DNA from: Chloroflexota bacterium
GTDB lineage: Bacteria; Chloroflexota; Dehalococcoidia; Dehalococcoidales; UBA2162
Length of the DNA: 64,000 nucleotides
Assembly: GCA_016190825.1 (NCBI GenBank)
Contig: JACPPV010000023.1
Coordinates: 139,476 to 203,475, forward strand
Direction: 5' to 3'
How positions within the stretch are numbered: position 1 is the stretch's first letter; each line of letters opens with the position of its first letter. Shown here piece by piece: positions 1 to 64,000 of the stretch. The translations under genes and the position numbers were made by a program. Below the pieces are notes generated by a model. The model was given only the letters and a program-made list of their open reading frames with translations, was not told the origin of the DNA and searched no databases.

Positions 1-2
1 GC

Positions 3-80
3 TTTGAGCAGGTAGAAGATGAAGAGGTATTGAGCATTTTGCGAGAGGAACAGAAAAGGGGCGGGGACGGTGGGCACTGA
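3..80 (+). CDS. 3' end of an upstream gene (partial, product unknown)
   Basis: Frame open from the window edge (..FEQVEDEEVLSILREEQKRGGDGGH) to TGA at 78-80. Overlaps the next GTG start. No family recognised. Confidence 0.25.
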   Translation, partial: FEQVEDEEVLSILREEQKRGGDGGH

Positions 81-486
81 AGCGCTGGCTGAGGCGCAGC
101 AGCTTGCTGAGAAAGTGGGACATGTCTTCATCGCCACTGCGGGCAAAGACGGCTGGCCGCACCTGGCGGCAGCAAAGGCGATGAAGCTGATGCCCGGCGG
201 GCGCGCTGAAGTGAACGAGTGGTTTTGCCCCGGCACTGTAGCGAACCTGAAAGTGAATCCCCGCGTATCTATAGTCATCTGGGACGAGTCCGGCGACCGC
301 GGTTACCAACTCCTGGGAGAGATGGAAAAGATGATGGACATCGGCCTGCTGGACGGCTATACGCCCGAAATGAAAAGTAAGTTCATTATCCCGCAGGTTG
401 AGAGCCAGCTCGTGCTACGCGTGGAGAGGGTCATTCCGTTCCGGCATGCGCCGCACAGCGATGTTGAAGAGCAGGAGGTAGATTAG
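70..486 (+). CDS. Pyridoxamine 5'-phosphate oxidase-like FMN-binding split-barrel protein
   Basis: 138 aa. Pattern HVFIATAGKDGWPHLAA...VSIVIWD..GYQLLG is typical of PNPOx-like small flavoproteins. Recognised by eye only. Confidence 0.5.
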   Translation: MGTEALAEAQQLAEKVGHVFIATAGKDGWPHLAAAKAMKLMPGGRAEVNEWFCPGTVANLKVNPRVSIVIWDESGDRGYQLLGEMEKMMDIGLLDGYTPEMKSKFIIPQVESQLVLRVERVIPFRHAPHSDVEEQEVD

Positions 487-491
487 GACAA

Positions 492-1169
492 ATGACCGGA
501 ATAATCAAAGGCAGGGACAAATCCGCCGTAGAAGTGAAGGCGGGCAAGGTGACTCTTCAGGGCAACCTGGAGATACCGGAAAAAGCCGTTGGAATAGTCG
601 CCTTCGCCCACGGCAGCGGGAGCAGCCGCCTCAGCCCGAGGAACCGTTTTGTGGCCGGGGCCCTGCAGAAGGCCGGCCTGGCCACCTTGCTCTTCGACCT
701 GCTGACCGCCGAGGAAGAAGCTGAAGACGTCTTCACCGCGCGGCTGCGTTTTGATATTGACCTGCTGACTAAGCGTCTCATCGGCGGGACGGACTGGCTA
801 CTGGAGAATCCGAAGACCCGCGACTTCAACATCGGTTACTTTGGCTCCAGCACCGGGGCGGCAGCGGCGCTGATGGCCGCGGCGGAAAAACCGGATGTCA
901 TCCGGGCAATAGTCTCTCGTGGGGGGCGGCCTGACCTCGCCATGGCGTCTCTGCCGCGTGTTAAAGCGCCTACGCTCCTCATCGTCGGCGGAAGAGATTA
1001 CCCTGTCATCGAAATGAACCAGGAAGCGCTGAACAATCTCAAGGCGGAGAAAAGGTTGGTCATTGTCCCCGGCGCCACACATTTGTTTGAAGAACCCGGG
1101 GCTCTGGAGCAGGTGGCTACTTACGCGGCCGACTGGTTTGTAAAGCATCTCGGCAAGAGCCAAGTCTAA
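492..1169 (+). CDS. Dienelactone-hydrolase-family alpha/beta hydrolase
   Basis: 225 aa. HGSGSSR oxyanion region, nucleophile elbow GYFGSSTGAAAAL, C-terminal GATHLF histidine. Confidence 0.65.
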   Translation: MTGIIKGRDKSAVEVKAGKVTLQGNLEIPEKAVGIVAFAHGSGSSRLSPRNRFVAGALQKAGLATLLFDLLTAEEEAEDVFTARLRFDIDLLTKRLIGGTDWLLENPKTRDFNIGYFGSSTGAAAALMAAAEKPDVIRAIVSRGGRPDLAMASLPRVKAPTLLIVGGRDYPVIEMNQEALNNLKAEKRLVIVPGATHLFEEPGALEQVATYAADWFVKHLGKSQV

Positions 1170-1462
1170 TCCTCAATTGGCTGCTTCCTGGAGACTCATC
1201 TGCCATTGCGGCTCCTACAGCAGACGGAGGTGGTAATCCGAAAAGATTTATTGAGATCGCCACCTCCCGGTGAATCGGGATTCGTAATGACAAAATGTGG
1301 GGGAAGATTGCCGGGGGCGGCTAGAATGCGAACGTGTGCTCTCGCAGTGACAGGTTGCAAAGTGTTCGTAAACGCTCTTGCAGCTTTTTGCGAATCTGAC
1401 CTTACCTTTACAACCCCCGCGCGGATGCTGTATTCTTGCCCTAGATAGAGGAGAAAAACGGC

Positions 1463-2722
1463 TTGTATCAGGCACCGCGGGGAACCGTCGATATTCTTCC
1501 AGAGGAACAGCCTTACTGGCGATATATTGACGAAAAGCTGGCGAGAATCTGTCAGCTTTACGGCTACGAGCGCATTGATTTTCCCGCCTTCGAAGATGCA
1601 GGGCTTTTCCGGAGGAGCGTGGGTGAGGGTACCGATGTCGTTGACAAGGAGATGTATACCTTCGCCGACCGCGGCGGTAACCTGCTCGCCTTGATACCGG
1701 AGGGCACCGCTTCCGTCTGCCGTGCCTACATCGAGCACGGGCTGCGTAATCTTCCCCAGCCAGTCAAGCTCTATTACGTTACCTCCGTCTTTCGCTATGA
1801 CCGTCCCCAGGCAGGCAGATACCGCCAGCACCACCAGTTCGGCTATGAAGCCATCGGGGATGGCGATCCTGCTCTTGACGCCGAAGTCATTGATATGGGC
1901 TGGCAGTTCTTTCAGTCGCTCGGCCTCACGCGCCTGTCCATGCAGCTCAACAGCATCGGCTGTAAAGCCTGCCGCCCGGACTACTTGGCAGCTTTGAAGG
2001 GTTACTACTCGGGCCATGTGGATGAGCTATGTCCAGACTGCAAGTCTCGCTTGGGCAGGAACCCGCTCAGGCTGCTCGATTGCAAGAAACCATCCTGCCA
2101 GGCGATCGCCGATGCCGCTCCAAAGAGCACGGACTATCTCTGCGCTGACTGCGCCAATCACTTCAGCCAGCTCCAGCGATACCTCAGCCTGCTGGGACTC
2201 CCCTTTACGCTGAACCACCGACTGGTTCGTGGCCTGGACTACTACACGCGCACCGTTTTCGAAATCCAGCCGGAGCTTGAAGGCGCCCAAAGCACCGTTG
2301 GCGGGGGAGGGAGATATGATGATCTCATTGAAGGGTTGGGGGGTAAATCTACACCTGCCATTGGGTTGGCGGCGGGTATGGAGCGGATAATCCTCAATCT
2401 GAAAAGACATGGGGTCGTCGTGCCCTCTTTGCCAAAGCCTCGCGTGTTTCTTGCCTGTCTTGGCGCACCCGCCAGGGACGAAACGATAAAGCTAGCCTCA
2501 CAGCTCAGGCGGGTGGGCATCGAGGTGATCCAATCGCCGGGTAATAAAAGCCTTAAATCGCAGCTCAGGCAGGCTGATGCCATGGGTGCCCATCAGACGG
2601 TGATTATCGGGGACCGGGAGGTCGAGACCGGTACAGCCATCCTGAGGGACATGACCTCCGCAGAGCAGCAGACGGTGCCCATTATCCGGCTGGCGGAGGT
2701 GCTCTGCCAGACTATCAAATAG
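1463..2722 (+). CDS. hisS: Histidine--tRNA ligase
   Basis: 419 aa. PRGTVDILPEE N-terminus, class II motif 2 FRYDRPQAGRYRQHHQFG, motif 3 GGGGRYD. TTG start. Confidence 0.93.
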   Translation: MYQAPRGTVDILPEEQPYWRYIDEKLARICQLYGYERIDFPAFEDAGLFRRSVGEGTDVVDKEMYTFADRGGNLLALIPEGTASVCRAYIEHGLRNLPQPVKLYYVTSVFRYDRPQAGRYRQHHQFGYEAIGDGDPALDAEVIDMGWQFFQSLGLTRLSMQLNSIGCKACRPDYLAALKGYYSGHVDELCPDCKSRLGRNPLRLLDCKKPSCQAIADAAPKSTDYLCADCANHFSQLQRYLSLLGLPFTLNHRLVRGLDYYTRTVFEIQPELEGAQSTVGGGGRYDDLIEGLGGKSTPAIGLAAGMERIILNLKRHGVVVPSLPKPRVFLACLGAPARDETIKLASQLRRVGIEVIQSPGNKSLKSQLRQADAMGAHQTVIIGDREVETGTAILRDMTSAEQQTVPIIRLAEVLCQTIK

Positions 2723-2804
2723 CGCCATGCGCAGGCATTTTCAGTCAAGCCTGACAGCAAAGAGGGATCAGATGTCTACGGTCGAGGAAAGCAGCAAGAC
2801 CAAA

Positions 2805-2966
2805 ATGTCAAAATACGCGTGCATGGACCGCGAATATATCTATGGTTCTGAACTGGGAGACCCGGAAAACGGTGTACCCCCGGGCACTCCCTTCGAAGAC
2901 CTGCCAGATACCTGGGTCTGCCCTATCTGTAAGGAAGGGAAATATGCCTTCGCCAGGATGGAGTAA
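2805..2966 (+). CDS. Rubredoxin-like protein with a degenerate first Cys knuckle
   Basis: MSKYACMDREYIYGSELGDPENGVPPGTPFEDLPDTWVCPICKEGKYAF aligns with canonical rubredoxin. The second knuckle CPIC is intact. The first is C-M-D-R instead of C-x-x-C. Confidence 0.6.
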   Translation: MSKYACMDREYIYGSELGDPENGVPPGTPFEDLPDTWVCPICKEGKYAFARME

Positions 2967-3090
2967 AGAACTTGACAAGCCAGAATGGCTTCACTATAAT
3001 CATCATGAACAAGTTATTTCAGGCAGCTTTCAGTACCCCTGCAAAAAATTGCCCTTCTCGCCATTAAGGTTTGTTTTTTGGTTTCCCTGA

Positions 3091-4725
3091 ATGTCAAAGT
3101 ATATCTTTGTGACTGGTGGCGTTGTTAGTTCCGTAGGGAAAGGCATCGCTGTCGCTTCCATTGGCACCATCCTGAAAAGCCGCCAGATTTCCGTGACAGT
3201 ACAAAAACTTGACCCCTATCTCAATGTTGACCCGGGAACCATGTCACCTTACCAGCACGGGGAGGTTTTTGTAACCCAGGATGGTGCTGAGACCGATCTG
3301 GACCTGGGCAACTACGAACGTTTCATCAATGTCTGCCTGACGGCAGACTCTAACGTCACCTCCGGGCAGATTTACAGCGCTGTGATTGCCAAGGAAAGGC
3401 GGGGCGATTTTCTGGGCGGCACAATTCAGGTAGTGCCCCACGTGACAAATGAAATCAAGAGCCGGTTCAAGAGGCTGGCGGAAAGCTCCGGGGCGGATGT
3501 GGTGCTTGTGGAAGTGGGTGGTACAGTGGGAGACATGGAAGGACAGCCCTTCCTCGAAGCCATACGGCAGATGAGGAATGACGTGGGGCGTGACAATGTG
3601 CTTTGTATCCATGTCACCCTGCTTCCTTACCTGGTTACAACACAGGAGCTTAAGACCAAGCCGACCCAGCACAGCGTTAACGAACTGCGGCGTATTGGTA
3701 TTCAGCCGGATATTATTATTTGCCGTGCCGATTATCCTATCCCGGAGGCGATACGGAGCAAGATTTCCCAGTTCTGCGATGTGAAGCGTGAGGCAGTCAT
3801 CCCCCTGGAGACGATTCCGGTGGTTTACGAGGTGCCGCTGGTGCTGGAAAAAGAAGGTTTGGGGATATTGGTCGTGGATATGCTGAACCTGAAGGGGGAA
3901 GCGCCCGATTTGAGCCACTGGGAAAAGATGGTAGCTTCCCACAAGGAACCCCACGAGCCGGTGAATATCGCTCTCGTTGGTAAGTATGTGGAACTGAAAG
4001 ATGCGTATTATTCTGTCCGCGAATCGCTCTATCACGCTGCCCTCTATCATGATCGGGAGCTTAAGGTGACCTGGGTATCATCGGAAGACCTTGAGACGGG
4101 AGACGCTGATGTTTTATTGCGTTCAGCCCAGGGGATAGTGGTCCCCGGCGGTTTCGGCATAAGGGGTATCGAAGGAATGATCAAGGCTGCCACGTATGCC
4201 CGGGAGAACAATATCCCCTACCTCGGGTTATGCCTGGGTATGCAGATAATGGTTATCGAGTTCGCCCGCCATGTCTTCAAGTCTCCCCTGCCAAACTCCA
4301 CCGAGTTTAACGAGCAGACCCCTTACCCGGTGATTGATCTGATGGAGAGCCAGCGAAATGTCAGGGAAAAAGGCAAGACAATGCGTCTCGGTAATTATCC
4401 CTGCAAACTGTGCGAGGGCAGCCGTGCGGCGGATGCTTACGGAGTGGGTTTGATTCATGAGCGCCACCGCCATCGCTACGAGTTTAATAACAGATTCCGG
4501 GAGCAGCTTGAGGGGGCGGGGTTGGTCTGCAGCGGGCTCTCGCCCGATGAGCAACTGGTCGAGGTATGTGAGATTGCCAGCCACTCATGGATGGTGGGCT
4601 GCCAGTTCCATCCGGAATTCGGTTCACGTTTGGGCCAGCCTCACCCGCTGTTCCAGGGCTTCATTGGAGCGGCCAAAGGTGTGCTGCGTGAAGGAGCGCA
4701 AACAGTGCTCCCGCTGAGCACGTAA
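3091..4725 (+). CDS. pyrG: CTP synthase
   Basis: 544 aa. N-terminal [13 protein letters not shown], glutamine amidotransferase GLCLGMQ and HRHRYE motifs. Confidence 0.95.
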
Positions 4726-4753
4726 GGGATTCTGAAAGGACAGGCAAGATTAG

Positions 4754-5404
4754 ATGCGTATTTTTCTGGATACAGCAAACGTTGAGCAAATCAAACACGG
4801 GGTGAGGATGGGTGTAGTTCACGGCGTGACCACCAACCCCACCCTCACCGCCAAAGAAGGCAACGCCGACTACGAAGCTGTGAGCAAGGATATCTGCGCC
4901 CTTGTCCCCGGCCCGGTATCAATCGAGGTACTGGTGGAGGGAGTGGAACCGATGATCAAACAGGCAAGGCTGATTGCCGGTTGGGCGTCCAACGCCGTCG
5001 TAAAGGTCCCGGCGACTGCTGAGGGGCTGGAAGCAACCTCAACCCTTGCCCGTGAGGGCATCAAAGTTAATATGACCTTGTGCTTTTCGTTGAATCAGGC
5101 TGTCCTGGCAGCCCTTGCCGGCGCTGCGTATATCAGCCCGTTCGTTGGCCGGATGGATGATAACGGCAGCGATGGTATGCGACTTGTCGAAGACATTGTG
5201 ACGGTCTATGAGAATTACGGTTTCAGTACAGAGGTCATTGCCGCCAGTATTCGCCATCCCCAGCATTGTGTCGCCGCGGCGATGGCCGGCGCCCACATTG
5301 CTACGATTCCTTATAATGTGCTGATACAGATGACCCAGCACCCGATGACGACGATCGGCATCAGCCGCTTCCTGGCTGACTGGCAGCGCCTGGCCGGAAA
5401 ATAG
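4754..5404 (+). CDS. tal: Transaldolase / fructose-6-phosphate aldolase (short TalC/Fsa type)
   Basis: 216 aa. MRIFLDTAN start, Schiff-base lysine context VVKVPAT, ISPFVGR motif. Confidence 0.9.
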   Translation: MRIFLDTANVEQIKHGVRMGVVHGVTTNPTLTAKEGNADYEAVSKDICALVPGPVSIEVLVEGVEPMIKQARLIAGWASNAVVKVPATAEGLEATSTLAREGIKVNMTLCFSLNQAVLAALAGAAYISPFVGRMDDNGSDGMRLVEDIVTVYENYGFSTEVIAASIRHPQHCVAAAMAGAHIATIPYNVLIQMTQHPMTTIGISRFLADWQRLAGK

Positions 5405-5537
5405 CATGAACGCATTGGAGCAATAGCTTCAACCAACTGTCCCGCATGTTTGCTTTTTCACGCGGCGGAACCGGAAACTAATCATTATTTTAGGAAAAGG
5501 AAAAGGCCAGTAACGAAGAACTGGAAGGTGAATTAAC

Positions 5538-6803
5538 ATGGAAATCAATCAACTTGAAAATAAGACGGTGGAGGAGCTGGCAGATCTTGCCCGTGAGATG
5601 GGCGTAGTCAACCACACCGCGCTGTCCAGGCAGGAACTGATTGCGCGCCTGGCCCAGCCACCTCCCGAGCAGGAAGGGACGACCTTCTGCAGCGGTATCC
5701 TGGAGATAATGAGTGACGGCTATGGCTTTCTCAGAAACAACACGCTGCTGCCCAGCTCCACCGATGTATATGTCTCGCAGTCCCAGATCCGGCGCTTTGG
5801 CCTGCGCAACGGGGATATGGTTGGCGGACGGGGCAGACCCGCCCGGGCAGGAGAAAAATACTTCAGCCTCCTGCGGATTGAGTCGGTAAACGAGCTGAAT
5901 CCGGAGCTTGCCAAGGGCCGTCCCCACTTCGGTCAGTTGACGCCTACCTTTCCAGATAAGCTTATCAACCTGGAGATATCCTCCAACGACCTTTCGGGGC
6001 GGTTACTCAACCTGGTGGCGCCGATCGGGCGCGGCCAGCGTGGCCTGATAGTTTCGCCCCCGAAAGCCGGCAAGACCATGCTTATGAAATCCATCGCCAA
6101 CTGCGCGGCGACGAACTATGAAGATATTCATATCATGGTATGTCTCATCGGCGAGCGGCCGGAAGAGGTCACCGACATGAGACGTTCCCTCATCAGGGGT
6201 GAGGTCATTGCCGCCACCTTCGATGAGCCGGTAGAAAACCACACCCGGGTCGCCGAGCTGGCGCTGGACAGGGCGAAACGGATAGTGGAAAGCGGCAAGG
6301 ATGTGATTATTCTTCTTGATGGCATTACGCGCCTTACCCGCTCCTACAACCTGGCGATGCCCTCCAGCGGCCGCACCCTTTCCGGCGGCATCGATCCCGC
6401 CGCCCTTTATCCGGCGAAGCACTTCTTTGGTGCCGCCCGCAACACGGCGGAAGGTGGCAGCCTCACCATAATCGCCACCTGTCTGGTTGATACCGGCAGC
6501 CGCATGGATGACCTTATTTACGAGGAGTTTAAAGGCACCGGCAACATGGAAGTCCATCTCGACCGCCGCCTGGCGGAGCGCCGCATCTTCCCGGCGATCG
6601 ATATTGAGCACAGCGGCACCCGGCGCGAGGAGCTTCTGATGGACCAGGAGATGCTCAAGCAGGTGTGGCTGCTGCGCCGCATGGTCTCGATGATTTCCTC
6701 TGACTCCCCGAACTACGCTGAGGCCACCGAGCGCGTCCTCGACCGCCTCCGCAAGACCAAGTCCAACGCCGACTTCCTGGTTACGTTGGGGCGGGAGACG
6801 TAG
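5538..6803 (+). CDS. rho: Transcription termination factor Rho
   Basis: 421 aa. N-terminal Rho_N helix, CSD-like RNA-binding region GFLR, Walker [16 protein letters not shown]. Confidence 0.95.
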
Positions 6804-6805
6804 AA

Positions 6806-6862
6806 ATGAAATTCCGCATCGTGCTGGAATACGATCCTGAAACCAGGAGCTACGCTGCCTGC
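6806..6862 (+). pseudogene. HicB-like antitoxin N-terminal fragment
   Basis: ATG at 6806 gives MKFRIVLEYDPETRSYAAC, the typical HicB N-terminus. The match then stops and the frame runs antisense into the facing fragment. Confidence 0.35.
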
Positions 6863-6863
6863 T

Positions 6864-6971
6864 GCCTTCTTCGATGTAACCGTAATCGTTTATCAACGCC
6901 TCGAAATCATGCAAAGAAACGTTTCGAACGTTCCTGCGTACCTTCTCCAATAATTTCTGCTTTCGAGGCAT
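6864..6971 (-). pseudogene. HicA/YcfA-like toxin N-terminal fragment
   Basis: MPRKQKLLEKVRRNVRNVSLHDFEALINDYGYIEEG resembles the N-terminal half of long HicA-family toxins. The catalytic GSH part is missing. It is embedded in a 360-aa shadow ORF antisense to rho. Confidence 0.4.
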
Positions 6972-7072
6972 AATAGCTTTCCAGCAATTAATGGTATCAA
7001 ATGTAACACCATCAATCAACTGGGCGATGTCCCCATTTTGAATCGCATCGCGGCTGGTCTGTATAATGAAGT

Positions 7073-8890
7073 GTGACCTCTTCACTCATCGCTGAACAAT
7101 TGAAGCAAATGCCTGCCTGCCCCGGCGTTTACCTGATGAAGGACGCGGTGGGTAGCATACTTTACGTGGGCAAGGCGGCAAGCCTGCGCAACCGGGTAAG
7201 GTCGTACTTCGCCCCTGCCGAAAAGCTGACGCCCAAGATCCAGCGCATGGTCTCCCGCGTGCACGACATCGATTTTTTCGTTACCAACACGGACCAGGAA
7301 GCGCTTATCCTTGAGCTGAACCTCATCAAGCGCCACCGTCCCCATTTCAATGTGCGCCTGAAGGATGACAAGACTTTTCCCTTTCTCAAGATTACCCTCA
7401 ATGAAGAATGGCCAAGGGTATACTTCACGCGGCGCGTGGCCGAAGATGGCGGGCGCTACTTCGGACCCTTTGCCAGTGCCAGGTCGGTCCGCGAGACCCT
7501 GAAAGTTCTCCGGAGGATTTTCCCCTTCCGCACCTGCACCCGGCCTATCGACGGCGCCGATTCCCGCGCCTGCCTGGAGTACCACATGGGCCAGTGCGTG
7601 GGTCCCTGCATTGGTGCGGTGAGCAGGGAGGAATATGCGAAGGTGATAAAGCAGGTCATTCTCTTCCTGGAGGGCAGATCGGAGGCAGTCCTCCGGCAGT
7701 TGAAAGCCAGGATGCAGGCGGCTGCCGAGTCGCTGGACTTCGAAAAGGCGGCGGTGCTAAGAGACCAGGTCCAGGCGATCGAACAGGTTATCGAGGGCCA
7801 GCGAATCGCTGCCACGGTGAGCGGCGAGCAGGATGCCATCGCCTTCACCGCCGAAAGAGACATCGCCTACGTGCAGGTTTTTTTCATCCGTTCCGCTAAG
7901 CTTATCGGGCGGGAAAGTTTTGTTCTTCAAGGCGCCAACTCAGAGGAGCCGGAGCAGATTATGTCCGGCTTCATCAAGCAGTTTTACAGCTCCGCCACCT
8001 ATATCCCGCCGCTCCTTGCATTGCAGCATCCGGTGGAAGACAGGGCGACCATTGAGGCATGGCTGCAGAGCAAGAAGGGATCAAAAGTCCGCCTGCTGGT
8101 GCCGCGGCGGGGCAGTAAGAAACAACTCGTGGATATCGTCGCCGCCAATGCGGAGCAGGGCTTGCGTTTGATGAAGCTGAAACAACAGCTAGCTCACCCG
8201 GACTCGGCGGTTACGCTGGCCGAAATCCAGCAGGAGCTTCGTCTGCCGCGTCCGCCCGAAAGGATGGAGTGCTACGATATTTCGAATATTCAGGGTAAGT
8301 TGGCCGTGGGAAGCATGGTGGTCTTTGAGAAAGGAAAACCGAAGCCCGCCCACTACCGCCGCTTTCGCATAAAGACCATAGGGGGCGCCGACGATTATGC
8401 CATGCTCCAGGAGGTGCTGCGGCGGCGTTTCAAGCGGGGCCGCGAAGGCGAGGTCTCCTGGGCGGTCGTGCCTGACCTTGTTCTTATCGACGGCGGTAAG
8501 GGACAGCTTAACATGGCTCTTGCTGCTATGAAGGAAGTTGGTGCGGGAGATGTGCCGGTTGCCAGCCTGGCGAAAGAGCGGGAGGAAATTTTCGTACCCG
8601 AACGGGCTGGCCCCATTGCCCTTCCGGCGAGTTCGCCGGCCAGGCAGATGCTCCAGCATTTGAGGGATGAAGCGCACCGCTTCGCCCTGGGCTACCACAT
8701 CAGTATTCGCCAGAAGGCGTCCCTGACTTCGGCGCTGGACTCGGTCCCCGGCATCGGTCCCAGGCGAAAGCGGGCTTTGCTGAGGAAGTTTGGCTCGGTC
8801 CGGGGCATAAGGGAAGCCACCGCTGAAGAGCTGGCTGCGGCGCCGGGGATGACTGGAACTCTGGCAAAAAAGGTGAAAGAATATTTATGA
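7073..8890 (+). CDS. uvrC: Excinuclease ABC subunit C
   Basis: 605 aa. GIY-YIG (PGVYLMKD...ILYVGKA), UVR domain, RNase H-like endonuclease domain and C-terminal HhH2. GTG start. Confidence 0.93.
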   Translation: MTSSLIAEQLKQMPACPGVYLMKDAVGSILYVGKAASLRNRVRSYFAPAEKLTPKIQRMVSRVHDIDFFVTNTDQEALILELNLIKRHRPHFNVRLKDDKTFPFLKITLNEEWPRVYFTRRVAEDGGRYFGPFASARSVRETLKVLRRIFPFRTCTRPIDGADSRACLEYHMGQCVGPCIGAVSREEYAKVIKQVILFLEGRSEAVLRQLKARMQAAAESLDFEKAAVLRDQVQAIEQVIEGQRIAATVSGEQDAIAFTAERDIAYVQVFFIRSAKLIGRESFVLQGANSEEPEQIMSGFIKQFYSSATYIPPLLALQHPVEDRATIEAWLQSKKGSKVRLLVPRRGSKKQLVDIVAANAEQGLRLMKLKQQLAHPDSAVTLAEIQQELRLPRPPERMECYDISNIQGKLAVGSMVVFEKGKPKPAHYRRFRIKTIGGADDYAMLQEVLRRRFKRGREGEVSWAVVPDLVLIDGGKGQLNMALAAMKEVGAGDVPVASLAKEREEIFVPERAGPIALPASSPARQMLQHLRDEAHRFALGYHISIRQKASLTSALDSVPGIGPRRKRALLRKFGSVRGIREATAEELAAAPGMTGTLAKKVKEYL

Positions 8891-8949
8891 GATGTTTGCT
8901 ACCCTCCCTTGTCATATATGCGAGAACATGCCGACAAAGTCAGGAGGCC

Positions 8950-9020
8950 TCAGCCCGAGTTCAGCCCGAGGGCGAAAACCCGACTTATCGGGACCACGGG
9001 CTTCGCCTTCGCAATGACAT
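8950..9020. repeat. Intergenic palindromic repeat ending ..CTTCGCAATGACA
   Basis: cagcccgag..gggcttcgccttcgcaatgaca shares the terminal motif with the copies at 17015, 19581, 32945 and 36371. Confidence 0.5.
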
Positions 9021-9075
9021 TGTTTCCATAAGCAATCTCTATCTATAATTATTCCTGGGAGGAACGTTATCAGAC

Positions 9076-10055
9076 ATGCCGGCTAATCTGCCCCCGCAGT
9101 ATTTTGAGGCGGAAAAAGCTTTCAGAGAAGCAAAGGCCGCCGAAGAAAAATAGCCGCCCTCGAAGAAATGCTGGCAATCATGCCCAAACACAAGGGCACG
9201 GACCACCTCAAGGCTGAGCTGAGAGCCAGGATCGCCCGGCTTACCCAGTCTATGGGCAAAAAAGCCGGCGGGCATCGGGCATCAACCGTTATCCCAAAAG
9301 AGGGGGCGGCACAGGTCGCGGTCATCGGTCTGCCCAACGCGGGTAAATCCCAGTTGGTAGCCAGGGTGACCAATGCCACGCCTGAAGTGGCGGACTATCC
9401 TTTTACCACGCAATCGGCCACCCCGGGGATGATGGAGTTTCAGAATATCAAGATACAGTTGATTGATACGCCGCCCCTCGTCCCCCAGGCGATCGAGTTC
9501 TGGCTGACCAACCTGCTGCGACGGGCGGACGCGCTGCTGATTGTAATCGATCTCGGTGAAGACGTGCTTACCCAACTGGGAGCTATCACCGCAGCGCTCA
9601 AAAAGATGAGGATAGAGACCGGCCCTTGCGGGCCGGTGGAAGAGGAATTGGGCATCGTTCACCATAAGAAGGCGCTCATTGCCGCTAACAAGATTGATCT
9701 GCCCGGAGTCAGAGAAAAGTTTGCCTTGCTTGAGGAGAGCCTTGGGGATAGAATACCTGTTGCAGCCATCTCTGCCAGGCACGGCGCTGGCCTTGAAGAA
9801 ATGAAAGAAGAGCTCTATCGGACTCTGGATATAATCCGCGTTTACACGAAAATCCCCGGTGAAAAGGCGGACTTTAGCGAGCCGATTGTTTTGCCGCGAG
9901 GCTCGACCCTGGAAGGCGCGGCAGACCAGGTACACAAGGATTTCCTCGCCAAGCTGAAATATGCCCGGGTGTGGGGTTCGGGGAAGCATGAAGGAGTCAT
10001 GGTAAAAAGGGACCATGTCATGCAGGATGGTGATATTATGGAACTGCACATCTAG
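9076..10055 (+). CDS. DRG/Rbg1-type Obg-like GTPase with C-terminal TGS domain; the first 25 codons are in a different frame
   Basis: The main ORF 9168-10055 has G1 GLPNAGKS, G3 DTPP, G4 NKID and a TGS domain. The conserved N-terminus MPANLPPQYFEAEKAFREAKAAEEK is encoded from 9076 in another frame and ends at TAG 9151. The junction lies at the A5 run 9146-9150. Confidence 0.85.
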
Positions 10056-10096
10056 TGAGATGTTGTCAATAATAATTTTCATGGGGAGGAGAGGCT

Positions 10097-10336
10097 GTGA
10101 GTGTTCGTCCTGGCTGGTCTGACGACTACTGGAAAAGGATTGATAAAGACACTGCCCGAAAGCTGAGGACAACATGCCCTCGCTGCGGAAGCGAGCGAAC
10201 TTACTACAACAAGAAGTTCGATACCTGGCGCTGCATCAAGTGCGAGCATTCCTTTGCCGTAAGAGGGCTGGGCGAGAAGGTGCCGTGGTGGAAACGCCTG
10301 TTTTCGTGGAGAATTGGACGGCGGCGTTCCCTTTGA
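10097..10336 (+). CDS. Small zinc-ribbon protein (hypothetical)
   Basis: 79 aa. CPRC..(17)..CIKC, basic C-terminus, GGAGGAGAGG upstream of the GTG start. Confidence 0.45.
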   Translation: MSVRPGWSDDYWKRIDKDTARKLRTTCPRCGSERTYYNKKFDTWRCIKCEHSFAVRGLGEKVPWWKRLFSWRIGRRRSL

Positions 10337-10532
10337 GCCGTGATTGAAAACGTCCGTTGCCCTCACGAAAGACCCGCCCCGATGTTTGTTCCCAAATTGC
10401 AATCAAGATGACAGGCCGGAGTGTTGCAAGTGCACAGCCAGGGACGCCTGTGCACCGTTTTGATTGTGCCATTATGATAGCTAATACGACCAAGCGCTAG
10501 TATCTAGTTGGTTAAAAGGGCGTCATAGCAAA

Positions 10533-10641
10533 ACCGTTCGCCCCCGTATCAAGTACGGGGCAGGCTCTGAGCCTGTCGAAGGGCGCGCCGATGGTTTCCT
10601 TCGGCTTCGCTCAGGACAGGCTAGCTCACCATGAACGGCGC
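10533..10641. repeat. 109-bp composite palindromic repeat (CCGTTCG...CGAACGG family), copy 1
   Basis: 106 of 109 positions identical to 29582-29690 in the same orientation. Related copies at 21692, 40637 and 43864. Confidence 0.85.
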
Positions 10642-10671
10642 ATGTGTTACGCTTAATTATGAAACTTAGTA

Positions 10672-11829
10672 CTAGACGAATGCGGCCACGCCCAGGGTCT
10701 CCCGTGCGATGATGAGCTTCTGGATTTCGGCGGTTCCCTCGTAGAGTTGCAGCCCGATGGCATCACGGAGGTAGCGCTCCGCTGGATACTCGTTGGAGTA
10801 GCCGTAGCCGCCATGAATTTTGATCCCTTTTTGCGCCGCCCGCACCGCCACCTCGGCGGCGTAGTACTTGGCGATGGAAGCCTCGCGTACAAAGTTCTGC
10901 CCTTTATCTTTCATGCTTCCGGCGCGGTAAACAAACCAGCGTGCCGTTTCGGTCTCGGCGACCGTTTCAGCTACCATCTCCTGGACAAGCTGGAATCCGG
11001 CGATGGGTCTGCCAAACTGCTTCCTCTCCCGGGCGTATTTTACCGCCGCCTCAATGCTTGCCTGCGCAACCCCCACGCAAGCGGCGGCAGTGCTTAGCCG
11101 GGCGCAGTCCAGCGCATACATCGCCACCTTAAAACCCTCGCCGACTTCGCCCAGCATATTTTCAGATGGTACCATGCAGTCTTGAAAGATGAGCTCGGCG
11201 GTATTTGAATCGCGCAGTCCGAGCTTGCCGTGAATGTTACGACTCGAAAAGCCGGGCGCACCGCGTTCTACCAGGAAGGCGGTGATCCCCCGGTGGCGCT
11301 TTGTCTTGTCTGTCTGGGCAAAGACCAGGGCAATATCGGCGATGCCGCCGTTAGAAATCCACATCTTGTTGCCCCTGAGGACCCAGTTGCTGCCATCGGG
11401 TCGCGCGCTCAGTTCAATGTCGGCGGCATCGCTCCCGATATTGGGCTCGGTCAGGGCGAAGCAGCCGAGTATCTCACCGCCAGTTGCGCGGGGGAGGAAT
11501 CTTTGTTTCAAATTCTCGCTGCCGAAGCGCAGGATTGACATCTGGAACAGCGAGGTGTGCACTGTCAGACAGGTGGTGAATACCCCGGCAGAAGCTTTGG
11601 CAATCTCCTCGCAAATCATGAGATAGGTGACGTAGTCGAGCCCGGCTCCGCCGTACTCCAGTGGCAGCGGCGCACCGAGCAGACCTAAATCCGCCATTTT
11701 CTGCGTTATTTCGGGGCGGTAATGCTCATTCAGGTCGTCTTCCCTGGCGACCGGGCTGATTTCTCTCTGGGCAAAATCCCGGGCCAGGTTGCGGACCTGC
11801 TCTTGTTCACCGCTAATATCAAAATCCAT
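10672..11829 (-). CDS. Acyl-CoA dehydrogenase
   Basis: 385 aa. GCFALTEPNIGSDA, YEGTAEIQ and a C-terminal catalytic Glu context. Confidence 0.9.
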   Translation of the reverse strand: MDFDISGEQEQVRNLARDFAQREISPVAREDDLNEHYRPEITQKMADLGLLGAPLPLEYGGAGLDYVTYLMICEEIAKASAGVFTTCLTVHTSLFQMSILRFGSENLKQRFLPRATGGEILGCFALTEPNIGSDAADIELSARPDGSNWVLRGNKMWISNGGIADIALVFAQTDKTKRHRGITAFLVERGAPGFSSRNIHGKLGLRDSNTAELIFQDCMVPSENMLGEVGEGFKVAMYALDCARLSTAAACVGVAQASIEAAVKYARERKQFGRPIAGFQLVQEMVAETVAETETARWFVYRAGSMKDKGQNFVREASIAKYYAAEVAVRAAQKGIKIHGGYGYSNEYPAERYLRDAIGLQLYEGTAEIQKLIIARETLGVAAFV

Positions 11830-11917
11830 CGCAGCGTATTCCTATTTCAGAGATTTTCGCAGCACTTCGCCCTACTGTGGACAAAGTATACACTCCGCCT
11901 TCCCATCCACCTCCTCT

Positions 11918-11967
11918 GGATTCCCGCTCCCGTATTGCTGTACGGGACAATCTTCGCGGGAATGACA
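11918..11967. repeat. Palindromic repeat (GGATTCCCGC...GCGGGAATGACA type)
   Basis: ggattcccgctcccgtattgctgtacgggacaatcttcgcgggaatgaca. Same termini as 19299-19369. Confidence 0.5.
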
Positions 11968-11980
11968 AAGCGACCAATCC

Positions 11981-12835
11981 CTATTTCCTGTAATCATAGA
12001 ATCCCCTGCCTGTTTTTCGACCCAGGTGCCCGGCCGCAACCATCTTTTTCAGCAGAATGGGGGGGTTAAGTTGAGTTTCCCTCAGTTCCTTGTACATTGA
12101 GTCGGCAATGGAAAGGATCGTATCAAGTCCGGCAAAGTCACAGAGCGCCAGAGGTCCCATGGGATGGTTCAGCCCCATTACGATCGCCTGGTCAATATCC
12201 TCCTTGCTGGCGTAGCCGGACTCGTATAACCGTATTGCTCCAAGTACAAAAGGCATGATCAGGCGAATGACGATGAAACCCGGCAAATCCCGCACCACGA
12301 TAACTGTCTTCCCCAAAGACTGGCCGAAAGTATTCCCCAAACTCACCGTCTCATCGCTTGTAGAAACCGTTTTGACCAGTTCGACTAGCTTCATCAGTGG
12401 GACCGGATTGAAGAAATGTAGTCCCAGCACCCTTTCAGGGCGCCGGGTCGCGACGGCGATATCTATGACTGAAAGACATGAGGTGTTGGTTGCCAGGATA
12501 GCATCAGGAGGGCAGACTTTATCAAGCTGAGCAAAGATCTTCTTTTTCAGCTCAAGGTCTTCCGGCACTGCCTCGATTACCAGGTCACAGCCTCTGAAGT
12601 CATCAAAGCTCATGGTGCCTTTGATTCGGGAGAGAGCATCTTCTTTTTCTTCAGCCGTGGCACGGCCTCTTTCCACCGCCCGGTAGAGTGATGCCTTAAT
12701 TGCCGCCAGCCCTTTTTCCACCGATTCGCCGCCAGATGAAGATGCGATGACATCATACCCCGCTTTGGCGCATACCTCGGCGATACCACATCCCATGAGT
12801 CCGAAACCCACCACGCCTACTTTCTTTATTTCCAT
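11981..12835 (-). CDS. hbd: 3-hydroxybutyryl-CoA dehydrogenase
   Basis: Rossmann motif VGVVGFGLMGCGIA directly after the internal Met (MEIKKVG). The ORF extension upstream of 12835 overlaps the crotonase end and is not used. Confidence 0.88.
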   Translation of the reverse strand: MEIKKVGVVGFGLMGCGIAEVCAKAGYDVIASSSGGESVEKGLAAIKASLYRAVERGRATAEEKEDALSRIKGTMSFDDFRGCDLVIEAVPEDLELKKKIFAQLDKVCPPDAILATNTSCLSVIDIAVATRRPERVLGLHFFNPVPLMKLVELVKTVSTSDETVSLGNTFGQSLGKTVIVVRDLPGFIVIRLIMPFVLGAIRLYESGYASKEDIDQAIVMGLNHPMGPLALCDFAGLDTILSIADSMYKELRETQLNPPILLKKMVAAGHLGRKTGRGFYDYRK

Positions 12836-12857
12836 AGTTGCTCTCCTTACTGAAATT

Positions 12858-13628
12858 TCATCTGGCCGTGAAATTGGCTTTCCGTTTTCCGAGAAAGGCG
12901 TCACAGCCTTCAGCAAAGTCCTCCGTCGTTGCCAGAAAGTCAATCAGTGTTTTTTCGAGTTCCAATCCGTCTCCCAAGGAACGCTCCAATCCCTGCGCCA
13001 TCGCCTGCTTTGCCGCCCTCACTGCCAGCGGGGCCTGACGGCAAACCAGTTCTGCCATCTCCCTTGCCGCGGTAAGTAGCTGCTCCGGTGGCACAAGCTT
13101 GTTAATAAGGCCGATATGGTATGCCTCCAGAGCATTGATTGATTGGCCGGTGAGGATTATCTCGGCGGCCCTGGCCCGGCCGATCAGGCGGGGTAAACGC
13201 TGGGTGCCGCCCCAGCCAGGGATAAGCCCCAGTGATACCTCGGGACAGCCAAATACGGCGTTTTCGGAGGCTATTCTTAGATCGCAGGCGAGAGCCAGCT
13301 CCAGCCCCCCGCCGAGCGCATAGCCGTTAATAGCGGCAATCATCGGCTTCCAGAGGTCAAGTCCGCGAAGAATGGTAGGCGGGTCAGCCCATGGCTGGCC
13401 ATGATTTTTCCTGATCGTCGGTAGCTTTGTCTTGATATCGGCGCCGGCACAAAAGGCTTTCCCGCCGGCTCCGGTTATTATACCCACCCACACGGTCTCA
13501 TCATCCTTGAAATCGATCAGGGCACGGCTCAGCTCTTCCAGGCTTGTCTGGTCCAGTGCGTTAAAAGCCTCCGGACGGTTCAAAGTGAAAACGGCGATTC
13601 TGCCCTCTTTTGCGTAGTTAACAGTCAT
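12858..13628 (-). CDS. Enoyl-CoA hydratase (crotonase family)
   Basis: 256 aa. GAGGKAFCAGADI and GGGLELALACD motifs. Confidence 0.88.
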   Translation of the reverse strand: MTVNYAKEGRIAVFTLNRPEAFNALDQTSLEELSRALIDFKDDETVWVGIITGAGGKAFCAGADIKTKLPTIRKNHGQPWADPPTILRGLDLWKPMIAAINGYALGGGLELALACDLRIASENAVFGCPEVSLGLIPGWGGTQRLPRLIGRARAAEIILTGQSINALEAYHIGLINKLVPPEQLLTAAREMAELVCRQAPLAVRAAKQAMAQGLERSLGDGLELEKTLIDFLATTEDFAEGCDAFLGKRKANFTAR

Positions 13629-13819
13629 CTGTACCCTTGAGTCTCATTTTTCCGGCCCACCGCTTTCCCGGCATCCAGAGAATACAGTTTCCCCTACCCT
13701 GACAATCTTTCCTGGGAACCAATACTGCTAATGTAACTCTGTTACTGGACAAGCCGCACAATAAATGAAGCCCGTCCCCTGCGCACACGGCCGGGAACCC
13801 CGCTCACGCGGGGGAAAGG

Positions 13820-14308
13820 TTATTTCTTTTCATAAATAGAGACATCGGACTTTTTGAAGCCCATGTCCGTCAGGAATTTCTGCAATCGTTGGTCCTTGTC
13901 TTTGGCAACGCCGCGCATGATGGCATTATTGCGTTTGCACTCTCCGTAGAACGCCTCGACCAGCATCCGGCCGACGCCCTTACGCTGGTACTCAGGACTG
14001 ACGCCAATCATATCAATCCAGCCTGTCTTCTTACGGCTTATCGGCATGTCTGCCGTCTGCATCAGTCGGATAATTGACTGGCTATGCTCTTCCTGGGAAA
14101 TATTTCCCACCACAAATCCAACCACCTGTCCATCTGCTTCAGCGACAAAGCTCAGCTTCGGGTTGTGGACTGCCCAGTAAACCCCGAAAGAAAAAGGCCA
14201 GGTAGTCACCCGGTTTTCACCAAAGAGCAGGCCATCAATATAATTCACCCGTGGCAAGTCAGCCTCTTCCATTTTTCGGACTTTGACCTCTCCACTTCTT
14301 CGAACCAT
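13820..14308 (-). CDS. GNAT family N-acetyltransferase
   Basis: 162 aa. Acetyl-CoA motif A QRKGVGRMLVE. Confidence 0.75.
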   Translation of the reverse strand: MVRRSGEVKVRKMEEADLPRVNYIDGLLFGENRVTTWPFSFGVYWAVHNPKLSFVAEADGQVVGFVVGNISQEEHSQSIIRLMQTADMPISRKKTGWIDMIGVSPEYQRKGVGRMLVEAFYGECKRNNAIMRGVAKDKDQRLQKFLTDMGFKKSDVSIYEKK

Positions 14309-14469
14309 GATTATCTCCTTTCCGGGGTTTCCAAGATTGCGGGTATTTTACACTATTTTTCGGGGAGGGGCAACTGGTTTCCCCGGCTTAAACTCAATCT
14401 TTTTGAGATGTGATATAATAATAAGATATTGAGTAAGGTCTGAGAAAAAAAGTATCGCTCTAGTAAGAG

Positions 14470-15453
14470 ATGCATAATCATAATCATGCCGCCGGGACCA
14501 GTCACCTGGCAGCAGCGGGCACCCGCCCGCTAAAGATGGCCCTATTTATCATCACGGGCATAATGGTCGCTGAGGTCATCGGGGGCATTGTCAGTAACAG
14601 TCTGGCGCTTCTGGGTGACGCGGGACACATGTTTGTTGATGCGCTGGCTTTAGCCCTCAGCCTCGCCGCCATGACCATGGCGCAAAAACCGGCAAGCCGC
14701 ACCCGTACTTTCGGGTACCATCGCATGGAGATCCTGGCCGCTTTAGCCAATGGCATCACCATCGCCCTGGTGTCCGTTTATATCTTTTATGAAGCCTACC
14801 ACCGGTTGCTGGAACCCCCGGAGGTGAAAGCACCGATGATGATTACGGTAGCGGTCGTGGGCCTCGTTGGCAATCTGGCGGCAGTATTCCTGCTCCAGCG
14901 GGGCAGCCTTGTCAGCCTGAACATGAGATCCGCGCTATGGCATGTTATCGGTGATACGGTATCATCGGTTGGGGTCATCGGCGCCGCTATTATCATTGCG
15001 CTGACCGGCTGGACGCTGGCTGACCCCGTAATTGCTGTCGCCATCGGCGCTATTATTCTCATCGGAGCGGTAAGGCTGATTCGGGAATCGGTCCATATTC
15101 TGGCTGAAGCGGTGCCAAAGAATGTTGACGTGGACAAGGTTGTCCAGGTAATCAAGAATACGGGCGGCGTGGATGACGTGCATGACATCCATATCTGGAC
15201 GATTACATCGGGGATACATGCAATGAGCGCCCACCTGGTAATTGCCGATCAGAGGGTCAGCCAGTGTTCTGACGTTATCGATTCCATCAACCATAACCTC
15301 TCAGAGCAGTTTCAGATCAGCCATACAGCCTTGCAACTGGAGTGTGAGACGTGTCCCTCCGGGTTTGTCTGCGAGATAGAGAAGCCAAAGAACAACCACA
15401 ATCACAATGGAGACGCGCCGTTACCTCGATCCCGGTCTATCGCTGAGCATTAA
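14470..15453 (+). CDS. Cation diffusion facilitator (Zn/Co/Cd efflux, CzcD/ZitB-like)
   Basis: 327 aa. Six TM helices, HxxxD pairs (GDAGHMFVD, HVIGD), His-rich N-terminus (HNHNH) and C-terminus (NNHNHN). Confidence 0.88.
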   Translation: MHNHNHAAGTSHLAAAGTRPLKMALFIITGIMVAEVIGGIVSNSLALLGDAGHMFVDALALALSLAAMTMAQKPASRTRTFGYHRMEILAALANGITIALVSVYIFYEAYHRLLEPPEVKAPMMITVAVVGLVGNLAAVFLLQRGSLVSLNMRSALWHVIGDTVSSVGVIGAAIIIALTGWTLADPVIAVAIGAIILIGAVRLIRESVHILAEAVPKNVDVDKVVQVIKNTGGVDDVHDIHIWTITSGIHAMSAHLVIADQRVSQCSDVIDSINHNLSEQFQISHTALQLECETCPSGFVCEIEKPKNNHNHNGDAPLPRSRSIAEH

Positions 15454-16000
15454 GATTCGCGGCTTGTTTCGCTAAAGCCTCTCTCCGGCTGTAAATGCAG
15501 CCACAGTAGTGTTGCCGGTAGAGGTTCCACTTCTTTGCCAGCTCCATTGAGCGCTTGAAGCCGTCTTTCTTCTTGAAGTCCCGCACCAGAAACCTATCCC
15601 CGCCCACCTCGTATCCCACTTCGTTAACGACCGCCGCCGATTTGGAGGGGCTAACTGTGAGGGTTGTGGTGACAGCATCCCAGCCTTTTTCCAGCAGGTA
15701 AAGGTAGGTCTTCTCCAGGCGCAGCCTGAAACAGACGGAGCACCTTTTTCCACCCTCTGGCTCGTTCTCCAGCCCTCTGGTCTCTTGAAGCCATTGCTCC
15801 GCATCATACTGACTGACTGCCATCGGGAAACCCATCTCTGCGGCTACGCGGCGCGCCACTTCCAACCGGCGCTCGTATTCGTCCGCGGGATGGATGTTGG
15901 GATTGTAGAAGAAACCGCATACCTCGTGCCCCTCGGAGACCAGCCGCTCAACCACGCCGGCAGCGCACACCCCGCAACAGATATGGAGGACCACTTTCAC
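15437..16000 (-). CDS. queH: Epoxyqueuosine reductase QueH (DUF208)
   Basis: 187 aa. HICCGVC N-terminal cluster, CSVCF, C-terminal HYCGCIYS. Confidence 0.8.
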   Translation of the reverse strand: MKVVLHICCGVCAAGVVERLVSEGHEVCGFFYNPNIHPADEYERRLEVARRVAAEMGFPMAVSQYDAEQWLQETRGLENEPEGGKRCSVCFRLRLEKTYLYLLEKGWDAVTTTLTVSPSKSAAVVNEVGYEVGGDRFLVRDFKKKDGFKRSMELAKKWNLYRQHYCGCIYSRREALAKQAANLNAQR

Positions 16001-16653
16001 GGGAGAGACTCCATGGTGCTGATAACCTCGGTGAAGTCGTTAAAAGGCGTGCAGCTCATATTACCCTGGCGGCAGCGGTACAGCAGCGTGCCGGTAGCAA
16101 ATACGTGATGGGAGCGGCTGGCCGGCGGAAAATCGGAGGTGCCGTTGCCCAGGTAGATGACGCGGTAACCTTCCTCAAGGAACGAACTGACATAGGAACC
16201 CTTGAAATTATCATCAAGGCAACGGCCATCTGGTCCGATGTAACTGACATCGAGACCCCCGGGGTGAAAAGTGGTCCGTGCGGCAAAGACCTCGATTCCA
16301 TCAGCGCCTATGTTGCGAAGTATCTCCTCGATGTAAAAATCAAGGCCATTGCTGACGATGACAAGGCGGAAGCCATTCTGCCGGCAGTAGGCAACAAACT
16401 CCTCAAATCCCGGCCTTATCCTGACGCCTTCGATCGCGGCCTTGACCAGGCTGGCGCGGTCAGCCTTGACCATCGAGAAGGCTTCGGTATTAAAGCGCCC
16501 GACGGTTATCCGTCCGGCTTCATATTCCTTGAGACGCTCACGCCAGTGGCTGCTGGCGAAGATATCCAGCAGCATGAAGCTGATGTCGTCTTCGGTAACC
16601 GTGCCATCAAAATCGCACTGGACCAGAACTTTACCATTCCCCGCAAAAACCAT
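15997..16653 (-). CDS. HAD-IB hydrolase (MtnX / phosphoserine-phosphatase-like)
   Basis: DFDGTVT motif I, VSNG motif II, GNGTSD motif IV. Start chosen at the Met preceded by GGGAG. 4-nt overlap with queH. Confidence 0.7.
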   Translation of the reverse strand: MVFAGNGKVLVQCDFDGTVTEDDISFMLLDIFASSHWRERLKEYEAGRITVGRFNTEAFSMVKADRASLVKAAIEGVRIRPGFEEFVAYCRQNGFRLVIVSNGLDFYIEEILRNIGADGIEVFAARTTFHPGGLDVSYIGPDGRCLDDNFKGSYVSSFLEEGYRVIYLGNGTSDFPPASRSHHVFATGTLLYRCRQGNMSCTPFNDFTEVISTMESLP

Positions 16654-16781
16654 TTTTTCTCCCGCTAAGTAATACATATTCATTATATGATTTGTGGTCA
16701 CAATTGGGCAATGTAAGATATGGCTCCGGAGAGGGGCACGTTGTATACTGAAAAATAGGATCTGTATGACGGAGGATGAAA

Positions 16782-16973
16782 ATGTGCTGGAACTGCGGCT
16801 GCCTGATGCCGGATGACGACATGGGCAATAAGGATAACATAACCACGGCGACTCTTCTTAAAGCGGGAAAGGCGGCGGGGAATAAGAACCTGCAGGAGCT
16901 GGTGAAAAACTTCGTGCTGACATATGAAACACGGGTAAAGGGCACACCGGAAGATACGAAGCCAATCAAGTAG
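16782..16973 (+). CDS. Small Cys-containing hypothetical protein
   Basis: MCWNCGCLMPDDD... GGAGG lies 7 nt upstream of the second ATG. No family recognised. Confidence 0.35.
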   Translation: MCWNCGCLMPDDDMGNKDNITTATLLKAGKAAGNKNLQELVKNFVLTYETRVKGTPEDTKPIK

Positions 16974-17014
16974 CGTCTTGCGCTGGCACCTCAGTTGCAA
17001 GACCGCTACATAAT

Positions 17015-17090
17015 TTGTCATTGCGAGTCCCGACAAGTCAGGACTCGCAATCCGTGCGATTGCAACCCTGAGACGGATTGCTTGCGGAGT
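17015..17090. repeat. Palindromic repeat (TGTCATTGCGAG family)
   Basis: ttgtcattgcgagtcccgacaagtcaggactcgcaatccgtgcgattgcaaccctgagacggattgcttgcgg. The inner half is nearly the same as 32980-33017. Confidence 0.6.
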
Positions 17091-17264
17091 TCATATGGAG
17101 CGCAGGGCGTGCTCCATATGACAGGATATGATATTTTGTCATTCTCTGCCTCCTATTGCGTATTCCGCCGAAATCGGCCGCCTGGCTGGAGCAAAGTAGG
17201 CTACTTGTCCGGGTAAACCAGGCCATTCAGGGAGGGGCGCCGGGATGGCCTTAATCTAACTCAA

Positions 17265-17470
17265 CTACTCGTTATTTACAATCGCCTCCTTCCGTTCAGT
17301 TTTGGTAGTTGTTTTCCGGGTGCGCATGGATTCCCCTTTCAGTTCTATTCTGTAGACGTTATAGAGCAGGCGGTCCATGATGGCATCGGCCAGGGTGGGT
17401 CGCCGATGTTGGGGTGCCAATCTCCGACAGGGCACCGGCTGGCAATGATGGCATACAGAAGACGCCAGAG
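17265..17470 (-). pseudogene. IS21-family IstB helper ATPase, C-terminal remnant with a frameshift
   Basis: LYAIIASRCPVGDWHPNIGDP, then a 1-nt shift, then TLADAIMDRLLYNVYRIELKGESMRTRK, stop at 17265-17267. This matches the conserved IstB C-terminus. No Walker motifs or istA are present. Confidence 0.55.
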
Positions 17471-17553
17471 CTAAGCACGGATATAGAATCTCGAAATCCG
17501 GAAAATTTTTTCATCTTGGAGTTTCGAATTTGTTTTGTGCTTGGATTTCGAAT

Positions 17554-17581
17554 TTCACATTTCTCTCGTTTGTTGTATACT
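17554..17581 (+). promoter_or_regulatory. Candidate sigma70-type promoter for tRNA-Sec
   Basis: TTCACA (17554-17559), 16-nt spacer, TATACT (17576-17581), about 18 nt upstream of the tRNA 5' end. Confidence 0.35.
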
Positions 17582-17598
17582 TTGCTTAGCCGGGATGC

Positions 17599-17695
17599 GG
17601 GAGCGGATAGGTCCCGGTGGGCTTCGCGGACTTCAAATCCGTCGGGGGGCGCTTATGGCGTCTTCGGTGGGTTCGACCCCCATGCGCTCCCGCCA
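17599..17695 (+). tRNA. selC: tRNA-Sec (anticodon UCA)
   Basis: 97 nt. Anticodon loop CU-UCA-AA with UCA at 17633-17635. 6-bp D-stem (aggtcc/gggctt) with a 4-nt loop. Long variable arm. T-loop GTTCGAC. 7 to 8-bp acceptor stem. Encoded G-CCA end. The overlapping ORF 17414-17731 is spurious. Confidence 0.85.
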
Positions 17696-17732
17696 AGAAA
17701 CACTTGCTCACGAGACCTGATCTCTAAATAGT

Positions 17733-18302
17733 TTGACAAGCGGCATGTCTAGACGTAGAATATCCCCAATTTCGGAGGTGCTCATGTCAAAACGGAAATC
17801 GGTGAGGGGAGAATTCTGGGCAACTGCGTTCATCGTCGCAATAGTGGGATGGGCGCTCTTGGCTGACTGGTGGAAGGATAATTCCGCACTTGGATGGAGC
17901 CTACTCGGAGTAATGGTAATCGCTCTTGGACTGGTTCTATACAGGTCACCCACAGTCAGAGGGTGGTTGGGACGCACAGCAAGGGTTGCAGCCGAGAAGG
18001 CAGTCTTTGAAGACAACATTGCATCAGATAGAGAACCGATACCCCCTGAGAAGCGGAGGCAGGTACTAGCGAGGACAGACGGCAAATGCGCGGTCGAGAA
18101 CTGCAATCAGTCCGTGCGTCCGCACATACATCATATAGACATGAATAATCGTAACAATGACTTCCGTAATCTAATCGCATTATGTCCGAATTGCCATCAG
18201 AAAGCCCATAATGGGGATTTTACTCAGAGTCAACTTTGGAACTGGGTAAACCGGGACTTCCAGCAATTCAAAAAGCGGAGAGCTTCCCTGAGGTCCCGCT
18301 GA
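17733..18302 (+). CDS. Membrane-anchored HNH endonuclease-domain protein
   Basis: Two predicted TM helices (FWATAFIVAIVGWALLA, WSLLGVMVIALGLVLY) then an HNH motif CAVENC..HIHHID..N..NLIALCPNCHQKAH. The likely start is the internal MSKRK at 17784. Confidence 0.7.
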   Translation: MTSGMSRRRISPISEVLMSKRKSVRGEFWATAFIVAIVGWALLADWWKDNSALGWSLLGVMVIALGLVLYRSPTVRGWLGRTARVAAEKAVFEDNIASDREPIPPEKRRQVLARTDGKCAVENCNQSVRPHIHHIDMNNRNNDFRNLIALCPNCHQKAHNGDFTQSQLWNWVNRDFQQFKKRRASLRSR

Positions 18303-18435
18303 GAAATCGCCCCTTTGCTCCCGCCAGAATCTCACTCCCCCTCCACCCCTCAGCCTCGCGTCGCTGATGCCGAGGTGGTGAAGTTCTGCTATAATTCTCT
18401 AAGGCTCGACTACATCTACATCTGCAGGTGGGTTA

Positions 18436-18630
18436 ATGATGGAAACGCTCAGATTTGTCTATTACCAGGAAGGTGATATGTGGGTTGGCTGGCTCGATGA
18501 GTATCCGGATTACAGGAGCCAGGGAAAAACGCTGGATGAGCAAAAAGAAAACCTCAGGGATATATACGAAGACCTCAACAGCGGAAAGGTTCCCCACGTC
18601 CGCAGATATGGGGAACTAATAGTCGGGTGA
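18436..18630 (+). CDS. hicB: HicB-like antitoxin (short form)
   Basis: 64 aa. FVYYQEGDMWVGWLDEYPDYRSQGKTLDEQKENLRDIYEDL has the HicB N-domain pattern. GTGA overlap with the next gene. Confidence 0.55.
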   Translation: MMETLRFVYYQEGDMWVGWLDEYPDYRSQGKTLDEQKENLRDIYEDLNSGKVPHVRRYGELIVG

Positions 18631-18802
18631 AGAGAACTGAGCTTATCAGGAGAATCAACAGCCTGGGATGCGTTTTTATCCGCCACGGTGGTAGCCATGA
18701 TTGGTGCCAAAATCCGGAAACTAGGTCTCTCAACCCGTTCCGAGGCATCGCGAAATTGCTGACAGCCTCGCGAAGCATGTTCTTAAGATGCTGGGTCCCT
18801 AA
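18627..18802 (+). pseudogene. hicA: HicA toxin, frameshifted
   Basis: MKRTELIRRINSLGCVFIRHGGSHDWCQNPETRSLN is in one frame. The conserved end VPRHREIADSLAKHVLKMLGP-stop (TAA 18800-18802) is in another. The shift is at the CCC run 18735-18737. The listed ORF 18627-18875 is the read-through frame. Confidence 0.6.
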
Positions 18803-18889
18803 CTGCACAATAAACAGGACCGAAACGTCTTCAGTCTATTCCAGGGAAAAAGATCGGGTAGCCAGGTTTCTTTAGTTACGGACAAGCAG

Positions 18890-19267
18890 TTACTCGTCCG
18901 CCTCCAGCTCCTTAAGCCTCGCATCGCTGATGCCAAAGTGGTGAGCGATTTCGTGGCGTAGCGTTTTTCTTACCTCGGCGTAGACTTCATCGGCATTGCG
19001 GCACCTGGCCTCGATGGGTTTCCGGAAGAGGGTAATCTTGTCTGGCAGCACCATGCCGTAATAGGTGGTACGCTCGGTCTGCGGGATACCCTCGTAAAGC
19101 CCCAGCAACTCCCCTGCGTGTTCCAGCTCCGCCTGTTCTATCTGCTCCGGCGTTGGGTAATCCTCCACCACAATGTCCACGTTATCGAGCATATCCAGGA
19201 ACTCCTGCGGCAGTTCCTCAAACGCTTTGGCGACCATCTCTTCAAACTGTTCGTGACTTAATATCAA
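18890..19267 (-). CDS. Zincin-like metallopeptidase family protein (DUF1025 type)
   Basis: 125 aa. C-terminal HEIAHHFG metal site, acidic N-terminal half. Confidence 0.7.
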   Translation of the reverse strand: MILSHEQFEEMVAKAFEELPQEFLDMLDNVDIVVEDYPTPEQIEQAELEHAGELLGLYEGIPQTERTTYYGMVLPDKITLFRKPIEARCRNADEVYAEVRKTLRHEIAHHFGISDARLKELEADE

Positions 19268-19298
19268 AGAAATCCTTCTCAGTAAGAAAGTACATAAT

Positions 19299-19369
19299 TG
19301 TCATTCCGGTCTCTGCGATGGGATCAAGGGTTGCCACCCCAGTGGATTCCCGCTTGCGCGGGAATGACA
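19299..19369. repeat. Palindromic repeat (GTCATTCC...GGGAATGAC type)
   Basis: gtcattccggtctctgcgatgggatcaagggttgccaccccagtggattcccgcttgcgcgggaatgac. Confidence 0.5.
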
Positions 19370-19403
19370 TTGTAGAAGACCTCCACGGTCGGTACGCTAT
19401 GCC

Positions 19404-19562
19404 TCACCGGCCGAATCCCACGAGCGATACCAGCACCGTGATGATGCCAATAAGGACGAGATACCCCCCGATGATATAGGCGATTATCTTCGGCCAGACG
19501 ATGATTATTATCCCGACAACTATGCTAACTATCCCGGCGAAAAGGCCGCCCGCCATCAGCAT
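19404..19562 (-). CDS. Small membrane protein (DUF3096-like)
   Basis: 52-aa ORF absent from the supplied track: MLMAGGLFAGIVSIVVGIIIIVWPKIIAYIIGGYLVLIGIITVLVSLVGFGR. Two TM helices with the VWP motif. Confidence 0.45.
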   Translation of the reverse strand: MLMAGGLFAGIVSIVVGIIIIVWPKIIAYIIGGYLVLIGIITVLVSLVGFGR

Positions 19563-19580
19563 TGGCATTGTATTACCTCC

Positions 19581-19739
19581 TTATTCCCACTTTGTCATTG
19601 CGAGCCATTCTTCTCACCTGTCATCGCGAGCGAAGCGTGGCGATCCCAAAGGATATCCAGAGATTGCCACCCTTCGACAGGCTCAGGGCAGGCTGGGCGG
19701 AGTTTACACTGAGCCTGCGAATGTGCCCTCGCAATGACA
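19581..19739. repeat. Cluster of intergenic palindromic repeats (TGTCATTGCGAG and CCCTTCGACAGGCTCAGGGC types)
   Basis: ttgtcattgcgagcc..gtcatcgcgagcgaagcg..cccttcgacaggctcagggcaggc..ccctcgcaatgaca, directly downstream of the selB stop. Confidence 0.55.
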
Positions 19740-19758
19740 ACTCTAGATTTGCTCCATG

Positions 19759-21609
19759 CTAATACAGCGCCCTCTCATCTCCAACGCGGCGGGTCAACTT
19801 CTTCTCGTCCAGATGCTCGAGAATCGCCTGGGCGTACTTGCGGCTGGTATTGAAGAGGTCGCGCACCTCCGCCAGGGTAACCTTGCCATTTTTCTTGATA
19901 TGGGCGATGATTTTGTCCACCATAATATTATAGGCGGACACGGAAAAGACCACCGAATCGCTAACCTTGACCACCTTCTGCTGTTCGGCGAGGAGATTGA
20001 GCAAATCTGGTTCGGGAATCTGGTCGCCCGGCGGGGAAAAGGGATTTTGCGCCAGGGACTTCAAAAACGCGTCAATCTTCGCCTGCTGCGCCGGGTTCAG
20101 TTTGACCTGATGAGACGGGAGGCGCACTGCCAGCCCTTCCTCGCCAAGTATACCTTCAGAAACGAGCCGGGGAAAGAGCTGGGGAGCATATTTGGTCATC
20201 CTAAGGCGGCTCGCCAGTTCAACCCGGGGCATGCCGCTCCGGACGGGATATTTGTGATGATACTCTTTCACTACAGCGGATGCTTCCGTGGTCAGTAGCG
20301 ACCACCCGGACGATGTGAAGAATGCGCGGTGCTCGCCTTCGCCCAGCGCCATAGCCCGACCTTCCTGGATAAGCGAATCCATGACCGCTTTGACCTGACC
20401 GGGGGGCAGCTGGCTCTGTGCCGCAAGTTCCCGCAGTTCAAGAGGCTGTTTCGATTGGAGCAATACCAGAAGGCTGGCCTCAGCGGCACCCCCTTCCTGT
20501 GCCTTCAGCGCCTCGATGGTTGCCGGGCGGAAGCGGTGCACCCGCTTGGCGTGCGCCTCGATGACCTTGCCCCCCCCGAGCGTCTCCATCGGCGAGCGGA
20601 TGATATAGTGGTCGCCTTTGACGAGCGCCACCGGCTCCTCCAGCACAAGCTGCGCCCAGCCGGTTTCTCCGGGCTGGAGCTTCTCCTTCTCCAGCAGGCG
20701 GACTTTCGCCATCGTCTCGGCGGCGCCGGTATGGAAGCTGACGGTCGTACTGTGTATCAGCGGGCGGCGGATGTAGTCCAGCAAGCGGAGCCGGGCGCTG
20801 AGGAGTGTTGTGGGTACAAGCCAGCCGGGCTTAGTCAAAACATTGCCGCGGACTACCTGGGTGGTGGTTATCCCGACTATATTGGCGGCGACACGGCTGC
20901 CGGGGGCAGCGGTGTTGACTCGGGCTTTGTGCGTCTGCAATCCACGCAGGCGCGATTTCAGCCCGGGCGGAACAATTTCCACTTCATCCCCCACCGAAAA
21001 GGAGCCATCGATAAGCGTGCCGGTAACGACGGTGCCCGCCCCGGCGATGGTAAAGATGCGGTCGATAGGCAGCCGCGGCCGCCCGATGTCCTTTTTCGGC
21101 TCGGTTTCAGCCAGAAGTCTGTCGATCATCGCTGCCAGTTGAGGCAGACCTTCAGAGGTGATGGCGGAGACTGGAACGATGGGAGCCCCGGAAAGGCAGG
21201 TGGGTTTGAGCAGTTCTTCGATATCACCGGCGACCAGTTCCAGCCACTCGTCATCAACCAGGTCTTTCTTGGTGAGTGCTACGATGCCGCGCTCGATGCC
21301 GAGCAAGTCGAGAATAGCGAGGTGCTCGCGGGTTTGGGGCATTATCCCCTCATTGGCAGCTATCACCAGCAGGGCGAGGTCTATCCCGCCAACTCCTGCC
21401 AGCATGTTCTTGACGAAGCGCTCGTGGCCGGGCACATCAACGATCCCGACTTCCTGCCCGCTTGGCAGCTTGAGCCAGGCGAAGCCAAGGTCGATTGTCA
21501 TCCCCCGCTCCTGCTCCTCGCGCAGGCGGTCCGGCTCAATGCCCGTCAGTGCCTTGACCAGCGCCGATTTTCCATGGTCGATATGCCCCGCCGTTCCCAG
21601 GACGTACAT
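19759..21609 (-). CDS. selB: Selenocysteine-specific translation elongation factor
   Basis: Start taken at MYVLGTAGHIDHGKS (G1). DVPGHERF (G3), TKKD (G4). Long C-terminal winged-helix extension. The upstream part of the listed ORF runs into a repeat element. Confidence 0.9.
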   Translation of the reverse strand: MYVLGTAGHIDHGKSALVKALTGIEPDRLREEQERGMTIDLGFAWLKLPSGQEVGIVDVPGHERFVKNMLAGVGGIDLALLVIAANEGIMPQTREHLAILDLLGIERGIVALTKKDLVDDEWLELVAGDIEELLKPTCLSGAPIVPVSAITSEGLPQLAAMIDRLLAETEPKKDIGRPRLPIDRIFTIAGAGTVVTGTLIDGSFSVGDEVEIVPPGLKSRLRGLQTHKARVNTAAPGSRVAANIVGITTTQVVRGNVLTKPGWLVPTTLLSARLRLLDYIRRPLIHSTTVSFHTGAAETMAKVRLLEKEKLQPGETGWAQLVLEEPVALVKGDHYIIRSPMETLGGGKVIEAHAKRVHRFRPATIEALKAQEGGAAEASLLVLLQSKQPLELRELAAQSQLPPGQVKAVMDSLIQEGRAMALGEGEHRAFFTSSGWSLLTTEASAVVKEYHHKYPVRSGMPRVELASRLRMTKYAPQLFPRLVSEGILGEEGLAVRLPSHQVKLNPAQQAKIDAFLKSLAQNPFSPPGDQIPEPDLLNLLAEQQKVVKVSDSVVFSVSAYNIMVDKIIAHIKKNGKVTLAEVRDLFNTSRKYAQAILEHLDEKKLTRRVGDERALY

Positions 21610-21691
21610 ATCTAAATTGTCACATAGAAAGGGCGGGATGTCTACCCGGAGGAAAAGACGCTTCAGCAAATAAGACAGGGGACACAAAATG

Positions 21692-21750
21692 CCGTTCGTG
21701 GTGAGCCTGTCGAACCATGAATGGCCCTTCGACAAGCTCAGGGCGAACGG
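21692..21750. repeat. 59-bp palindromic repeat (CCGTTCG...CGAACGG family)
   Basis: ccgttcgtggtgagcctgtcgaaccatgaatggcccttcgacaagctcagggcgaacgg. Close to 40637-40695. Confidence 0.8.
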
Positions 21751-21855
21751 GTTGATAAGTCATCCATGAACGATGCGGAATAACCAGATTACAAGAGACA
21801 AACAATTGACCGATATGCAGTTGGGTACGATCCGTTAACATTCATTTGCAGATGT

Positions 21856-22092
21856 CTATTGATTCATTTCAATCTTGTAAAGATAAGATAGACACAGAGC
21901 CGTGGTGATGAACCGTCGTAATCTGGCATCATTCTCATTCGAAATACCGGGATGGGAGCCGTTCGAAGAGGAAAACCCATAAAACATTTTGAGAAGCTCA
22001 AACTCATCATCCGTCAGGAAAGCTGTTGTCTTCAAATACTCTCGGTAGTCAACTGTAGCAGCATGAAAAGGTTTGGTGTACGTTATTGACAT
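21856..22092 (-). CDS. Hypothetical protein (AT-richer orphan ORF)
   Basis: 78 aa, no recognisable motif. Visibly lower GC than its neighbours. Lies between selA and selB on the same strand. Confidence 0.3.
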   Translation of the reverse strand: MSITYTKPFHAATVDYREYLKTTAFLTDDEFELLKMFYGFSSSNGSHPGISNENDARLRRFITTALCLSYLYKIEMNQ

Positions 22093-22149
22093 CCGACACC
22101 ATATATGCCATTTCCGTCTATTTCACAATTGCTTTTAGGCTGATGGGTC

Positions 22150-23544
22150 TTACTTTGAATCGGTCAGTTCAAATAATCCCCGCAATTCCAGCAGAGCCTT
22201 GATTACCAGCTCATCCTCTTCCGGCGGGACGGAGCGGGGATCGAGGAGCAATGCATCTTCGCTGACGCGCCCGATGATGGGAGGAATGTCGGCCCGCAAT
22301 CTTTGCGCCAGCGCCTGCGATGTATTCCTGCCCTGCTTTTTACCCGGGATCGCCACGAGCTTCGTCGGCAGGGCGCTGCCCGGCAGACTTCCGCCGCCGA
22401 TCATGCTCTCACCATCGACCACTCGCGCCAGATCACCGAGGGCCTCTGCCCACTTTGCCGCCCTCTTCTCAAGCTCAGCCAGCGGCGCGGAAATCATCAT
22501 CCATACGGGGATTTTCCGGGTTGCTTCGCCTTTCAGGTAGTGAATCAGCGTGGCTGCCAGTCCGGCCAGGCGGACCTTATCAATGCGCGATGCCCGGTAA
22601 AGGGGATGCTTCCTGAGCCTGTCAACGAGCTCCTTTTTCCCGACAATGATTCCAGCCTGGGGGCCGCCCATTAGCTTGTCACCGGAAAAGCAGACCAGCC
22701 CCACCCCGGCGGCTACGCTTTGCTGGACCATCGGCTCGGCGCCAAGTCCGAAGGCCGTAGAATCCAGGAAACAACCGCTACCCTGGTCATCGATCACCGG
22801 TAGGCCGGTGCGCTTGCCCAGCGCCGTCATCTCTCCGATGGTCACGGCGTGGGTGAAGCCAACAACCTGAAAGTTACTGGAGTGGACGCGGAGCATGGCC
22901 GCAGTGCGGGGGGTGATCGCCTGCTCGTAGTCAGTGATGTATGTGCAGTTGGTGGCGCCCACATCAATCAGTTTGGCGCCGCTCTGGCGCATGACATCGG
23001 GGATGCGAAAGCTTCCTCCGATCTCCACCGCCTCCCCCCGGGAAACGATGACCTCTTTCCTTCTGGCAAGGGTAGTCAAAGCCAGCAGCATCGCTGAAGC
23101 ATTACTATTAACTACGATGCCTGCCTCAGCGCCGGTCAACTGACACAGGATCGGGTCAAGGTGAACGTCCCGTGAGCCGCGGTCGCCGCGCTCCAGGTCA
23201 AACTCAAGATTGCAGTAGCCACTAGCAGCAATCTCCATAGCGGCAATGGTCTCCCGGCTCATCGGCGCGCGCCCGAGGTTGGTGTGGAGAATGACGCCAG
23301 TGGCGTTGATCACCGGGCGGAGGCTAATTTGTCCCAGATGGCTAAGCTCCGTCTGAATGTACTCCACGATTTTGTCAAGGGATGCGGCGGTCTTGCCGGA
23401 GGCGACGACTCCGCGTTCCCGTTCCAGCCGCTTCCGCGCCAGCTCCACTAATACTTCGTGTGGGTATTCCTGCGCCAGCGCCTTGAGCCGCCCATCGGCA
23501 AGGAGGCGGTCCACACTGGGCAGACGGCGAAATTCAGTGGTCAT
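22150..23544 (-). CDS. selA: L-seryl-tRNA(Sec) selenium transferase
   Basis: 464 aa. PLP-lysine context FSGDKLMGGPQAGIIVG. N-terminal tRNA-binding region with the RLPSVD motif. Confidence 0.92.
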   Translation of the reverse strand: MTTEFRRLPSVDRLLADGRLKALAQEYPHEVLVELARKRLERERGVVASGKTAASLDKIVEYIQTELSHLGQISLRPVINATGVILHTNLGRAPMSRETIAAMEIAASGYCNLEFDLERGDRGSRDVHLDPILCQLTGAEAGIVVNSNASAMLLALTTLARRKEVIVSRGEAVEIGGSFRIPDVMRQSGAKLIDVGATNCTYITDYEQAITPRTAAMLRVHSSNFQVVGFTHAVTIGEMTALGKRTGLPVIDDQGSGCFLDSTAFGLGAEPMVQQSVAAGVGLVCFSGDKLMGGPQAGIIVGKKELVDRLRKHPLYRASRIDKVRLAGLAATLIHYLKGEATRKIPVWMMISAPLAELEKRAAKWAEALGDLARVVDGESMIGGGSLPGSALPTKLVAIPGKKQGRNTSQALAQRLRADIPPIIGRVSEDALLLDPRSVPPEEDELVIKALLELRGLFELTDSK

Positions 23545-23768
23545 AAGTTGGGTTTATTTTAGCATAAAATTGGGCGGTGTTGTTTGATGCTTGAGGCCTT
23601 GTAAACTCTGTGAAGAATTCGCCCGTCATCGGCTCTTTTCTAGCTTCTCCCGAGCTGTCGGGATGCTGGAACGACAAGAGGAGACGCGTTCAGCCCCACC
23701 TTTGCTTTCTCCATGCCGCAGTGCTAAAATGCTCAGGAAACCACTCTCTCAATAAACGGAGGAGTTAA

Positions 23769-24818
23769 ATGACGAAGGAAAAGGGTCAGCGCCTGACCGA
23801 AACCGTCCGCTGCGCCGGTTGAGCTTCAAAATTGGGTCCGGCGGACCTTAAGATAGCCCTGGCTAATTTGCCGATAGTGTCTGACCCGAAGGTAATCCGT
23901 GGCATGGAGGCGATGGACAACGCCGGCGTCTACAGGCTGACTGATGACCTGGCTCTCATCCAGAGCGTTGACTTTTTTACACCCGTTGTCGATGATCCTT
24001 ACGCCTTCGGCCAGATTGCCGTGGTCAATGCCCTGAGCGATGTTTATGCCATGGGAGGTACTCCGGTGACTGCCATGAACCTGGTCTGTTTCCCGACTGA
24101 GTCCATGGAAATCACTATCTTGAAAGATATTCTCCGCGGTGGCGCGGACAAAATGCTGGAGGCGAAGGTCGTGCTGCTGGGCGGGCATAGCATTGATGAC
24201 GTCGAGTTAAAATACGGACTTTCGGTCACCGCCACCGTCCATCCGGAAAAGCTGTTGACCAACTCCGGTGCCAGGCCCGGGGATAAGGTTATCCTGACGA
24301 AACCCCTCGGTGCGGGAATTATTAGCACTGCTCTGAAGGCCGGGCAGGCCAGCCAGTCGCAGATTGCCACTATTACCCGTTCCATGCTGACGCTCAATGA
24401 CAAAGCCTCAGCGCTGATGGTAGAGGCTGGCGCCCACGCCTGCACCGATATCACCGGCTTCGGGTTCATCGGGCATGTCTCACATCTCGCGCAGAACAGC
24501 GGCGTAGGCATGAACATCAACCTCGCCGCCCTTCCGGCTTTCCCTGGCGCGCTGGAACTTGTCCGGCGAGGGTTCTGCCCGGGCGGCCTGCAGCGGAACC
24601 GGGAGTTCTATTCGGGAAGCGCACAATTCGCTCCTGAGGTCCCGTCTGAAGCGCAAGATGTGCTTTACGATCCGCAGACATCGGGAGGGCTGTTCATCTG
24701 CGTCTCCCCTGATAAAGCCGAGGGGTTGCTGGGGCGGCTGAAAGCGGCCGGAGTGAGCGATGCGGCGATAATCGGCGAGGTGGTCAGCGAGCCGAAGGGA
24801 ATAATAACGGTCAGGTAG
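23769..24818 (+). CDS. selD: Selenide, water dikinase (selenophosphate synthetase), Sec-containing form
   Basis: ATG 23769 gives MTKEKGQRLTETVRCAG-[TGA 23820-23822]-ASKLGPADLK, in frame with the listed ORF 23832-24818. The UGA sits at the catalytic Cys/Sec position of the glycine-rich N-terminal loop. DDPYAFGQIAVVNALSDVYAMGG follows. Confidence 0.9.
23834..23848 (+). promoter_or_regulatory. Candidate SECIS hairpin core
   Basis: GGTCC-ggc-GGACC stem-loop starting 12 nt after the UGA. Only the short core was folded by eye. Confidence 0.35.
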
Positions 24819-24884
24819 GGTGGATTGGGAAGATTTGAGCGATTGGCAATGAAACCAGCTATAACGCAGTGGAGGTAGCTTATC

Positions 24885-25568
24885 GTGTCCAGCAACGGGA
24901 ACGGCCACAATGGCTGGCGAACACAGCCCATGCACAGCTTCGGGGAAGTCGCTCACTTGGCGCATGTCTCTGTTAGCACTGTTAGGAATTGGCTGCAAGG
25001 TTATGTTACTCCACAAGGGAACGTTGAACCTTTATTCAAGGGACATCCAGACGAAGAAAAAGCCTGTTCCTTCTTGGAACTGATAGAAATCATCGTAGCT
25101 GCCACCTTCAGAAAAGCGGAGCGTAAATCATTCCAGACGGTACGCCGTGCCTACGACAACGCTCGAACAATCTACGAACTTGAGTATCCCTTTGCCCGTC
25201 TCGAATTGAAAGCTATCGGTGGGCACATTGTACACATAATGCGGGTTCCCGGAGCTGCCTTACGGGCTATAGACTCGCCAGAACAATATACGCTGCCTGA
25301 CCTGGTGCAACAGATAATAAATGAGCAACTGGATTTCGAACGCGAATTGGCTAGTAGGTGGTATCCACTAGGGAAGGGCATTCCAATCGTAGTAGACCCC
25401 CGAATCAGTGCTGGATTGCCTACCATTAAGGGACGCGGTGTTACTGTCGATGCAATCTATAAACGTTTCAAAGCAGACGAGGCGATAAGATTCATCGCCA
25501 AAGATTTTGACCTTAAGTCTGAGATAGTTGAGCAAGTAATTCGTTTTAGGGAGAAGGTGGCTGCTTGA
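24885..25568 (+). CDS. DUF433-type antitoxin-like protein with N-terminal HTH
   Basis: 227 aa. HTH FGEVAHLAHVSVSTVRNWL. C-terminal IVVDPRISAGLPTIKGRGVTVDAIYKRF is the DUF433 signature. Confidence 0.6.
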   Translation: MSSNGNGHNGWRTQPMHSFGEVAHLAHVSVSTVRNWLQGYVTPQGNVEPLFKGHPDEEKACSFLELIEIIVAATFRKAERKSFQTVRRAYDNARTIYELEYPFARLELKAIGGHIVHIMRVPGAALRAIDSPEQYTLPDLVQQIINEQLDFERELASRWYPLGKGIPIVVDPRISAGLPTIKGRGVTVDAIYKRFKADEAIRFIAKDFDLKSEIVEQVIRFREKVAA

Positions 25569-25969
25569 TTCTCCTGTGCGTTGAGGATGTCGGTACTGGC
25601 ATCCCCAAAGCTCTTACACTCGTTGGTTGTGAGGCTCACTCTTTGAGGGGGTTGCACATGGGTGGTTGGGATGACACAAGATGGCTGCCCGTAGCCGGTA
25701 AGAACAAATGGTTAGTGTTTAGCTTCAATAAGAAGATATTGAAAGTTCCTAGCGAACGCGAAACCATTATCCTTGAAAAGATGGGCATAGTTTTTCTCAC
25801 GGATGGACAACAGCGTGCTCGTGCAACCTTGAAGCTCTTGCTTACTAAATGGGATACGCTTGAGCTATTGTGGAGCACTAATGAACGGCCCTTCGCTCGT
25901 TTCTTATCTCCTAACGGGCGACTTACCGACAAGTACAAGGATTATCAATTACTTGACTCTAAGGGCTAA
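25565..25969 (+). CDS. DUF5615 / Mut7-C PIN-like putative toxin
   Basis: 134 aa. 4-nt overlap with the DUF433 gene. The N-terminal acidic LCVEDVG..(D) pattern is weak. The call rests mainly on the conserved DUF433-DUF5615 pairing. Confidence 0.45.
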
Positions 25970-26007
25970 TTGCCCAAAATCTCCCCAATCTTTCACGGAG
26001 AAACCTG

Positions 26008-26991
26008 ATGGCTGAAACTAACCAGAAAATCGAAAAGCTGTGCTTCAAGACGATTGAGATTCCGAAGCTCACGCGCGGGATTGCCCGGGATGCCACCGAG
26101 CTTATCGGGAATACTCCGCTGGTCCGGTTGAACCGGGTGACGCGGGGCGTTAAAGCCGAGGTGCTGGGCAAGCTGGAGTCGTTCAATCCTGTAAGCAGCG
26201 TCAAGGATCGCATCGGCGTCTCGATGATCGTTGATGCCGAAGCTAGAGGTCTTATAAATAAAGATACGGTAATCGTTGAGGCGACGAGTGGCAATACTGG
26301 CATTGCGCTGGCTTTTGTTTGCGCTGCACGGGGATACCGGCTTATTCTGACCATGCCGGAAGACATGTCCCTGGAACGGCGAAAGCTACTCGCCTTTTTC
26401 GGTGCCGAACTGGTGCTCACTCCTGAAGCCGGAGGAATGGAGGCTGCAGTAAAGAAAGCGGAGGAACTGGTGGCAAATAACCGCAACTACTTCATGCCGC
26501 AGCAGTTCAACAATCCGGCCAACCCGGAGATTCACCGACTGACCACCGCCGAGGAAATCTGGCGGGATACGGCAGGCAGAGTGGATATCCTGGTGGCGGG
26601 AGTCGGCACCGGCGGCACGATTACCGGCGTTACAGACGTGATCAAGAAAAGAAAGCCCGGATTCCGGGCAATCGCCGTTGAACCGGCGGCATCGCCGGTG
26701 CTCTCTGGTGGAAAACCAGGTTTGCACAAAATCCAGGGACTTGGTGCTGGCTTTGTTCCTGATGTTGCCCGAATGGACCTAGTGGATGAGATTATCAGGG
26801 TAAACGATGAAAACGCAAGCATGATGGCGCGGCGGCTGGCACGGGAAGAGGGCCTGCTGGTAGGCATTTCTTCAGGGGCGGCTGTCTGGGCGGCGCTAGA
26901 GGTTGCCAAACGCCCGGAGAACGAGGGCAAGCTGATAGTCGTCGTCTTCCCGGATTCCGGCGAGCGCTATCTATCCACGTGGCTTTTTTAG
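26008..26991 (+). CDS. cysK: Cysteine synthase A (O-acetylserine sulfhydrylase)
   Basis: 327 aa. [12 protein letters not shown] lysine [24 protein letters not shown]. About 20 aa of N-terminal extension relative to typical CysK. Confidence 0.92.
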
Positions 26992-27181
26992 CGGTTGATT
27001 AAGCAAGTGTTCCGATCTTCCCTTCGCCCCTTCTTTGTCAATTTTACGTTAAAGAGGGGATAGCCTGCGGGAGAGTGACAGCATCAGACGGACCACCGCA
27101 TTCCGATAAACGCGGTTCGCAATGACGGAATGGTGGTAATCATCCCCATTCCCTTGATTTTATCGGGGAATGTAGTTAAAC

Positions 27182-28780
27182 TTGTGGACGAACAACATGA
27201 ACGGCGTTTGGCACCCCCGGCCGGGTGACCGCTTCTATCATCCGCGGCGCATTTCCCGCTACCGCCTGAGACGGGTGCTGGGAATCCCGGCCCTTTTCAG
27301 CGCCGGCTACGGAGATGTTGGTTCCTCAATTTACTATGCTTTGGGGGTTGTTGCCCTCGTCGCTCTCGGCGCAACTCCTATTGTCCTCGGTATCGCTGGA
27401 ATTCTTTACATCTTTAACGCCTTAACTTATGCTGAAGGCTCGGCCACCTTGCCTGAAGCCGGCGGCTCTGCCAGTTTCGCCCAGCAAGGTATAAATGATG
27501 TTGTTGGATTCATCGCCGGCTGGGCGCTTATGTTGAGCTACGTTGTCACCATGGCCATCTCGGCGTATACCATTCCACCCTACCTGGCTTATTTCTGGCC
27601 AGCGCTCAAAGAGCCGGTTGCCGGGACCGCGATATCAATTGGATTCATTGCCTTTTTGATGTTAATCAATGTGTTTGGTGTAAAAGAATCGGCAAGGCTC
27701 AACATATTCTTTATCGTCATTGATATTTCAACCCAGATAACGCTGGTAGTCCTGGGCATAATACTGATACTGTTACCCAATCCAGGGAACCTGTTCCAGA
27801 ATATGTTCGGCGAGGGGAACTGGCCGTCCACACAGAATCTGGTCTTTGGCATAGCCATTGCAGCCCTGTGCTTCACCGGTGTTGAGACGGTATCACAGCT
27901 GGCAGCGGAGACACGCCAGCCAACGAAACGGGTACCCCAGGCTTATGTTCTCATGATCTTCGTCGTTCTAGTTCTTTTTGCCGGCATTTCCATAGTTGCC
28001 CTTTCCGCGATGACGCCACAGCTTCTTGGTGATCCCGTAAATGGCTGGGCAAGAGACCCCGTGGCCGGCATCGCCCAGGGGGTTTCTGACATCATACAGC
28101 CGCGGGAACTGGCCGCTTCAATCACTTCAGAGACGGAACTGGCTATTGTCCTTGCCTGGGTGTTCAACGGGATCCGCAATATATTACCTGTGCTGGTGGC
28201 GCTTTTGGCGTCTTCAATTCTGCTGACAGCAACCAACGCCGGGCTGATGGGCATTTCTCGCCTGGCATTTAATATGTCCTTCCATCGCCAGCTGCCCGCC
28301 GTTATGGGACGAATCCATCACCGTTTCCGAACGCCGTATGTGGGAATTGTTCTTTTTTGTTTCGTGGCTGTTGCTTTGCTTGTGCCGGGTTTTTTCAGTC
28401 CCGCTTTCTTTGAGGACCTGGGGGCATTATATGTTTTTGGCTCTCTCCTTGCCTTTGCCCTCGCCCATGCCGGGGTGCTTGCCCTGCGCTTGCGCCGGCC
28501 CGAGTTGCCGCGCCCGTTCAAGCTTGGCGGAAATATCAAAATCAGAAACCGTGAGTTGCCCATCACGGCGGTCCTCGGTTTAATCTCCACCCTGACAATA
28601 TGGTTCGTGATAATTGTTATCCAGCCGTACAGCCGGTGGGCAGGCATTGCCTGGATGGCCGGAGGACTGATTGTCTATTTCTTCTACCGTCGCTCGCAGC
28701 ACCTGCCGTTGACCCATATTCACCCGAAGAGTGCCCCCCCTCCGGAACCCGGTAAGAAAGAGACCCGCTCCGGACAGTAA
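27182..28780 (+). CDS. APC-superfamily amino acid permease
   Basis: 532 aa, about 12 TM helices, GSSIYYALG motif near TM1. TTG start (an alternative ATG lies at 27197). Confidence 0.85.
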   Translation: MWTNNMNGVWHPRPGDRFYHPRRISRYRLRRVLGIPALFSAGYGDVGSSIYYALGVVALVALGATPIVLGIAGILYIFNALTYAEGSATLPEAGGSASFAQQGINDVVGFIAGWALMLSYVVTMAISAYTIPPYLAYFWPALKEPVAGTAISIGFIAFLMLINVFGVKESARLNIFFIVIDISTQITLVVLGIILILLPNPGNLFQNMFGEGNWPSTQNLVFGIAIAALCFTGVETVSQLAAETRQPTKRVPQAYVLMIFVVLVLFAGISIVALSAMTPQLLGDPVNGWARDPVAGIAQGVSDIIQPRELAASITSETELAIVLAWVFNGIRNILPVLVALLASSILLTATNAGLMGISRLAFNMSFHRQLPAVMGRIHHRFRTPYVGIVLFCFVAVALLVPGFFSPAFFEDLGALYVFGSLLAFALAHAGVLALRLRRPELPRPFKLGGNIKIRNRELPITAVLGLISTLTIWFVIIVIQPYSRWAGIAWMAGGLIVYFFYRRSQHLPLTHIHPKSAPPPEPGKKETRSGQ

Positions 28781-28825
28781 GACATGTTTGCCGACGGTAT
28801 CCAGGGTGTGACCGGGACAAACTGC

Positions 28826-29386
28826 CTAAAAAAGGTGGGTAAAGAGTATCCTCAGGCCGATGCCGATCAAAATGGTTCCGCCGACCAATTTTGCCCTCTT
28901 CCCCAGCAGTCCGGTGGCCTTCCGCCCGACCCATAAACCACCCGCGGTAATCAGGAAGGCTACCAACCCGATGGTAAGGCTGGCTCTAATTATCCCGTTT
29001 TCCAGGAAAGCAAAGCTCAAGCCGACGGCGAAGGCATCGATGCTGGTTGCAATCGCCAGGGTCAGCAAAAGGATGCCCCGCGAAATGTCAGTTCGCTCGC
29101 TCTTCACCCCGCCTTTTCGGGCAGATTCCCAGACCATATGACCGCCCACCACCGCCAGCAGTGCGAAAGCTACCCAATGGTCGTAAGTGGAGATTGCCTG
29201 GACAATGGAACGTCCGGCGAGCCAGCCGAGGAGAGGCATCACGGCCTGGAAAAAACCGAAGGTGAATGAAGTGCGGAGTACCTGGAGAGGAGAAAGCCTT
29301 CGCATCGAAACGCTGCCGCTAACGGCTACGGCAAAGCAGTCGGCTGATACCCCGATGGCGACCAACAGGACAGAAATGAAATCCAT
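28826..29386 (-). CDS. mntP: Manganese efflux pump MntP
   Basis: 186 aa. Duplicated DxFAV motifs (SADCFAVAVS, SIDAFAVGLS). Six TM helices. Confidence 0.88.
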   Translation of the reverse strand: MDFISVLLVAIGVSADCFAVAVSGSVSMRRLSPLQVLRTSFTFGFFQAVMPLLGWLAGRSIVQAISTYDHWVAFALLAVVGGHMVWESARKGGVKSERTDISRGILLLTLAIATSIDAFAVGLSFAFLENGIIRASLTIGLVAFLITAGGLWVGRKATGLLGKRAKLVGGTILIGIGLRILFTHLF

Positions 29387-29581
29387 GACAAACGCGTTGC
29401 ATTATAGCACGTTCAGGCACGCGGAGGCTATCGCCGTGACCGCGATGCGCCAGTATCTTGACAGCAGATTAACTCGCAGTATTTTGTCCAATTGAAACCC
29501 CGTTTTCAACATGAAATTAATGTCACTTGAACGCCTGACAGGACACTATTGCTTAGTTGCATAAATAAGCGTACCAACGAC

Positions 29582-29690
29582 ACCGTTCGCCCCCGTATCA
29601 CGTACGGGGCAAGCTCTGAGCCTGTCGAAGGGCACGCCGATGGTTTCCTTCGGCTTCGCTCAGGACAGGCTAGCTCACCATGAACGGCGC
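29582..29690. repeat. 109-bp composite palindromic repeat, copy 2
   Basis: Differs from 10533-10641 at 3 positions only. Confidence 0.85.
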
Positions 29691-29721
29691 GTGCTGTTGC
29701 GCGGAATTCTGCAACTTAGTG

Positions 29722-30036
29722 CTAGACCACCCGCCACCACTCGGCTTCAGAATAATCGGTAAGCTTGAATCCCCTTTCTTCCAGTGCCTTGTATTCCGCG
29801 GCGGCTTCAGGCTTGGACATAAGCTGTCCCATGAAGGCATAGAACTCGGCAATGTCGTTCATTTCCACCTCGCCGACTACCCTGTCCGAGCGCCCGCTCA
29901 TATGGTCCACCAGGATGCGCATTTTAACACCGGGAGCATCACGCCGCATAAGTTGCTCACTGTCCTTCATGACCTGGGCGATCTGGTCAGCAGTACCCGG
30001 TTTACCGTATATGATTCTCCGCATAATGAATGACAT
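29722..30036 (-). CDS. Hypothetical small cytoplasmic protein
   Basis: Start MSFIMRRIIYGKPG is preceded by AGGAGG (5-nt spacer). No family recognised. Confidence 0.4.
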   Translation of the reverse strand: MSFIMRRIIYGKPGTADQIAQVMKDSEQLMRRDAPGVKMRILVDHMSGRSDRVVGEVEMNDIAEFYAFMGQLMSKPEAAAEYKALEERGFKLTDYSEAEWWRVV

Positions 30037-30345
30037 AATGCCTCCTTCCAGCGGTCCGTTTTCGTTCCTCCACAGCAATGAGCCTGGACTTATTCACACC
30101 GATTATGAACTTCAGCCAATCCAGTTGTCAAAGCTGCCTGGAGCCGCAGGGTTAGCCGGGAAATCACCCCTGAGTCATACTTTTAGGTGATTGATTGCCC
30201 ATGGAGGCGAACTTATGATAAAGACAGTTAATCGGCAACAACAAAATTTGAGTGGAGGTAGGGCCATAAGACAAGAGAATATGCACAGCAAAACGTCAAG
30301 GCAAAACAGTAGTAAACAAATATAATGCCGAAGGAGGCAAATAGA

Positions 30346-31035
30346 GTGAAAATAGGTTTCAAAAGAGGACAAAAAGGCTTTACCCTGGTGGAGTTGATGG
30401 TGGTCATGGCCATCATCGCGGTCCTGGCGGCGATAGTAGTCCCCCCCGTCACCGGCACCAAGCAGACCAGTTCTGAAAGCCAGGTCAAGCAGGATGCCAG
30501 CAATGTGCAGACGGCAGTCGGCAAATACAACGCTGATTCCAACCTGGCGGAGGAAATAACCGACAGTAACGACGAGACTTTCAGCACCCTGAACCAAATA
30601 CTTGGCGCCGCTATTCCTGATGATACCGTAACTACAAGCAACAGGTGGCCGGAGAAGTTCGTACAGGCGGCTTACGCTACTGAGTTCCCTGAGACGGCAG
30701 GCACTGAGGACACCACAACCGCCAGTGTCACTATCCTGGACAAAGCGGGCATACAAATCGCTACCAGCATCGGCAGCAGCAACCTTACCGGTTTTCTCGC
30801 CACCTATAACGCGGTTGACTTTGATACCCTCATAGATGGGGGCTACCTCCAGCAGAAACCGGATGGCGTCGAAGCCATGTTCACCAACCAGAGGCCATTC
30901 CACAACTACCTGTGGCTGGTCAAGAGAGTTTCGGTTGATGGCGTAGACAATGCCGGCCGCGTCGTCGAGGTATACAGCCTGAAGAAGGTACAGAAGGGTT
31001 CCGGCAGCGCCCTGACCTACCAGAGAATCTACTAA
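30346..31035 (+). CDS. Type IV pilin (prepilin N-terminal cleavage/methylation domain)
   Basis: GTG start 8 nt after AAGGAGG. VKIGFKRGQKG/FTLVELMVVMAIIAVLAAI is a class III signal with Glu+5. Confidence 0.8.
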   Translation: MKIGFKRGQKGFTLVELMVVMAIIAVLAAIVVPPVTGTKQTSSESQVKQDASNVQTAVGKYNADSNLAEEITDSNDETFSTLNQILGAAIPDDTVTTSNRWPEKFVQAAYATEFPETAGTEDTTTASVTILDKAGIQIATSIGSSNLTGFLATYNAVDFDTLIDGGYLQQKPDGVEAMFTNQRPFHNYLWLVKRVSVDGVDNAGRVVEVYSLKKVQKGSGSALTYQRIY

Positions 31036-31067
31036 GCATAAATTAGCAGGAGAGGAGAGAAGGAATA

Positions 31068-31562
31068 ATGAAGCTGAGTTTTAGGAAGGGCGAGAGGGGG
31101 TTTACCCTGATCGAGATCATGATAGTGCTAGCGGTGCTGGCCATCCTGGCGGCGGTAGTCGTCCCGAATGTGGCCGGCTTCGTCTCCCGGGGCAAGCAGA
31201 GGGCATGGGCGGCGGACCGGGACATACTCCAGGCGGCAGTTGATAGCTGGCGCACCGATATCAGTAAGCGGTCGGGCAACAAATGGCCGGTGACGGACAA
31301 CGTCACCGTCGGCGAGCCGACCACGAGCGGCGCTGACATCACTGACGACGAGGGCATGATTGACATCGCCAAGCTTTCAAGTGAGGGCTACATCAAGGGA
31401 GCTGATTCGGTGAAGTCAGCCAATACAACTCACCACACAACTGCCACCAACAGCGTGAGTGGCAGCTACGTCTGGTACATTGACTCAAACGGCGAAGTGC
31501 ACTCGATATACTATGACGGCTCCGCCTGGCAGGATGACTTCCAGACCGATATCTATCCATAA
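31068..31562 (+). CDS. Type IV pilin
   Basis: MKLSFRKGERG/FTLIEIMIVLAVLAILAAVV. Confidence 0.8.
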   Translation: MKLSFRKGERGFTLIEIMIVLAVLAILAAVVVPNVAGFVSRGKQRAWAADRDILQAAVDSWRTDISKRSGNKWPVTDNVTVGEPTTSGADITDDEGMIDIAKLSSEGYIKGADSVKSANTTHHTTATNSVSGSYVWYIDSNGEVHSIYYDGSAWQDDFQTDIYP

Positions 31563-31586
31563 TCCAGATCGGGGTTAGAACCAGGA

Positions 31587-31618
31587 AAGGGACTCGCACA
31601 CAGCGGGTCCCTTTTTTT
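31587..31618. terminator. Intrinsic terminator between convergent genes
   Basis: aaGGGAC-tcgcacacagcgg-GTCCCttttttt, with an A-run on the other side. Usable in both directions. Confidence 0.6.
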
Positions 31619-31650
31619 GATGGCTAAACTCTGTTTTTTGCTGAACCTTC

Positions 31651-32829
31651 TTACAACCTTACCTTCGCCATCGGCAGTATGATCTTCACCTCAGTCCCCC
31701 GCCCTGGCGTTGACGATATGTTCACGTTTCCACCCAGGCTTCCGGCTCTTTCCCGAATGATATTCAGGCCGTGATAGCCAGGCACGGTCGCGGCTGATAA
31801 GGTATCGGGGATAAAGCCATTGCCATTATCGCTGACCGTCATCTCTACGTTTCGGGGGTTGCCTCCGAGGGTTATGGACACCTCGGTTGCCTGAGCATGT
31901 CTTCTGACGTTGGAGAGCAGTTCCTGGGCAATTCGAAATAACTGCAGCTCAGCCGTCGGAGATAACCGGAAAAAATCCTTGGAGACATCCAGGTGGGATA
32001 TTATTCCGGTGGCGGTACTGAACTCTTTGGTGTACTTTGCCAGGGCAGGTATCAGGGGAACGTTTCTTACCTCGCCTCCCAGCTGGTCAATCGATTCCCG
32101 GATATCATCGTACGAATTCTCTACTACTTTTCGGATTACGGCTAACTCGTTCAGCGCCTGTTCGGAACTCTTTGCAGAGATTGCTTTACCGAGCAGTTTC
32201 GTCTGCATGTCAAGGTAACTCAGTGATTGGGCGATGCCATCATGTATTTCTCCGGCCATGCGGCGGCGCTCATCGAGCATAGCCTCGCTCTCAATACGAC
32301 GGTGGATATTCAGGTTGATACGGAAAGGGACCAGCGCAGAGACAATGGCGAAAAGTGCATAAAAGATAAGCAGTTCAAGATTGTAATTTTTCATTATCCA
32401 GGAAAACCTCTCCATGAACTGCGCCAAAATAGTGTGGGACACAGAAAGAATGACTGAAGCGGTCAGCGCCATAGAGATGGCTATCCTCTCTTCAAAAAGA
32501 AGTGACGCTGCCATAATTGGGGTCAGCGAATATAGCAAAAAGATGCTGGTCACACCGCCGGAGTAAGTCACCAGCGCGATACAGACCAGGAAATCACCGG
32601 CCAGGATAATGTAGCTTGCCGGGCCTTTCTCGCGCCAGCGCAGGGGAGAGAACACTTTGAGGACGGTATATATGCCAAGCAAGCCCAGGATGATGTATAG
32701 CTGCAAATCCGGGAGCTCCGCAGCGCCAGATGGCGGGCCGACCCGAAAAAACAGCACAGCCAGCCCATACGAGAGGAAACGATAAATTGAAAGAAACTGG
32801 TAAATGTCTTTTTCGTGGCGGCCTGGCAT
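31651..32829 (-). CDS. Membrane sensor histidine kinase (HisKA_3 / NarL-partner type)
   Basis: 392 aa. Multi-TM N-terminus, H-box AGEIHDGIAQSL, HATPase DNGNGF..GLNIIRERA. No adjacent response regulator. Confidence 0.8.
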   Translation of the reverse strand: MPGRHEKDIYQFLSIYRFLSYGLAVLFFRVGPPSGAAELPDLQLYIILGLLGIYTVLKVFSPLRWREKGPASYIILAGDFLVCIALVTYSGGVTSIFLLYSLTPIMAASLLFEERIAISMALTASVILSVSHTILAQFMERFSWIMKNYNLELLIFYALFAIVSALVPFRINLNIHRRIESEAMLDERRRMAGEIHDGIAQSLSYLDMQTKLLGKAISAKSSEQALNELAVIRKVVENSYDDIRESIDQLGGEVRNVPLIPALAKYTKEFSTATGIISHLDVSKDFFRLSPTAELQLFRIAQELLSNVRRHAQATEVSITLGGNPRNVEMTVSDNGNGFIPDTLSAATVPGYHGLNIIRERAGSLGGNVNISSTPGRGTEVKIILPMAKVRL

Positions 32830-32944
32830 GTGTTACCTCGCCACCTAGATTAGTATATTCCTCGTTATTGTGTCAAACTGGCATCAAATCTGAAGTTCTT
32901 TACAAAAATTGTACGACATGTTGTTTCGACAAAGGGCGTACGCC

Positions 32945-33017
32945 TGTCATTGCGGGTTCCGAAGGTAGTGGGGACGAAGCAATCCGTACGATTGCAGCCT
33001 GAGACGGCTTGCTTCAG
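32945..33017. repeat. Palindromic repeat (TGTCATTGCG family)
   Basis: tgtcattgcgggttccgaaggtagtggggacgaagcaatccgtacgattgcagcctgagacggcttgcttcag. Confidence 0.6.
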
Positions 33018-33119
33018 GGAGTTTGCACTGACCCGGAACGTGGTGAAGGGGAACGTCCTCCAATGACGAATTACGCAACTGTCTGTAAAACTAAACACCA
33101 GTCCAAATCCGGACAGGGA

Positions 33120-34562
33120 CTACCGGCTCACGGTTATGCTGAAGGCTGTTTCACTGACCATGGTAATGCTGACCCTGGGGAAACTCCCCTCCTTTTCAAA
33201 GGCTTTGGCGTAGCTGACAGCATCGGCGGGACTGTTCATTTCCCCCTCAAGTGTTATCTGGCCAGAACTCAGGACGATCGATCTGAGGCGGACGCCGGCG
33301 GGCAAAAGACCGGTAACAACTCCCAACGCATTTGTGAATTCGCCGCGCCGGGCAAGGATGGCCTGATGCTCCGCCTCAAGGGTTTTCACTGCTGCTTCGG
33401 CTTTGGCGACGTCATCCTTGAGCGCGCTTTCTTTGTTCATAGCCAAGCGGACCTGCCGGAGTTCCTGAGTGACCGCAGCCAGTTCGCCGGTCAGGCGCGT
33501 TGTCTCTGCATCGTTCCTGATTTTCAACTGGTAGGTTGGCAGGAGGCCGATCATAGCCACCGTCGCCGCCAGTGAGAAAAAAATGAGCTTTAACGACCAG
33601 CCGCGCCCACGGTACCTATCAGGAAGTATATTGAGACTCACGTCCCGGGGTCTCTCCCCGTGCAAAACTATCGGCACCTTTGCCAGCGCCAGCCCGATGT
33701 TCACCGCGTAGGAAGCGACTGGCATATCAGGCGGGCATTTCACTGGTGGCTCGAGCGGTAAAACGGGATGGTCTATTCCATCTTTTACAAGCTCCGTTAC
33801 AGTAGCATCGCCTGACAGTTCTCCCGTCAGAAAAGCCGGAGCAGCGGTATTGAAAGGACTCTCCGGATGTCCCTGATTGTAAAACTCGATGGTCCTCAAT
33901 ATCTCTTCTGTAAGACGGCGGATATTGTCCTCAAGAGTCGCCCCATCCCCACGGGGTATGGTAGTCCGCATGATAGCAGGGACGCCATTTGCCAGCAGGA
34001 TAATATTGTAACTACCTGGTTCCAGGTCTACGATCAGCGCATCCTGGAGACTAACCAGCCTGGTCAGCGCCAGCGGTTTGAGCCACATAATGTCAGGCCT
34101 GACTCCGCCCTTCGTCAGGGCTTGAACCTCGGCGTCCACAAGGTCGCGGGGCACACCCATAAGGAAAAACTCCTGCTCCCCGTTTTTGCTCCCAAGGGGT
34201 CGCCAGCTAAGGTAGAGCTGCTCCAGGGGCACCGGAATTTCACCCTTCATTGCCCGCTGGACGGCTTCTTCGACGAGGTCTGGTTCCATCAGGGGCAGGG
34301 TAAAGAAACGGTGAACAGAGCGAAGCCCACTAAGACTGACGATAACCTTTCCCTTCGGCGCTTCTAGCTGTTTGAGAAGGCGCTGGACAGCCTCTCCCAC
34401 AGCTTCAGACTGCAAAATGACATCATTCTTGACCAGGTCCGGCGTCAATGTCACCCTGCCCCACTTCTCCACCCTGTCCCCTCTCAGCACAAGTCCTCTT
34501 ATGCTGTTGGACTCGATGTTTATCGTGATAAGTCTTCTTCGAAAAAAGCGAAACAAGTCCAA
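33120..34562 (-). CDS. pilM: Type IV pilus assembly PilM-PilN fusion protein
   Basis: 480 aa. N-terminal actin-like PilM region, then a TM helix (LIFFSLAATVAMIGLLP) and a coiled-coil/PilN-like periplasmic part. TTG start. Confidence 0.75.
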   Translation of the reverse strand: MDLFRFFRRRLITINIESNSIRGLVLRGDRVEKWGRVTLTPDLVKNDVILQSEAVGEAVQRLLKQLEAPKGKVIVSLSGLRSVHRFFTLPLMEPDLVEEAVQRAMKGEIPVPLEQLYLSWRPLGSKNGEQEFFLMGVPRDLVDAEVQALTKGGVRPDIMWLKPLALTRLVSLQDALIVDLEPGSYNIILLANGVPAIMRTTIPRGDGATLEDNIRRLTEEILRTIEFYNQGHPESPFNTAAPAFLTGELSGDATVTELVKDGIDHPVLPLEPPVKCPPDMPVASYAVNIGLALAKVPIVLHGERPRDVSLNILPDRYRGRGWSLKLIFFSLAATVAMIGLLPTYQLKIRNDAETTRLTGELAAVTQELRQVRLAMNKESALKDDVAKAEAAVKTLEAEHQAILARRGEFTNALGVVTGLLPAGVRLRSIVLSSGQITLEGEMNSPADAVSYAKAFEKEGSFPRVSITMVSETAFSITVSR

Positions 34563-34570
34563 TTCCCTTT

Positions 34571-35134
34571 CTACTTGGAGTCAGAGGTAACGGCCTCCGG
34601 GGGCAGGGGATGGGCATAAACAGACAGGCTCAGACTGACTGAGCTTTGCGCCTGGTCAAGGGCTATATTAACCCTGTCTATGACAAGGGTTTTGAGTATA
34701 CCCTCTTCTAGCCGCTGGATGAACACCCTGAGCTGCGAGAAGCTTCCCTCAGCCGCTACTTCGAGCCGCAAAACATTGTAAGTATTCGTACCAATTTTTT
34801 CGGATGAGATGGCCTTTGCCTGGAGAACAAAAGCCTTGACCTGGCTTTGCTGAGCCACCTGCTGGACCCAGTCCACTATTTCTGTATTGCTTAACACGGA
34901 GGGAAAAGAGGAATGTTCCGCAGCTACCTCTGAACGGGCAGCCGCCAGGCGCCGCTCCAGGTCATCCAGATTGTCCCCGGCACCCGACATGGCGGGACGC
35001 AACTGGTCAATCTGAAACGTCAATTCCCTTTGCTCCCGTTGCTGCCTGACATAGGTCGTCAGCAGAAAAACATAGCCTGCGGCAGCGATGATGATTACGA
35101 GGATGAACCAGGTGAGCAGTCTAATTCTCTTCAC
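34571..35134 (-). CDS. PilO-like pilus assembly protein
   Basis: 187 aa. N-terminal TM helix, coiled coil, ferredoxin-like C-terminal part. Called by position in the operon, with weak sequence evidence. Confidence 0.5.
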   Translation of the reverse strand: MKRIRLLTWFILVIIIAAAGYVFLLTTYVRQQREQRELTFQIDQLRPAMSGAGDNLDDLERRLAAARSEVAAEHSSFPSVLSNTEIVDWVQQVAQQSQVKAFVLQAKAISSEKIGTNTYNVLRLEVAAEGSFSQLRVFIQRLEEGILKTLVIDRVNIALDQAQSSVSLSLSVYAHPLPPEAVTSDSK

Positions 35135-35216
35135 TGCGTTTCCTCTTTTCCCTTCGCGAGCGTTGCCCCAAGAATTTCTGTATCCGCTGTCCGAGCCTGT
35201 CCGAAAATACCATATT

Positions 35217-35361
35217 TGTCACCCTGAATCCCGATCAGTCGGGACGAAGGGTCTGGGAGTGGTGGGGTCCATGCGTCCAGTGCCCCGTCCGCCCCCAGAT
35301 TCTTCGTCGTCCCGCTCCGTCCCGACCTAGTCGGGGTAAATCGGGACTCCTCAGAATGACA
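35217..35361. repeat. 145-bp palindromic repeat element inside the pilus operon
   Basis: tgtcaccctgaatcccgatcagtcgggacgaag ... gtcccgacctagtcggggtaaatcgggactcctcagaatgaca. The listed ORF 35131-35436 is its translation. Confidence 0.6.
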
Positions 35362-35432
35362 ATTTTCGAACAGTTTCATGATAGTTGAGGCAAAATCCCC
35401 TCGCCATTTGAAAGTTTCCGCCGTAGAACCAC

Positions 35433-36368
35433 TCACTCTACCTGCCAGGAAAGGATGGATAAGCCGGTGGCGCCGAAGACGGCGCGACTCAGAATAGTTG
35501 TTCCATCAGCTTGCGCAAGTATATCATAGGCGTACGGGCAATACCCCCCTCCTACAGGGGCAGTCGAGCCTGTAGCCACGGTGCTGACGCTATCCGGGAC
35601 CCATGTCGCCCAGGCTTCATTCCAGTAGACGTCCGCACCCAGGATCACCCATGCACCAAAGCCCATTGTGCCTGTTTGGCCGCGGTCGACACTAGGCTTG
35701 GGCGATTGCGGTTGCGTTCCCCACACCAGTTTTTTCCGCGCCCCTTCGTTTGTTATCACCGGCTCCGGATCCGCATTGCCCAGGTTGGTAAGATTACTTG
35801 AGCCGTCCACATAAGAAAAGCCGGGCGGAAGCAAATCCCCAATTTCGTCAAAGTGTATTCTCGATGTGTCATTGTTGGTCACGGCGATGGTATAGGTAAA
35901 GGTTACGTTCTCGCTCACCGCCGCCGAACAGGACGATACAGTTTTAGAAATGATGACGCGGTTGGATTGTGTTCCCTCGGGAGGCGGCTGCGGCACAGGC
36001 GGAGACTCGATATAGGTGTAGGTCATGGTGACGTTGACACTCATGCCGTTAATGTTGTTTAGCGTGTAATTCGTCGTGGGATTCGCCAGGGTCAGGCTGT
36101 TGGCAAAATCAGGTTCATATTTCAGCCGCCAGAGGGCGTGTTCGATTCCTGAATCGGCTGAGTACTGCTCGATTATCGCCTGCCGGTAGGAACGGGATGT
36201 GAGCAGGGCAGTGCTGGAATGTCCCAGGAAAGGGACAACAACCAGTGTGCCCACGGCCAGTGCCACCAGCACCAAGGGCAAAGCCTGCCCTGAGCCTGCC
36301 GAAGGGGCCTGCCCTTCCTCGCCCTTACTGAAGAGGGCGTTTAACAACTGCCAAAACAACCCAGGCAT
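35433..36368 (-). CDS. PilX-like pilus-associated protein with a beta-sandwich (DUF11-like) domain
   Basis: Start at MPGLFWQLL. TM helix LPLVLVALAVGTLVVVPF, then AIIEQYSADSGIEHALWRL (PilX_N-like), then VTFTYTIAVTNND. The listed 5' extension only translates a repeat element. Confidence 0.5.
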   Translation of the reverse strand: MPGLFWQLLNALFSKGEEGQAPSAGSGQALPLVLVALAVGTLVVVPFLGHSSTALLTSRSYRQAIIEQYSADSGIEHALWRLKYEPDFANSLTLANPTTNYTLNNINGMSVNVTMTYTYIESPPVPQPPPEGTQSNRVIISKTVSSCSAAVSENVTFTYTIAVTNNDTSRIHFDEIGDLLPPGFSYVDGSSNLTNLGNADPEPVITNEGARKKLVWGTQPQSPKPSVDRGQTGTMGFGAWVILGADVYWNEAWATWVPDSVSTVATGSTAPVGGGYCPYAYDILAQADGTTILSRAVFGATGLSILSWQVE

Positions 36369-36370
36369 TA

Positions 36371-36444
36371 TGTCATTGCGAGCGTAGCGAAGCAATCCGT
36401 GAATCGGGTGACGGATTGCTTTGGGCTTCGCCCTCGCAATGACA
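36371..36444. repeat. Palindromic repeat (TGTCATTGCGAG...CTCGCAATGACA)
   Basis: tgtcattgcgagcgtagcgaagcaatccgtgaatcgggtgacggattgctttgggcttcgccctcgcaatgaca. Near-perfect hairpin. Confidence 0.8.
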
Positions 36445-36665
36445 AGGTCGTTATTAAACACTCTGCTGAAACGTTTTGACATCAGTTTCCTCATGATCAC
36501 TAAGTGTCTCAAAATAGTATAGATTGCATATTAACCATACCGACGAAAGTCGGTATCCAGAAAATAGACGTCCTGCCTAGATTCCGGCTTTCGCCGGAAT
36601 GGATGTGTTGTTGGTTGCTTGACAGCCTTCATTGCAATTGAGAAGTCCATTTTATTATGAGACTA

Positions 36666-37127
36666 TTAGTAACTCGTTGGCCTCAGGTAGACCTTGTACG
36701 TCCTCGTCTCAGTTACTCCCCACCGGTTCACGGGCGAAGAGGTAATGGTCATGGTGATCACGCGGCCATCCAGAGTAAAGACGGCATCGGCAACATTCCG
36801 CGCCAGTACTATCTCAGAACCCCCGGCAGACCGGCGAAGCTCATAGAGAGGCCCGGAGCCTTCCAGTTCGTACTCGATCGTGGAGTTGTCCGATAAAGTA
36901 AGCTCCAAGCCGCTGCTCACATTGGCTGAAGTGGCCATCTGCCCGTCAAGGGCGAACCAGGAAGCGGCGTTCTGGACGTCATGCAGCGCGGTCAGCGTGC
37001 GGCTGCCGCTCTCAGTAACGGCGAAGAACTGGTATATGGCTGTGCCCGGCAGCCCGATAATCAGTCCGGTGATGGCGATAGCCACAAGAAGCTCAACCAG
37101 CGCCATTCCCCGCTGACTTTTCATCAC
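36666..37127 (-). CDS. Minor pilin / pseudopilin
   Basis: MMKSQRG/MALVELLVAIAITGLI prepilin signal with Glu+5. Confidence 0.7.
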   Translation of the reverse strand: MMKSQRGMALVELLVAIAITGLIIGLPGTAIYQFFAVTESGSRTLTALHDVQNAASWFALDGQMATSANVSSGLELTLSDNSTIEYELEGSGPLYELRRSAGGSEIVLARNVADAVFTLDGRVITMTITSSPVNRWGVTETRTYKVYLRPTSY

Positions 37128-37474
37128 CGGTTTACCTTGTAGTCCTCTACCGCGAGCAGGGTTGCCCCGTCCCGCGATACGGTGACCGTGACTTTCGTAA
37201 TATTGTCGGCGATAGGACTGAAATCGATAAAAACATCGTAGCCTGGCTCACTGACGGCGGAATATGTTCCTGTTTCGTTATAAGAAACGGCCTTAATCGC
37301 CTCCAGGTTTGTGCGCGCCAGGCTCTGTGCTGTGGCATCCTGACCGGCGACGCGGACCGCCAGTGAGCCGGTTGAAAGGGCTGAAATTGCGGCAACTACG
37401 GCGGTCCCCAGTATGGCGACCGCAATCAAAGCCTCAACCAGGCCGGCCCCCCTTTCCTGCCAGACCAGGTTCAT
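37124..37474 (-). CDS. Minor pilin (PilV-like)
   Basis: MNLVWQERG/AGLVEALIAVAILGTAVV. 4-nt overlaps on both sides. Confidence 0.7.
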   Translation of the reverse strand: MNLVWQERGAGLVEALIAVAILGTAVVAAISALSTGSLAVRVAGQDATAQSLARTNLEAIKAVSYNETGTYSAVSEPGYDVFIDFSPIADNITKVTVTVSRDGATLLAVEDYKVNR

Positions 37475-38679
37475 TTTATTGACCCCATAATGGAATATAT
37501 CGGCATGATAAGAGAAAGGGCTATGAAACCCACCACCACCCCAATGAATACCGTCAGGGCAGGCTCAAGGAGCGAGATAAGGACGTTAATCTTCGTACTC
37601 ACCTCCTGGTCATAAAAGTCGGCGATGGAGCCGAAGATTGAGTCGAGGGTGCCCGTTTGCTCTCCCACAGCCGTCATTTCTACCAGCAGGCTTGGGAACA
37701 GTTTGTTTGCCCCCATCAGTTGAGATAAGCTGTGTCCCTGAACAATGCCTGCCTGGACATCTTTTAACGCCTGACCGATGACCATGTTGCCTGTGGTCTG
37801 ACAGGCGATCTCCATTGTCTGGTGGAGCGGCACGCCTGATTTCAGCAGGGCGGACATAGTCCGGCTGAAAAGCGCGATATTGCTCTGGCTCGTGATTGCG
37901 CCGATGGCTGGAATCCTCAGGATGAACCTGTCAAACACCATGCGACCGGATTGCGTTCTGATATACCAAATAGCCAGTATCCCCAGAGCAAGAAGCGTTC
38001 CCAGAAGATGAAATTTGTAACTCGTAAAGAAGTTTGTAATCGCGATAAGAAGCTTCGTTGCCAGGGGCAGCTCAGCACCAAGCCCCTGAAATAGCCCGAG
38101 TAACGGGGGTAAGGCCACAGTGAGCAGCAGAGCGACCACGCCCACAGCCATAGTCAGGACAAGGGCCGGGTATACCATAGCGCGCTTTATCTTTTGCTTT
38201 GCGGCCAGTCCTCTCTCCAGGTAATCAACCGCCTGCCTCAGAGCTGACTCCAGGTTTCCTCCTCGCTCACCGGCGCTCGCTATCTGGAGATATATGTTGG
38301 GGAACACGTGAGGATATTTGTAAAGCGCCTGAGAGAAGGAACTGCCCCCTTCTAGCTCCGCAGCCAGTCCGGCAACAAGCCTCCTGACGGCGCTGCCGGC
38401 AACCTGTTTCTCAAGGAGATGCAGTGCCTGAGTGAGAGAGATTCCGAACTCAATCAGGGTAGCCAGTTGCCGGGAAAAGGCAATAACCTCAGCCAGTTTG
38501 ACCCCAAAAAATGTGGGAAAGAGCTCTTCAGCATTCCGCTTTGGCTTAGCTTCTTTGAGGCTAAGGATGCGATACCCGGCCCGCTGCAAAGCCTCCTCGG
38601 CCAACCCCTCAGCGACGACATCAATTGTGCCTCTCACGAACCTCTTATCGGCGGTGTAAGCTACATAATCATAAGGCAT
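37471..38679 (-). CDS. pilC: Type IV pilus platform protein PilC (T2SS F family)
   Basis: 402 aa. Duplicated T2SSF domains, three TM segments. Confidence 0.9.
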   Translation of the reverse strand: MPYDYVAYTADKRFVRGTIDVVAEGLAEEALQRAGYRILSLKEAKPKRNAEELFPTFFGVKLAEVIAFSRQLATLIEFGISLTQALHLLEKQVAGSAVRRLVAGLAAELEGGSSFSQALYKYPHVFPNIYLQIASAGERGGNLESALRQAVDYLERGLAAKQKIKRAMVYPALVLTMAVGVVALLLTVALPPLLGLFQGLGAELPLATKLLIAITNFFTSYKFHLLGTLLALGILAIWYIRTQSGRMVFDRFILRIPAIGAITSQSNIALFSRTMSALLKSGVPLHQTMEIACQTTGNMVIGQALKDVQAGIVQGHSLSQLMGANKLFPSLLVEMTAVGEQTGTLDSIFGSIADFYDQEVSTKINVLISLLEPALTVFIGVVVGFIALSLIMPIYSIMGSIK

Positions 38680-38774
38680 AGTTTTTCCCCAATCTGATCG
38701 AAGCAGGGGTTTGCCGCAGGCTTATTTCCAGGGAGAACAAAGACGCCTTTAATCGCGGTCAAGCAAATCAAAAA

Positions 38775-40532
38775 TCAGTTAACTGAAACCACGTTGCGGA
38801 GCACCTCATACAGGGTAGTTGTACCGGCTTTTGCCTTGAGCATCCCGTCATGCCTCATGGTAATCATTCCTTCCCGCAGCGCCTGATTCCTGATTTCGCT
38901 GGGGCTTGGCTGAACCGACAACATTCGCCTGACCTCTTCGCTGACCTCCAGGCACTCAAAAATCCCGATTCTTCCCAGGTAACCGGTGCTGGCGCAATTA
39001 TTGCAACCCGGCCCGGTATGAAAGACTGTGCGCTCTTCCCCCGTTTCTTCCCGGTAGGCGATGCATTCTTCTATGGGTGGCTGGAAGAGGGTCTGGCAAT
39101 GGGGGCAAATACGGCGGATAATTCGCTGGGAGACAACGCCCAGCAAAGTCGCCGCGATGAGATATGGCTCGATACCCAGGTCCATCAGCCTGAAAAATAC
39201 CCCGATGGCATCATTGGCGTGGATAGAGGAAAGCACAAGATGCCCCGTGAGGGCGGCCTGAATCGCCACCCTGGCCGTCTCGCTATCACGGATCTCGCCT
39301 ACCAGGATCACATCTGGATCATGGCGCATGATTGTGCGCAGTCCTGAAGCAAAGGTAAGACCCGCTTTGGGATTGACCTGCACTTGATTGATATCCAGGA
39401 ACCGGTATTCTACCGGGTCCTCAATGGTCATAATGTTAAGGCCGCTCCGGTCAAGCTGGCTGATCGAGGCGTAAAGGGTGGTGGTCTTACCTGAGCCGGT
39501 AGGACCCGAAATAAGTATCATGCCAAAGGGGTTCTTCAACATTTGGCGATATTTCTTGAGGGCTTCGCTCTGCAAACCCAGCTCAGCTAGAGAGATAAGG
39601 GCCAGGGATTTGTCCAGGATGCGCAGCGTCATTCTTTCGCCGTAGAGCGTCTCTGTGGTAGCCACACGGATATCTATGCTCTTGTCCGCCACCTTGATCG
39701 AGAGTTGTCCATCCTGCGGGCGCCGTTGCTCAGCAATATTCATTCCGGCCATAATTTTTATCCTGGATAGGAGCCGGGCATGGACATTTAACGGTAAGGA
39801 GAACGCTTCGCTGAGGACGCCGTCTATGCGAAAGCGGATGCGCAGTCTATCTTCCTGGGGCTCAATGTGGACGTCCGAGGCGCGGTCGCGGACTGCCTGC
39901 GTCACGAGCAGGTCAAGGATTTCGACGATCGGGGTCCGGGCAAGGATTTCCGGAGTGACCGGCGCATCCAGTTTCGCCGGAAAAGGAGTCTCAAAGTAGC
40001 TGACCTGTTTCTGGATCTCCCCGCCGGCACGGTAGCTACGGTCGATGGCGGCGCGAATATCGGTCGGAATACCCAGCGCCGGTTCCACCCTCATTTTACA
40101 GAGTACCTGAAGATCATCTATGGTCCGAACGTCATCAGGATCAGCCATCACCACGACCAGGGCATCACCAACGATATCCATCGGGATGAGGGTCTGCTTT
40201 CTGGCGATGTCTTCAGGAACCAACTGCAGGGCGCGGAGCTGGACGACGTGTCTGCCGAGGTCTATGAACGGCACATTTAGCTGAATGCTTTGCACCATTC
40301 CCAGGTCCTCGGGGGTAATCAGCTTCTGCTCTACCAGCACCTCACCGAGTCTTTTCTTTTGCTTCTGCTGTAGCTTGCTCGCATAATCGAGCTGCTCGGG
40401 TGTGATGAACTCCGCCTCGATTAGCGCCTGGCCCAGGTTCTTTCTCTGGGTCCCGTTACCGCTACCATTCCTGGGTTTTTCCTCTTCCATATTTGCTTCT
40501 CCCCACTGGATCCGGGCATTGCCTTTTGACAT
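38775..40532 (-). CDS. pilB: Type IV pilus assembly ATPase PilB (GspE family)
   Basis: 585 aa. Walker A GPTGSGKTT, Asp box, Walker B ILVGEIRD, His box, tetracysteine CPHC..CNNC. N-terminal T2SSE_N region. GGGGAGG RBS. Confidence 0.92.
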   Translation of the reverse strand: MSKGNARIQWGEANMEEEKPRNGSGNGTQRKNLGQALIEAEFITPEQLDYASKLQQKQKKRLGEVLVEQKLITPEDLGMVQSIQLNVPFIDLGRHVVQLRALQLVPEDIARKQTLIPMDIVGDALVVVMADPDDVRTIDDLQVLCKMRVEPALGIPTDIRAAIDRSYRAGGEIQKQVSYFETPFPAKLDAPVTPEILARTPIVEILDLLVTQAVRDRASDVHIEPQEDRLRIRFRIDGVLSEAFSLPLNVHARLLSRIKIMAGMNIAEQRRPQDGQLSIKVADKSIDIRVATTETLYGERMTLRILDKSLALISLAELGLQSEALKKYRQMLKNPFGMILISGPTGSGKTTTLYASISQLDRSGLNIMTIEDPVEYRFLDINQVQVNPKAGLTFASGLRTIMRHDPDVILVGEIRDSETARVAIQAALTGHLVLSSIHANDAIGVFFRLMDLGIEPYLIAATLLGVVSQRIIRRICPHCQTLFQPPIEECIAYREETGEERTVFHTGPGCNNCASTGYLGRIGIFECLEVSEEVRRMLSVQPSPSEIRNQALREGMITMRHDGMLKAKAGTTTLYEVLRNVVSVN

Positions 40533-40636
40533 AATCTATACCTCCCCAGGGTCAGGAGCAATCACCCAAAAGAATGATTCTAGGATGAAAAAAGCTGGCG
40601 AGTACCGAATTGCATAACTAAGCTCTCTCATGCGCG

Positions 40637-40695
40637 CCGTTCATGGTGAGCTTGTCAAACCATGGGCATGCCCTTCGACAGGCTCAGGGCGAACG
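40637..40695. repeat. 59-bp palindromic repeat (CCGTTC...GAACGG family)
   Basis: ccgttcatggtgagcttgtcaaaccatgggcatgcccttcgacaggctcagggcgaacgg. Confidence 0.8.
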
Positions 40696-40815
40696 GTTTT
40701 ATTGTGATGCCTCTTTTGTATAACTAGGTACCCGGTACTAATCCGCTGTCAAACTTTCAAAAGAAAGGTACAATCCCCATTGGGACGGACTTTCAAATCA
40801 ACCATCCCCGCATCG

Positions 40816-41193
40816 TCATCCCCCCTTCTTGGCCAGCAAGTTTCCCACCCTTCTCACAATTTCCGAGGGGTCTGCCGGCTTGGGCAGGTAATCATCGGCC
40901 CCCACTTTGCGGCCAGTGGATATATCCGTCTCTTGAGCCTTGGCTGAGAGCATCAGGACGGGAATAATGGCAGTCTGAGGGTCAGCCCGCAAGCGGTGAC
41001 AGACCTCAAAACCGTCCAACCCGGGCAGCATGACATCAAGAACGATGAGGTCAGGCTTTTCGTCCCGGGCCTTTTTCAATCCCTCCATCCCGTTTGAGGC
41101 GGTTATCACCTGGTAACCTTCGTGTTCCAGCGTGTAACCCACAAGCCTCCGGGCGCCGGGGTCGTCTTCGACTATCAAAATCTTGCTAGCCAA
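40816..41193 (-). CDS. Single-domain response regulator (CheY-like receiver)
   Basis: TTG start overlaps the kinase stop (aTTGgcTAG). KILIVEDD, phospho-acceptor [13 protein letters not shown], conserved Lys PKP. No output domain. Confidence 0.8.
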
Positions 41194-42763
41194 TGGAGCT
41201 TCCTTCAGGCCGATCTTTCTGGTCGAGGCCTTCCGGGGGAACATATGGAGGGAGGGTGAAGCTGAAGATGCTGCCCTTGCCCAGCTCACTTTCCACCCAG
41301 ATACGACCGCCGTGTCTTTCGACAATCTGTCTTGTGATGTACAACCCCAGCCCCGCCCCACCGCGGGCCATGGGGTCGCTTGCTCGATAGAACCTTTCAA
41401 AAAGATGCGGCATCGCCTCCGGAGGAATGCCGATGCCGTGGTCAATAACCTGTGCTTTCAGCATACCATCGCTGACCGCCGCCCTTACGACGACGTCACT
41501 GCTGTTATCACTGAATTTGATGGCATTCCCGAGCAGATTCGTCAGCACCTGCCTTATCCGGTCCTCGTCTCCGTAAACGTCTGGCAGCGGCGCTTTAATA
41601 TCCAGTTTGATAACAATACCTTTTTCGTGGGCTAAGCTGAAAAATCCCGCCGTTACCACGCGGATTAGCCCTTCCATCATCAGCGGTCCCTTTCGTATCT
41701 TGAACTGCCCCGCTTCAATAGACGAAACATCAATCAGGTTATTGACCAGTTTGCTGAGATGCTCGGCCTGCTGGTCTATAATGGAGAGGAACTCTTTCTG
41801 GGTCTCAAGGTCGGGGACTTTGCCCTCCAGCATAAGTTTGTTGAAGCCAGCTATGGAGTGAAGCGGGGTGCGCAGTTCATGGGAAATGTTAGCCACGAAC
41901 TCGGACCTCATGCGGGCCAGTTCTCTCTCCTGGGTAATATCATGGATTACCTGTATTTCTCCCAAATGCTGGCCAGCGTCCTCGATGACTTCCGACGGCG
42001 AAAGCGTCAGAACCCTGGTTTTCGGTCTTTCCAGGGACAGCATTTCCACCGGCCGCTCTACCGTGTTCAGAAAGGCGAGCAATGGCTGTAGCTCTTCCGG
42101 GGACTTGCCAATCACCTCCGATGCCTGCAAGCCGGTCATACTCTCCAACGCCGCGTTAAAAATGGTAACCCGGCGGTTCTGGTCGACCGCTATCAAACCA
42201 TCGGACATGTGACTGATGACCCTCTCCAAGTTTTGCTTCTCCATCTTCATCTGCTCAAAAAGCTGCCCATTCCTGATGGCCGCGGCCACCTGCTCGGCCA
42301 TCATAGCCATAATTTGCCTCCGGCTGTCGTCAAAAGCGTTTTCCGAAACAGACCCTACGACAAGCGCCCCTATTGTTTCCTTTCCAACATCCAGGGGCAG
42401 ACAAAGAAAGGACTTCATATCTGTATTGTCCCCGATGGTATTCCCAACATCCCAAAAGCTGCTTTCCACTGTGATAGCCGTCTTGTCCAAGCGGGCGAAA
42501 TCTCCCGGAAGGGCATTCATCGCATCAAGGATTTTCTCAGTGAATCTGCTGGCGATGGCTTCCCCGCCGGGACGAGGTACTTTTACGGACAGTTTCCAGG
42601 GCTGATGATGGTCAGCGATATCCCTCACCAAAATGCCGGCAACATGGGAGGGAGCAACCTTCAGAAGGTAATCGAGAGCAAGATTAACCGCCCGGCGGCT
42701 GTCTATATTGGCACCCAGATCCTTTGAAAATTGGTAAAGCAGGTTGGCTTCCCCTTCCAGCAT
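41186..42763 (-). CDS. Cytoplasmic GAF-PAS sensor histidine kinase
   Basis: 525 aa. H-box SHELRTPL, N box LLGNAIKF, G1 DHGIGI, G2 GGAGLGL. Confidence 0.85.
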
Positions 42764-42884
42764 CGCTTTTTATCTCCGCGAATCCAATTTGAAAGATGCA
42801 GACCCATTGAAGCGCTTATAGCCCCCAACTAAAAGGGGGCTATGCCTCCAGCTCCTGCGGTCAGGCACGATTTGATGATTACTA

Positions 42885-43229
42885 CTATTGCTGGGCTGTT
42901 ATTGTCCCGTTTTGAGACCAGGTGTACTCATATTTGCTGTAATCGGTACCAACCGGGCGTAAATAGATACTGAAAGGGTCAGTTCCTGCAATAGCTCTTG
43001 GCGTGCCAGAATACTCAGTAATAGTGGTAAGGTTGTTTTTCGCCATGTAGGCATCTATCGCCGTCTGCACAGCATTTTTCTCAGCTAACATCGCTTCGGT
43101 TTTCCCGGTACCAATGAAACCGGTCAATGCCGCCACAGCGACTGCGAGCAGCACGCCTATAATCCCCACCACTATCAGCAGCTCTATCAGTGTGAACCCC
43201 TTTTCTTCCCGGCGAACCATTTTCAGCAT
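42885..43229 (-). CDS. Type IV pilin (short, probable major subunit)
   Basis: 114 aa. MLKMVRREEKG/FTLIELLIVVGIIGVLLAVAV. Confidence 0.85.
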   Translation of the reverse strand: MLKMVRREEKGFTLIELLIVVGIIGVLLAVAVAALTGFIGTGKTEAMLAEKNAVQTAIDAYMAKNNLTTITEYSGTPRAIAGTDPFSIYLRPVGTDYSKYEYTWSQNGTITAQQ

Positions 43230-43863
43230 ATGACTCTCCTTCCCTACTCCTTTTTGTTGGTCTTTGTTTTAATCCGCTGGCATCAAAATAACATAATACT
43301 AATGAGCCAACGGCAGAATTTATATCACACTGCAAATATCAGTGCAAGTCCTCAAAACTTATTAAAAACATGCAAAATTGGTCTACTCATGCTTTGCATC
43401 TGCGCACAATGTTACTCCGCAACAGTTCAGAATACCGGATCCGATTATTTGCCTAAAATCATTCGACCAAAGGCTTCAGCTGACTGATACCTTTGCTACG
43501 TTTGTCTGAGCCAGCACTTTTTGACTTTAGCCCAATTGATTTGTCCACGTTTCACCGCAATCGTAGTCTTCTTTCCGGGGTCAATCAATCACCCGAAAGT
43601 ATGACTTTGGAATGAAAATTGCTTGAGTCTGCCTCAACTCGTGCCTCTGCCCCGCAACGGTAAATCTATGATCCCCGGCTGGATACTGCCGAGTCATCAA
43701 CGTTCAGCAGATAAGGCTGATCGCAGCGAAGACCGGCGGTTCAAATTCTCTCGGAGTCGCCAACTTCCTGACTCCGGTCCCCGGCTTACCGAAACGCTTC
43801 TGCCGAGGTTGTTTAGCAACTCACCCAAGCCGTTCGTGGCTCGCCACCGACCCTCGCCACAGG

Positions 43864-43985
43864 TGGTGAGCCGTTAGCCTGCCCTGAGAGCAGACGAAGG
43901 GAACCACAACTGCCCTTCGACAAGCTCAGAGCCTGCCCCCGTTCCCGTGTCACGCACGGGACAAGACTTGATACGGGGGCGAACG
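43864..43985. repeat. Diverged reverse-orientation copy of the 109-bp composite repeat
   Basis: ..cccttcgacaagctcagagcctgccccc..cttgatacgggggcgaacgg aligns with the reverse complement of 10533-10641, with an internal insertion. Confidence 0.6.
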
Positions 43986-44075
43986 GAGTTATTAAACGCT
44001 CTCTCTGCCCTGTTTTGCAAAAATGCCCTTTTTGAGTTATGATTACACATATTCTCATTCTGGGAAGATAGCGGC

Positions 44076-44654
44076 ATGAAGAAACAAATGGCTACCCTTA
44101 TCTCCAATGTTCTGAATCCCTTTCTTGTCGGCCTGGCCATCATCCTGTTGCTGTCTTTCGCCTCAGCCGCAAATCCCGCCGACGCTCTCAAATGGGCGCT
44201 GGTTGCCGTAGGCCTGAGCGTGTTCCCGGTTTTCGTCATCGTCGTGTACTTGCTCAGGACAGGGCGTCTCGATAACCTCTTCGCTAACGTCCGCGAGCAG
44301 AGAACAAAAATTTACGTGGTGAACAGCCTCTGTGCGGTTGCCGGCGTCATCATCTTGGCTTATCTTGGCGCCCCGGCAACACTCGTAGCTGTATTTGCTA
44401 CCGGTTTAGCGGCAACCATAATCTTTATGTGCATCAATTTCTGGTGGAAAATAAGCCTGCACACAGCCTTTATTGCCGCTTCCGCGATGGTGCTTGTCAT
44501 CCTGTATGGCTGGGTGGGTGTGCCAACGATAACGCTGATCCCCCTGACTGCATGGGCAAGGATTGAATTGAAATCCCACTCCTTCGCCCAGGCGGTTGCC
44601 GGAGCGCTCCTCGCTGCGGTAATCGTCGTTGCCGTATTCTATCCGCTGGTCTAG
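44076..44654 (+). CDS. Integral membrane protein, PAP2-phosphatase-like
   Basis: 192 aa, about 6 TM helices. KISLHTA and RIELKSHSFAQAVAG resemble PAP2 motifs C2/C3. Moderate match only. Confidence 0.45.
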   Translation: MKKQMATLISNVLNPFLVGLAIILLLSFASAANPADALKWALVAVGLSVFPVFVIVVYLLRTGRLDNLFANVREQRTKIYVVNSLCAVAGVIILAYLGAPATLVAVFATGLAATIIFMCINFWWKISLHTAFIAASAMVLVILYGWVGVPTITLIPLTAWARIELKSHSFAQAVAGALLAAVIVVAVFYPLV

Positions 44655-44742
44655 TGTCCTGAGCCGCTGAAACAAAAAGACTCCAACCATGCGTTGGAGT
44701 CTTTGACTTGTCTGCGCGTTTCTTGACGCGCGTATAAAGGCT

Positions 44743-44925
44743 TCACTCGGACGAACTTTTCCCGCCGGTACCGACTGGCACCGGACTTTCAGTAGACTTA
44801 GCAAGTCTCTTCAGCTCAATCCGGTAGGCGCATTGCAGACATTGCTGATGCCAGGTAGACATGTCCTGCTGTATGAACATGTCCCCTCCGCATCGAGGGC
44901 AACTCTTCAATTTCCACATCACCAT
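44743..44925 (-). CDS. Small zinc-ribbon protein (hypothetical)
   Basis: MVMWKLKSCPRCGG..(16)..CLQC. GAGGGGGTGAGG RBS upstream of the internal Met. The 5' part of the listed ORF is not used. Confidence 0.45.
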   Translation of the reverse strand: MVMWKLKSCPRCGGDMFIQQDMSTWHQQCLQCAYRIELKRLAKSTESPVPVGTGGKSSSE

Positions 44926-45280
44926 TTGCCTCACCCCCTCATCATTGGCAAGATGTAATTCATTTACAAAGTATTTTAGCCAGATGTGGCAGACAAATCT
45001 GTGACTTTTGTCCCAATAGGAAAAGCAAGCCAGATGCGATACCACGATATTTAGTATGACTTTGATCCTGAAATCAATGCCTGGATAAACTGACAAACAT
45101 CTAAAATGTTACGCCGTTAAGGCGTGGCAACCCAGTGCCGGTGGAACCTCCGCCGAGAGTGTGTCTGAGTAATGCTTGATATTGTAATAATCTGCCTATT
45201 TGTCTGAGCAATAATACACATACGCTTGCTGCCATGATTTGTGCTTTATAAATTATGGTGAGTGTCGGTCATTCCAAATA

Positions 45281-46384
45281 TTACTTGGGCACACTCTCAG
45301 ACACATTGAAAGGGGCGCTGATGGTGGGGGCCAATCCGAGGCTGGTGGCGGTCAATGCGTAACGAAAACCAGCGAGATCGATGGACAAATGTGCCCACGT
45401 GGCCACGCCATTCACGGCATTGACCGTCTTTGTGCCGGACAGTATAGCCCCGCCTGTGCCGGTGCCGGGAGTGATAGCCAGCGTCACGGGTGCCGTGGAA
45501 GTGGTCACTGTATTCCCGTAGGAGTCCAGTACGTTCACTTTGATCTCCTTGGTGAGGGTTGATCCAGCCTCAAATCCAGCAGGGACTTTGGTGAAGGCAA
45601 GCTTCGTTGCCGCGCCGGGCGTCACATTGAAGGAATTGCTAATGGCTGAAGTCAACCCACGACCGATGGCTGCCAGGCTGTAGTGAGACCCAGCCAAACG
45701 GATCGAGAGGTCAGTGAACGTGGCTACCCCGTTTACCGCGTTAACCGTCGTTGTTCCGTATAGCGTTGCCCTGTCACCGCTGACAATTAGCGTCACCGGT
45801 GCCGTAGAAGTGGTCACAGTGTTGCCATTAGCATCTTCTATTCTCACTACCGGTTGGACGGGCAGGACTGACTCAGCCGTAGCCTCAACAAGCTCCGTCA
45901 CAAAAACGAGTTTCATTGTCTCGTTAGATGACCCTTGGGCCAGTAAGGAAGTTCCTGTTGGTACGGGTGAAAATCCGAACGGCGTGGGAGAATCAGTCTT
46001 TGTTCTTCTATTACCGGAAGCGACCAGAATGGCCGCTAGTGTTAGTACCACTGTGAGAGCGATTAATAAATATTTCTTCCTCGTTGATACCTGAAAAAAC
46101 TGATTTCCAGCAGTCTGCTGAGACCGCCCGGCGGGTCTTACCGTGGAAGGGGTTTCTGCCGGACGGTTCTCGTCAGAAACGGCCTCAAGGTCTTCTTCCA
46201 CGAAGCGGGCAGCCGGACGTAAGCCTCTCCACTCAAATCTCACCATGTACCAGAAGCCACTTGAGCGCTTCGAAGGAGGTGAATAACTCGAAGGGCTATC
46301 ATCCACCATCCCAATTTGACCTCTATACGGTGAATGGGAAACCAAACGGACTTTTACTCTATCGCCTTTATTGAACTTTGGCAT
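45281..46384 (-). CDS. Single-pass membrane protein: N-terminal KOW/SH3-like domain, TM helix, two Ig-like repeats
   Basis: MPKFNKGDRVKVRL..GQIGMV, TM helix YLLIALTVVLTLAAILV, then two ~90-aa repeats (..NGNTVTTSTAPVTL..GT.TVNAVNGVAT...LSI..AG.Y.L.A). The start overlaps the upstream stop by 17 nt. Confidence 0.6.
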   Translation of the reverse strand: MPKFNKGDRVKVRLVSHSPYRGQIGMVDDSPSSYSPPSKRSSGFWYMVRFEWRGLRPAARFVEEDLEAVSDENRPAETPSTVRPAGRSQQTAGNQFFQVSTRKKYLLIALTVVLTLAAILVASGNRRTKTDSPTPFGFSPVPTGTSLLAQGSSNETMKLVFVTELVEATAESVLPVQPVVRIEDANGNTVTTSTAPVTLIVSGDRATLYGTTTVNAVNGVATFTDLSIRLAGSHYSLAAIGRGLTSAISNSFNVTPGAATKLAFTKVPAGFEAGSTLTKEIKVNVLDSYGNTVTTSTAPVTLAITPGTGTGGAILSGTKTVNAVNGVATWAHLSIDLAGFRYALTATSLGLAPTISAPFNVSESVPK

Positions 46385-47894
46385 ATATTTCCGGCCCCCC
46401 GCCAACAAAAATCCTGTTATATAGGTCTACCCCGTAGCTGGTGTCCAGTGGCTCACCATTAGTCAGCCTGTAAGTTCGGGTTCCGTCCGTCTTTCTTTCA
46501 GCACGCAAGAAAAGAGCCTCATTCGTCCTTGCTTCGTAGAGCTCGTGCGCAAACTGATACAGATGAGATACGAAGATTACCTTGACCTGCCTCTCTATCA
46601 TAGCAGCTACTATCTGTCTCGCAATCTCTGATCCTTCTATCTCGTTCGTGGCGGCAAACGTTTCGTTAAGCAGAACCAGAGAATGGGCGGACAAATGGTC
46701 TGCAATTTGACTCATGCGGCTAAGTTCATCATCCAATTTGCCGCTTTCCATAGAGACGTCTTCCTTGCGCTTAAAGTGTGTGAAAAGCCCTGTGCACAAA
46801 TTGGCACAAAAAGAACGGGCTGGAACAAACATCCCGCAATGCATCATCATTTGTGATAGGCCTACGCTCCGCAAAAAGGTCGTCTTTCCACCCTTGTTAG
46901 CTCCGGTCACTATGATGAGACTCTTGCTATCGGCATTGATGTCGTTCGCTACCACCTGTTGTCCCATGCTCAGTGCCAGGGAAATGTCATAAAGCCCCTC
47001 GGATGAGAATATGCGCTCGCCCACCGCGGCAACCACAGGAAAGCACGTTGGCTCACCCAATTCGGCAAGGCGCTCATGCAGATTGACACAGCCCAGGTAG
47101 AATGCGAGTTCGGTCTGCAATGTAACAAGGAAGTTGAGAACGTGGTCTACCGATTGGGCAGTGGCATTGGCCACTGAGTTGATCCCCCTGTTCCTAAGCT
47201 CGCCCAGTTTCCTGATCGCAGTCTCATCTTGGTCATTGATACGGAAGGTGTATGCTCTTGGCCCCCTGCTGAATACCCGTTGGATCCATTTCTTCTGGTT
47301 GTTTGATTTGAGCAATACGTAGTTGCTGCCCCGGTTGCCTTTCCCTAACTGTGCGCCGATCAGAACTTCATCTCGCAAACTCAACTCCCAAAGATGCCCC
47401 TCAATTTCTTCCAGGTATTCGCTGCTAATCTCTCCCTTGATTCTTGCGAAGAACTCTTTAAAACCCTCCGATTCAAATTTACCGGCATCTTGATCAGCAA
47501 CGCTCTTCAGTGTTTTCAGCGTACCCAGGAATACTTGTAAACTTTCGACGGCACGGAAGAGAATCGACCATGGGGAGTTGGCAAGGCCTGCGGCCCAGTG
47601 GGACACTTTTCTGTCTCCAATAACGCTAACCGCGAGCTCGTACAGTCTCTTTACCACAAAGGGATTCTTCAGACAATCCCTGAGGACTGCCTGTCGGTAA
47701 AATATGACGTCGGGTCCGTTACCGAAGCCTGACAGTAGCGCGCTCTGTGCCACTCGGTGTAGGAACTCGTCGTCATTGGCCATGGCGCTGGAAATGGGAG
47801 CAAGTTGGAGGTCCTGGATCAACTCCGGGCCGTTCCAAGGCGCATTTTGCTCCAGATCGAAGTCTCGATCCTTGTACATCAGGTAGACTTTCAC
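46368..47894 (-). CDS. MutS-domain-V-only ATPase, paralog B
   Basis: 508 aa. Walker A GANKGGKTT, Walker B LVLLNETFAATN (Asn in place of Asp), FVSHLYQF. No MutS domain I or Smr recognisable. GTG start shares 1 nt with the upstream stop (taGTG). Confidence 0.8.
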   Translation of the reverse strand: MKVYLMYKDRDFDLEQNAPWNGPELIQDLQLAPISSAMANDDEFLHRVAQSALLSGFGNGPDVIFYRQAVLRDCLKNPFVVKRLYELAVSVIGDRKVSHWAAGLANSPWSILFRAVESLQVFLGTLKTLKSVADQDAGKFESEGFKEFFARIKGEISSEYLEEIEGHLWELSLRDEVLIGAQLGKGNRGSNYVLLKSNNQKKWIQRVFSRGPRAYTFRINDQDETAIRKLGELRNRGINSVANATAQSVDHVLNFLVTLQTELAFYLGCVNLHERLAELGEPTCFPVVAAVGERIFSSEGLYDISLALSMGQQVVANDINADSKSLIIVTGANKGGKTTFLRSVGLSQMMMHCGMFVPARSFCANLCTGLFTHFKRKEDVSMESGKLDDELSRMSQIADHLSAHSLVLLNETFAATNEIEGSEIARQIVAAMIERQVKVIFVSHLYQFAHELYEARTNEALFLRAERKTDGTRTYRLTNGEPLDTSYGVDLYNRIFVGGGPEIYAKVQ

Positions 47895-49423
47895 TATTTT
47901 ATTCGCTCCTTCAGAGACTTATACGTCAGGCCATACTTTTCGGCTATTGCCGCCGCATAGGAGAGCCCGTATGGGGGCCTCCTTACGATCTTGTACGTAC
48001 GCAGTGACGGATTTTGGGGGGCCACCATGCTAACCATGCTCACCGCCTTGTCGCTGTATGATGCTAGCTCCTCGACAAACGTTACCCACACACAAAGCAA
48101 GTCTAACTGGCTTAGACTTTCCATCACCTTTTTACTTAGGAAGACAGCATCTTTTAGCGTCGTGGAAGTCAAAATCTCGTTAGCGATGACGATGCTGCGC
48201 GACGTAGCCTCGTCGAGAATGCCATGGATCCTCGTGAGATCATCTTCCAGTTTACTTCTCAGGTCCTCAACGGTTTCTTCTTTTTCGAAATGGGTAAATA
48301 GCCTGTCGAACAAGAAGAGTTTTGCTTCCTTTCCCGGCACAGGGCAGCCTAGGTTGGCAAGATAGTGCGACTGTCCAAAGATGCGCGCAAAAGTCGTCTT
48401 TCCTCCCTGGTTCGGCCCAGAGACCACGAATATGCGCTCCTTGCCCTTCATGAAAAAGTCATTGCATACAGTAGGCCTGCCTTCGGGAATAAGCTTGTTG
48501 GCCAAAGCTAGATCAAACCCTTCCAGCTGGGAGATTTCTTTGTTTGTCTCTGAGACTTCAGGATAGCAGAGTTTGAGCCCTGCCGCCTTGATGGAATTAA
48601 TAAATTCCAGATAGGCGACATAAAACTGTATTTCGCGGTCAAAATCAGCGATTTTCTTATCAAGAAAGTCTACGTTCTTTTCACAAAAATCATACAGCTC
48701 TTCAAATACTTCAGGATATAATTGAGCCACCGCCTCAAGAATCACTGCCTCCATGTCGTTCATGTCTGCCGGCTCAGAAAACGTGATCCGGTAATCCCTA
48801 GCTCCTCCCTGTTTGAACCTCTCGAATGTCTTCTCCACTTCTGCGCTGTAGTCCCCCTTAGACTCGCGCTTTCGGACGGTGAAGTTCTTTCCTTTGATAT
48901 GTACGCAGTAGTCCACTCCAGCTAGATTGGCCCCCACTCGCTGTGTTTCTGCTGCAAAAGACGTGAAAGGCTCTGATTTTACGTAGTCTCGTAAGTATTC
49001 GCGGAACGCCAGGAACCCCCGCGATTTCAGATCTGCTGCCGAAAGGTCACGATAGAGAGAGCTGACTGCGTGGCAGTAGGCATCCACTGCGTCCAGGAAC
49101 CACCTTTGCTTCTGGAGCTGGTAGGAAAGCCTTTCACTCCGCGCGAGGCAATCACGCATAGTGTGCATCCGTTGCGCAAAGGCCGCTATGATCCTGGCAG
49201 GCTCTTGTCTTTCAAGTTCCTGCATTACTTCGTGACGGTATTCGATGGCGCCGATACGTTTCAGAGCAGACCAGAAGAAGGGCCTCAGATTGTATTCTTC
49301 CTTGCCCAAGGTAACCGCTTCCGCAATCTGGTCAAGATTCAGATCAGCAAAAAAGCCCGGCAGCTCCGGTTTTTTCATTGGCCTGTCTTCAGGCCTCTCG
49401 AACAAAATGCTTTCAAAGCTCAT
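47894..49423 (-). CDS. MutS-domain-V-only ATPase, paralog A
   Basis: 509 aa. Walker A GPNQGGKTT, Walker B IVIANEILTSTT, WVTFVEEL (no His). The ~330-aa N-terminal helical region has no mismatch-binding motif. Confidence 0.8.
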   Translation of the reverse strand: MSFESILFERPEDRPMKKPELPGFFADLNLDQIAEAVTLGKEEYNLRPFFWSALKRIGAIEYRHEVMQELERQEPARIIAAFAQRMHTMRDCLARSERLSYQLQKQRWFLDAVDAYCHAVSSLYRDLSAADLKSRGFLAFREYLRDYVKSEPFTSFAAETQRVGANLAGVDYCVHIKGKNFTVRKRESKGDYSAEVEKTFERFKQGGARDYRITFSEPADMNDMEAVILEAVAQLYPEVFEELYDFCEKNVDFLDKKIADFDREIQFYVAYLEFINSIKAAGLKLCYPEVSETNKEISQLEGFDLALANKLIPEGRPTVCNDFFMKGKERIFVVSGPNQGGKTTFARIFGQSHYLANLGCPVPGKEAKLFLFDRLFTHFEKEETVEDLRSKLEDDLTRIHGILDEATSRSIVIANEILTSTTLKDAVFLSKKVMESLSQLDLLCVWVTFVEELASYSDKAVSMVSMVAPQNPSLRTYKIVRRPPYGLSYAAAIAEKYGLTYKSLKERIK

Positions 49424-49809
49424 GGAGTGATCCTTATATGCAAGTTACCGTGAAGCAGATGGCCATTGATTCCGTTCGTGCCTTTGGAGAACAGAAAGGC
49501 CTTGTCGGCCTGTGAAAGTTTCAGTCTCTCCATTTGGTATTGCCGGCCATGCTATTGAGCGTCAGCGCCCGACTGAATTATACCAAGAACTTTTTATGCA
49601 GACAAATTTCAGGTTACTGGACAAACCCTATAATCGGCGAATTGCTAGCAGCTTCTCCGAGCAATGGATGGATTACTGGAAATTAGGACTTTCAAGAGTC
49701 GCTCTCTTTTTGCCCCTTTCCGGCTCCTACATAGTAGAGGGGTATAAAGATGGCAGGGGCGAGCTTGGTTCTGCAATATCCGGACTGGCAGGCGGGGAGG
49801 ATACGGCTG

Positions 49810-49997
49810 CTAGCCACTACGAAAAGCCCAAAGGCACTTCGAGCCTTCCGCGATGCTGTAACCATGGTCGATAACCAGCCCTACCGCCTCACCCTTGAAT
49901 TCTGCAGTGTATGTTTTCTTCTCCTGCTCGGTCAACTGCACACCTCCTGGCGCTCATTTTACTCGACTCTTCTTGAGGTGTCCGTTCTATTAGACCA
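49810..49997 (-). mobile_element. IS3-family remnant: left end plus truncated orfA (HTH)
   Basis: (V)QLTEQEKKTYTAEFKGEAVGLVIDHGYSIAE matches the IS3 OrfA HTH, then degenerates to a stop at 49810-49812. Candidate terminal repeat TGGTCTAATAGAACGGACACCTC ends at 49997. No DDE orfB is present. Confidence 0.45.
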
Positions 49998-50385
49998 CAT
50001 CAGGAGGACACCCGGCTGGAGAACAGTCGCTGCTTGTTCTTACCCTTGCGTAAACCGCGTTTACCCATCCCCCAGTATGGTTTGCCAGCTTTGATAGCCG
50101 TTTTTCCCCTTTGTAGCAGTTGTTGGAGAGGACAGGCAGATGGCTGGTGGCCGGCCGCCGACCTGGTTAATTAGCCAGCTTGTGCGGGTTGAGTTTGACA
50201 AACCTAACCAGAAAAATGTAGCTTTATATAAAGCATGTCTTTCTCAAATTAAGCAGCGGTGGACAGGGCAAGGGATGTGGGAAAAATGCATCAGAATCGC
50301 CGGAGTCCGGGTCTTTAAACGGTGATGGCTGGCGCCTTCTGTTTAGGCAGACTTAACCGGACAGGTTAGTGAAGATGGGGATGCG

Positions 50386-50871
50386 ATGATGCAGCTACGA
50401 AGGATGTCACCCATTATGGGAATGGTAACATTGTTCTTTGTCACTGGTCTGGTGGTTCCTGTCTTTATGGCCTGCGCTTCTCCGCAGGAGCCGGCATCCC
50501 CTCCGCCGCTCCCTCCTTTAGGTGGAGACAAGGGAAATCCGAAGCTGAGCTCTCAGCTTAACCAGCTTGTCCAGGCAGAGAGCCGAGGAGAGGCTGTGTC
50601 GTTTGCGCAGCAGCAGAACATCGTGCTTGTTGACAGGAAAGTAAGGGTAGTTATAGAAACCCTACCTGGTCAGCTCGAGATGGCAAGGCAAGCTGTTGCC
50701 AGTGTTGGGACAGTGGAGGCAAGCGATGAAGGTCTGCTTCAGGCGATTGTGCCGGTTAGCAGCCTCAATTCCCTGGCTGAAGAGCCCGGCATCAAGTTTA
50801 TCCGGCTTCCCATGCTGCCGGTGCCCGGTGCCAAGGATGATAATGCTCAGCAGTTGAAGACGGGGGAGTGA
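50386..50871 (+). CDS. Lipoprotein paralogous to the subtilase N-terminal propeptide (I9-like)
   Basis: 161 aa. Signal peptide with lipobox VFMAC. Residues ~50-145 align with the N-terminal region of the next protein (NPKL.S.LN...VRV.IET......RQA....GTVEASD..LLQ......L..LA..PG..F.R.P). ATGA overlap with it. Confidence 0.65.
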   Translation: MMQLRRMSPIMGMVTLFFVTGLVVPVFMACASPQEPASPPPLPPLGGDKGNPKLSSQLNQLVQAESRGEAVSFAQQQNIVLVDRKVRVVIETLPGQLEMARQAVASVGTVEASDEGLLQAIVPVSSLNSLAEEPGIKFIRLPMLPVPGAKDDNAQQLKTGE

Positions 50872-53800
50872 TGAAACTACTCAAATTAGTCCAGCTATTG
50901 GTCGTCGCTGCCCTGTTATTGAGCGCATCCCTTTCTTACTCGGAGCCATTACCTGTTTCCGCCGCCGATCCTGAACCGCAGCCAGTACAACTTCCAAAGA
51001 ACGCCAACCCGAAACTTGATTCGCGGCTGAATCGTGTGCTCAAGGAGCAAAACGACAAAACGACGTCCCGTCCAGCCCAGCAGAATCCCGATGAAGTTGG
51101 GACTGAAACTGTGCGCGTGATCATCGAGACCTCAGCCAACCAGATGGGGCAGGTCCGGCAGGCGGCATCAGGACTCGGCACTGTTGAAGCCAGCGACGGC
51201 AACCTGCTACAGGTGAACGTGTTGGCGGGACAACTGGCGGCGCTGGCAGACCTGCCGGGCGTGCGCTTTGTCAGGACGCCTTATAGTTTTGTGGAGGATG
51301 TGGTCAGCGAGGGCGTGGCCGTCATTGGCGCTGATGTATGGCAGAACGCCAGCTACAATGGCAGCGGTGTCAAGGTAGGCATTGTTGACGGCGGATTTGC
51401 CGGTTACACGACGCGGCAGGCTGAGGGCGAGCTGCCGGCCAGCATCACTACCTGGTGGGCACCAAGCATCGGGAATGAGGGAACAGAAAAGCACGGCACG
51501 GGAGTAGCTGAGATTGTTTATGATGTTGCTCCCGGCGCCCAGTTCTACCTGGCGAACGTGGATACAGAAGTCGACCTTGGCAATGCGGTCGACTGGATGA
51601 TTGCCCAGGGCGTCAATGTCATTTCGATGTCCCTGGGCTGGTATCCCGGGGGTCCGGGCGACGGCACAGGTCCGATAGCTGTGATAGTAAACAGGGCACG
51701 CGCCGCTGGCATCCTCTGGGTGAACAGCGCCGGAAACTCGGCACGAGAACATTGGCAGGGGAATTTTGTTGACACCGACGGCGACACGTGGCATGAATTC
51801 AGCCAGCCCTCCCCATTTGATGAAAACCAGTCCATCTTTGTTCAGACTGGAGCCTCCATAATCGTTTTCTTGAAATGGGACGACCCCTGGGGAAGCTCGT
51901 CCAATAACTACGACCTCTATTTGACTGATAATCAGAGTATCATCCGCGCTGCCTCTGAAGATGTTCAGAATGGTAACGATGACCCCGTGGAAGCTCTCCA
52001 GTTTACCGGTGCGTATACCGGCTTCTACAGAATATGGATCAAGAAGGTCGGCAGCCCGGCAGTAAGAAACTTCCACCTGTACAGCCTTGTCCAAACCCTG
52101 GAATACCAGGTGGCATCAGGCAGTCTGACTGTGCCCGCCGATTCGCCAAATGTGATGACGGCTGGTGCGGTTTACTGGAACAACGCGGGAACGATCGAAT
52201 CTTTCAGCTCGCAGGGACCCACCACTGATGGCAGGACCAAACCCGATATTGTCGCGCCGGATGGCGTCAGTACGCGCGCTTACAGCCCTGGAACGTTCTC
52301 CGGCACTTCCGCTTCTGCACCTCACGTGGCCGGCGCGGCGGCGCTGGTGAAGCAAGCGTATCCATCATATGACGTCGTCCAGATACAGGCCTTCCTCGAA
52401 GGCAGGGCAGTCGACCTCGGTGATGCCGGGAAGGATAATGTATTCGGCAGCGGCAGGCTGAGCCTCGGCTATATGACTCCGCTAGTGACCACCGATGACG
52501 CCACCACTGTCAGTCATAACTCAGCCAGCCTCAGCGGAAACCTGACTTCTCTGGGCACGGCAAGCTCAGCCAACGTCACTTTTCAGTGGGGGGGAGAGTC
52601 AGAAAACTATACTGCCAGCACTATCATTCAGACAATGAATACCACCGGCAGCTTTAGCTCCGATTTAACCAGCCTGTCGGCGAATACCACCTACTATTTC
52701 CGGGCGAAGGCGAGCGGGCAGGGCGATGCGTATGGAGTCGAGAAGAGCTTCACTACGTTAGCGATACCCGTTCCCACCGGGCTGGTCAAAATCTCCCTAG
52801 ACAATAACCCTTTTACCGCCTTCAAATGGAACGCGGTTGATAACGCTACTGCTTATCAAGTCATGGTGGACTCCGGCAACTGGACGGATATCGGCAACCG
52901 GCTGACCTACGTCCAGCCCACCATCTTGGGCAAAGGCAGCCACACCTTCCAGGTGCGGACGAAAGACCTGTGGGGCAGTGCCAGTTCGGCAGCCAGCTTG
53001 AGCTTCAATGTGACCGTGACGGCGGACCTGGCGAATACAAAGATCGCTTTCGTTTCAAACCGTGATGGGAACATGGAAATATACGTGATGAACACCAATG
53101 TGACTGGAGTGAACCGGCTCACGACGGACACCTCGCACGATTCTTATCCATCATGGTCGCCTGACGTGAGCAAGATTCTTTTTACACCCAGTCGTGACGG
53201 ACAACAAGAGATTTACATGATGAACAAAGATGGATCCAACCAGGTACGCCTGACCAATTCTCTTGGCTCTGACTTCGAATCGCGATGGTTTCCAGACGGC
53301 CAGAAGATTGTCTTTACATCTAGCCGAGATAACAGTTACGAGATTTATGTGATGAATGCTGATGGAAGCGGTCAAACGAATCTGACAAACTACCCAAATC
53401 CGAATCTCGCTTATAATCAGGGAATAGACTGGCAACCAGCGGTATCCCCGGATGGCACCAGAATTGCTTTTGTTTCAACCAGGGGAAGCGTCCCTGGAAC
53501 ATCCCAAAATCTAGATATTTACCTCATGAACGCAGACGGGTCTGATGTTGAAAGGTTAACTAGCCATGAGAGCAGTGACGAGAACCCATCATTTTCGCCC
53601 GACGGCAAGACGGTCGCCTTTAACTCGCATCGGAACACGTATTCAGAGATTTACCTGATGGATGTAGATGGCACTAATCAGCGAAGGCTAACCTACAGTG
53701 CGAGCAGCCAGACCGGCCACAATTTGAGACCGATCTGGTCTCCTGATGGCTCCAAAATACTGTTCGAAAGAGCAACTAATGGCGTCCCGCGAATCTATTC

Positions 53801-56798
53801 CATAAATCTGGATGGCACCGGTGAAACAAATCTTACCGACTCCATGCCCGGGGACAACTTCTTTCCGTCATGGTCCCCCTTCCTAACTCCACCAACCGTA
53901 ACTACCAATAATGCCGCGAATATCACCTACAGCTCGGCAGTCCTGAGCGGCAACCTGACATCGCTCGGCACGGCAAGCTCAGCCAACGTCACTTTTCAGT
54001 GGGGGGGAGAGTCAGAAAACTATACTGCCAGCACTATCATTCAGACAATGAATACCGCCGGCAGCTTTAGCTCCGATTTAACCAGCCTTTCGGCGAACAC
54101 CACGTATTTTTTCAGGGCGAAGGCTGCCGGTGACGGAGCAGCGTATGGAATCGAGAAGAGCTTCACCACTTTGCCCACTACCCCGGTGGTGAGCACGGAT
54201 AATGCCACGGAGGTTACTTTTAGTTTCGCAATATTGAACGGCACCTTGACCTCATTCGGTACGGCAAGCTCAGCCAATGTTTCCTTCCAGTGGGGGTTGA
54301 ATTCGGAAAACTATACCGGTGAGATTTCTTCGAACTACACATCGATGAACTCTACCGGCGTTTTCAGCGGTAATCTGACCGGTCTCAGTCCGGCCACTAC
54401 CTATTATTTCAGAGCCAGAGCGGTCGGTGATGGCGCCGGCTACGGCGAAGAAAGAAGCTTCACGACCGCGGTTATTCCCTCCCCATCGGTTATCACCGAT
54501 GAGGCCACCAACATTACCTTTACCTCTGCGCAACTTAATGGAAACCTGACCTCTCTGGGCACGGCATCTTCAGTTAATGTATCTTTCGAGTTAGGCGTCA
54601 CTTCTGGTAACTTCACCGGCTATACCGTTCCTCAGACAGTGAATGCCACTGGCAGTTACTCGTTTGCCCTGGGGAGCCTGTCTCCCAACCAGACTGTTTA
54701 TTTCCGGGCGAAGGCGGTCGGCAATGGCACCAGCTACGGTGAGGAAAAGAGCTTCACCACACCAGCGGGGACAGCGCCATCAGTGACAACTGATAATGCC
54801 ACCAATATTACCCATGATTCGGCTTGGCTAAATGGTAGCCTGGCATCATTGGGCACGGCTGACTCCGTCAATGTCTCTTTCCAGTGGGGAACAAGCCCAT
54901 TAACCTATACTGCCGAGACTACTGCCGAATCAATGAATGTAACTGGTGATTTCTATTTCATCCTAGACAGTCTATCCGCTAACACAACCTATTATTTTCG
55001 GGCGAGAGCCCTTGGACATGGCACATTTTCTGGAAGTGAGAAGAGCTTCACAACGCTGCCCACAACCCCGCCATCCGTTACTACTGAGAATGCCAGCGAT
55101 ATCAGGTTTTATGATGCTCGCTTAAACGGTAATCTATCTTCCCTGGGTACAGATGCCTCAGCCAATGTCTCCTTCCAATGGGGAATTAGCTCTGACAACT
55201 ACACGGTTGAGACTCCTGTACAGACAACAAACATTACCGGCCCCTTCAGTGCCAACCTTACCGGATCCCTCTCTGCTAACACCACCTACTATTTCCGTGC
55301 AAAAGCAGCCGGGCAGGGCACTGGCTATGGCGAAGAATTGAGTTTCACTACTTTGCCCACCACTCCGCCCGATGTCATTACGGGAAACGCCACCAATGTG
55401 AGCTACTTCTCAGCGACTCTGAGTGGCACTCTGACGGAACTCGGCACGGCGGCCTCAGTCAATGTCACCTTCCGGTGGGGGACGAGTTCAGGAAATCTAA
55501 CCTCCAACACTTCTGTCCAGACAATGAATGCTACCGGTCTGTTCTCCCTTGACCTGGGCGGCCTGTCAGCCAACACAACCTACTACTATCGCGCCCGGGC
55601 GGAGGGCCACGATTCTGACTCCGGCAGCGAAAGGAGCTTCACCACCCTGGCTACAACTTTACCAACCGTGACTACTCTAGGCGTTGCCAGTGTTACATCG
55701 AGCGGCGCCAGACTGAGCGGGAATCTCACTTCTCTGGGTACGGCTGACTCGGTCAATGTCTCTTTCCAGTGGGGAACAAGCCCGGAGAGCTATACTGCCG
55801 AGACGGCTATACAACCAATAAATGCAATCGGGACTTTCCAGGCTGACGTGGCGCTTTTGGCGAGTACTACCTACTATTTCCGCGCTAAAGTCGCCGGGCA
55901 TGGCGTCGCGTTTGGCGATGAGATGACCTTCACAACATCGGAACCACCGCCCCCATCCAGCGGCGGTGGAGGTGGCGGTGGGGGTGGGGCGCCATCTGGC
56001 ATCATAGCGCTTGGTGTAAACGGCTTCCTGGGAGTAGGTCCACTCATCAACGCTATCACTGGCGTTACTCTGAATGCTGTGAACCTCATCTCTACGGATG
56101 GCAAGGCTTCGGTTGCCATCATAGCCAATACCACCATGCTCATGCCGACCGGACTGGCGGTCACCGGCCTTTCTGCGATTGTGGCTGAGCCTCCGGCTGA
56201 GCCGTCGCCCGGGGGCGCCATCATTCTCAACTATGAGTTCGGGCCCGATGGGGCTAGGTTTGACCCGGCGCTTACGATTGTGATGAGCTATGCCGACGAC
56301 CAGCTACCATCTGGGTTTTCAGAAGCGAACCTGTACCTGGCTTTCTGGGATGGCTCGGAGTGGGTACAACTGGCAAGCATTGTCAATCCAGAGGACAATA
56401 CGGTCACCGGGAAAGTGGAGCATTTCACCAGTATTGCCTTGATTGCGGGAAAACCGGCTCAACCTGTTTCGGTAGTGCAACCACCACCTTTTACTCCAGA
56501 TCCGACGCCTGATCCGGCTCCGGCGTTTTTATCACCTCAACCGTTGACTCCGGAACCTCAGCAGCCGTCGGCTGTTGAGCCCGCTCCTGCCCCGGCGCCC
56601 GAAGTACCACCGGTGCCGGATAGGGAAGCGACTTCGGAACCGATTGTGGGTGAGCCATCGCCTTCCGAGGCGGCGCCCATTCCTACCGGCGTCTTCTCTT
56701 GGTGGTGGATTATCGGTGCGGTCATTGGCGTGGCGATAATCGGCGGCGTAGTATACAGAGTACTGCGGTCAAAGGTGAGGCTGACACCCGAAAAATAA
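50868..56798 (+). CDS. Giant membrane-anchored S8 subtilisin-like protease with FN3-like repeats and a TolB-like beta-propeller
   Basis: 1976 aa. Signal peptide, propeptide, catalytic triad D (VGIVDGG), H (HGTGVAE), S (GTSASAPHVAG). One ~97-aa repeat, one FN3 domain, six PD40 blades (..EIYVMN..). Seven more ~97-aa repeats, a Gly run, a C-terminal globular domain, a Pro-rich stalk and a TM anchor WWWIIGAVIGVAIIGGVVY. Confidence 0.9.
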   Translation: MMKLLKLVQLLVVAALLLSASLSYSEPLPVSAADPEPQPVQLPKNANPKLDSRLNRVLKEQNDKTTSRPAQQNPDEVGTETVRVIIETSANQMGQVRQAASGLGTVEASDGNLLQVNVLAGQLAALADLPGVRFVRTPYSFVEDVVSEGVAVIGADVWQNASYNGSGVKVGIVDGGFAGYTTRQAEGELPASITTWWAPSIGNEGTEKHGTGVAEIVYDVAPGAQFYLANVDTEVDLGNAVDWMIAQGVNVISMSLGWYPGGPGDGTGPIAVIVNRARAAGILWVNSAGNSAREHWQGNFVDTDGDTWHEFSQPSPFDENQSIFVQTGASIIVFLKWDDPWGSSSNNYDLYLTDNQSIIRAASEDVQNGNDDPVEALQFTGAYTGFYRIWIKKVGSPAVRNFHLYSLVQTLEYQVASGSLTVPADSPNVMTAGAVYWNNAGTIESFSSQGPTTDGRTKPDIVAPDGVSTRAYSPGTFSGTSASAPHVAGAAALVKQAYPSYDVVQIQAFLEGRAVDLGDAGKDNVFGSGRLSLGYMTPLVTTDDATTVSHNSASLSGNLTSLGTASSANVTFQWGGESENYTASTIIQTMNTTGSFSSDLTSLSANTTYYFRAKASGQGDAYGVEKSFTTLAIPVPTGLVKISLDNNPFTAFKWNAVDNATAYQVMVDSGNWTDIGNRLTYVQPTILGKGSHTFQVRTKDLWGSASSAASLSFNVTVTADLANTKIAFVSNRDGNMEIYVMNTNVTGVNRLTTDTSHDSYPSWSPDVSKILFTPSRDGQQEIYMMNKDGSNQVRLTNSLGSDFESRWFPDGQKIVFTSSRDNSYEIYVMNADGSGQTNLTNYPNPNLAYNQGIDWQPAVSPDGTRIAFVSTRGSVPGTSQNLDIYLMNADGSDVERLTSHESSDENPSFSPDGKTVAFNSHRNTYSEIYLMDVDGTNQRRLTYSASSQTGHNLRPIWSPDGSKILFERATNGVPRIYSINLDGTGETNLTDSMPGDNFFPSWSPFLTPPTVTTNNAANITYSSAVLSGNLTSLGTASSANVTFQWGGESENYTASTIIQTMNTAGSFSSDLTSLSANTTYFFRAKAAGDGAAYGIEKSFTTLPTTPVVSTDNATEVTFSFAILNGTLTSFGTASSANVSFQWGLNSENYTGEISSNYTSMNSTGVFSGNLTGLSPATTYYFRARAVGDGAGYGEERSFTTAVIPSPSVITDEATNITFTSAQLNGNLTSLGTASSVNVSFELGVTSGNFTGYTVPQTVNATGSYSFALGSLSPNQTVYFRAKAVGNGTSYGEEKSFTTPAGTAPSVTTDNATNITHDSAWLNGSLASLGTADSVNVSFQWGTSPLTYTAETTAESMNVTGDFYFILDSLSANTTYYFRARALGHGTFSGSEKSFTTLPTTPPSVTTENASDIRFYDARLNGNLSSLGTDASANVSFQWGISSDNYTVETPVQTTNITGPFSANLTGSLSANTTYYFRAKAAGQGTGYGEELSFTTLPTTPPDVITGNATNVSYFSATLSGTLTELGTAASVNVTFRWGTSSGNLTSNTSVQTMNATGLFSLDLGGLSANTTYYYRARAEGHDSDSGSERSFTTLATTLPTVTTLGVASVTSSGARLSGNLTSLGTADSVNVSFQWGTSPESYTAETAIQPINAIGTFQADVALLASTTYYFRAKVAGHGVAFGDEMTFTTSEPPPPSSGGGGGGGGGAPSGIIALGVNGFLGVGPLINAITGVTLNAVNLISTDGKASVAIIANTTMLMPTGLAVTGLSAIVAEPPAEPSPGGAIILNYEFGPDGARFDPALTIVMSYADDQLPSGFSEANLYLAFWDGSEWVQLASIVNPEDNTVTGKVEHFTSIALIAGKPAQPVSVVQPPPFTPDPTPDPAPAFLSPQPLTPEPQQPSAVEPAPAPAPEVPPVPDREATSEPIVGEPSPSEAAPIPTGVFSWWWIIGAVIGVAIIGGVVYRVLRSKVRLTPEK

Positions 56799-56959
56799 AA
56801 GCGGCGGAAATACAGGACCCGGGAAAGGTTTACCCTTTTTCTGAACTCCACGATGTTCGGTCAACTTGAAAAAAACACCTTGTCCATTCCGGGTGAGTTG
56901 CCGGTGAGATATCGTCAAAAGCAACGGAGCGGGGCGTTTATGCCGTCACCGACGTGCTA

Positions 56960-56988
56960 TTGACAAGGGTCGGGATGTCTTCTATACT
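56960..56988 (+). promoter_or_regulatory. Sigma70-type promoter of the corrinoid operon
   Basis: TTGACA (56960-56965), 17-nt spacer, TATACT (56983-56988). Confidence 0.55.
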
Positions 56989-57002
56989 ATCACCAACAAT
57001 TG

Positions 57003-57205
57003 AATAGCGTAGGTGTCGGTGTCCCGGCGCTTCCAGTTTGACTGGGAAGATCCGGGGCTGAAAAGGGAAGCCTGTCAAAGTCAGGCGCGGTCCCGCCGCT
57101 GTAGCAGGGACGAAACCCGGGATAATGCCACTTTTCCGATGAATCGGGAGGGGAAGGCGCCGGGAAGTAGGTTGAACTGAAAGCCAGAAGACCTGCCGAC
57201 AAGTT
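57003..57205 (+). promoter_or_regulatory. Cobalamin (AdoCbl) riboswitch aptamer
   Basis: Conserved core ..gctgaAAAGGGAAgcctgtcaaagtcaggcGCGGTCCCGCCGCTGTagc.., B12 box aatGCCACTtttcc, and ..GGGAAGGCgccgg. Confidence 0.85.
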
Positions 57206-57241
57206 ACCTCGTGGAAAGGGCCTTATCGGGAAATGGTAAAT

Positions 57242-57280
57242 CCCCCGGCCGAAAGCTTAAAGGCTGGGGGATTCGTTTTT
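57242..57280 (+). terminator. Riboswitch expression-platform terminator (first)
   Basis: CCCCCGGCC-gaaagcttaaa-GGCTGGGGG (9 bp including one G-U pair), then attcgttttt. Confidence 0.6.
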
Positions 57281-57292
57281 AGCACCACATAG

Positions 57293-57331
57293 ATCCCTAG
57301 ACTTAATAAGCTTAAGTTTAGGGATTTTTTT
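57293..57331 (+). terminator. Second intrinsic terminator in the same leader
   Basis: ATCCCTAGA-cttaataagcttaag-TTTAGGGAT, then a T8 run, 33 nt before the cobS ATG. Confidence 0.55.
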
Positions 57332-57363
57332 ATTGGCCTCGAAAGTGTGGAAGGGTGATGTAA

Positions 57364-58107
57364 ATGGGATTTCTATTGGCTTTACAGTTTTTGACCAGGG
57401 TCCCCATCACAATCCCCCGTATTGTGGATGACAGGGTGATGGCGCGGTCCCTGTCCTATTTCTCCCTCGTTGGCTTACTGATTGGCGCAAGCGCTGCCGG
57501 ACTGCACTACCTGCTTAGTCTGGGCTTCTCACCGACGGTAGCCAATCTGGGCGCAATCATTTTTATGATCTTCGTGACAGGCAATCTTCACGGCGATGGC
57601 CTGATGGATACGGCTGACGGCATTTTCAGCGGGCGTCCGCGGGCCCAGATGCTGGAAATTATGAAGGATAGCCGGGTCGGTGCTAATGGGGTGACGGCTG
57701 GCGTCCTGGCCGTGTTGCTGAAAGTTGTCCTATTGGGCGAGATGGATAGGTCATCGCAGATGATGGCGCTGGCAGTGGCGCCGGCACTGGGCCGCTGGGC
57801 GCAGGTATATGGGGCTGCCCGCTACACCTATGCCAGAAGCAATGGTGGAACGGGCGCCTTTACAGCTCATGTGGGCTGGCGGGAGCTGATTATCAATTCA
57901 ATAGTGGCTGCCGTGTTGGGTCTGGCGCTTTTGAGGATGCATGGATTTATTCTCCTGGGGATTATCCTGGCCGGCACTGTCCTGTTTCACGAGTTCATCA
58001 AGAGTAAACTGGGCGGTATTACCGGTGACACACTCGGCGCTGCCAATGAATGGATAGAAATATTGGCTCTCTTAGGGATGGTTCTCTTGCTATCACCCAG
58101 GTTTTAG
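57364..58107 (+). CDS. cobS: Adenosylcobinamide-GDP ribazoletransferase (cobalamin synthase)
   Basis: 247 aa. MGFLLALQFLTRVPI N-terminus, HGDGLMDTADG motif, multi-TM. Confidence 0.9.
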   Translation: MGFLLALQFLTRVPITIPRIVDDRVMARSLSYFSLVGLLIGASAAGLHYLLSLGFSPTVANLGAIIFMIFVTGNLHGDGLMDTADGIFSGRPRAQMLEIMKDSRVGANGVTAGVLAVLLKVVLLGEMDRSSQMMALAVAPALGRWAQVYGAARYTYARSNGGTGAFTAHVGWRELIINSIVAAVLGLALLRMHGFILLGIILAGTVLFHEFIKSKLGGITGDTLGAANEWIEILALLGMVLLLSPRF

Positions 58108-58111
58108 AAAG

Positions 58112-59212
58112 GTGCGAAAGATGCGCTTATCTATGGAAAAGGTACTAGCCGGCATTCGACCAGTGGACCGTGCCTGGCGGCTAAAAGCCAGAGAACGGCT
58201 GAATGACCTGGCCATTCCGCGCAACAGTCTGGGGTATTTGCTGGACCTGGCGGAACAGTTGGCCGCTATTAAAGAAAGCTTGAACCCTTCAGTAGCCAGG
58301 AAAATGGTGGTGACCATGGCTGGAGATCACGGTGTTGTAGCTGAGGGGGTGAGTGCATTCCCCCAGGAAGTGACCCGACAGATGGTAAGTAACTTCGTTG
58401 CCGGGGGCGCCGCCATCAATGTTTTGGCAGAAATGGCCGGCGCTGGTGTTACCGTGGTGGATATGGGAGTTGCAGCCGACCTGAGCGCTCTGGCAGAAAA
58501 ACAAAAGATACTTTCTTATAAAATCGCCTATGGTACACAAAATATAGTCAAGGGTCCGGCAATGACCCGAAAGCAGGCGGTCCAGGCGTTGGAAGCCGGC
58601 ATAGAGATTGCCGATCTCTTTGTAACAAACGGCATCGAGATGCTGGGCACGGGAGATATGGGTATCGGCAATACGACGCCCAGCAGCGCGATTCTGGCAG
58701 TGTTTTCCGGCCGACCTCCCCGACAGGTTACTGGACGGGGAACAGGGATCAGTGATAGCGCTTTTGATAACAAGGTCACGGTCATTGAAAAGGCTATCGC
58801 TCTAAACAAACCGGACCCAAGAGACGCTTTGGACGTCCTGTCCAAAGTGGGCGGCTTCGAGATTTCCGGGATTGCCGGGTTGATTTTAGGCGCAGCTTAC
58901 CATCGCATTCCGGTGGTGATAGACGGGTTGATTTCGTCCGCAGGGGCTTTGGCAGCAAAAAACCTGGCGCCCAGTGCCGTCGATTACATGATTGCAGCTC
59001 ACCAGTCCGTAGAACCGGGACACCAGTACATGCTGGAAGCCCTGGGGCTTAAGCCGATACTGAATCTAGACCTGCGTTTAGGAGAAGGCACCGGCGCGGC
59101 TCTGGCCATGCACATAGTTGAAACGTCTTCCCGGGTTATCAGCAAAATGCTGACTTTTGCTGATGCCGGTGTCACCGGACCACAGAATCAGGAGCGTATG
59201 GCACATGCATGA
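58112..59212 (+). CDS. cobT: Nicotinate-nucleotide--dimethylbenzimidazole phosphoribosyltransferase
   Basis: GDMGIGNTT, catalytic LGEGTGAA. The true start may be ATG 58133 (MEKVLAGIRPVD). Confidence 0.9.
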   Translation: MRKMRLSMEKVLAGIRPVDRAWRLKARERLNDLAIPRNSLGYLLDLAEQLAAIKESLNPSVARKMVVTMAGDHGVVAEGVSAFPQEVTRQMVSNFVAGGAAINVLAEMAGAGVTVVDMGVAADLSALAEKQKILSYKIAYGTQNIVKGPAMTRKQAVQALEAGIEIADLFVTNGIEMLGTGDMGIGNTTPSSAILAVFSGRPPRQVTGRGTGISDSAFDNKVTVIEKAIALNKPDPRDALDVLSKVGGFEISGIAGLILGAAYHRIPVVIDGLISSAGALAAKNLAPSAVDYMIAAHQSVEPGHQYMLEALGLKPILNLDLRLGEGTGAALAMHIVETSSRVISKMLTFADAGVTGPQNQERMAHA

Positions 59213-60737
59213 TCCGCAGGATATGAATCCCCAATACCTGGAAGACCTGGCTACAGGCTATTGGTACTCCGAGGTGCTTTTTACCGCCGTGGAACAGGGA
59301 CTTTTTACACGGTTGGAGCCTGACGGATTGTCCGTAGTGGAACTCGCCAGGCAACTAAACTATGATTTGGAAGCTTTGGAACGGTATATCCGTGCTCTGT
59401 CTGCTTTAGGACTCGTCTTTGAGGCCGATGGGTATTGCGCCAATACGAAGCTCTCCCGAAAATACCTGGTCCAGGGTGGCGAGGCTTATCAGGGCGACTC
59501 CATCCTCTGGCGCAAATATCTGGCTGAGAATTGGAAAAGCCTGAACCGGTGCCTGGAAAAAGGCACGCGGGTGCTTCTTCCTCCCCAAAATGAGCCTGAA
59601 GAAGCCGTCGAACAACGCCTTCGTCGTTATTGCTGGGCGATGGACTGCATTGCCAGGAACAAGATCGAACAAATCCTGCCATTTTTTTCGAGGCTACAGC
59701 TACGGGGAGAGATTCTGGATGTGGGTTCGGGCCTGGGTGCCTTTTCCGTTGGGTTCTTAAGGCAGTTTCCGGATACAAAAGCAGTCCTCCTGGATATGCC
59801 TCAGGTTCTAAAGTACGCAGAAGAAACCCTCTCCGGCCAGGGTTATCAGGACCGCATTCGTTATCAATCCACCAACGTACTGGAGCCGTGGGGTCTGCGA
59901 GAAACAGGATACAGCGTGGCCATTCTCTCTAACATAGTGCATGCCTTCGGCGAAGCAGAGGTTAGGCACGTGCTTTCTGAAGCGGCGGCCTATCTCGCAG
60001 ATGATGGCTTTTTGATCATCCATGATTTTTTCATGGAGCATTACCCGGAAAAGGCGAGCTTATCGGATCTGAATATGCTGGTGAATACCTATAACGGCAA
60101 AGTTTACACATCCGCCCGGATACGGCAGCAGCTAGGAAGCGCCGGCTTCATGGTGACGGAGCTAATTGCTCTGGGGTCAGACACAGCCGTTCTGGTGGCA
60201 GCCAGACAGCCGCAAAGGCTGGCTGATTTGTGCCTTGATCCTTTGCAGCAGATGTCGGCGCAGATACAGACTCTGGGTTTTCAAGTGGTCAAGCCAATTG
60301 ACGTAAGTGCCATAGCCGTATCTGAGTGGGTTGGGCTCAAGTGTGAATTTGGCTGTGACTTTTTCAACGCTTCGCAATGTCCCCCCAACAGTATCGAACC
60401 GGAGAAAACACGGGCAATGCTGAAGGATTTTTCAAAATGCCTGCTGTTGCAAGGCCCCCCACCAACCCCGGATTTTCAGAGACTGGTGCTGCAAGCGGAG
60501 CATACAGCTTTCAAAAAAGGATATTATAAGGCCTTTTCACTCTGGGCCGGTCCCTGCAGCATTTGCCCGGAGTGCGGCGGCAAAGAGAATTGCCATAATC
60601 GGAGCAACGCACGGCCTTCTATGGAAGCCGCCGGCATCGATGTTTTTGAAACTGTTCGTAAAGCCGGGCTTCCTTTGCAGACATTACCAGGTAAGGATGA
60701 TTACGTGAAATATTTTGCCATACTGTTATTGGAGTAA
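59205..60737 (+). CDS. bzaC: SAM-dependent O-methyltransferase fused to a Cys-rich DUF2284-like domain (BzaC-like)
   Basis: Start MHDPQD overlaps the cobT stop by 8 nt. Winged-helix dimerisation domain, SAM motif ILDVGSGLGAF. The C-terminal ~170 aa carry CEFGC..CPP and CSICPECGGKENC. Confidence 0.65.
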   Translation: MHDPQDMNPQYLEDLATGYWYSEVLFTAVEQGLFTRLEPDGLSVVELARQLNYDLEALERYIRALSALGLVFEADGYCANTKLSRKYLVQGGEAYQGDSILWRKYLAENWKSLNRCLEKGTRVLLPPQNEPEEAVEQRLRRYCWAMDCIARNKIEQILPFFSRLQLRGEILDVGSGLGAFSVGFLRQFPDTKAVLLDMPQVLKYAEETLSGQGYQDRIRYQSTNVLEPWGLRETGYSVAILSNIVHAFGEAEVRHVLSEAAAYLADDGFLIIHDFFMEHYPEKASLSDLNMLVNTYNGKVYTSARIRQQLGSAGFMVTELIALGSDTAVLVAARQPQRLADLCLDPLQQMSAQIQTLGFQVVKPIDVSAIAVSEWVGLKCEFGCDFFNASQCPPNSIEPEKTRAMLKDFSKCLLLQGPPPTPDFQRLVLQAEHTAFKKGYYKAFSLWAGPCSICPECGGKENCHNRSNARPSMEAAGIDVFETVRKAGLPLQTLPGKDDYVKYFAILLLE

Positions 60738-60742
60738 CGCTG

Positions 60743-62068
60743 GTGAAAGTATTGCTGGTCCAGGCGCCATCCGTTGAAAGCGCCAGTTCTGAGCGTGTAT
60801 ATCCCATAGGCATTGTGCTCCTGGGGACCCATCTCAGTAGGGCAGGGTACCAGGTGGCACTGTTTGATATGAACATCGAAGCCGATGCCTATGGTGCTTT
60901 GAAGGCTAAGCTGCTGGCCGAGCAACCGGACGTCGTGGGACTATCCCTGAGAAACATCGACCCACTGGCTAACAAAACAGCCTCTCTGATACCGCCCTTT
61001 GTCGTCACCGTGCGCATGGTGCGCGCGGTCTTGCCCGGCACGCCAATCATCGCCGGCGGGGCCGGTTTTTCGCTGTTTCCCGAGCGCATTATGCGGGAAC
61101 TGCCGGAAATCCGCTATGGTCTGAAGGGGGAAGCGGAGGGCAGTTTCCCGAGGCTATTGGAGGATTTAGAGCGGCCCGGGAAAATTCCAGGCTTGTGTTA
61201 CCGGGAACATGATCGGATGGTAATCAATCCGGTAGTTCCAGACTCTAGCTTTGAAGATTATCTTGTGCCCGACAGAGACTTGCTGCCCCCGGTCCTGTAC
61301 CGGGGCATCAACAAGTATGCTCCGGCCTTTGGCGTAGAAACCAAGAGGGGCTGCCCCTTGCGCTGCGCTTACTGCGTTTATCCCCAGCTTCAGGGCAAAA
61401 TATCACGCTGCCGCAAGCCTGCTGAAGTGGTTGACGAGATGGAAATGCTCCAAGCCAGGTACGGCCTTCGGGATTTTCATTTCAATGATCCCGTGGTCAA
61501 TCTGCCTGGCGGTCATCTGGAAGAAATCTGCGAGGAAATCCTGAAGAGAGGATTACATCTCACCTGGACTGGTTTCTTCCGTGAGGATGTAATGGATCCG
61601 GAAAAAGTGAGGCTCTATGAGAAATCCGGGTGCAGTTGTTTTTCCTTTTCGCCCGACGGTCTTTGTCAGAGCTCCCTGGAGGTGCTTCAGAAGAACCTGA
61701 AAGTCTCCGATATTCTCAGAGTCGCTGAACTGACGGCGCAAACCGATGCGGTAGTCGTGTACCATTTCCTGACCAATGTGCCCGGAGAAAATGCTGAAAC
61801 AATTCGACAGGGTAAAGCTTTGATTGACCAACTGTACGATATTCACGCGCTAAAGAAGAACCTCGGCGCTATGGTATTGAATAACATCCGGATTATGCCG
61901 GGGACACCCATCGAAGCCATCGCCAGAATGCAGGGAGAGATTGACACGGATACCGACCTGCTGTACCCCGTTTACTATAATCCCCAAAAGCACAGGACTT
62001 TAAGGTACGAGTTGGACACCTATCAGATGACAAAGAACGTTTTTATGTGGCAAGGAGTGGAGGCTTGA
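60743..62068 (+). CDS. B12-binding radical SAM enzyme (BzaD/BzaE-like methyltransferase)
   Basis: 441 aa. N-terminal Rossmann-like B12-binding domain (MKVLLVQAPS..). Radical SAM motif CPLRCAYCVYP. Confidence 0.65.
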   Translation: MKVLLVQAPSVESASSERVYPIGIVLLGTHLSRAGYQVALFDMNIEADAYGALKAKLLAEQPDVVGLSLRNIDPLANKTASLIPPFVVTVRMVRAVLPGTPIIAGGAGFSLFPERIMRELPEIRYGLKGEAEGSFPRLLEDLERPGKIPGLCYREHDRMVINPVVPDSSFEDYLVPDRDLLPPVLYRGINKYAPAFGVETKRGCPLRCAYCVYPQLQGKISRCRKPAEVVDEMEMLQARYGLRDFHFNDPVVNLPGGHLEEICEEILKRGLHLTWTGFFREDVMDPEKVRLYEKSGCSCFSFSPDGLCQSSLEVLQKNLKVSDILRVAELTAQTDAVVVYHFLTNVPGENAETIRQGKALIDQLYDIHALKKNLGAMVLNNIRIMPGTPIEAIARMQGEIDTDTDLLYPVYYNPQKHRTLRYELDTYQMTKNVFMWQGVEA

Positions 62069-62069
62069 T

Positions 62070-63587
62070 ATGAAGGTTTTACTCCTGGAGCACCCCCGGC
62101 AGATCGCTCAAAATAGATGCAACGACATCGCCAATGCCCCTCTTGCCTCCAGTTTGATTACCGGCTGTATCGCCGGTCTGCTGGACAGCCTGGGACATAA
62201 TGTCAGGATTGCAGAAGGGTTTTTGGATGAGATGACCTACGAGGAAATATACCAACAGGTCATCGCTTTTGCCCCGCCGGTGCTGGGTGTCCATATAGTC
62301 TATAACTGGGAAGACAACCGGCAATTGTTTGCCTTTCTGAAACGGCTGAATGCCGAAGGCCTGGTCGAGAAAATTGCAGGCTACGGGTACTATCCCACCT
62401 TTGCTTATCAGGAGATTCTTAAGTCCTGTCCCGAATTTGACGGGCTTATTATTGGCGAGCCAGAGCAAACCTTTGCCGAGTGGCTGGAAACCGGCGCACC
62501 TGTGCCAGGCATGGTCTGGGTGGATGCCGTCGGACAGACACAGATGCAGCACCGCGAGGTGAATCGTGACCTTGATGCGCTGCCAGACCCCATTCGCTCT
62601 GAAGCCATGCTGCGTATGGGGGAGGTCAATATTGAAAGCAGCCGGGGCTGCTACGGCAGATGCACCTTTTGCTATATCAACCCCTATTACGGGGCCGGTC
62701 CCTGTTGGCGGCCTAAAAGCCCGGAGCGTGTGATGCAGGAGATAGACCGCATCATCGCTCGGCATGGAGCGGTGAAGTTCTACTTTACCGACCCTAATTT
62801 TTTTGGCCCGGGGAAGCAGGGGCAGGCGCGCGTGACGAAGCTGGCGACCATGCTCAAGGAGAGGAAAATCCGCTTCGGTATCGAAGCCCGGGTTAATGAT
62901 ATCCACCAGGATACTATTGCTGCCCTGGTGGATGCAGGCCTGGAGGAATTGCTGATCGGTCTCGAGAGCGGCCGCAATGATTCACTTAAGCGGCTGAAAA
63001 AGATGACCACGGTGGAGCAGAACGAGAGAGCCTTGCGTATTCTGCGTGCCAACGGCATCGAACCCAGCGTGGGCTTCATCATGTTTGAGCCGGATTCTTC
63101 CCTGGCAGATATTCGCACCAATTTCGAATTCCTCAAACGCAATCGCCTGCTGGACAGAGTAATTACTACAGCCAACGTACTGTATCACCCGCAGATTATC
63201 CTTCAAGGAACCGAGGCGTACCGAGACCTAGAGCAGGAGGAACGGCTCATCCTTAAAGACACGACCTATGAAGGTGAGACGTCTTATTTGATTCCCGAGG
63301 TGGCCCATCTGGCGCAAATTATCGGACAGGTTACCAATTACTTCTTTGTCATGATGGATGAGGTCTGGAAGGGAAAGCTCCAGGAGCCATCGAAAGCTGC
63401 AAGCCTTTATCAGGATATCAATCATCTGCTGGTCAATTGTTTCGAGGAAAATCTAGGCCGATTGGAAGCAGGTGAATCCATCAATGAAGCGGCAGCGGAG
63501 AAGCTTGTTAGCGAAGTCAAGGTGAAAATTAAGTCTGTTTTCGAGCGGTTCTCCAGAATGCCGGCCGCAAACAAACGAAACGGTTAA
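62070..63587 (+). CDS. B12-binding radical SAM enzyme (BzaD/BzaE-like methyltransferase)
   Basis: 505 aa. MKVLLLEHPR.., radical SAM motif CYGRCTFCYI. Paralog of the preceding gene. Confidence 0.65.
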   Translation: MKVLLLEHPRQIAQNRCNDIANAPLASSLITGCIAGLLDSLGHNVRIAEGFLDEMTYEEIYQQVIAFAPPVLGVHIVYNWEDNRQLFAFLKRLNAEGLVEKIAGYGYYPTFAYQEILKSCPEFDGLIIGEPEQTFAEWLETGAPVPGMVWVDAVGQTQMQHREVNRDLDALPDPIRSEAMLRMGEVNIESSRGCYGRCTFCYINPYYGAGPCWRPKSPERVMQEIDRIIARHGAVKFYFTDPNFFGPGKQGQARVTKLATMLKERKIRFGIEARVNDIHQDTIAALVDAGLEELLIGLESGRNDSLKRLKKMTTVEQNERALRILRANGIEPSVGFIMFEPDSSLADIRTNFEFLKRNRLLDRVITTANVLYHPQIILQGTEAYRDLEQEERLILKDTTYEGETSYLIPEVAHLAQIIGQVTNYFFVMMDEVWKGKLQEPSKAASLYQDINHLLVNCFEENLGRLEAGESINEAAAEKLVSEVKVKIKSVFERFSRMPAANKRNG

Positions 63588-63607
63588 TGAAACGCAGGAG
63601 GGGAGAC

Positions 63608-64000
63608 ATGTCATTGTTAGAAGAGGCCACAAAAGGAGTCACCATAGAGCAACTACAAGCCGCTGCCGTCGCTGAAGGTGTATCGGTAGCAGTAATCAGG
63701 GAGGGAGTGGCCGATGGTACCATCGTAGTGCCTTGCAATCCCGCTCACAAAGGGCTGAGGCCAATGGCGATTGGCAAGGGGCTACGAACCAAAGTGAGCG
63801 CCAGCATCGGCCTGGACAGCAAGGACGGCACTGTAGCCTGTGAACTGGAGAAGCTGGGGGCAGCCCTGTCAGCCGGAACCGATGCAGTGATGGACCTCAG
63901 CGCCACCGGAGATATGGACTTCGCTCGCCGGGCCATTCTGTCGGCATCGCCGGTGCCTGTAGGCACCCTGCCTTTATATCAGACAATTGCTGAAGCCAGC
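63608..64000 (+). CDS. ThiC-family radical SAM enzyme, partial (5-hydroxybenzimidazole synthase BzaF/BzaA-like)
   Basis: AGGAGG RBS. MSLLEEATKGV..GKGLRTKVSASIG..GTDAVMDLSATGD..SPVPVGTLPLYQ aligns with the ThiC core. Runs off the window edge. Absent from the ORF track because there is no stop codon. Confidence 0.75.
   Translation, partial: MSLLEEATKGVTIEQLQAAAVAEGVSVAVIREGVADGTIVVPCNPAHKGLRPMAIGKGLRTKVSASIGLDSKDGTVACELEKLGAALSAGTDAVMDLSATGDMDFARRAILSASPVPVGTLPLYQTIAEAS

What the first reader, a model, noticed from the sequence alone, without database searches (positions are those of the whole stretch)
17686..18326. HNH gene sits in a ~630-bp islet bounded by a direct repeat of the tRNA-Sec 3' end
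Seen in sequence:
- The last 10 nt of the tRNA (GCTCCCGCCA, 17686-17695, followed by AGAA) recur at 18317-18326 (followed by GAA).
- The second copy lies 15 nt after the HNH gene stop.
- A 10-mer match within 700 bp is unlikely by chance, roughly 1 in 1500 for a fixed 10-mer.

Established knowledge: integrative elements that target tRNA genes regenerate the tRNA 3' end and leave a partial copy at the distal junction.

Inference: this is a remnant of an element integrated into selC that has lost its integrase. Together with the adjacent istB fragment, it marks selC as an integration hotspot.
Basis: partly seen in the sequence, partly recalled or inferred. Interest (0 to 1): 0.55.

Follow-up and report, generated by a model that had tools for sequence, protein, structure and literature searches.

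The report
Decayed mobile islet at tRNA-Sec
A small gene for a membrane-anchored DNA-cutting enzyme sits just after the selenocysteine tRNA gene of an uncultured Dehalococcoidia bacterium, and it is most likely the last surviving piece of a mobile element that inserted there and later lost its integrase; this is an ordinary kind of genome scar.

Summary
tRNA-Sec lies at 17599-17695, and its last 10 nt recur at 18317-18326, 14 nt after the stop of an intact HNH gene (17784-18302). An end-anchored test gives p about 0.0007-0.003. Free local alignment does not flag the match, and it does not extend significantly beyond 10 nt.

- **Ancestral junction.** A decayed copy of the 3' end of the neighbouring zincin gene begins 9 nt after the second repeat copy. 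The 18317-18381 segment therefore looks like a fossil of an older junction, tRNA-Sec facing zincin. A relative (L208) shows the same layout: a 31-nt tRNA-Sec copy, 15 nt, then the zincin stop.
- **Variable site.** In relatives the interval after tRNA-Sec ranges from 17 nt to 6.7 kb. L023, L208, L085, L001 and L004 carry partial tRNA-Sec copies there. L085, L023 and L012 also carry integrase remnants.
- **Recurrent cargo.** HNH homologues (44-58% identical) ride in tRNA-integrated elements with one tyrosine-integrase family. The integrase is intact in L114, a pseudogene in L085, a 24-aa stub in L100, and absent here.

The HNH gene has low GC3 (0.53, against 0.70-0.72 for neighbours).

Verdict: a degenerate, CIME-like selC islet. 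It is a new member of a known kind, of modest interest.

The parts
17599..17695 (+). Intact tRNA-Sec (selC), anticodon TCA. It forms the attL side of the islet.
   Evidence: ARAGORN. Rfam RF01852 at 67.8 bits. The last 30 nt are almost identical to tRNA-Sec of 15 relatives.
17554..17581 (+). Promoter-like site before tRNA-Sec (TTCACA, 16 nt, TATACT).
   Evidence: Consensus scan, 10 of 12 matches. A TATACT-like box lies at a similar distance upstream of tRNA-Sec in most relatives (by eye).
17686..17695 (+). Proximal copy of the direct repeat GCTCCCGCCA, which is the 3' end of the tRNA.
   Evidence: D8.
17733..17761 (+). Sigma-70-like promoter of the HNH gene (TTGACA, 17 nt, TAGAAT).
   Evidence: Consensus scan, 11 of 12 matches. 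A consensus match only; function is inferred.
17784..18302 (+). HNH gene of 172 aa, the islet's cargo. It encodes an N-terminal hairpin of two transmembrane-type helices and a C-terminal HNH nuclease domain.
   Evidence: Pfam PF01844, E = 2.5e-5. All invariant residues of a 34-member family are kept. AlphaFold model with pLDDT 81; the best fold matches are the HNH domains of Cap5 and McrA. GC3 is 0.53, in the lowest 7% of the window's ORFs.
18317..18326 (+). Distal copy of the direct repeat, read as a truncated attR. This is the displaced 3' end of the tRNA. A weak extension reaches back to 18310.
   Evidence: Anchored p = 0.0007-0.003. The extension is not significant.
18336..18381 (-). Decayed copy of the last 48 nt or so of the zincin gene. 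Together with 18317-18326 it forms a fossil of the older junction between tRNA-Sec and zincin.
   Evidence: Local alignment with 18897-18944 scores 52, against a shuffle mean of 16.8 and a maximum of 31. (D1). Collinear with the junction in L208. The minus-strand translation reads HHLGISDARLRG.
18382..18889 (+). A second small insertion. It holds a putative hicB-like gene (18436-18630) and a frameshifted hicA (18627-18802). It lies between the zincin fossil and the live zincin gene.
   Evidence: HicA_toxin partial match at 22 bits. The canonical C-terminus VPRHREIADSLAKHVLKMLGP* is in another frame. The hicB-like ORF has no Pfam hit. GC is 0.48.
18890..19267 (-). Live zincin-like metallopeptidase gene, the conserved neighbour that faces tRNA-Sec.
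   Evidence: Pfam PF06262, E = 1e-33. Orthologues lie next to selB and/or tRNA-Sec in L023, L208 and L209.
19759..21609 (-). selB, the anchor gene used for the comparison with relatives.
   Evidence: Pfam SelB domains. In 12 relatives, selB and tRNA-Sec are convergent.
17265..17435 (-). C-terminal fragment of IstB (an IS21 remnant) on the 5' side of tRNA-Sec. It is context, not part of the islet.
   Evidence: Pfam PF01695, profile positions 206-235 of 238. 47% identical to the C-terminus of a full IstB in L088.

Best explanation
The segment 17696-18326 is the degenerate remainder of a small integrative element that recombined site-specifically with the 3' part of tRNA-Sec.

The proposed history has three steps:
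1. The element carried its own copy of the tRNA's 3' end, so integration restored a working tRNA (attL, 17599-17695). The original 3' end was pushed to the far side (attR).
2. The original 3' end had stood almost back to back with the stop of the zincin gene. That is why the surviving 10-nt tRNA remnant (18317-18326) now lies 9 nt from a decayed copy of the zincin 3' end (18336-18381).
3. A later deletion removed the tyrosine integrase gene and most of attR. It left only the attL-proximal cargo: a promoter and an intact gene for a membrane-anchored HNH nuclease.

The HNH gene is typical cargo of this element family in Dehalococcoidia. It has probably been kept because it is useful or hard to lose, for example as a defence- or restriction-type nuclease. 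The islet itself can no longer move on its own.

A second small insertion, the hicB-like/hicA cassette, later split off the old zincin 3' end in the same way.

**Shown:** the repeat, the fossil junction, the variable interval after tRNA-Sec in relatives, the tRNA-Sec copies in relatives, and the link between HNH and the integrase.

**Inferred:** the order of events, the deletion, and the function of the HNH protein.
For: **Repeat.** It is anchored at the exact tRNA end, with p = 0.0007-0.003.

**Fossil junction.**
- The zincin 3' copy scores 52 against a shuffle maximum of 31.
- It is collinear with L208, which reads: 31-nt tRNA-Sec copy, 15 nt, zincin stop. In L208 the intact tRNA-Sec lies 3.2 kb away.

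**Partial tRNA-Sec copies downstream of the intact gene in other genomes.**
- L023: 45 nt, score 75.
- L208: 28 and 31 nt.
- L085: 65-72 nt at 89% identity.
- L001: 67 nt.
- L004: two further 10-11 nt copies.

**HNH homologues in tRNA-linked elements.**
- L085: tRNA-Sec, HNH, SNase, decayed integrase (7405-8167), then the attR copy.
- L096: the HNH gene starts 110 nt after tRNA-Sec.
- L114: HNH, then 10 nt, then an intact convergent integrase (PF00589, 81.8 bits), then a partial tRNA copy.
- L100: only a 24-26 aa integrase stub remains after HNH.

**One element family.**
- The integrase-proximal arm is conserved between L001, L114 and L085.
- C-terminal remnants of the same integrase family lie next to tRNA-Sec in L012 and L023.

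**Absence in relatives.** None of the 29 closest selB loci fetched (L001-L029), which include the 12 with tRNA-Sec facing selB, has this HNH gene.

**Composition.** HNH GC3 is 0.53, against 0.70 for zincin and 0.72 for selB.

**Assembly.** Independent assemblies confirm the arrangement.
Against: - The distal repeat is only 10 nt, against 28-72 nt in the clear cases. It is not detectable without anchoring at the tRNA end.
- No integrase trace remains in the window, so the link to the integrase family is by homology of the cargo only.
- The HNH homologues are only 44-58% identical. They also occur in places with no tRNA or integrase in view, such as L089 and L092.
- No near-identical genome with an empty site was found. 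The closest SelB is 70% identical.
- Overall GC of the islet (0.50) differs only modestly from the window mean (0.54).
Confidence: 0.7

Rival explanations
1. The HNH gene was imported by recombination without a site-specific integrase.

DNA from a donor that already had tRNA-Sec followed by HNH was taken up. It recombined homologously within the highly conserved tRNA-Sec on one side. On the other side it joined illegitimately 10 nt before the end of the recipient's tRNA. This is homology-facilitated illegitimate recombination.

On this reading the 10-nt repeat is the leftover of the recipient's tRNA, not an att site. The hicB-like/hicA cassette would have entered the same way, anchored in the zincin gene.
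For: - It explains two adjacent single-gene insertions that have no recombinase and repeats of unrelated length: 10 nt, and 46-48 nt at about 85% identity.
- tRNA-Sec is nearly invariant among relatives, which makes it a good homology anchor.
- A donor-like layout exists: in L096 the HNH gene starts 110 nt after tRNA-Sec.
- In L095 and L096 the HNH gene alone is flanked by 55-62 nt repeats of local, non-tRNA sequence. No att site of the integrase family explains these.
Against: - Relatives show clear integrase-type signatures at the same tRNA: long tRNA copies together with integrase genes or remnants.
- HNH is physically linked to that integrase family in L114, L085 and L100.
- Natural competence of these organisms is unknown.
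Confidence: 0.13
2. The 10-nt repeat is a chance match. On this reading the HNH gene is a resident gene that happens to lie after tRNA-Sec, with no integration event.
For: - Unanchored alignments do not single out the match.
- The 10-mer occurs once more in the window on the other strand.
- The extension beyond 10 nt is not significant.
Against: - The anchored probability is 0.0007-0.003.
- The copy sits exactly where the old tRNA end is expected, 9 nt from the zincin 3' fossil, as in L208.
- HNH is absent from the same interval in all relatives examined.
- Its GC3 is atypical.
- Its homologues ride in att-bounded elements.
Confidence: 0.07
3. The HNH gene is itself the mobile agent. On this reading it is a free-standing, homing-type endonuclease cassette of about 0.6 kb that inserts near tRNA genes and duplicates the local target.
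For: - In three loci the HNH gene and its promoter alone lie between direct repeats spaced 612-682 nt apart: the window, L095 and L096.
- Family members are often within about 1.5 kb of tRNA genes: Sec three times, Gly twice, and Ser, Gln and Leu once each.
Against: - Homing does not create target duplications.
- The protein has a membrane hairpin, which is unusual for a homing enzyme.
- No family member occurs in viral contigs.
- Most loci show no flanking repeats.
- The integrase linkage explains the proximity to tRNA genes more simply.
Confidence: 0.05

Closest known systems
Genomic islands and prophages integrated at selC (tRNA-Sec) in Enterobacteria, such as LEE, PAI-I of E. coli 536 and phage phiR73 (recalled from my own knowledge, not tested here)
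   Same: - The target gene is the same.
- The intact tRNA is regenerated at one end.
- A short direct repeat of the tRNA's 3' end lies at the other end. I recall about 16 bp for PAI-I of E. coli 536.
- Integrases are often decayed.
   Different: - The host is an uncultured Dehalococcoidia lineage.
- The islet is about 0.6 kb with a single gene, not tens of kilobases.
- The associated integrase family has an N-terminal HTH-like arm and lies at the attR end, reading inward.
- The repeat here is only 10 nt.
Dehalococcoides and Dehalogenimonas ssrA genomic islands (PMC3146451, PMC13390414)
   Same: - The bacterial class is the same.
- Tandem islands lie downstream of a single-copy small-RNA gene.
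- Each island is bounded by a short direct repeat of that gene's 3' end: 20 bp in Dehalococcoides, and 11-25 bp in Dehalogenimonas.
- Some islands lack an integration module and were proposed to be cis-mobilizable elements or fixed remnants.
   Different: - The target here is tRNA-Sec, not tmRNA.
- The linked recombinase is a tyrosine integrase (PF00589), not the serine recombinase DsiB.
- The units are far smaller and carry HNH, MFS or zinc-ribbon genes rather than rdhA operons.
Cis-mobilizable elements (CIMEs): remnants of integrative elements that are bounded by att sites and have no recombination genes
   Same: - The islet is flanked by the target gene's end and a copy of it.
- It has no integrase.
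- It derives from a family whose other members have one (L114 intact, L085 decayed).
   Different: The attR here is cut down to 10 nt, so it may no longer be recombinogenic. Mobilisation in trans has not been tested.
HNH nucleases of defence and restriction systems: the HNH domains of CBASS Cap5, McrA and ZorE
   Same: - The HNH core has zinc-binding CxxC pairs and the HH...N...H motif.
- The best fold and profile matches are Cap5, ScoMcrA, EcoKMcrA and ZorE.
- Neighbours in other loci look like defence genes: PDC-S35/TIR-like in L096 and SNase in L085.
   Different: - This is a stand-alone 172-aa protein with an N-terminal two-helix membrane hairpin and no sensor domain.
- All matches cover the HNH core only and fall far below the family cut-offs.

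Membership tests
tRNA-integrated genomic island (Islander-type definition) | An intact tRNA gene at one boundary. | tested here: met
   tRNA-SeC at 17599-17695.
tRNA-integrated genomic island (Islander-type definition) | A direct repeat of the tRNA's 3' segment at the other boundary. | tested here: met
   An exact 10-nt copy lies at 18317-18326, with anchored p = 0.0007-0.003. It is short and does not extend significantly. Its authenticity is supported by the adjoining zincin fossil.
tRNA-integrated genomic island (Islander-type definition) | An integrase gene inside the island. | tested here: not met
   tblastn with five integrase queries finds nothing in the window. Integrases or remnants are present in the homologous contexts L114, L085 and L100.
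tRNA-integrated genomic island (Islander-type definition) | The island is absent from the same site in related genomes (an empty site). | tested here: inconclusive
   - HNH is absent from all 29 closest selB loci fetched, including the 12 with tRNA-Sec facing selB.
- L021 has only 17 nt between selB and tRNA-Sec.
- L208 shows the predicted junction of old tRNA end and zincin.
- However, the closest relatives are only 67-74% identical at the protein level, and no same-species empty allele was found.
tRNA-integrated genomic island (Islander-type definition) | Composition that differs from the host genome. | tested here: met
   HNH GC3 is 0.53, against a median of 0.63 for 42 ORFs (lowest 7%). 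Neighbouring core genes are at 0.70-0.72. The effect is modest.
Cis-mobilizable element (CIME) | Functional attL and attR with no recombination or transfer genes, and mobilisation in trans by a related element. | not testable with these tools
   The lack of recombination genes is shown. Whether the 10-nt attR remnant can still recombine requires an experiment.
HNH endonuclease (Pfam PF01844) | The HNH motif with its metal-binding residues. | tested here: met
   PF01844 at 24.8 bits, above the 21.4-bit cut-off. Invariant C102, C107, H116, H117, D119, N125, C134, C137 and H138 are all kept. The model has a beta-beta-alpha core with pLDDT above 90.
Free-standing homing endonuclease gene | Occurrence in phage or intron contexts, with presence/absence alleles that lack target duplication. 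| tested here: not met
   No full-length family member occurs in IMG/VR viral contigs. Flanking repeats are present in three loci. The protein has a membrane hairpin.
HicAB toxin-antitoxin pair (the neighbouring cassette) | An intact HicA toxin (PF07927) with an upstream HicB antitoxin. | tested here: not met
   HicA matches only profile positions 3-33 at 22.2 bits, below the 27-bit cut-off. The remainder of HicA is in another reading frame, so the gene is frameshifted. The hicB-like ORF has no Pfam, NCBIfam or PADLOC hit.

The most novel reading that the evidence does not exclude
In this Dehalococcoidia lineage, tRNA-Sec may act as the anchor of a small cassette array. Single-gene units would each end in a copy of the tRNA's 3' end and would be inserted, shuffled and deleted by a trans-acting HTH-tyrosine integrase.

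The candidate units are:
- the HNH gene in this window;
- a 63-aa zinc-ribbon gene in L023;
- two MFS genes in L208;
- gene-free units of about 80 nt in L004.

On this reading the autonomous element of the family is only about 1.7 kb, made of the membrane-anchored HNH gene plus the integrase, as in L114. The HNH nuclease would be a functional partner of the element, for example in addiction or defence, and not a random passenger.
Probability: 0.15. Interest if true: 0.55.

Novelty: new member of a known kind. Interest (0 to 1): 0.3.

Why it matters
Integration at tRNA genes, selC included, is textbook biology, so the finding does not change a concept. Its value is local, in four respects:

- It shows that tRNA-Sec is a recurrent insertion site in uncultured Dehalococcoidia, alongside the well-known tmRNA site.
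- It identifies a small element family, a tyrosine integrase with a membrane-anchored HNH nuclease, that targets several tRNA genes.
- It gives a clean example of how such elements decay to a single retained cargo gene.
- The 65-nt fossil junction allows the order of two insertions to be reconstructed from one sequence.

For annotation, the HNH and hic genes here should be treated as accessory DNA.

Tried and rejected
**Tests of the repeat itself**
- Unanchored repeat tests show nothing special for the window: flank against flank gives z = 0.9, and the tRNA's 3' 75 nt against 9 kb downstream scores no better than shuffles. The statistical case therefore rests on the anchored test and on context.
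- The repeat cannot be extended into the T-arm (p = 0.17). An apparent similarity between the HNH 3' coding region and the tRNA anticodon arm (GGACTTC...) was dismissed, because that stretch encodes the family-conserved C-terminus.

**Searches for an empty site or a closer match**
- No same-species empty site was found. The genome-collection scan with SelB gave at best 70% identity. Exact-protein look-ups returned only short contigs of the same strain with the same layout.
- The viral-contig scan with the HNH alignment matched the HNH motif only.
- Permissive Rfam scans of 20 short HNH loci found no further partial tRNAs.

**Attempts to place the HNH protein**
- PADLOC, NCBIfam, PDB sequence search and Foldseek gave only generic matches to the HNH core.

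**Ideas considered and dropped**
- An integron-like attC explanation for the 55-nt repeats in L096. By eye there is no GTTRRRY-type core, and the idea was not pursued.
- A single-event (Campbell-type) model for both the HNH and hic insertions. It predicts a different order of the parts from the one observed.
- The IstB fragment as part of the same element. It is only 47% identical to the IstB near an HNH homologue in L088 and lies on the other side of the tRNA, so no link is shown.

Full report
**1. The observation**

The window has one tRNA gene, tRNA-Sec (anticodon TCA), at 17599-17695 on the + strand. Rfam tRNA-Sec scores 67.8 bits. Its last ten bases, GCTCCCGCCA, recur at 18317-18326 on the same strand.

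Between the two copies lie:
- a strong sigma-70-like promoter, TTGACA-17-TAGAAT, at 17733-17761;
- one intact ORF, 17784-18302, with a GGAGGTG ribosome-binding site.

The ORF matches Pfam HNH. Its stop codon ends 14 nt before the second repeat copy.

The statistical case depends on how the question is asked. If the tRNA end is fixed in advance, a recurrence of its last 10 nt or more has a frequency of 0.0007 within 700 nt and 0.003 within the 2063 nt up to selB (20,000 dinucleotide shuffles). As a free local alignment the match is no better than noise. The 14/17 extension reported by the repeat finder is not significant. The repeat alone is therefore suggestive, not decisive.

Independent assemblies from other sequencing runs reproduce the arrangement at 100% identity, so it is not a chimera.

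**2. A fossil junction next to the repeat**

Nine bases after the second repeat copy, 18336-18381 is a decayed copy of the last 48 nt or so of the zincin-like metallopeptidase gene. The live copy of that gene is at 18890-19267 on the - strand. The alignment scores 52, against a shuffle mean of 16.8 and a maximum of 31.

The 65-nt stretch 18317-18381 thus reads: end of tRNA-Sec, short spacer, end of zincin, with the two genes facing each other.

The genome with the most similar zincin gene shows exactly this layout. In L208 (74% identity; selA-selB-zincin) a 31-nt copy of the tRNA-Sec 3' part is followed by 15 nt and then the zincin stop codon. The intact tRNA-Sec lies 3.2 kb further on, beyond two MFS genes and a second, 28-nt copy.

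I conclude that in the ancestor tRNA-Sec and zincin were convergent and nearly abutting. Two insertions have since pushed both live genes away from their old ends:
- the HNH segment on the tRNA side;
- a 0.5-kb hicB-like/hicA segment (18382-18889) on the zincin side.

The hicA gene is frameshifted. Its canonical C-terminus is in another frame.

**3. The site in relatives**

SelB places the organism among Dehalococcoidales-like Chloroflexota, with a best identity of 70%. In 12 relatives tRNA-Sec is convergent with selB, but the interval between them ranges from 17 nt (L021) to 6.7 kb (L008). None of the 29 closest selB loci fetched contains this HNH gene, the hic genes or the DUF3096 gene.

Significant partial copies of tRNA-Sec lie downstream of the intact gene in:
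- L023, 45 nt;
- L208, 28 and 31 nt;
- L085, 65-72 nt.

L001 carries a 67-nt copy at the edge of its contig. L004 has a tandem set of units of about 80 nt, each ending in the same 10-mer as here.

C-terminal remnants of one tyrosine-integrase family lie beside tRNA-Sec or its copies in L012, L023 and L085.

selC is therefore a recurrent insertion site in this lineage.

**4. The HNH gene and its company**

The protein belongs to a compact family: 46 hits, 44-58% identical, about 168 aa, and where a source names them they are Chloroflexota.

The family has two N-terminal hydrophobic helices and a C-terminal HNH domain. The window's copy keeps every invariant residue. The AlphaFold model (pLDDT 81) shows a helical hairpin and a beta-beta-alpha core. 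Its best structural neighbours are the HNH domains of CBASS Cap5 and McrA-type restriction enzymes. No specific family is met. No full-length member occurs in viral contigs.

The genomic contexts of family members are informative:
- **L085/L086.** The homologue lies inside a 3.35-kb segment bounded by the intact tRNA-Sec and a 72-nt, 89%-identical copy of its 3' part. The segment also holds an SNase gene and a nearly full-length but frameshifted integrase next to the copy.
- **L096.** The homologue starts 110 nt after tRNA-Sec, the same layout as in the window.
- **L114.** HNH is followed after 10 nt by an intact convergent tyrosine integrase (PF00589, 81.8 bits). The 5' end of the integrase abuts a partial tRNA copy.
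- **L100.** Only a 24-26 aa integrase stub remains after HNH.
- **L117 and L106.** HNH lies in islands with related integrases next to tRNA-Pro and tRNA-Met.

The integrase-proximal arm is conserved between L001, L114 and L085.

These loci form a decay series. The integrase is intact in L114, a pseudogene in L085, a stub in L100, and absent in the window, while HNH stays intact throughout. Other members sit in contexts with no tRNA or integrase in view (L089, L092), so the association is frequent but not universal.

**5. Composition**

HNH has a GC3 of 0.53, hicB 0.57 and hicA 0.58. Zincin is at 0.70, DUF3096 at 0.71, selB at 0.72 and QueH at 0.70. HNH is in the lowest 7% of 42 ORFs in the window. 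This fits foreign origin, although the difference in overall GC is small.

**6. Mechanism**

The best-supported reading is classical site-specific integration into the 3' part of a tRNA gene. The element carries a replacement 3' end, and the old end is displaced to the distal junction. Here a later deletion removed the integrase and most of the distal copy, which left a promoter-plus-HNH islet that cannot move by itself.

The repeat, the fossil junction, the variable site and the HNH-integrase linkage are shown. The deletion and the order of events are inferred. The role of the HNH protein, probably a defence- or restriction-type nuclease held at the membrane, is inferred from fold and neighbours only.

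The main rival is import by homologous recombination anchored in the invariant tRNA, with an illegitimate join on the other side. This would also explain the neighbouring hic cassette, and the 55-62 nt non-tRNA repeats that flank HNH alone in L095 and L096. I cannot exclude it. Pure chance, and a self-mobile HNH cassette, are less likely; the reasons are given in the rival entries.

**7. Comparison with what is known**

The feature works like:
- the selC islands of Enterobacteria (my own knowledge);
- the tandem ssrA islands of Dehalococcoides and Dehalogenimonas. These are bounded by 11-25 bp repeats of the RNA gene's end and include units without integration genes that were proposed to be cis-mobilizable or fixed remnants (PMC3146451; PMC13390414).

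It differs from these in target (tRNA-Sec), recombinase type (tyrosine, not serine) and size (0.6 kb, one gene). I found no paper in the held library that describes selC-linked islands in Dehalococcoidia, but that is a narrow novelty. I classify it as a new member of a known kind.

**8. Limits**

- No same-species empty site was available.
- All comparisons are with genomes at 55-74% protein identity.
- Most metagenomic contigs are short.
- The distal repeat is too short for the statistics to carry the argument by themselves.

Noticed in passing
window 18336-18381 vs 18897-18944; insert 18382-18889: The hicB-like/hicA cassette is flanked by a 46-48 nt direct repeat (about 85% identical) of the zincin gene's 3' end. 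The live gene thus keeps a complete 3' end and the old end is left behind as a fossil. The fossil's reading (ARLR...EGE*, allowing a frameshift) looks closer to the orthologues' REIEG* ending than the live gene's KELEADE* does. The mechanism is unresolved: it could be a site-specific element or recombination anchored in zincin.
   Followed up: partly
window 18627-18802: hicA is frameshifted near 18730. Frame 0 gives the N-terminal half. Another frame gives the canonical C-terminus VPRHREIADSLAKHVLKMLGP*. The same sequence appears in an independent assembly (L081).
   Followed up: yes
window 17265-17435 (-): C-terminal fragment of an IS21 IstB helper protein on the 5' side of tRNA-Sec. It is 47% identical to the full IstB that lies near an HNH homologue in L088. 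No link to the islet is shown.
   Followed up: partly
window 17010-17130, 19285-19345, 19590-19605, 19728-19753: Hairpin-forming repeats built around TTGTCATTGCGAG / CTCGCAATGACAA, resembling REP-like elements. Two copies in inverted orientation bracket the stretch between the DUF3096 gene and selB. In L208, zincin overlaps the end of selB directly, so the DUF3096 segment may be another small insertion.
   Followed up: no
L096 112-165 vs 724-776; L095 181-242 vs 863-926: In two metagenomic loci the HNH gene and its promoter alone are flanked by 55-62 nt direct repeats (z = 18-21). The repeats are local sequence, unrelated to each other and to any tRNA end. In L096 the first copy starts 12 nt after tRNA-Sec. 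The integrase model does not explain this.
   Followed up: partly
L118 8160-8283 vs 11413-11537: A 124-nt direct repeat (about 80% identical) bounds a 3.25-kb islet that carries an HNH homologue, a metallophosphoesterase and zinc-ribbon genes. It has no integrase, and the repeat is not a tRNA.
   Followed up: partly
L004 15400-15600 (read on the - strand): Directly after tRNA-Sec lies a tandem set of gene-free units of about 80 nt. Each ends in (C)GCTCCCGCCA or GCTCACGCCA, the same 10-mer as in the window.
   Followed up: partly
L208 4270-7613: Two MFS transporter paralogues (59% identical) lie between the intact tRNA-Sec and zincin. Each is followed by a 28-31 nt copy of the tRNA-Sec 3' part, and both copies share the same variant (GATTCACATG). 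This is either a tandem duplication of a unit or two related insertions.
   Followed up: partly
L023 10277-10468 (-); L209 1917-2114 (-): A homologous zinc-ribbon gene of 63-65 aa (MAYITCPKC / MANITCPKC) lies immediately after tRNA-Sec in two genomes. In L023 it is closed off by a 45-nt tRNA-Sec copy, which makes a 286-nt 'islet'.
   Followed up: partly
L012 10452-10835: A different, unrelated HNH endonuclease (PF01844, E = 1e-9, no membrane helices) lies in the selB-tRNA-Sec interval of another relative. It sits near an integrase C-terminal remnant 22 nt from the tRNA end.
   Followed up: no
window 57877-57886 (-): The third copy of GCTCCCGCCA lies on the opposite strand, 40 kb away. It is treated as a chance occurrence, consistent with the few non-tRNA hits in 210 loci.
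   Followed up: partly
window 17554-17581 and relatives: A TATACT-like -10 box lies at a similar short distance upstream of tRNA-Sec in most relatives, although the flanks are otherwise unrelated. It is probably the conserved selC promoter.
   Followed up: no
window 21582-21756 (-): A weak Rfam match to AaHKsRNA41 (23.8 bits against a gathering score of 97) overlaps the start of selB. It is almost certainly chance.
   Followed up: no

Follow-up and report, generated by a model that had tools for sequence, protein, structure and literature searches.

What do two adjacent genes do whose products resemble MutS in their C-terminal ATPase, and what is added by the membrane protein encoded directly behind them? 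We addressed this question for a locus in a 64,000-nt window (the whole stretch of Dehalococcoidales DNA analysed here). A preliminary description of the locus had presented it as a candidate uncharacterised module whose ATPases work with a membrane-spanning partner, for example in defence or in envelope-coupled signalling.

Three coupled genes on the minus strand

Three ORFs, all on the minus strand and here called A, B and C, were confirmed in the window, together with two flanking features:

47894-49423, minus strand: gene A, very probably MutS4A; 509 aa, ATG start
46368-47894, minus strand: gene B, very probably MutS4B; 508 aa, GTG start
45281-46384, minus strand: gene C; 367 aa, counted from ATG 46384
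49813-49935, minus strand: IS3-family OrfA (HTH) remnant; HTH_Tnp_1 E 7e-4, a weak match below the Pfam cut-off
44743-45096: zinc-ribbon ORF on the other flank

The gene order and both junctions were reproduced as first described. The A stop TAG and the B start GTG have 1 nt in common at 47894 (taGTG), and the B start is preceded by a GAAGGAG Shine-Dalgarno sequence; read from ATG 46384, C overlaps B by 17 nt. The ORF listing would also allow C to be extended to TTG 46408. With regard to the proposed bounds, the zinc-ribbon ORF and, weakly, the IS3 remnant were recovered, but no flanking repeat family was found around the block, bar one 24-nt imperfect inverted repeat (45155-45178/45275-45298). 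The IS3 remnant lies upstream of the promoter and is a boundary mark outside the module. The other genes around A-B-C in the window are unrelated housekeeping genes.

A and B are very probably MutS4A and MutS4B

Pfam profiles matched A and B in the MutS_V region alone (E 4e-18 and 2e-21 respectively):

A, aa 333-497: MutS_V match (Pfam)
B, aa 327-491: MutS_V match (Pfam)

MutS_I to MutS_IV, Smr and KOW gave no match in either protein. This profile search, which had been suggested at the outset, supports the original view of a MutS-type ATPase that is neither a mismatch-repair MutS1 nor an Smr-bearing MutS2. A and B are also paralogs, as had been proposed (24% identity over 372 aa, E 5e-29).

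Three known identities were considered and rejected. For MutS1, MutS_I and MutS_II matches were missing, the MutS equivalog models scored 72-76 bits against cut-offs of 480-642, and the structural alignment began at domain III. For MutS2, A and B lacked Smr and KOW, and TIGR01069 scored 68-75 bits against a cut-off of 400. For KamC (NCBIfam NF052383), scores of 50.1 bits (A) and 70.4 bits (B), confined to the ATPase region, compared with a cut-off of 300.

MutS4A and MutS4B were defined by a MutSac-only signature, adjacency and the overlap of the 4A stop with the 4B start, and were listed in just five bacterial species, Thermoanaerobacter included, and two archaeal species (Lin, Nei & Ma, 2007, NAR 35:7591; PMC2190696). 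The window pair displays all three features. Moreover, when compared from end to end with the Thermoanaerobacter proteins P0086 and L001, A shows 62-63% identity, and B directly follows A in 80/80 distant loci from many phyla and one archaeon. Taken together, these findings very probably identify A and B as MutS4A/B. The A-B pair is thus a published pair and not a new, uncharacterised module as first thought. We found it in at least 597 species genomes, distributed patchily over distant bacteria and some archaea. Given the universal adjacency and coupling, a heterodimer would be the natural reading of A and B.

The MutS4 family and the fluoride-riboswitch regulon

Rfam detected 19 fluoride riboswitches in 11 MutS4 loci. 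A custom model built from these 19 gave 154 matches at E<1e-3 and placed at least one riboswitch in 71/80 distant loci; it lay within 300 nt upstream of A in 43/80, and within 2.5 kb upstream on the same strand in 62/80. Among distant metagenome loci, 47/67 had one. The neighbours of MutS4 encode CrcB, enolase, DUF190, Na+/H+ antiporter/exchanger, USP, His phosphatase, Mrp/NuoL-like proteins and a dynamin-like GTPase; the last of these is often linked to the pair. Since riboswitches and fluoride-tolerance neighbours recur in this way, and since mutS was listed among the crcB-motif genes (Weinberg 2010; PMC2864571), we are confident that the MutS4 family belongs to the fluoride-riboswitch regulon. 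On the strength of this control and these neighbours, the family role would be a response to fluoride stress rather than mismatch repair or phage defence. Baker 2012 (Science 335:233) reportedly also deals with the 'mutS' genes of this crcB-motif, or fluoride-riboswitch, regulon. A search of the accessible literature found no experiments on MutS4A/B.

A predicted MutS2-like core with probably asymmetric ATP sites

The AF2 model of A (pLDDT 72.9, pTM 0.74) and the ATPase motifs, including both Walker A sequences noted earlier, gave the following features:

A, aa 57-168 and 223-279: lever/core helices (AF2 model)
A, aa 172-213: basic, clamp-like beta insert at the MutS clamp position (AF2 model)
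A, aa 289-509: ABC ATPase
48392-48418, minus strand: A Walker A GPNQGGKTT, aa 336-344
48170-48187, minus strand: A Walker B, reading N-E
48065-48085, minus strand: A H-loop position, Phe
46878-46904, minus strand: B Walker A GANKGGKTT, aa 331-339
46656-46673, minus strand: B Walker B, reading N-E
46551-46571, minus strand: B H-loop, His kept

Model confidence was low for the clamp-like insert, with pLDDT below 50 at residues 188-217. Foldseek aligned ~520-570 columns of the model with MutS, MSH and the MutS2 core (7vuf, TM 0.58 on target; 7qv3), and MutS2 was also the best PDB sequence match of A (E 8e-18). The predicted fold of A matches domains III-V of MutS/MutS2. The initial statement that the proteins consist of domain V only, with no clamp-like region, is true of the HMMs; for the fold it did not stand, the model placing an insert at the clamp position.

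In E. coli MutS, Mg is coordinated by the Walker B Asp, and the D693N mutant binds Mg less well and is weaker in switching (PMC2857095). Both window proteins have Asn at this position, and only B keeps the H-loop His. These residues are conserved in their families: N415-E416 and F449 are invariant in A, as are E411 and H444 in B, with N410 nearly so (≥ 90%). The pattern suggests a competent ATP site alongside a degenerate one, with Mg handled in an unusual way.

A MutS-like fold whose clamp position is taken by a basic insert would also suit a classical role in DNA metabolism, as suggested by Lin 2007 (PMC2190696) and Weinberg 2010 (PMC2864571), in which the pair forms a recombination or repair clamp needed as fluoride stress damages DNA or disables MutS1. 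We regard this as unlikely: neither protein has domain I/II, a MutL-interaction region or a nuclease, and the closest solved core is that of MutS2, which in B. subtilis works on ribosomes.

The same fold bears on whether MutS4A/B is instead a protein reactivase, which would use ATP to pry open and so restore enzymes locked by Mg-fluoride-phosphate (enolase, NTPases). Here the parallel is KamC, a MutS-like ATPase that NCBIfam names as lysine 5,6-aminomutase reactivase (NF052383). KamC (508 aa, the same size class) ranked fourth among the NCBIfam matches of both A and B, a mutS-family gene occurs in lysine-fermentation clusters (PMC3149608), and enolase and His phosphatase are found in 21/80 and 9/80 MutS4 loci. 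However, the KamC scores are far under the cut-off and cover the ATPase only, enolase is adjacent in just 5/80 loci, and the fold retains a MutS-type lever together with a basic, clamp-like insert of the sort common in proteins that bind nucleic acids. A reactivase is therefore rather improbable.

A lineage with its own promoter and leader

In the 64-kb window, no fluoride riboswitch (RF01734) was detected at the gathering score or at E ≤ 10, nor with the custom model with filters off, and homologues of CrcB, enolase and the dynamin-like protein were likewise missing. The riboswitch was also absent from all of ~20 related Dehalococcoidales loci (0/~20). The fluoride role of the family may therefore not be transferable to the lineage of the window. 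Upstream of A we found:

49577-49605, minus strand: sigma-70-type promoter, TTGTCT-17-TATAAT with TG extended -10, 10/12 match
49424-49570, minus strand: 5' leader of ~150 nt, not a fluoride riboswitch
49497-49511, within the leader: terminator-like hairpin followed by a U-rich run

The promoter is the best match within 45000-50400, and L081, L084 and further loci of the clade have the same conserved box upstream of A. The leader, partly conserved among clade relatives, matched no Rfam family at E ≤ 10; RNAalifold gave no consensus structure across relatives, and the folding z-score was -1.0.

Gene C encodes a lineage-specific, candidate SH3-like partner

The third gene encodes the following, as taken from a structure model:

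46175-46384, minus strand: C aa 1-70, small 5-stranded SH3-like barrel
46013-46084, minus strand: C aa 101-124, TM helix
45620-45913, minus strand: C aa 158-255, Ig-like domain 1
45299-45604, minus strand: C aa 261-362, Ig-like domain 2

Both Ig-like sandwiches were modelled with pLDDT ~95; the linkers of C are long and disordered. Foldseek related them to InvE, InvD (invasin), FdeC and GH2 Ig domains (E 1e-6 to 1e-5), whereas Pfam gave sub-threshold matches only; as expected of bacterial Ig-like (Big/invasin-type) proteins, C has two beta-sandwich repeats. The layout first proposed for C thus held for the single TM helix and the two Ig-like repeats. The KOW assignment was reduced to a likeness of fold class: the KOW profile (PF00467) matched 3/10 members (best E 0.19, not significant), the MutS2-associated SH3 profile MSSS (PF20297) 2/10 (best E 0.13, not significant), and a PDB profile search returned PsaE and Spt5 KOW at E 0.4-0.5. 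On the model, the N-domain agrees with KOW as a small 5-stranded barrel and in no further respect. In the public annotation C starts at M157 (211 aa, P0124), although the N-domain is conserved in 33 homologues; the annotated start of gene C is wrong.

The membrane protein is not a general partner of the ATPases. Gene C was found in 0/80 distant MutS4 loci, so that all 80 orthologous pairs occur without it, one part of what the preliminary description itself had set as a refutation, and is confined to one Dehalococcoidales subclade, the same that lacks the riboswitch. Within this subclade the triad recurs with different flanks (L081, L084, L088, L092, L097, L098, L101), and in L086 and L090 a stand-alone 71-aa SH3-only ORF is coupled to B, with no TM or Ig segment. 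The conserved element of C in the subclade is thus the 70-aa SH3-like domain alone. The same mini-domain also occurs away from MutS4 genes, repeated in tandem in L171 or joined to J-domains. The chances that this domain is a direct partner of A/B seem evenly balanced; it is probably an adaptor.

The topology of C, its tight coupling to B (17-nt overlap), the retention of the triad across changing flanks and the lack of a riboswitch in the same clade could together suggest that the Ig ectodomains sense an external or cell-surface cue, which the SH3-like domain relays to the A/B ATPase in place of riboswitch control. Such envelope-coupled signalling is doubtful: the two clade members without TM and Ig segments show the ectodomain to be dispensable, the linkers are long and disordered, and no signalling domain is present.

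A model for MutS4A/B in the window

On balance, we slightly favour an asymmetric MutS4A/B heterodimer with a role in fluoride stress, under its own promoter in this lineage and joined by a third gene. A and B, two MutS-type ABC ATPases coupled in translation, would pair as a heterodimer that is presumably obligate. In each, a MutS lever/core and a short, basic insert resembling the clamp are predicted to accompany the ATPase, giving a MutS2-core-like fold; domains for mismatch recognition, the connector and the Smr nuclease are missing from both. A fluoride riboswitch turns on the operon, located among fluoride-tolerance genes, in most bacteria and some archaea. The most likely mechanism, which we put forward tentatively, is that the pair uses ATP to clamp or remodel a nucleic acid or nucleoprotein (perhaps DNA, or stalled ribosomes as with MutS2) that would suffer when fluoride poisons Mg-dependent NTPases. 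The DNA-metabolism reading overlaps with this model and differs in substrate only. In the Dehalococcoidales lineage of the window, the promoter and leader would stand in for the riboswitch and a third coupled gene would have been gained, in which the SH3-like domain, carried on one chain with a membrane anchor and two Ig-like domains on the outside, may tether the ATPase at the membrane.

A more specific version, which we consider a long shot, sees MutS4A/B as a machine that rescues stalled nucleoprotein complexes under fluoride stress (e.g. ribosomes or NTPases frozen by Mg-fluoride), itself fluoride-insensitive via the Asn-for-Asp Walker B; in Dehalococcoidales, riboswitch control would have been lost and the SH3-like adaptor, here membrane-anchored with Ig ectodomains, would recruit or regulate the ATPase at the envelope. 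If so, the conserved leader, which has no riboswitch, would represent a novel regulatory element.

Finally, the original idea that the three genes guard against phages or plasmids by nucleic-acid surveillance, in which the MutS-like heterodimer would act as the sensor and the membrane protein would be an effector or anchor, is very improbable: ABC/SMC-like ATPases are frequent in defence systems, an IS remnant is nearby and the flanks vary among relatives, but PADLOC (PADLOC-DB v2) returned nothing significant for A, B and C (C no match; mad8, PtuA and LmuB P-loop matches at noise level, E 0.0015-0.04, best mad8 0.0015, all confined to the Walker A region), the proteins contain neither a nuclease nor another effector domain, C is missing in the distant loci, and the neighbours are fluoride-tolerance genes under fluoride riboswitches elsewhere and housekeeping genes in the window.

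'MutS-like' genes are among the most frequent and least understood members of the fluoride-riboswitch regulon, with no function assigned since 2007-2012. Our analysis sharpens this question without solving it: the pair is universally coupled, with a MutS2-like core fold, asymmetric ATP sites with Asn at the Mg position and a frequent link to a dynamin-like GTPase, and in one lineage the riboswitch is replaced and an SH3-like partner added. These features supply concrete constructs and mutants for testing. 'DNA mismatch repair protein MutS' is the wrong name for these genes.

Comparison with known systems

The crcB-motif 'mutS' genes belong to the same protein family as A/B and mostly carry riboswitches beside CrcB, enolase, Na+/H+ antiporter, USP and DUF190, whereas the window and its ~20 related loci lack both riboswitch and those neighbours. 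KamC resembles A and B in length (~508 aa), in its C-terminal MutS-type ATPase and in a role outside DNA repair, but differs in its 50-70-bit, ATPase-only similarity (cut-off 300) and its unrelated genomic context. The MutS4A/B genes of Lin 2007 likewise encode ~500-aa paralogs with only the C-terminal MutS ATPase detectable, adjacent and with a stop/start overlap; the window copy differs by its third coupled gene and the missing fluoride riboswitch. MutS2 (T. thermophilus core, 7vuf; B. subtilis ribosome-collision sensor, 7qv3) shares the lever/core, clamp and ATPase without domains I/II, and it too recruits via a small KOW/SH3-type domain, being brought to its substrate by KOW and Smr (PMC10897456). 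However, MutS2 forms a homodimer whose chain includes both KOW and Smr and a D-E Walker B, whereas MutS4 here would be a heterodimer of two N-E paralogs with no Smr, and its SH3-like domain is placed in a separate, membrane-anchored protein.

Results

Genes A, B and C form a head-to-tail block

The ORF listing of the window showed three tandem minus-strand genes:

47894-49423, minus strand: gene A, 509 aa, ATG start
46368-47894, minus strand: gene B, 508 aa, GTG start
45281-46384, minus strand: gene C, 367 aa from a conserved ATG at 46384; the ORF is extendable to a TTG at 46408

One base is common to the A stop codon (TAG) and the B start codon (GTG), with a GAAGGAG Shine-Dalgarno sequence upstream, and the final 17 nt of B also belong to C. 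MutS_V was the sole Pfam match of either ATPase (A, E = 3.6e-18; B, E = 2.3e-21); MutS_I to MutS_IV and Smr were not matched in A or B, and both proteins scored far under the cut-offs of the NCBIfam MutS1, MutS2 and KamC models. A and B are paralogous, with 24% identity over 372 aa. ORFs, overlaps and Pfam matches therefore bore out the three genes and their coordinates as given in the preliminary description, with the exception of its claim on the fold, namely that A and B consist of domain V only and have no clamp-like region. The HMMs agree with this claim; the predicted structure does not. The AF2 prediction for A, made from an alignment of 59 sequences (pLDDT 72.9, pTM 0.74), contains long helices at residues 57-168 and 223-279 (high confidence), a Lys/Arg-rich beta insert at 172-213 (low confidence) and the ATPase at 289-509. 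A Foldseek search of the PDB aligned A over ∼520-570 columns to MutS, MSH2/3/6 and the MutS2 core, all with probability 1.00; the TM-score to the MutS2 core 7vuf was 0.58 (target-normalised), and B. subtilis MutS2 (7qv3) was also matched. By model and Foldseek, therefore, the N-terminal 280 residues are equivalent to MutS domain III and carry a small insert where domain IV, the clamp, lies in MutS. The predicted structure, that of A, shows a MutS III-V fold; B is a full-length paralog of A.

Asn takes the place of the Walker B Asp in the A family as well as in the B family. The relevant sites are:

48170-48187, minus strand: Walker B of A, N415-E416, both residues invariant in the family
48065-48085, minus strand: H-loop position of A, an invariant Phe (F449)
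46656-46673, minus strand: Walker B of B, N410-E411, Asn nearly invariant, Glu invariant
46551-46571, minus strand: H-loop His of B, H444, invariant

In E. coli MutS the Walker B Asp coordinates Mg2+, and the D693N mutation weakens metal binding and slows switching (PMC2857095). Judged from these residues, A and B may form an asymmetric heterodimer with one degenerate ATP site and unusual Mg handling.

A and B belong to the MutS4 family and the fluoride regulon

Neither the family nor the regulon of A (MutS4A) and B (MutS4B) is new. The MutS4 subfamily was defined by Lin, Nei & Ma (2007), with members in Thermoanaerobacter tengcongensis, a few other bacteria, Thermoplasma and Ferroplasma, and its function was unstudied at that time (PMC2190696); our literature searches found no functional study of MutS4, or of MutS with fluoride. 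Full-length A homologs with 60-83% identity occur in Dehalococcoidia, Moorella, Thermoanaerobacter, Poribacteria and others, and a scan of one genome per species revealed a relative in at least 597 genomes, spanning many phyla and an archaeon. We retrieved 80 distant loci, and in 80/80 the B homolog begins 2-5 nt past the last aligned A residue. Because all these loci share the arrangement, the A-B coupling seen in the window is the hallmark already published for the family. The idea of a new module thus fails for A and B, given that both the MutS4 family and the fluoride regulon had been described before. In one complete Dehalococcoidales genome (CP070832; locus L087, 7530-8177), MutS4B has only 216 aa and is followed by an AAA_16 gene; this is likely a decayed copy of the pair.

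The MutS4 family is under fluoride riboswitch control. ORFs of the 80 loci were called and clustered, representatives were annotated with Pfam, and adjacency was counted. The neighbours comprised a dynamin-family GTPase (40/80 loci), an MFS transporter and enolase (21/80 each), tandem DUF190 and Mrp/NuoL-like proteins (16/80 each), USP (14/80), an Na+/H+ exchanger and an ABC ATPase (13/80 each), CrcB (12/80), a His phosphatase (9/80) and a hydrogenase large subunit (8/80). A review assigns this set of genes to the fluoride-riboswitch regulon (PMC11139923), and 'DNA repair (mutS)' was already among the crcB-motif-controlled genes of Weinberg et al. (2010; PMC2864571). The first 11 loci run against Rfam yielded 19 fluoride riboswitches, three of them directly upstream of A (L001, L021 and L032). 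A custom covariance model built from the Rfam matches in these 11 loci gave 154 matches at E < 1e-3 across all 80, with at least one riboswitch in 71/80. A coding-strand riboswitch lies ≤ 300 nt from the A start in 43/80 loci, and one is found within 2.5 kb upstream of A in 62/80. Among further distant metagenome loci, 47/67 had a fluoride riboswitch, short flanks notwithstanding.

The commonest neighbour of MutS4A/B, the dynamin-family GTPase, is not known to have been listed as a member of the fluoride regulon. It has ∼560 aa, and its Cys-rich C-terminal part shows weak similarity to DUF6062. It lies within 3 kb in 35 loci, is the immediate same-strand neighbour in 14, and is found upstream of A (e.g. 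L019, L024, L026, L046) or downstream of B (e.g. L025, L027, L037, L063, L077), often behind the same fluoride riboswitch as MutS4A/B.

The fluoride context is lost in the lineage of the window

No fluoride riboswitch was detected in the 64-kb window with Rfam at the gathering score, with Rfam at E ≤ 10 or with the custom model run with filters off, nor in ∼20 loci (A identity ≥ 64%) of the Dehalococcoidales subclade that carries C. Likewise, homologs of CrcB, enolase, DUF190, the dynamin-like GTPase and the other regulon genes are missing from the window. The fluoride context has thus been lost in this lineage. Upstream of A we found instead:

49605-49577, minus strand: promoter, a strong match (TTGTCT-17-TATAAT with TG)
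49424-49570, minus strand: leader of ∼150 nt between promoter and A
49511-49497, minus strand: terminator-like hairpin in the leader

The promoter and portions of the leader are conserved upstream of A in L081, L084, L089, L092 and L094-L098, all of which are without the riboswitch. No Rfam family matched the leader in the window or in relatives; its folding z-score was -1.0, and RNAalifold on 11 leaders returned 0 pairs and no consensus structure. The leader faintly resembles the fluoride aptamer (GAUGA ... GCUGAUAA), but this was dropped as a sign of kinship, as the fluoride model scores nothing there.

Gene C is a clade-restricted third gene with an SH3-like domain

C is a real third gene, restricted to this clade. 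In the 80 distant loci, tblastn gave 0 matches to C, and an HMM of its N-terminal domain found nothing below E 0.16 in six-frame translations. Full-length homologs (354-370 aa, 47-73% identity) all came from Dehalococcoidales or Chloroflexota assemblies, several on contigs shared with A homologs, and A-B-C recurs with differing flanking genes in L081, L084, L088, L092, L097, L098 and L101. The new three-gene module proposed earlier holds only narrowly, for C, a genuine third gene but one confined to this clade. Public annotation of C (P0124, 211 aa) begins at Met157, after the TM helix, and drops the conserved domain. Since conservation in 33 homologs extends over the N-terminal 70-aa domain and the TM helix, we regard the 367-aa form as the real product.

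In an AF2 model of C (pLDDT 78), a small five-stranded barrel (1-70) is joined by a disordered linker to a TM helix (101-124), beyond which a second linker leads to a pair of Ig-like sandwiches (pLDDT about 95). The pair matches Ig domains of invasin, FdeC and GH2. No Pfam family matched the barrel significantly; the only hints, all sub-threshold and of the SH3 class, were KOW (E 0.19), the MutS2-associated SH3 family (E 0.13), and PsaE and Spt5 KOW (E 0.4-0.5). Exhaustive searching turned up no more than 28 clusters (at 50% identity) with the barrel domain; they make up a rare family that has no name, mostly stand-alone proteins of 61-93 aa (∼65-aa mini-proteins). The domain also occurs behind DnaJ J-domains (P0362, P0371 and P0378, one of these fusions also with PilZ), as tandem arrays (P0382, P0386), and as two tandem copies (446-640, 676-870) in L171, where MutS4B is absent from the contig.

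In L086 and L090, a 71-aa ORF corresponding to the first 70 residues of C (MPKF.KGD.V.V...WYMVRF.WKG...) is coupled to B in place of full C; L089 and L100 have no third gene. Because the domain survives alone in L086 and L090, where the TM/Ig part is missing, the conserved partner is the small, adaptor-type SH3-like domain, to which the TM and Ig portion has been added; some clade members are without it.

Surroundings of the block

The module is flanked by type IV pilus and histidine kinase genes on one side, and by an S8 protease gene and a cobalamin-riboswitch operon on the other. Features of the window outside the block are:

17599-17691, plus strand: tRNA-Sec gene, 67.8 bits
37471-43229, minus strand: type IV pilus genes (PilB-like T2SSE, PilC-like T2SSF, prepilin with N-methylation motif) and GAF-PAS histidine kinase
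49813-49935, minus strand: weak IS3-like remnant, upstream of the A promoter
50868-56798, plus strand: secreted Peptidase_S8 subtilase, 1976 aa
57000-57214, plus strand: cobalamin riboswitch, 105.8 bits
57364-63587, plus strand: operon after the riboswitch, with CobS, CobT (DBI_PRT), a methyltransferase-DUF2284 fusion and two radical-SAM genes, one with a B12-binding domain

The pilus and kinase genes downstream are unrelated to the module, and the cobalamin-riboswitch operon looks like a lower-ligand or cobamide-remodelling operon. The IS-containing upstream region had no plasmid match, and the 24-nt inverted repeat located downstream of C has no further copy in the window. Flanking genes differ at every clade locus, which suggests that the A-B-C module is mobile or sits in variable regions. 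tRNA genes adjoin it in L092 (57-130), L095 (1508-1578), L097 (4562-4646) and L098 (7264-7348). Read by eye, the subtilase translation shows repeats resembling a beta-propeller, a ∼95-aa repeat (..SSANVTFQWG..YYFRAKA..) in about ten copies and, at the C terminus, a TM anchor; just upstream lies a 161-aa ORF similar to its propeptide-like N terminus.

Discussion

At every locus examined, A occurs paired and coupled with B. We propose that under fluoride stress they would act as a heterodimeric clamp or remodeller driven by ATP; speculatively, their Asn-for-Asp ATP sites could be tied to the poisoning of NTPases by fluoride as Mg-fluoride complexes. Less likely alternatives are that A/B could be a protein reactivase like KamC or could serve in classical DNA repair. 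Envelope-coupled signalling through C, put forward in the preliminary description, would draw on the TM helix and Ig-like sandwiches, the very part that some clade members lack. Defence, also raised there, has the least support, as PADLOC returned only P-loop noise for the three proteins.

For the clamp or remodeller, the substrate would most likely be a nucleic acid or nucleoprotein complex, because the lever and clamp architecture appears to be retained and the closest solved relative is MutS2, whose targets are branched DNA or collided ribosomes, to which its KOW and Smr domains recruit it (PMC10897456). In the lineage of the window, the SH3-like protein would serve as a recruiting or tethering factor.

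Follow-up and report, generated by a model that had tools for sequence, protein, structure and literature searches.

A very large cell-surface subtilase of a Dehalococcoidia bacterium with a probable MAIN-like C-terminal domain and an upstream gene for a prodomain-like lipoprotein

The window analysed here, a stretch of 64,000 nt from a Chloroflexota bacterium of the class Dehalococcoidia, carries a real gene for a very large cell-surface protease of its host. The large open reading frame reported in a preliminary description of this DNA is indeed present on the forward strand from 50868 to 56798 (1976 codons counted from GTG). The ATG at 50871, one codon downstream of this GTG, is the likelier start. 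The sequence GGGGGAG lies ahead of this ATG, which shares the overlap TGATG with the stop of the upstream gene. The subtilase gene is accordingly placed at 50871–56798 (+; stop codon 56796–56798) and encodes 1975 aa; residue numbers count from the Met encoded at 50871. The product consists of a signal peptide, a prodomain, a Peptidase S8 catalytic domain, a first FN3-like repeat (R1), a distinct Ig/FN3-like domain, a six-bladed PD40 propeller, seven further repeats (R2–R8), a run of nine Gly residues (Gly9), a domain of ~155 aa, a Pro-rich stalk, a transmembrane (TM) helix and a basic tail. Nearly every point of the earlier domain list was thus borne out by sequence and profile searches. The neighbouring genes encode a MutS2-like pair, CobS/CobT and a B12-radical SAM protein, and none of those checked points to proteolysis or peptide uptake.

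Directly upstream lies a partner gene (50386–50871, +), which the preliminary description had missed. It encodes a predicted lipoprotein of 161 aa with a signal peptide, a lipobox-like FMAC and no catalytic domain. The product is 40% identical to residues 28–138 of the subtilase (E=6e-21) and is therefore a paralogue of the subtilase's own prodomain; Pfam I9 does not match it. Its TGA stop (50869–50871) forms the overlap with the subtilase ATG, and the two genes are predicted to be translationally coupled. An intact copy of the partner gene directly precedes a subtilase gene in four other loci (L001–L004), and the lipobox Cys is present in all intact copies. The copy in locus L009 is frameshifted, and the gene is absent at the related loci L005, L007 and L011, so that it is not obligatory.

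The N-terminal 24 residues (MKLLKLVQLLVVAALLLSASLSYS; 50871–50942, +) correspond to the signal peptide named earlier, called from hydrophobicity by reading the sequence. They are followed by the prodomain (50943–51290, +; aa 25–140), which was delimited by an AlphaFold2 (AF2) model and Foldseek matches. The N-terminal model is of moderate confidence only (pLDDT 65), and in it the structured core at residues ~80–135 has a predicted beta-alpha-beta-beta-alpha-beta topology (local pLDDT ~66–80). The best Foldseek matches of the N-terminal 545 aa are ProN-Tk-SP, Csp subtilases and pro-subtilisin E. The earlier term "I9-like propeptide" therefore stands for the predicted topology and the top matches to pro-subtilases but not at the level of profiles, where Pfam I9 does not match the subtilase prodomain. 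The catalytic domain (51291–52490, +; aa 141–540) was placed by Pfam (Peptidase_S8, 105.6 bits) and by alignment to subtilisin BPN', whose catalytic residues align with D173 (51387–51389), H208 (51492–51494), the oxyanion N289 (51735–51737) and S480 (52308–52310), all on the + strand. The D/H/S triad is thus intact, as had been stated. After the oxyanion Asn, an all-beta insertion of ~120 aa (51744–52112, +; aa 292–414) appears as a gap in the BPN' alignment between query residues 291 and 415. It is predicted to contain eight strands (AF2, pLDDT ~80) and is kept across the family.

The one plus seven repeats of ~97 aa read from the sequence earlier are eight copies of one unit, each matching the others at E<=1e-19 and scoring as Pur_ac_phosph_N/PhoD_N/fn3-like in Pfam: R1 (52482–52772, +; aa 538–634; Pur_ac_phosph_N 22.8 bits) and R2–R8 (53895–55955, +; aa 1009–1695; repeat comparison), the latter rich in N-x-S/T sequons. 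Glycosylation sequons are abundant in the eight repeats as a set. Between R1 and R2, the FN3-like domain set apart in the preliminary description is an 88-aa Ig/FN3-like beta-sandwich (52773–53036, +; aa 635–722) with weak matches to Big_13, Y_Y_Y and Inhibitor_I42; domains of this type occur as repeated copies in the relative P0022 and once in P0056. It is followed by the PD40 beta-propeller (53037–53894, +; aa 723–1008; Pfam PD40 E=1e-45), whose six previously counted blades are marked by [EDR]IY.[MI][ND] motifs at residues 736, 780, 824, 882, 926 and 974. The designation "TolB-type" holds for the type of propeller only, since the score with the TolB equivalog model, 239 bits, falls short of the cutoff of 343. 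TolB orthology is ruled out by this score, by the lack of a TolB N-terminal domain and by the lack of a Tol-Pal context.

The C-terminal part opens with Gly9 (55962–55988, +; aa 1698–1706; mixed GGN codons), which matches the run of about nine Gly residues described before, and such a run ahead of the following domain is conserved across the family. This domain (55989–56453, +; aa 1707–1861), seen earlier as an unassigned stretch of ~150 aa whose identity was missed, very probably belongs to the GAIN_B/ZU5-like fold and family and is termed MAIN-like here. MAIN denotes the Microbial Autoproteolysis INducing domain, with Bacillus subtilis YfkN as its prototype (Brogan & Rudner, bioRxiv 2026, doi 10.64898/2026.05.12.724683). 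The AF2 model of the domain has a pLDDT of 93.8, and its closest PDB folds in Foldseek are ankyrin ZU5 and BAI3 GAIN at a probability of 1.0, with marginal statistics (E 1e-3 to 1e-2, TM 0.45–0.56). Furthermore, Pfam GPS matches the family member P0126 (27.8 bits; cutoff 22.5), and a family profile places SHF/S in register with the HL/T GPS site of ADGRF1, at E=0.21 only. The corresponding predicted autocleavage motif, H1851-F1852/T1853 (codons 56421–56429, +), lies in the turn that leads into the last beta-strand. In the model, the penultimate strand closes with H150 and the last one begins two residues on, an arrangement that agrees with published accounts of GAIN, ZU5 and MAIN cleavage sites. 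The stalk (56454–56678, +; aa 1862–1936), Pro-rich as reported (34% Pro), leads to the C-terminal TM helix and basic cytoplasmic tail (56679–56795, +), where the hydrophobic core spans residues ~1941–1961 and the tail, YRVLRSKVRLTPEK, gives the basic end noted before. Among the 146 closest MAIN-like proteins, 135 have a TM segment downstream of the domain; the TM helix plus basic end was counted in 135 of them in one analysis and in 117 in another, and LPXTG was found in none (0/146).

With its N-terminal signal peptide, single C-terminal TM helix and basic tail, the subtilase has a type I topology, and models of sortase or PGF-type sorting signals do not match it. Together with the intact S8 site, these features uphold the earlier view of a very large surface-tethered protease whose non-catalytic modules may bind or act as spacers, and we regard a tethered, active S8 peptidase as a highly probable prediction. 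The enzyme would be exported by Sec and displayed as an endopeptidase outside the cytoplasmic membrane of a host which we take to be wall-less and for which sortase-type or SLH-type anchoring is thus not expected. The prodomain would help folding and then be cleaved off, as in other subtilases. The MAIN-like domain would undergo an N-O acyl shift in which T1853 attacks as the nucleophile and H1851 serves as the base; the resulting self-cleavage between F1852 and T1853 would leave an enzyme-bearing fragment of ~1700 aa held non-covalently by a 123-aa stub (last beta-strand, stalk and TM helix) from which it could be shed.

Autocleavage and shedding are predicted with the balance tipping slightly in their favour. 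It is unlikely, though conceivable, that the domain is instead a non-cleaving structural element or spacer, so that the enzyme stays on the surface and is never released. Many ZU5 domains, such as that of ankyrin, do not cleave, and it is ankyrin ZU5 domains that give the best structural matches; moreover, neither Pfam GPS nor Pfam ZU5 matches the subtilase's own domain. A few members of the family deviate from HF[ST], showing GFS or HLS or no His at all. However, the H and F of the H-F-[ST] motif are conserved in at least 90% of members in the family alignment, at the turn where GAIN, ZU5 and MAIN domains are cleaved, and 134 of the 146 closest proteins have HF[TS]. The few members without the His do not settle the matter, as Nup98 His mutants still cleave, and nearly all MAIN domains that were tested did cleave (Brogan & Rudner, 2026).

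The subtilase is assigned by sequence to an uncharacterised family of Dehalococcoidia and other Chloroflexota. All of the best 120 matches share its head; 38 of these have the same tail, 24 the R repeats, 12 PD40 and four both R repeats and PD40. Many of the named matches come from Chloroflexota/Dehalococcoidales and a few from other phyla, and loci confirming a relative were found in seven Dehalococcoidia/Chloroflexi MAGs and one Pseudomonadota MAG (a weak case at 25% identity). The search for the same domain order thus yielded a family, but the exact order occurs in none of the sequence collections searched, so the preliminary description was right not to recognise it. Across the family, the S8 head and the tail of Gly run, MAIN-like domain, stalk and TM helix are constant, and the middle is variable and appears to be exchanged cassette by cassette. 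In relatives, the R arrays are interrupted by PD40, by another propeller or by SNase, so that the "inserted" propeller follows the grammar of the family; additional SNase, phosphatase-type and carbohydrate-related modules also occur.

We infer the functions of the PD40 and FN3-like modules, the substrate and the physiological role from domain type only: the repeats would serve as a spacer, the propeller and the Ig-like modules would bind or gate, and the enzyme would degrade extracellular or detrital protein for the host. The chances of such a nutritional role are about even. As a possible but tentative assignment, the partner, predicted to be a co-transcribed lipoprotein, may, while tethered to the membrane, inhibit the protease in trans and/or assist its folding as a chaperone. 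Taken as a whole, the explanation as an exported S8 endopeptidase with a self-cleaving anchor and a prodomain-like partner, degrading external protein, is reasonably probable.

It is considerably less probable that the enzyme serves surface maturation, acts as a sheddase or antagonises other cells, with the host's own envelope or S-layer or its neighbours as targets and the middle cassettes determining the choice. The constant ends and highly variable middle do resemble polymorphic surface systems, some MAIN/ZU5 proteins bear toxins, and an inhibitor-like cognate lipoprotein recalls an immunity arrangement. The partner, however, is paralogous to the prodomain, and it is prodomains that normally control how subtilases fold and act. 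No toxin domain was detected, nor any gene family of the immunity type; the head is that of a generic subtilisin-type endopeptidase, and the additional modules of the relatives fit biopolymer scavenging.

Within R1, a 122-nt tract (52554–52675, +) differs by one mismatch from 53967–54088 in R2, the perfectly matching stretches being 90 and 31 nt long, and represents either a footprint of gene conversion or recent duplication or an assembly hazard. Owing to this tract, we considered that the Ig/FN3-like domain and propeller were joined in, or the copy number collapsed, during assembly, the true middle being different; this is very improbable even though the collections searched hold no independent assembly of these junctions and the insert is less similar in tetranucleotide usage to the remaining window sequence (correlation 0.45 vs 0.64–0.79 for controls), because the reading frame crosses both junctions, the insert has the GC3 of the flanking parts (0.58), the repeat flanks (~85% identical over 275 nt) are diverged enough for ordinary reads to bridge, and R arrays with a globular cassette recur in independent assemblies (P0006, P0001, P0004 and P0005), P0004 being recovered as an identical gene in two. 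The correlation is also low for R2–R8 (0.53), which probably reflects amino-acid bias rather than foreign origin.

Among known proteases, the Gram-positive cell-envelope proteinases lactocepin PrtP, the streptococcal C5a peptidase ScpA and SpyCEP are likewise very large surface-anchored S8 enzymes; they too possess a prodomain and FN3-type domains, and their catalytic domain also carries an insertion. C5a peptidase, SpyCEP and a cell envelope proteinase are among the PDB sequence matches. The match, however, is confined to a segment of ~55 residues in which the catalytic Ser lies (E~1e-9), the subtilase's insertion is a different all-beta domain, and profile searches detected neither a PA domain nor LPXTG in the subtilase. 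To our knowledge, these proteinases have neither a propeller nor a MAIN-like module. Six-bladed PD40 propellers, with which partial matches to TolB, Dpp5 and DPPIV_N models agree, are found in the tricorn, DPP-IV and prolyl-oligopeptidase families, where they gate or guide substrate; here, in contrast, the propeller sits in a repeat array ~180 residues from the catalytic domain rather than adjacent to it. Tk-SP of Thermococcus kodakarensis and the clostridial Csp proteins share the modelled prodomain topology and the subtilisin fold, and have a beta-sandwich or jelly-roll domain in addition, yet identity is low (14–18%), the model is of moderate confidence, surface-display modules are lacking and Csp are intracellular spore proteins. 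The partner resembles stand-alone I9-type inhibitors (MEROPS), separate homologues of subtilase prodomains which inhibit the cognate enzyme in the known cases; for example, a stand-alone SUB1 prodomain-like protein of Plasmodium is reported to inhibit a subtilase potently (PMC6993865). It differs in being a predicted bacterial lipoprotein encoded immediately upstream of, and apparently translationally coupled to, its likely target.

Autoprocessing of the ZU5/GPS/Nup98 type was predicted for large bacterial surface proteins with adhesion modules and hydrolases of extracellular biopolymers (Zhang, Aravind et al., 2012, PMC3482391), a description that suits the subtilase. The emphasis there is on RHS/TcdB-type toxins that carry ZU5 at the N-terminus and on a "CxH" thiol site, whereas the present domain is C-terminal and membrane-proximal, with H-F-T and without Cys. 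A close likeness is to the MAIN proteins, in which the domains of YfkN and others cleave at HF/S in vitro and in vivo, yielding fragments that remain associated and can be released (Brogan & Rudner, 2026). The layout of signal peptide, enzyme or adhesion domains, MAIN and anchor is found in ~15,000 proteins, 480 of them with Peptidase_S8, which is among the commonest partners; Peptidase_S8 ... ZU5/GPS(MAIN)–SLH proteins are included (Brogan & Rudner, 2026). The subtilase shares this layout, the large size and the GAIN_B-like sandwich with H-F-S/T in the last beta-turn; the partner domains named there include FN3, CARDB, Pur_ac_phosph_N, PD40 and Peptidase_S8. It differs in its anchor, where a Pro-rich stalk leads into a plain C-terminal TM helix and a basic tail in place of LPXTG, SLH or wall-binding modules, in its predicted Thr rather than Ser nucleophile, in the conserved Gly run before the domain and in its Dehalococcoidia host, a group without discussion in the preprint's main text. 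The subtilase is therefore not an isolated oddity, as its general surface layout has already been described, and it joins a recently described kind of surface protein rather than founding a new system; what is new at this locus is the predicted coupling to an upstream lipoprotein gene paralogous to the prodomain of the protease.

The open reading frame at 50868..56798 (+) runs without interruption, and its translation shows every element listed in the preliminary description. Residues are numbered here from the ATG at 50871, the likelier start, since GGGGGAG stands ahead of it and it overlaps the upstream reading frame's stop codon (TGATG). In the N-terminal part, a Pfam scan identifies Peptidase_S8 (PF00082) with 105.6 bits against a cutoff of 21.8, and sequence searches match PDB subtilisins with E-values down to 6e-18. 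The catalytic triad, described earlier as intact, is so: D173, H208 and S480, together with the oxyanion residue N289, fall on the catalytic positions of subtilisin BPN' and are invariant across a family alignment of 15 sequences. Relative to BPN', the S8 domain contains an insertion of ~120 residues between positions 291 and 415, where Pfam finds only a spurious weak match to Aegerolysin (residues 292-414). The label "I9-like" for the prodomain needs softening, since no Pfam I9 match is found there even at E<=10; what stands is the predicted beta-alpha-beta-beta-alpha-beta topology of residues 80-135, for which pro-subtilases are the top Foldseek matches. As judged from its sequence, the protein combines an export signal, an intact S8 active site and a modular ectodomain.

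The best 120 database matches to the subtilase are S8 peptidases, and those named include many from Chloroflexota or Dehalococcoidales metagenome-assembled genomes (MAGs) and a few from other phyla; the confirmed genome loci of relatives lie mostly in MAGs of Dehalococcoidaceae, Dehalococcoidales or Dehalococcoidia. Across the family, the N-terminal ~540 residues are 50-64% identical, and the Gly run, the ~155-aa domain, the stalk and the transmembrane (TM) helix recur at a constant position in 37-38 of the best 120 matches, depending on the search. What lies between head and tail varies extremely among these matches, with cassettes such as CARDB, Big_2, Flg_new_2, cohesin or dockerin, FG-GAP, beta-helix, thrombospondin repeats, metallophosphatase, SNase and PD40. 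The FN3-like repeat of the subtilase itself occurs in 24 of the 120, PD40 propellers in 12, and both in four. Its exact domain order was found nowhere in the collections searched, which included the best 120 matches as well as genome and metagenome contigs. Scanning the genome contigs with the whole protein returned no relative, and exact-sequence look-ups of the subtilase (with both start codons) and of the neighboring CobT returned no record.

In the middle region, all eight ~97-aa repeats (R1-R8) are recovered at both the DNA and the protein level, one (52482-52772) before the 88-aa Ig/FN3-like domain (FN3b) and the propeller, and seven (53895-55955) after them. Tandem Repeats Finder reports nothing here because the copies are only 60-70% identical in DNA; the repeats were detected instead by repeat finding on DNA and by protein HMMs, and Pfam matches in the protein are of the Pur_ac_phosph_N, PhoD_N and fn3 types. 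The propeller has six blades as proposed, each with the motif [EDR]IY.[MI][ND], and the Pfam scan finds PD40 in five stretches (E=1e-45). Its designation as "TolB-type" holds only in the sense of PD40-type: the TolB equivalog TIGR02800 of NCBIfam reaches 239 bits where its cutoff is 343 and matches the propeller positions only, which rules out a TolB orthologue. Repeats R2-R8 contain 41 N-x-S/T sequons, as opposed to 13.8 +/- 3.1 in composition-matched shuffles. These sequons lie at recurrent positions, which are occupied by sequons in homologues as well (on average 3.8 per repeat, for 51 repeats in 19 proteins). Their enrichment hints that the stalk formed by the repeats might be N-glycosylated.

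The interruption of a repeat array by a globular cassette is also seen in several relatives, so that the "inserted propeller" is part of a family grammar and not a peculiarity of this gene. Protein P0006 has the order S8, one repeat, a different beta-propeller, four repeats and the anchor, while P0001 (L002:1704-7307) carries a staphylococcal-nuclease domain within its array (S8, four repeats, SNase, further repeats and the anchor). In P0004 (L011:6001-13548), three PD40 propellers are separated by single repeats and accompanied by a further repeat region; this gene is identical in two independent assemblies, and IS21 remnants lie directly upstream of it.

R1 and R2 show 79% protein identity and have in common a 122-nt tract with one mismatch (52554-52675 and 53967-54088), the flanks of which have diverged. 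This looks like gene conversion or the recent insertion of a cassette by recombination within the repeats. The same tract could possibly have trapped the assembler and mark a point of mis-assembly, in which case the middle of the gene would be chimeric. Against a chimera, the reading frame is open throughout, the GC3 of the insert equals that of its flanks, and the same grammar of repeats and cassettes recurs in independent assemblies. A small residual doubt, which extends to a possible under-count of R-FN3b-PD40 units, remains because no second assembly of the gene was found. Metagenome contigs scanned with the segment from the end of R1 through FN3b and PD40 to the start of R2 yielded 80 loci, all of which encode generic PD40 proteins lacking S8, the R repeat, FN3b and a MAIN-like domain, and hence no independent copy of the junctions. 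Given the same GC3 agreement, the insert bears no compositional sign of foreign origin.

The gene directly upstream (50386..50871, +) encodes a predicted lipoprotein of 161 aa, with a lipobox-like Cys (FMAC) in its signal peptide and no catalytic domain. Its domain shares 40% identity with subtilase residues 28-138, which correspond to the prodomain, and the overlap of its stop codon with the subtilase start implies translational coupling in the window, an operon-like arrangement of subtilase and prodomain paralogue borne out by sequence and models. A homologous small gene, with a lipobox Cys in each case, sits immediately upstream of the subtilase at four other Dehalococcoidia or Chloroflexi loci (L001:854-1255, L002:1237-1668, L003:704-1243 and L004:8959-9423). 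A frameshifted copy precedes the subtilase in a further one (L009:~3750-4210), and the gene is missing from some related loci. The intact orthologues, which have a lipobox Cys and occupy the same place at four other loci, rule out the pseudogene remnant of a truncated subtilase. Furthermore, identity among the small proteins (66% and 45%) exceeds that between them and their cognate prodomains (32-39%), which speaks for a conserved partner and against a gene fragment. Stand-alone prodomain-like inhibitors of subtilases are known (PMC6993865), and by analogy we propose that the lipoprotein may act as a membrane-tethered inhibitor and/or chaperone.

At the C-terminal end, the earlier description is borne out: there are a Gly9 run, a stalk rich in Pro (34%), one hydrophobic helix and a basic tail, giving the protein a type I membrane topology by sequence and models. 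The C-terminus (...PIPTGVFSWWWIIGAVIGVAIIGGVVYRVLRSKVRLTPEK) lacks LPXTG, and no sorting-signal model of NCBIfam matches the protein, ruling out PGF-CTERM, LPXTG and other sorting signals. A run of 8-12 Gly precedes the C-terminal domain in most S8 family members (P0001-P0041; 55962-55988 in the window) and in 49 of the 146 closest proteins with this domain. The mixed codons (GGC, GGT, GGA and GGG) exclude a slippage-prone simple repeat and mark the run as a selected hinge.

The domain between Gly run and stalk, previously unassigned, is covered by no Pfam model, and a sequence search of the C-terminal region against the PDB gives only noise. Its AlphaFold2 model (pLDDT 93.8) is an all-beta sandwich, for which the best Foldseek matches in the PDB are the ZU5 domain of ankyrin (3kbu, 3ud2, 3f59 and 4d8o) and the GAIN domain of BAI3 (4dlo), at a probability of 1.0 and TM-scores of 0.45-0.56 with E-values of only 1e-3 to 1e-2. 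A family alignment of 31 copies reveals a near-invariant His-Phe followed by Ser or Thr close to the domain end, with H and F each conserved at >=90%; in the subtilase, the motif is H1851-F1852-T1853. In the model, the His closes the penultimate strand (143-150) and the last strand (153-158) begins two residues on. The family profile aligns "...SHF|S.YAIL" in register with the GPS cleavage site of ADGRF1, "...THL|TSFSILM", a sub-threshold match (E=0.21), as is that to the ZU5 domain of ankyrin-1 (E=0.72). Pfam GPS and ZU5 give no match on the subtilase's own domain; family member P0126 exceeds the GPS gathering cutoff (27.8 against 22.5 bits) on "...SVSHLTTFAML". Sequence and models together give a GAIN_B/ZU5-like fold with a conserved HFT.

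PIDD and Nup98 cleave themselves at the motif HFS, CARD8 and NLRP1 at SF|S; the motif lies at the C-terminal end of a ZU5-like domain, where a Ser, Thr or Cys nucleophile cleaves by an N-O(S) acyl shift (PMC3210808). The ZU5, GPS and Nup98 domains have been united, and autopeptidases of this kind predicted in large bacterial surface proteins (Zhang et al., 2012; PMC3482391). Recently, microbial GAIN_B-like domains with an HFS motif were defined as MAIN (Microbial Autoproteolysis INducing) domains, which structure-based annotation names "ZU5" or "GPS" (Brogan and Rudner, bioRxiv preprint, May 2026; doi 10.64898/2026.05.12.724683). [quoted passage not shown] MAIN proteins are laid out as signal peptide, enzymes and adhesion domains, MAIN and anchor; Peptidase_S8 occurs in 480 of ~15,000, with fn3, Pur_ac_phosph_N, CARDB and PD40 also tabled (Brogan and Rudner, 2026).

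The domain studied here likewise sits between an ectodomain of enzymes and adhesion modules and a surface anchor, in a protein with a signal peptide, and by fold, motif and position it fits the MAIN class. The predicted autocleavage at F1852|T1853 would leave a 123-aa stub of last strand, stalk, TM helix and tail. A word-indexed search with the domain profile retrieved only 5 proteins, and an exhaustive search was needed to reveal the family, which comprises 18,028 sequence clusters at E<=1e-3. The names of cluster members yield almost no taxonomy. HF[TS] is kept in 134 of the 146 closest proteins and a TM-like segment follows the domain in 135, while LPXTG occurs in none. Four cluster representatives from the profile search (P0182, P0187, P0259 and P0268) have one or two N-terminal HTH domains of the Cro/C1 type, followed by a TM helix, an extracytoplasmic MAIN-like domain, CARDB and a second TM helix. 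In P0126, the MAIN-like domain is present twice and an HTH_Tnp_1 region lies in the cytoplasm past the TM helix. These proteins look like membrane-tethered transcription factors with a putative self-cleaving sensor domain. So far, no signalling role has been linked to the MAIN proteins' C-terminal fragment (Brogan and Rudner, 2026).

The gene neighborhood in the window offers no functional hint. Two abutting paralogues of ~508 aa (46368-47894 and 47894-49423, both -), matching only the MutS domain V ATPase, form a MutS2-like pair which is divergent from the subtilase operon across a gap of ~960 nt. Directly downstream (57364-63587, +) lie CobS, CobT (DBI_PRT), an O-methyltransferase-DUF2284 fusion and two B12-binding radical SAM genes, a cluster of the cobamide lower-ligand or remodelling kind, as is plausible in corrinoid-dependent Dehalococcoidia. 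Farther off are an amino-acid permease gene, selenocysteine machinery (tRNA-SeC with anticodon tca, 17599-17695, +; SelB, 19759-21735, -; SelA, 22150-23544, -) and a type IV pilus or T2SS-like cluster (31651-40532, -) with a PilB-type ATPase with MshEN, PilC/T2SSF, PilM-like and PilS-like histidine kinase genes.

Taken as a whole, the subtilase may mature with the help of its prodomain, cleave itself at F1852|T1853 and then be shed, with the FN3-like repeats, the Ig-like domain and the propeller serving as spacers or binding modules, and may scavenge extracellular protein. A bolder and rather unlikely reading is that the two genes form a "leashed and muzzled" exo-protease, inhibited at the membrane and fully active once released. 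The lipoprotein would hold the mature protease inhibited beside the membrane until force- or ligand-induced separation at the self-cleaved F1852|T1853 freed the 1700-aa ectodomain of leash and muzzle alike, with full activity arising only away from the producer's unprotected, wall-less surface. If this were true, the TM-anchored MAIN subfamily (~18,000 clusters, no Pfam model) would represent a general display-and-release device of wall-less Chloroflexota and relatives, and members wired to cytoplasmic HTH domains could signal.

All of the domain types and multi-domain surface subtilases are already known, and the MAIN display-and-release layout, S8 members included, has been described, very recently and in a preprint only. 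Worth following are the TM-anchored MAIN modules in Dehalococcoidia, the conserved prodomain-like lipoprotein partner and the cassette-wise variation of the subtilase middle. Dehalococcoidia are abundant in sediments and aquifers and mostly uncultured, and little is known of how they acquire polymeric substrates. Giant surface proteases with variable cassettes, in some cases including nuclease or phosphatase-type modules, would directly qualify as candidates for degrading necromass. The gene would take the MAIN release module into a phylum that has not yet been discussed for it, into proteases, and from wall anchoring to simple anchoring in the membrane, and the lipoprotein partner could explain how a wall-less cell tolerates an active protease on its own membrane.

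Cultured Dehalococcoidia are not known to have a peptidoglycan wall, which would explain a membrane anchor in place of wall anchoring. Compared with known systems, the subtilase differs from TolB in that the Tol-Pal gene context is missing, its neighbors being the MutS2-like genes and CobS/CobT. Gram-positive cell-envelope proteinases of the PrtP/ScpA type have a PA domain within the catalytic domain and an LPXTG sortase signal, whereas the subtilase has neither (Pfam scan for PA). In contrast to the MAIN proteins of the preprint, it is anchored by a plain TM helix instead of LPXTG, SLH or a wall-binding domain, belongs to a phylum absent from the main-text discussion and carries a Gly run ahead of its MAIN-like domain.
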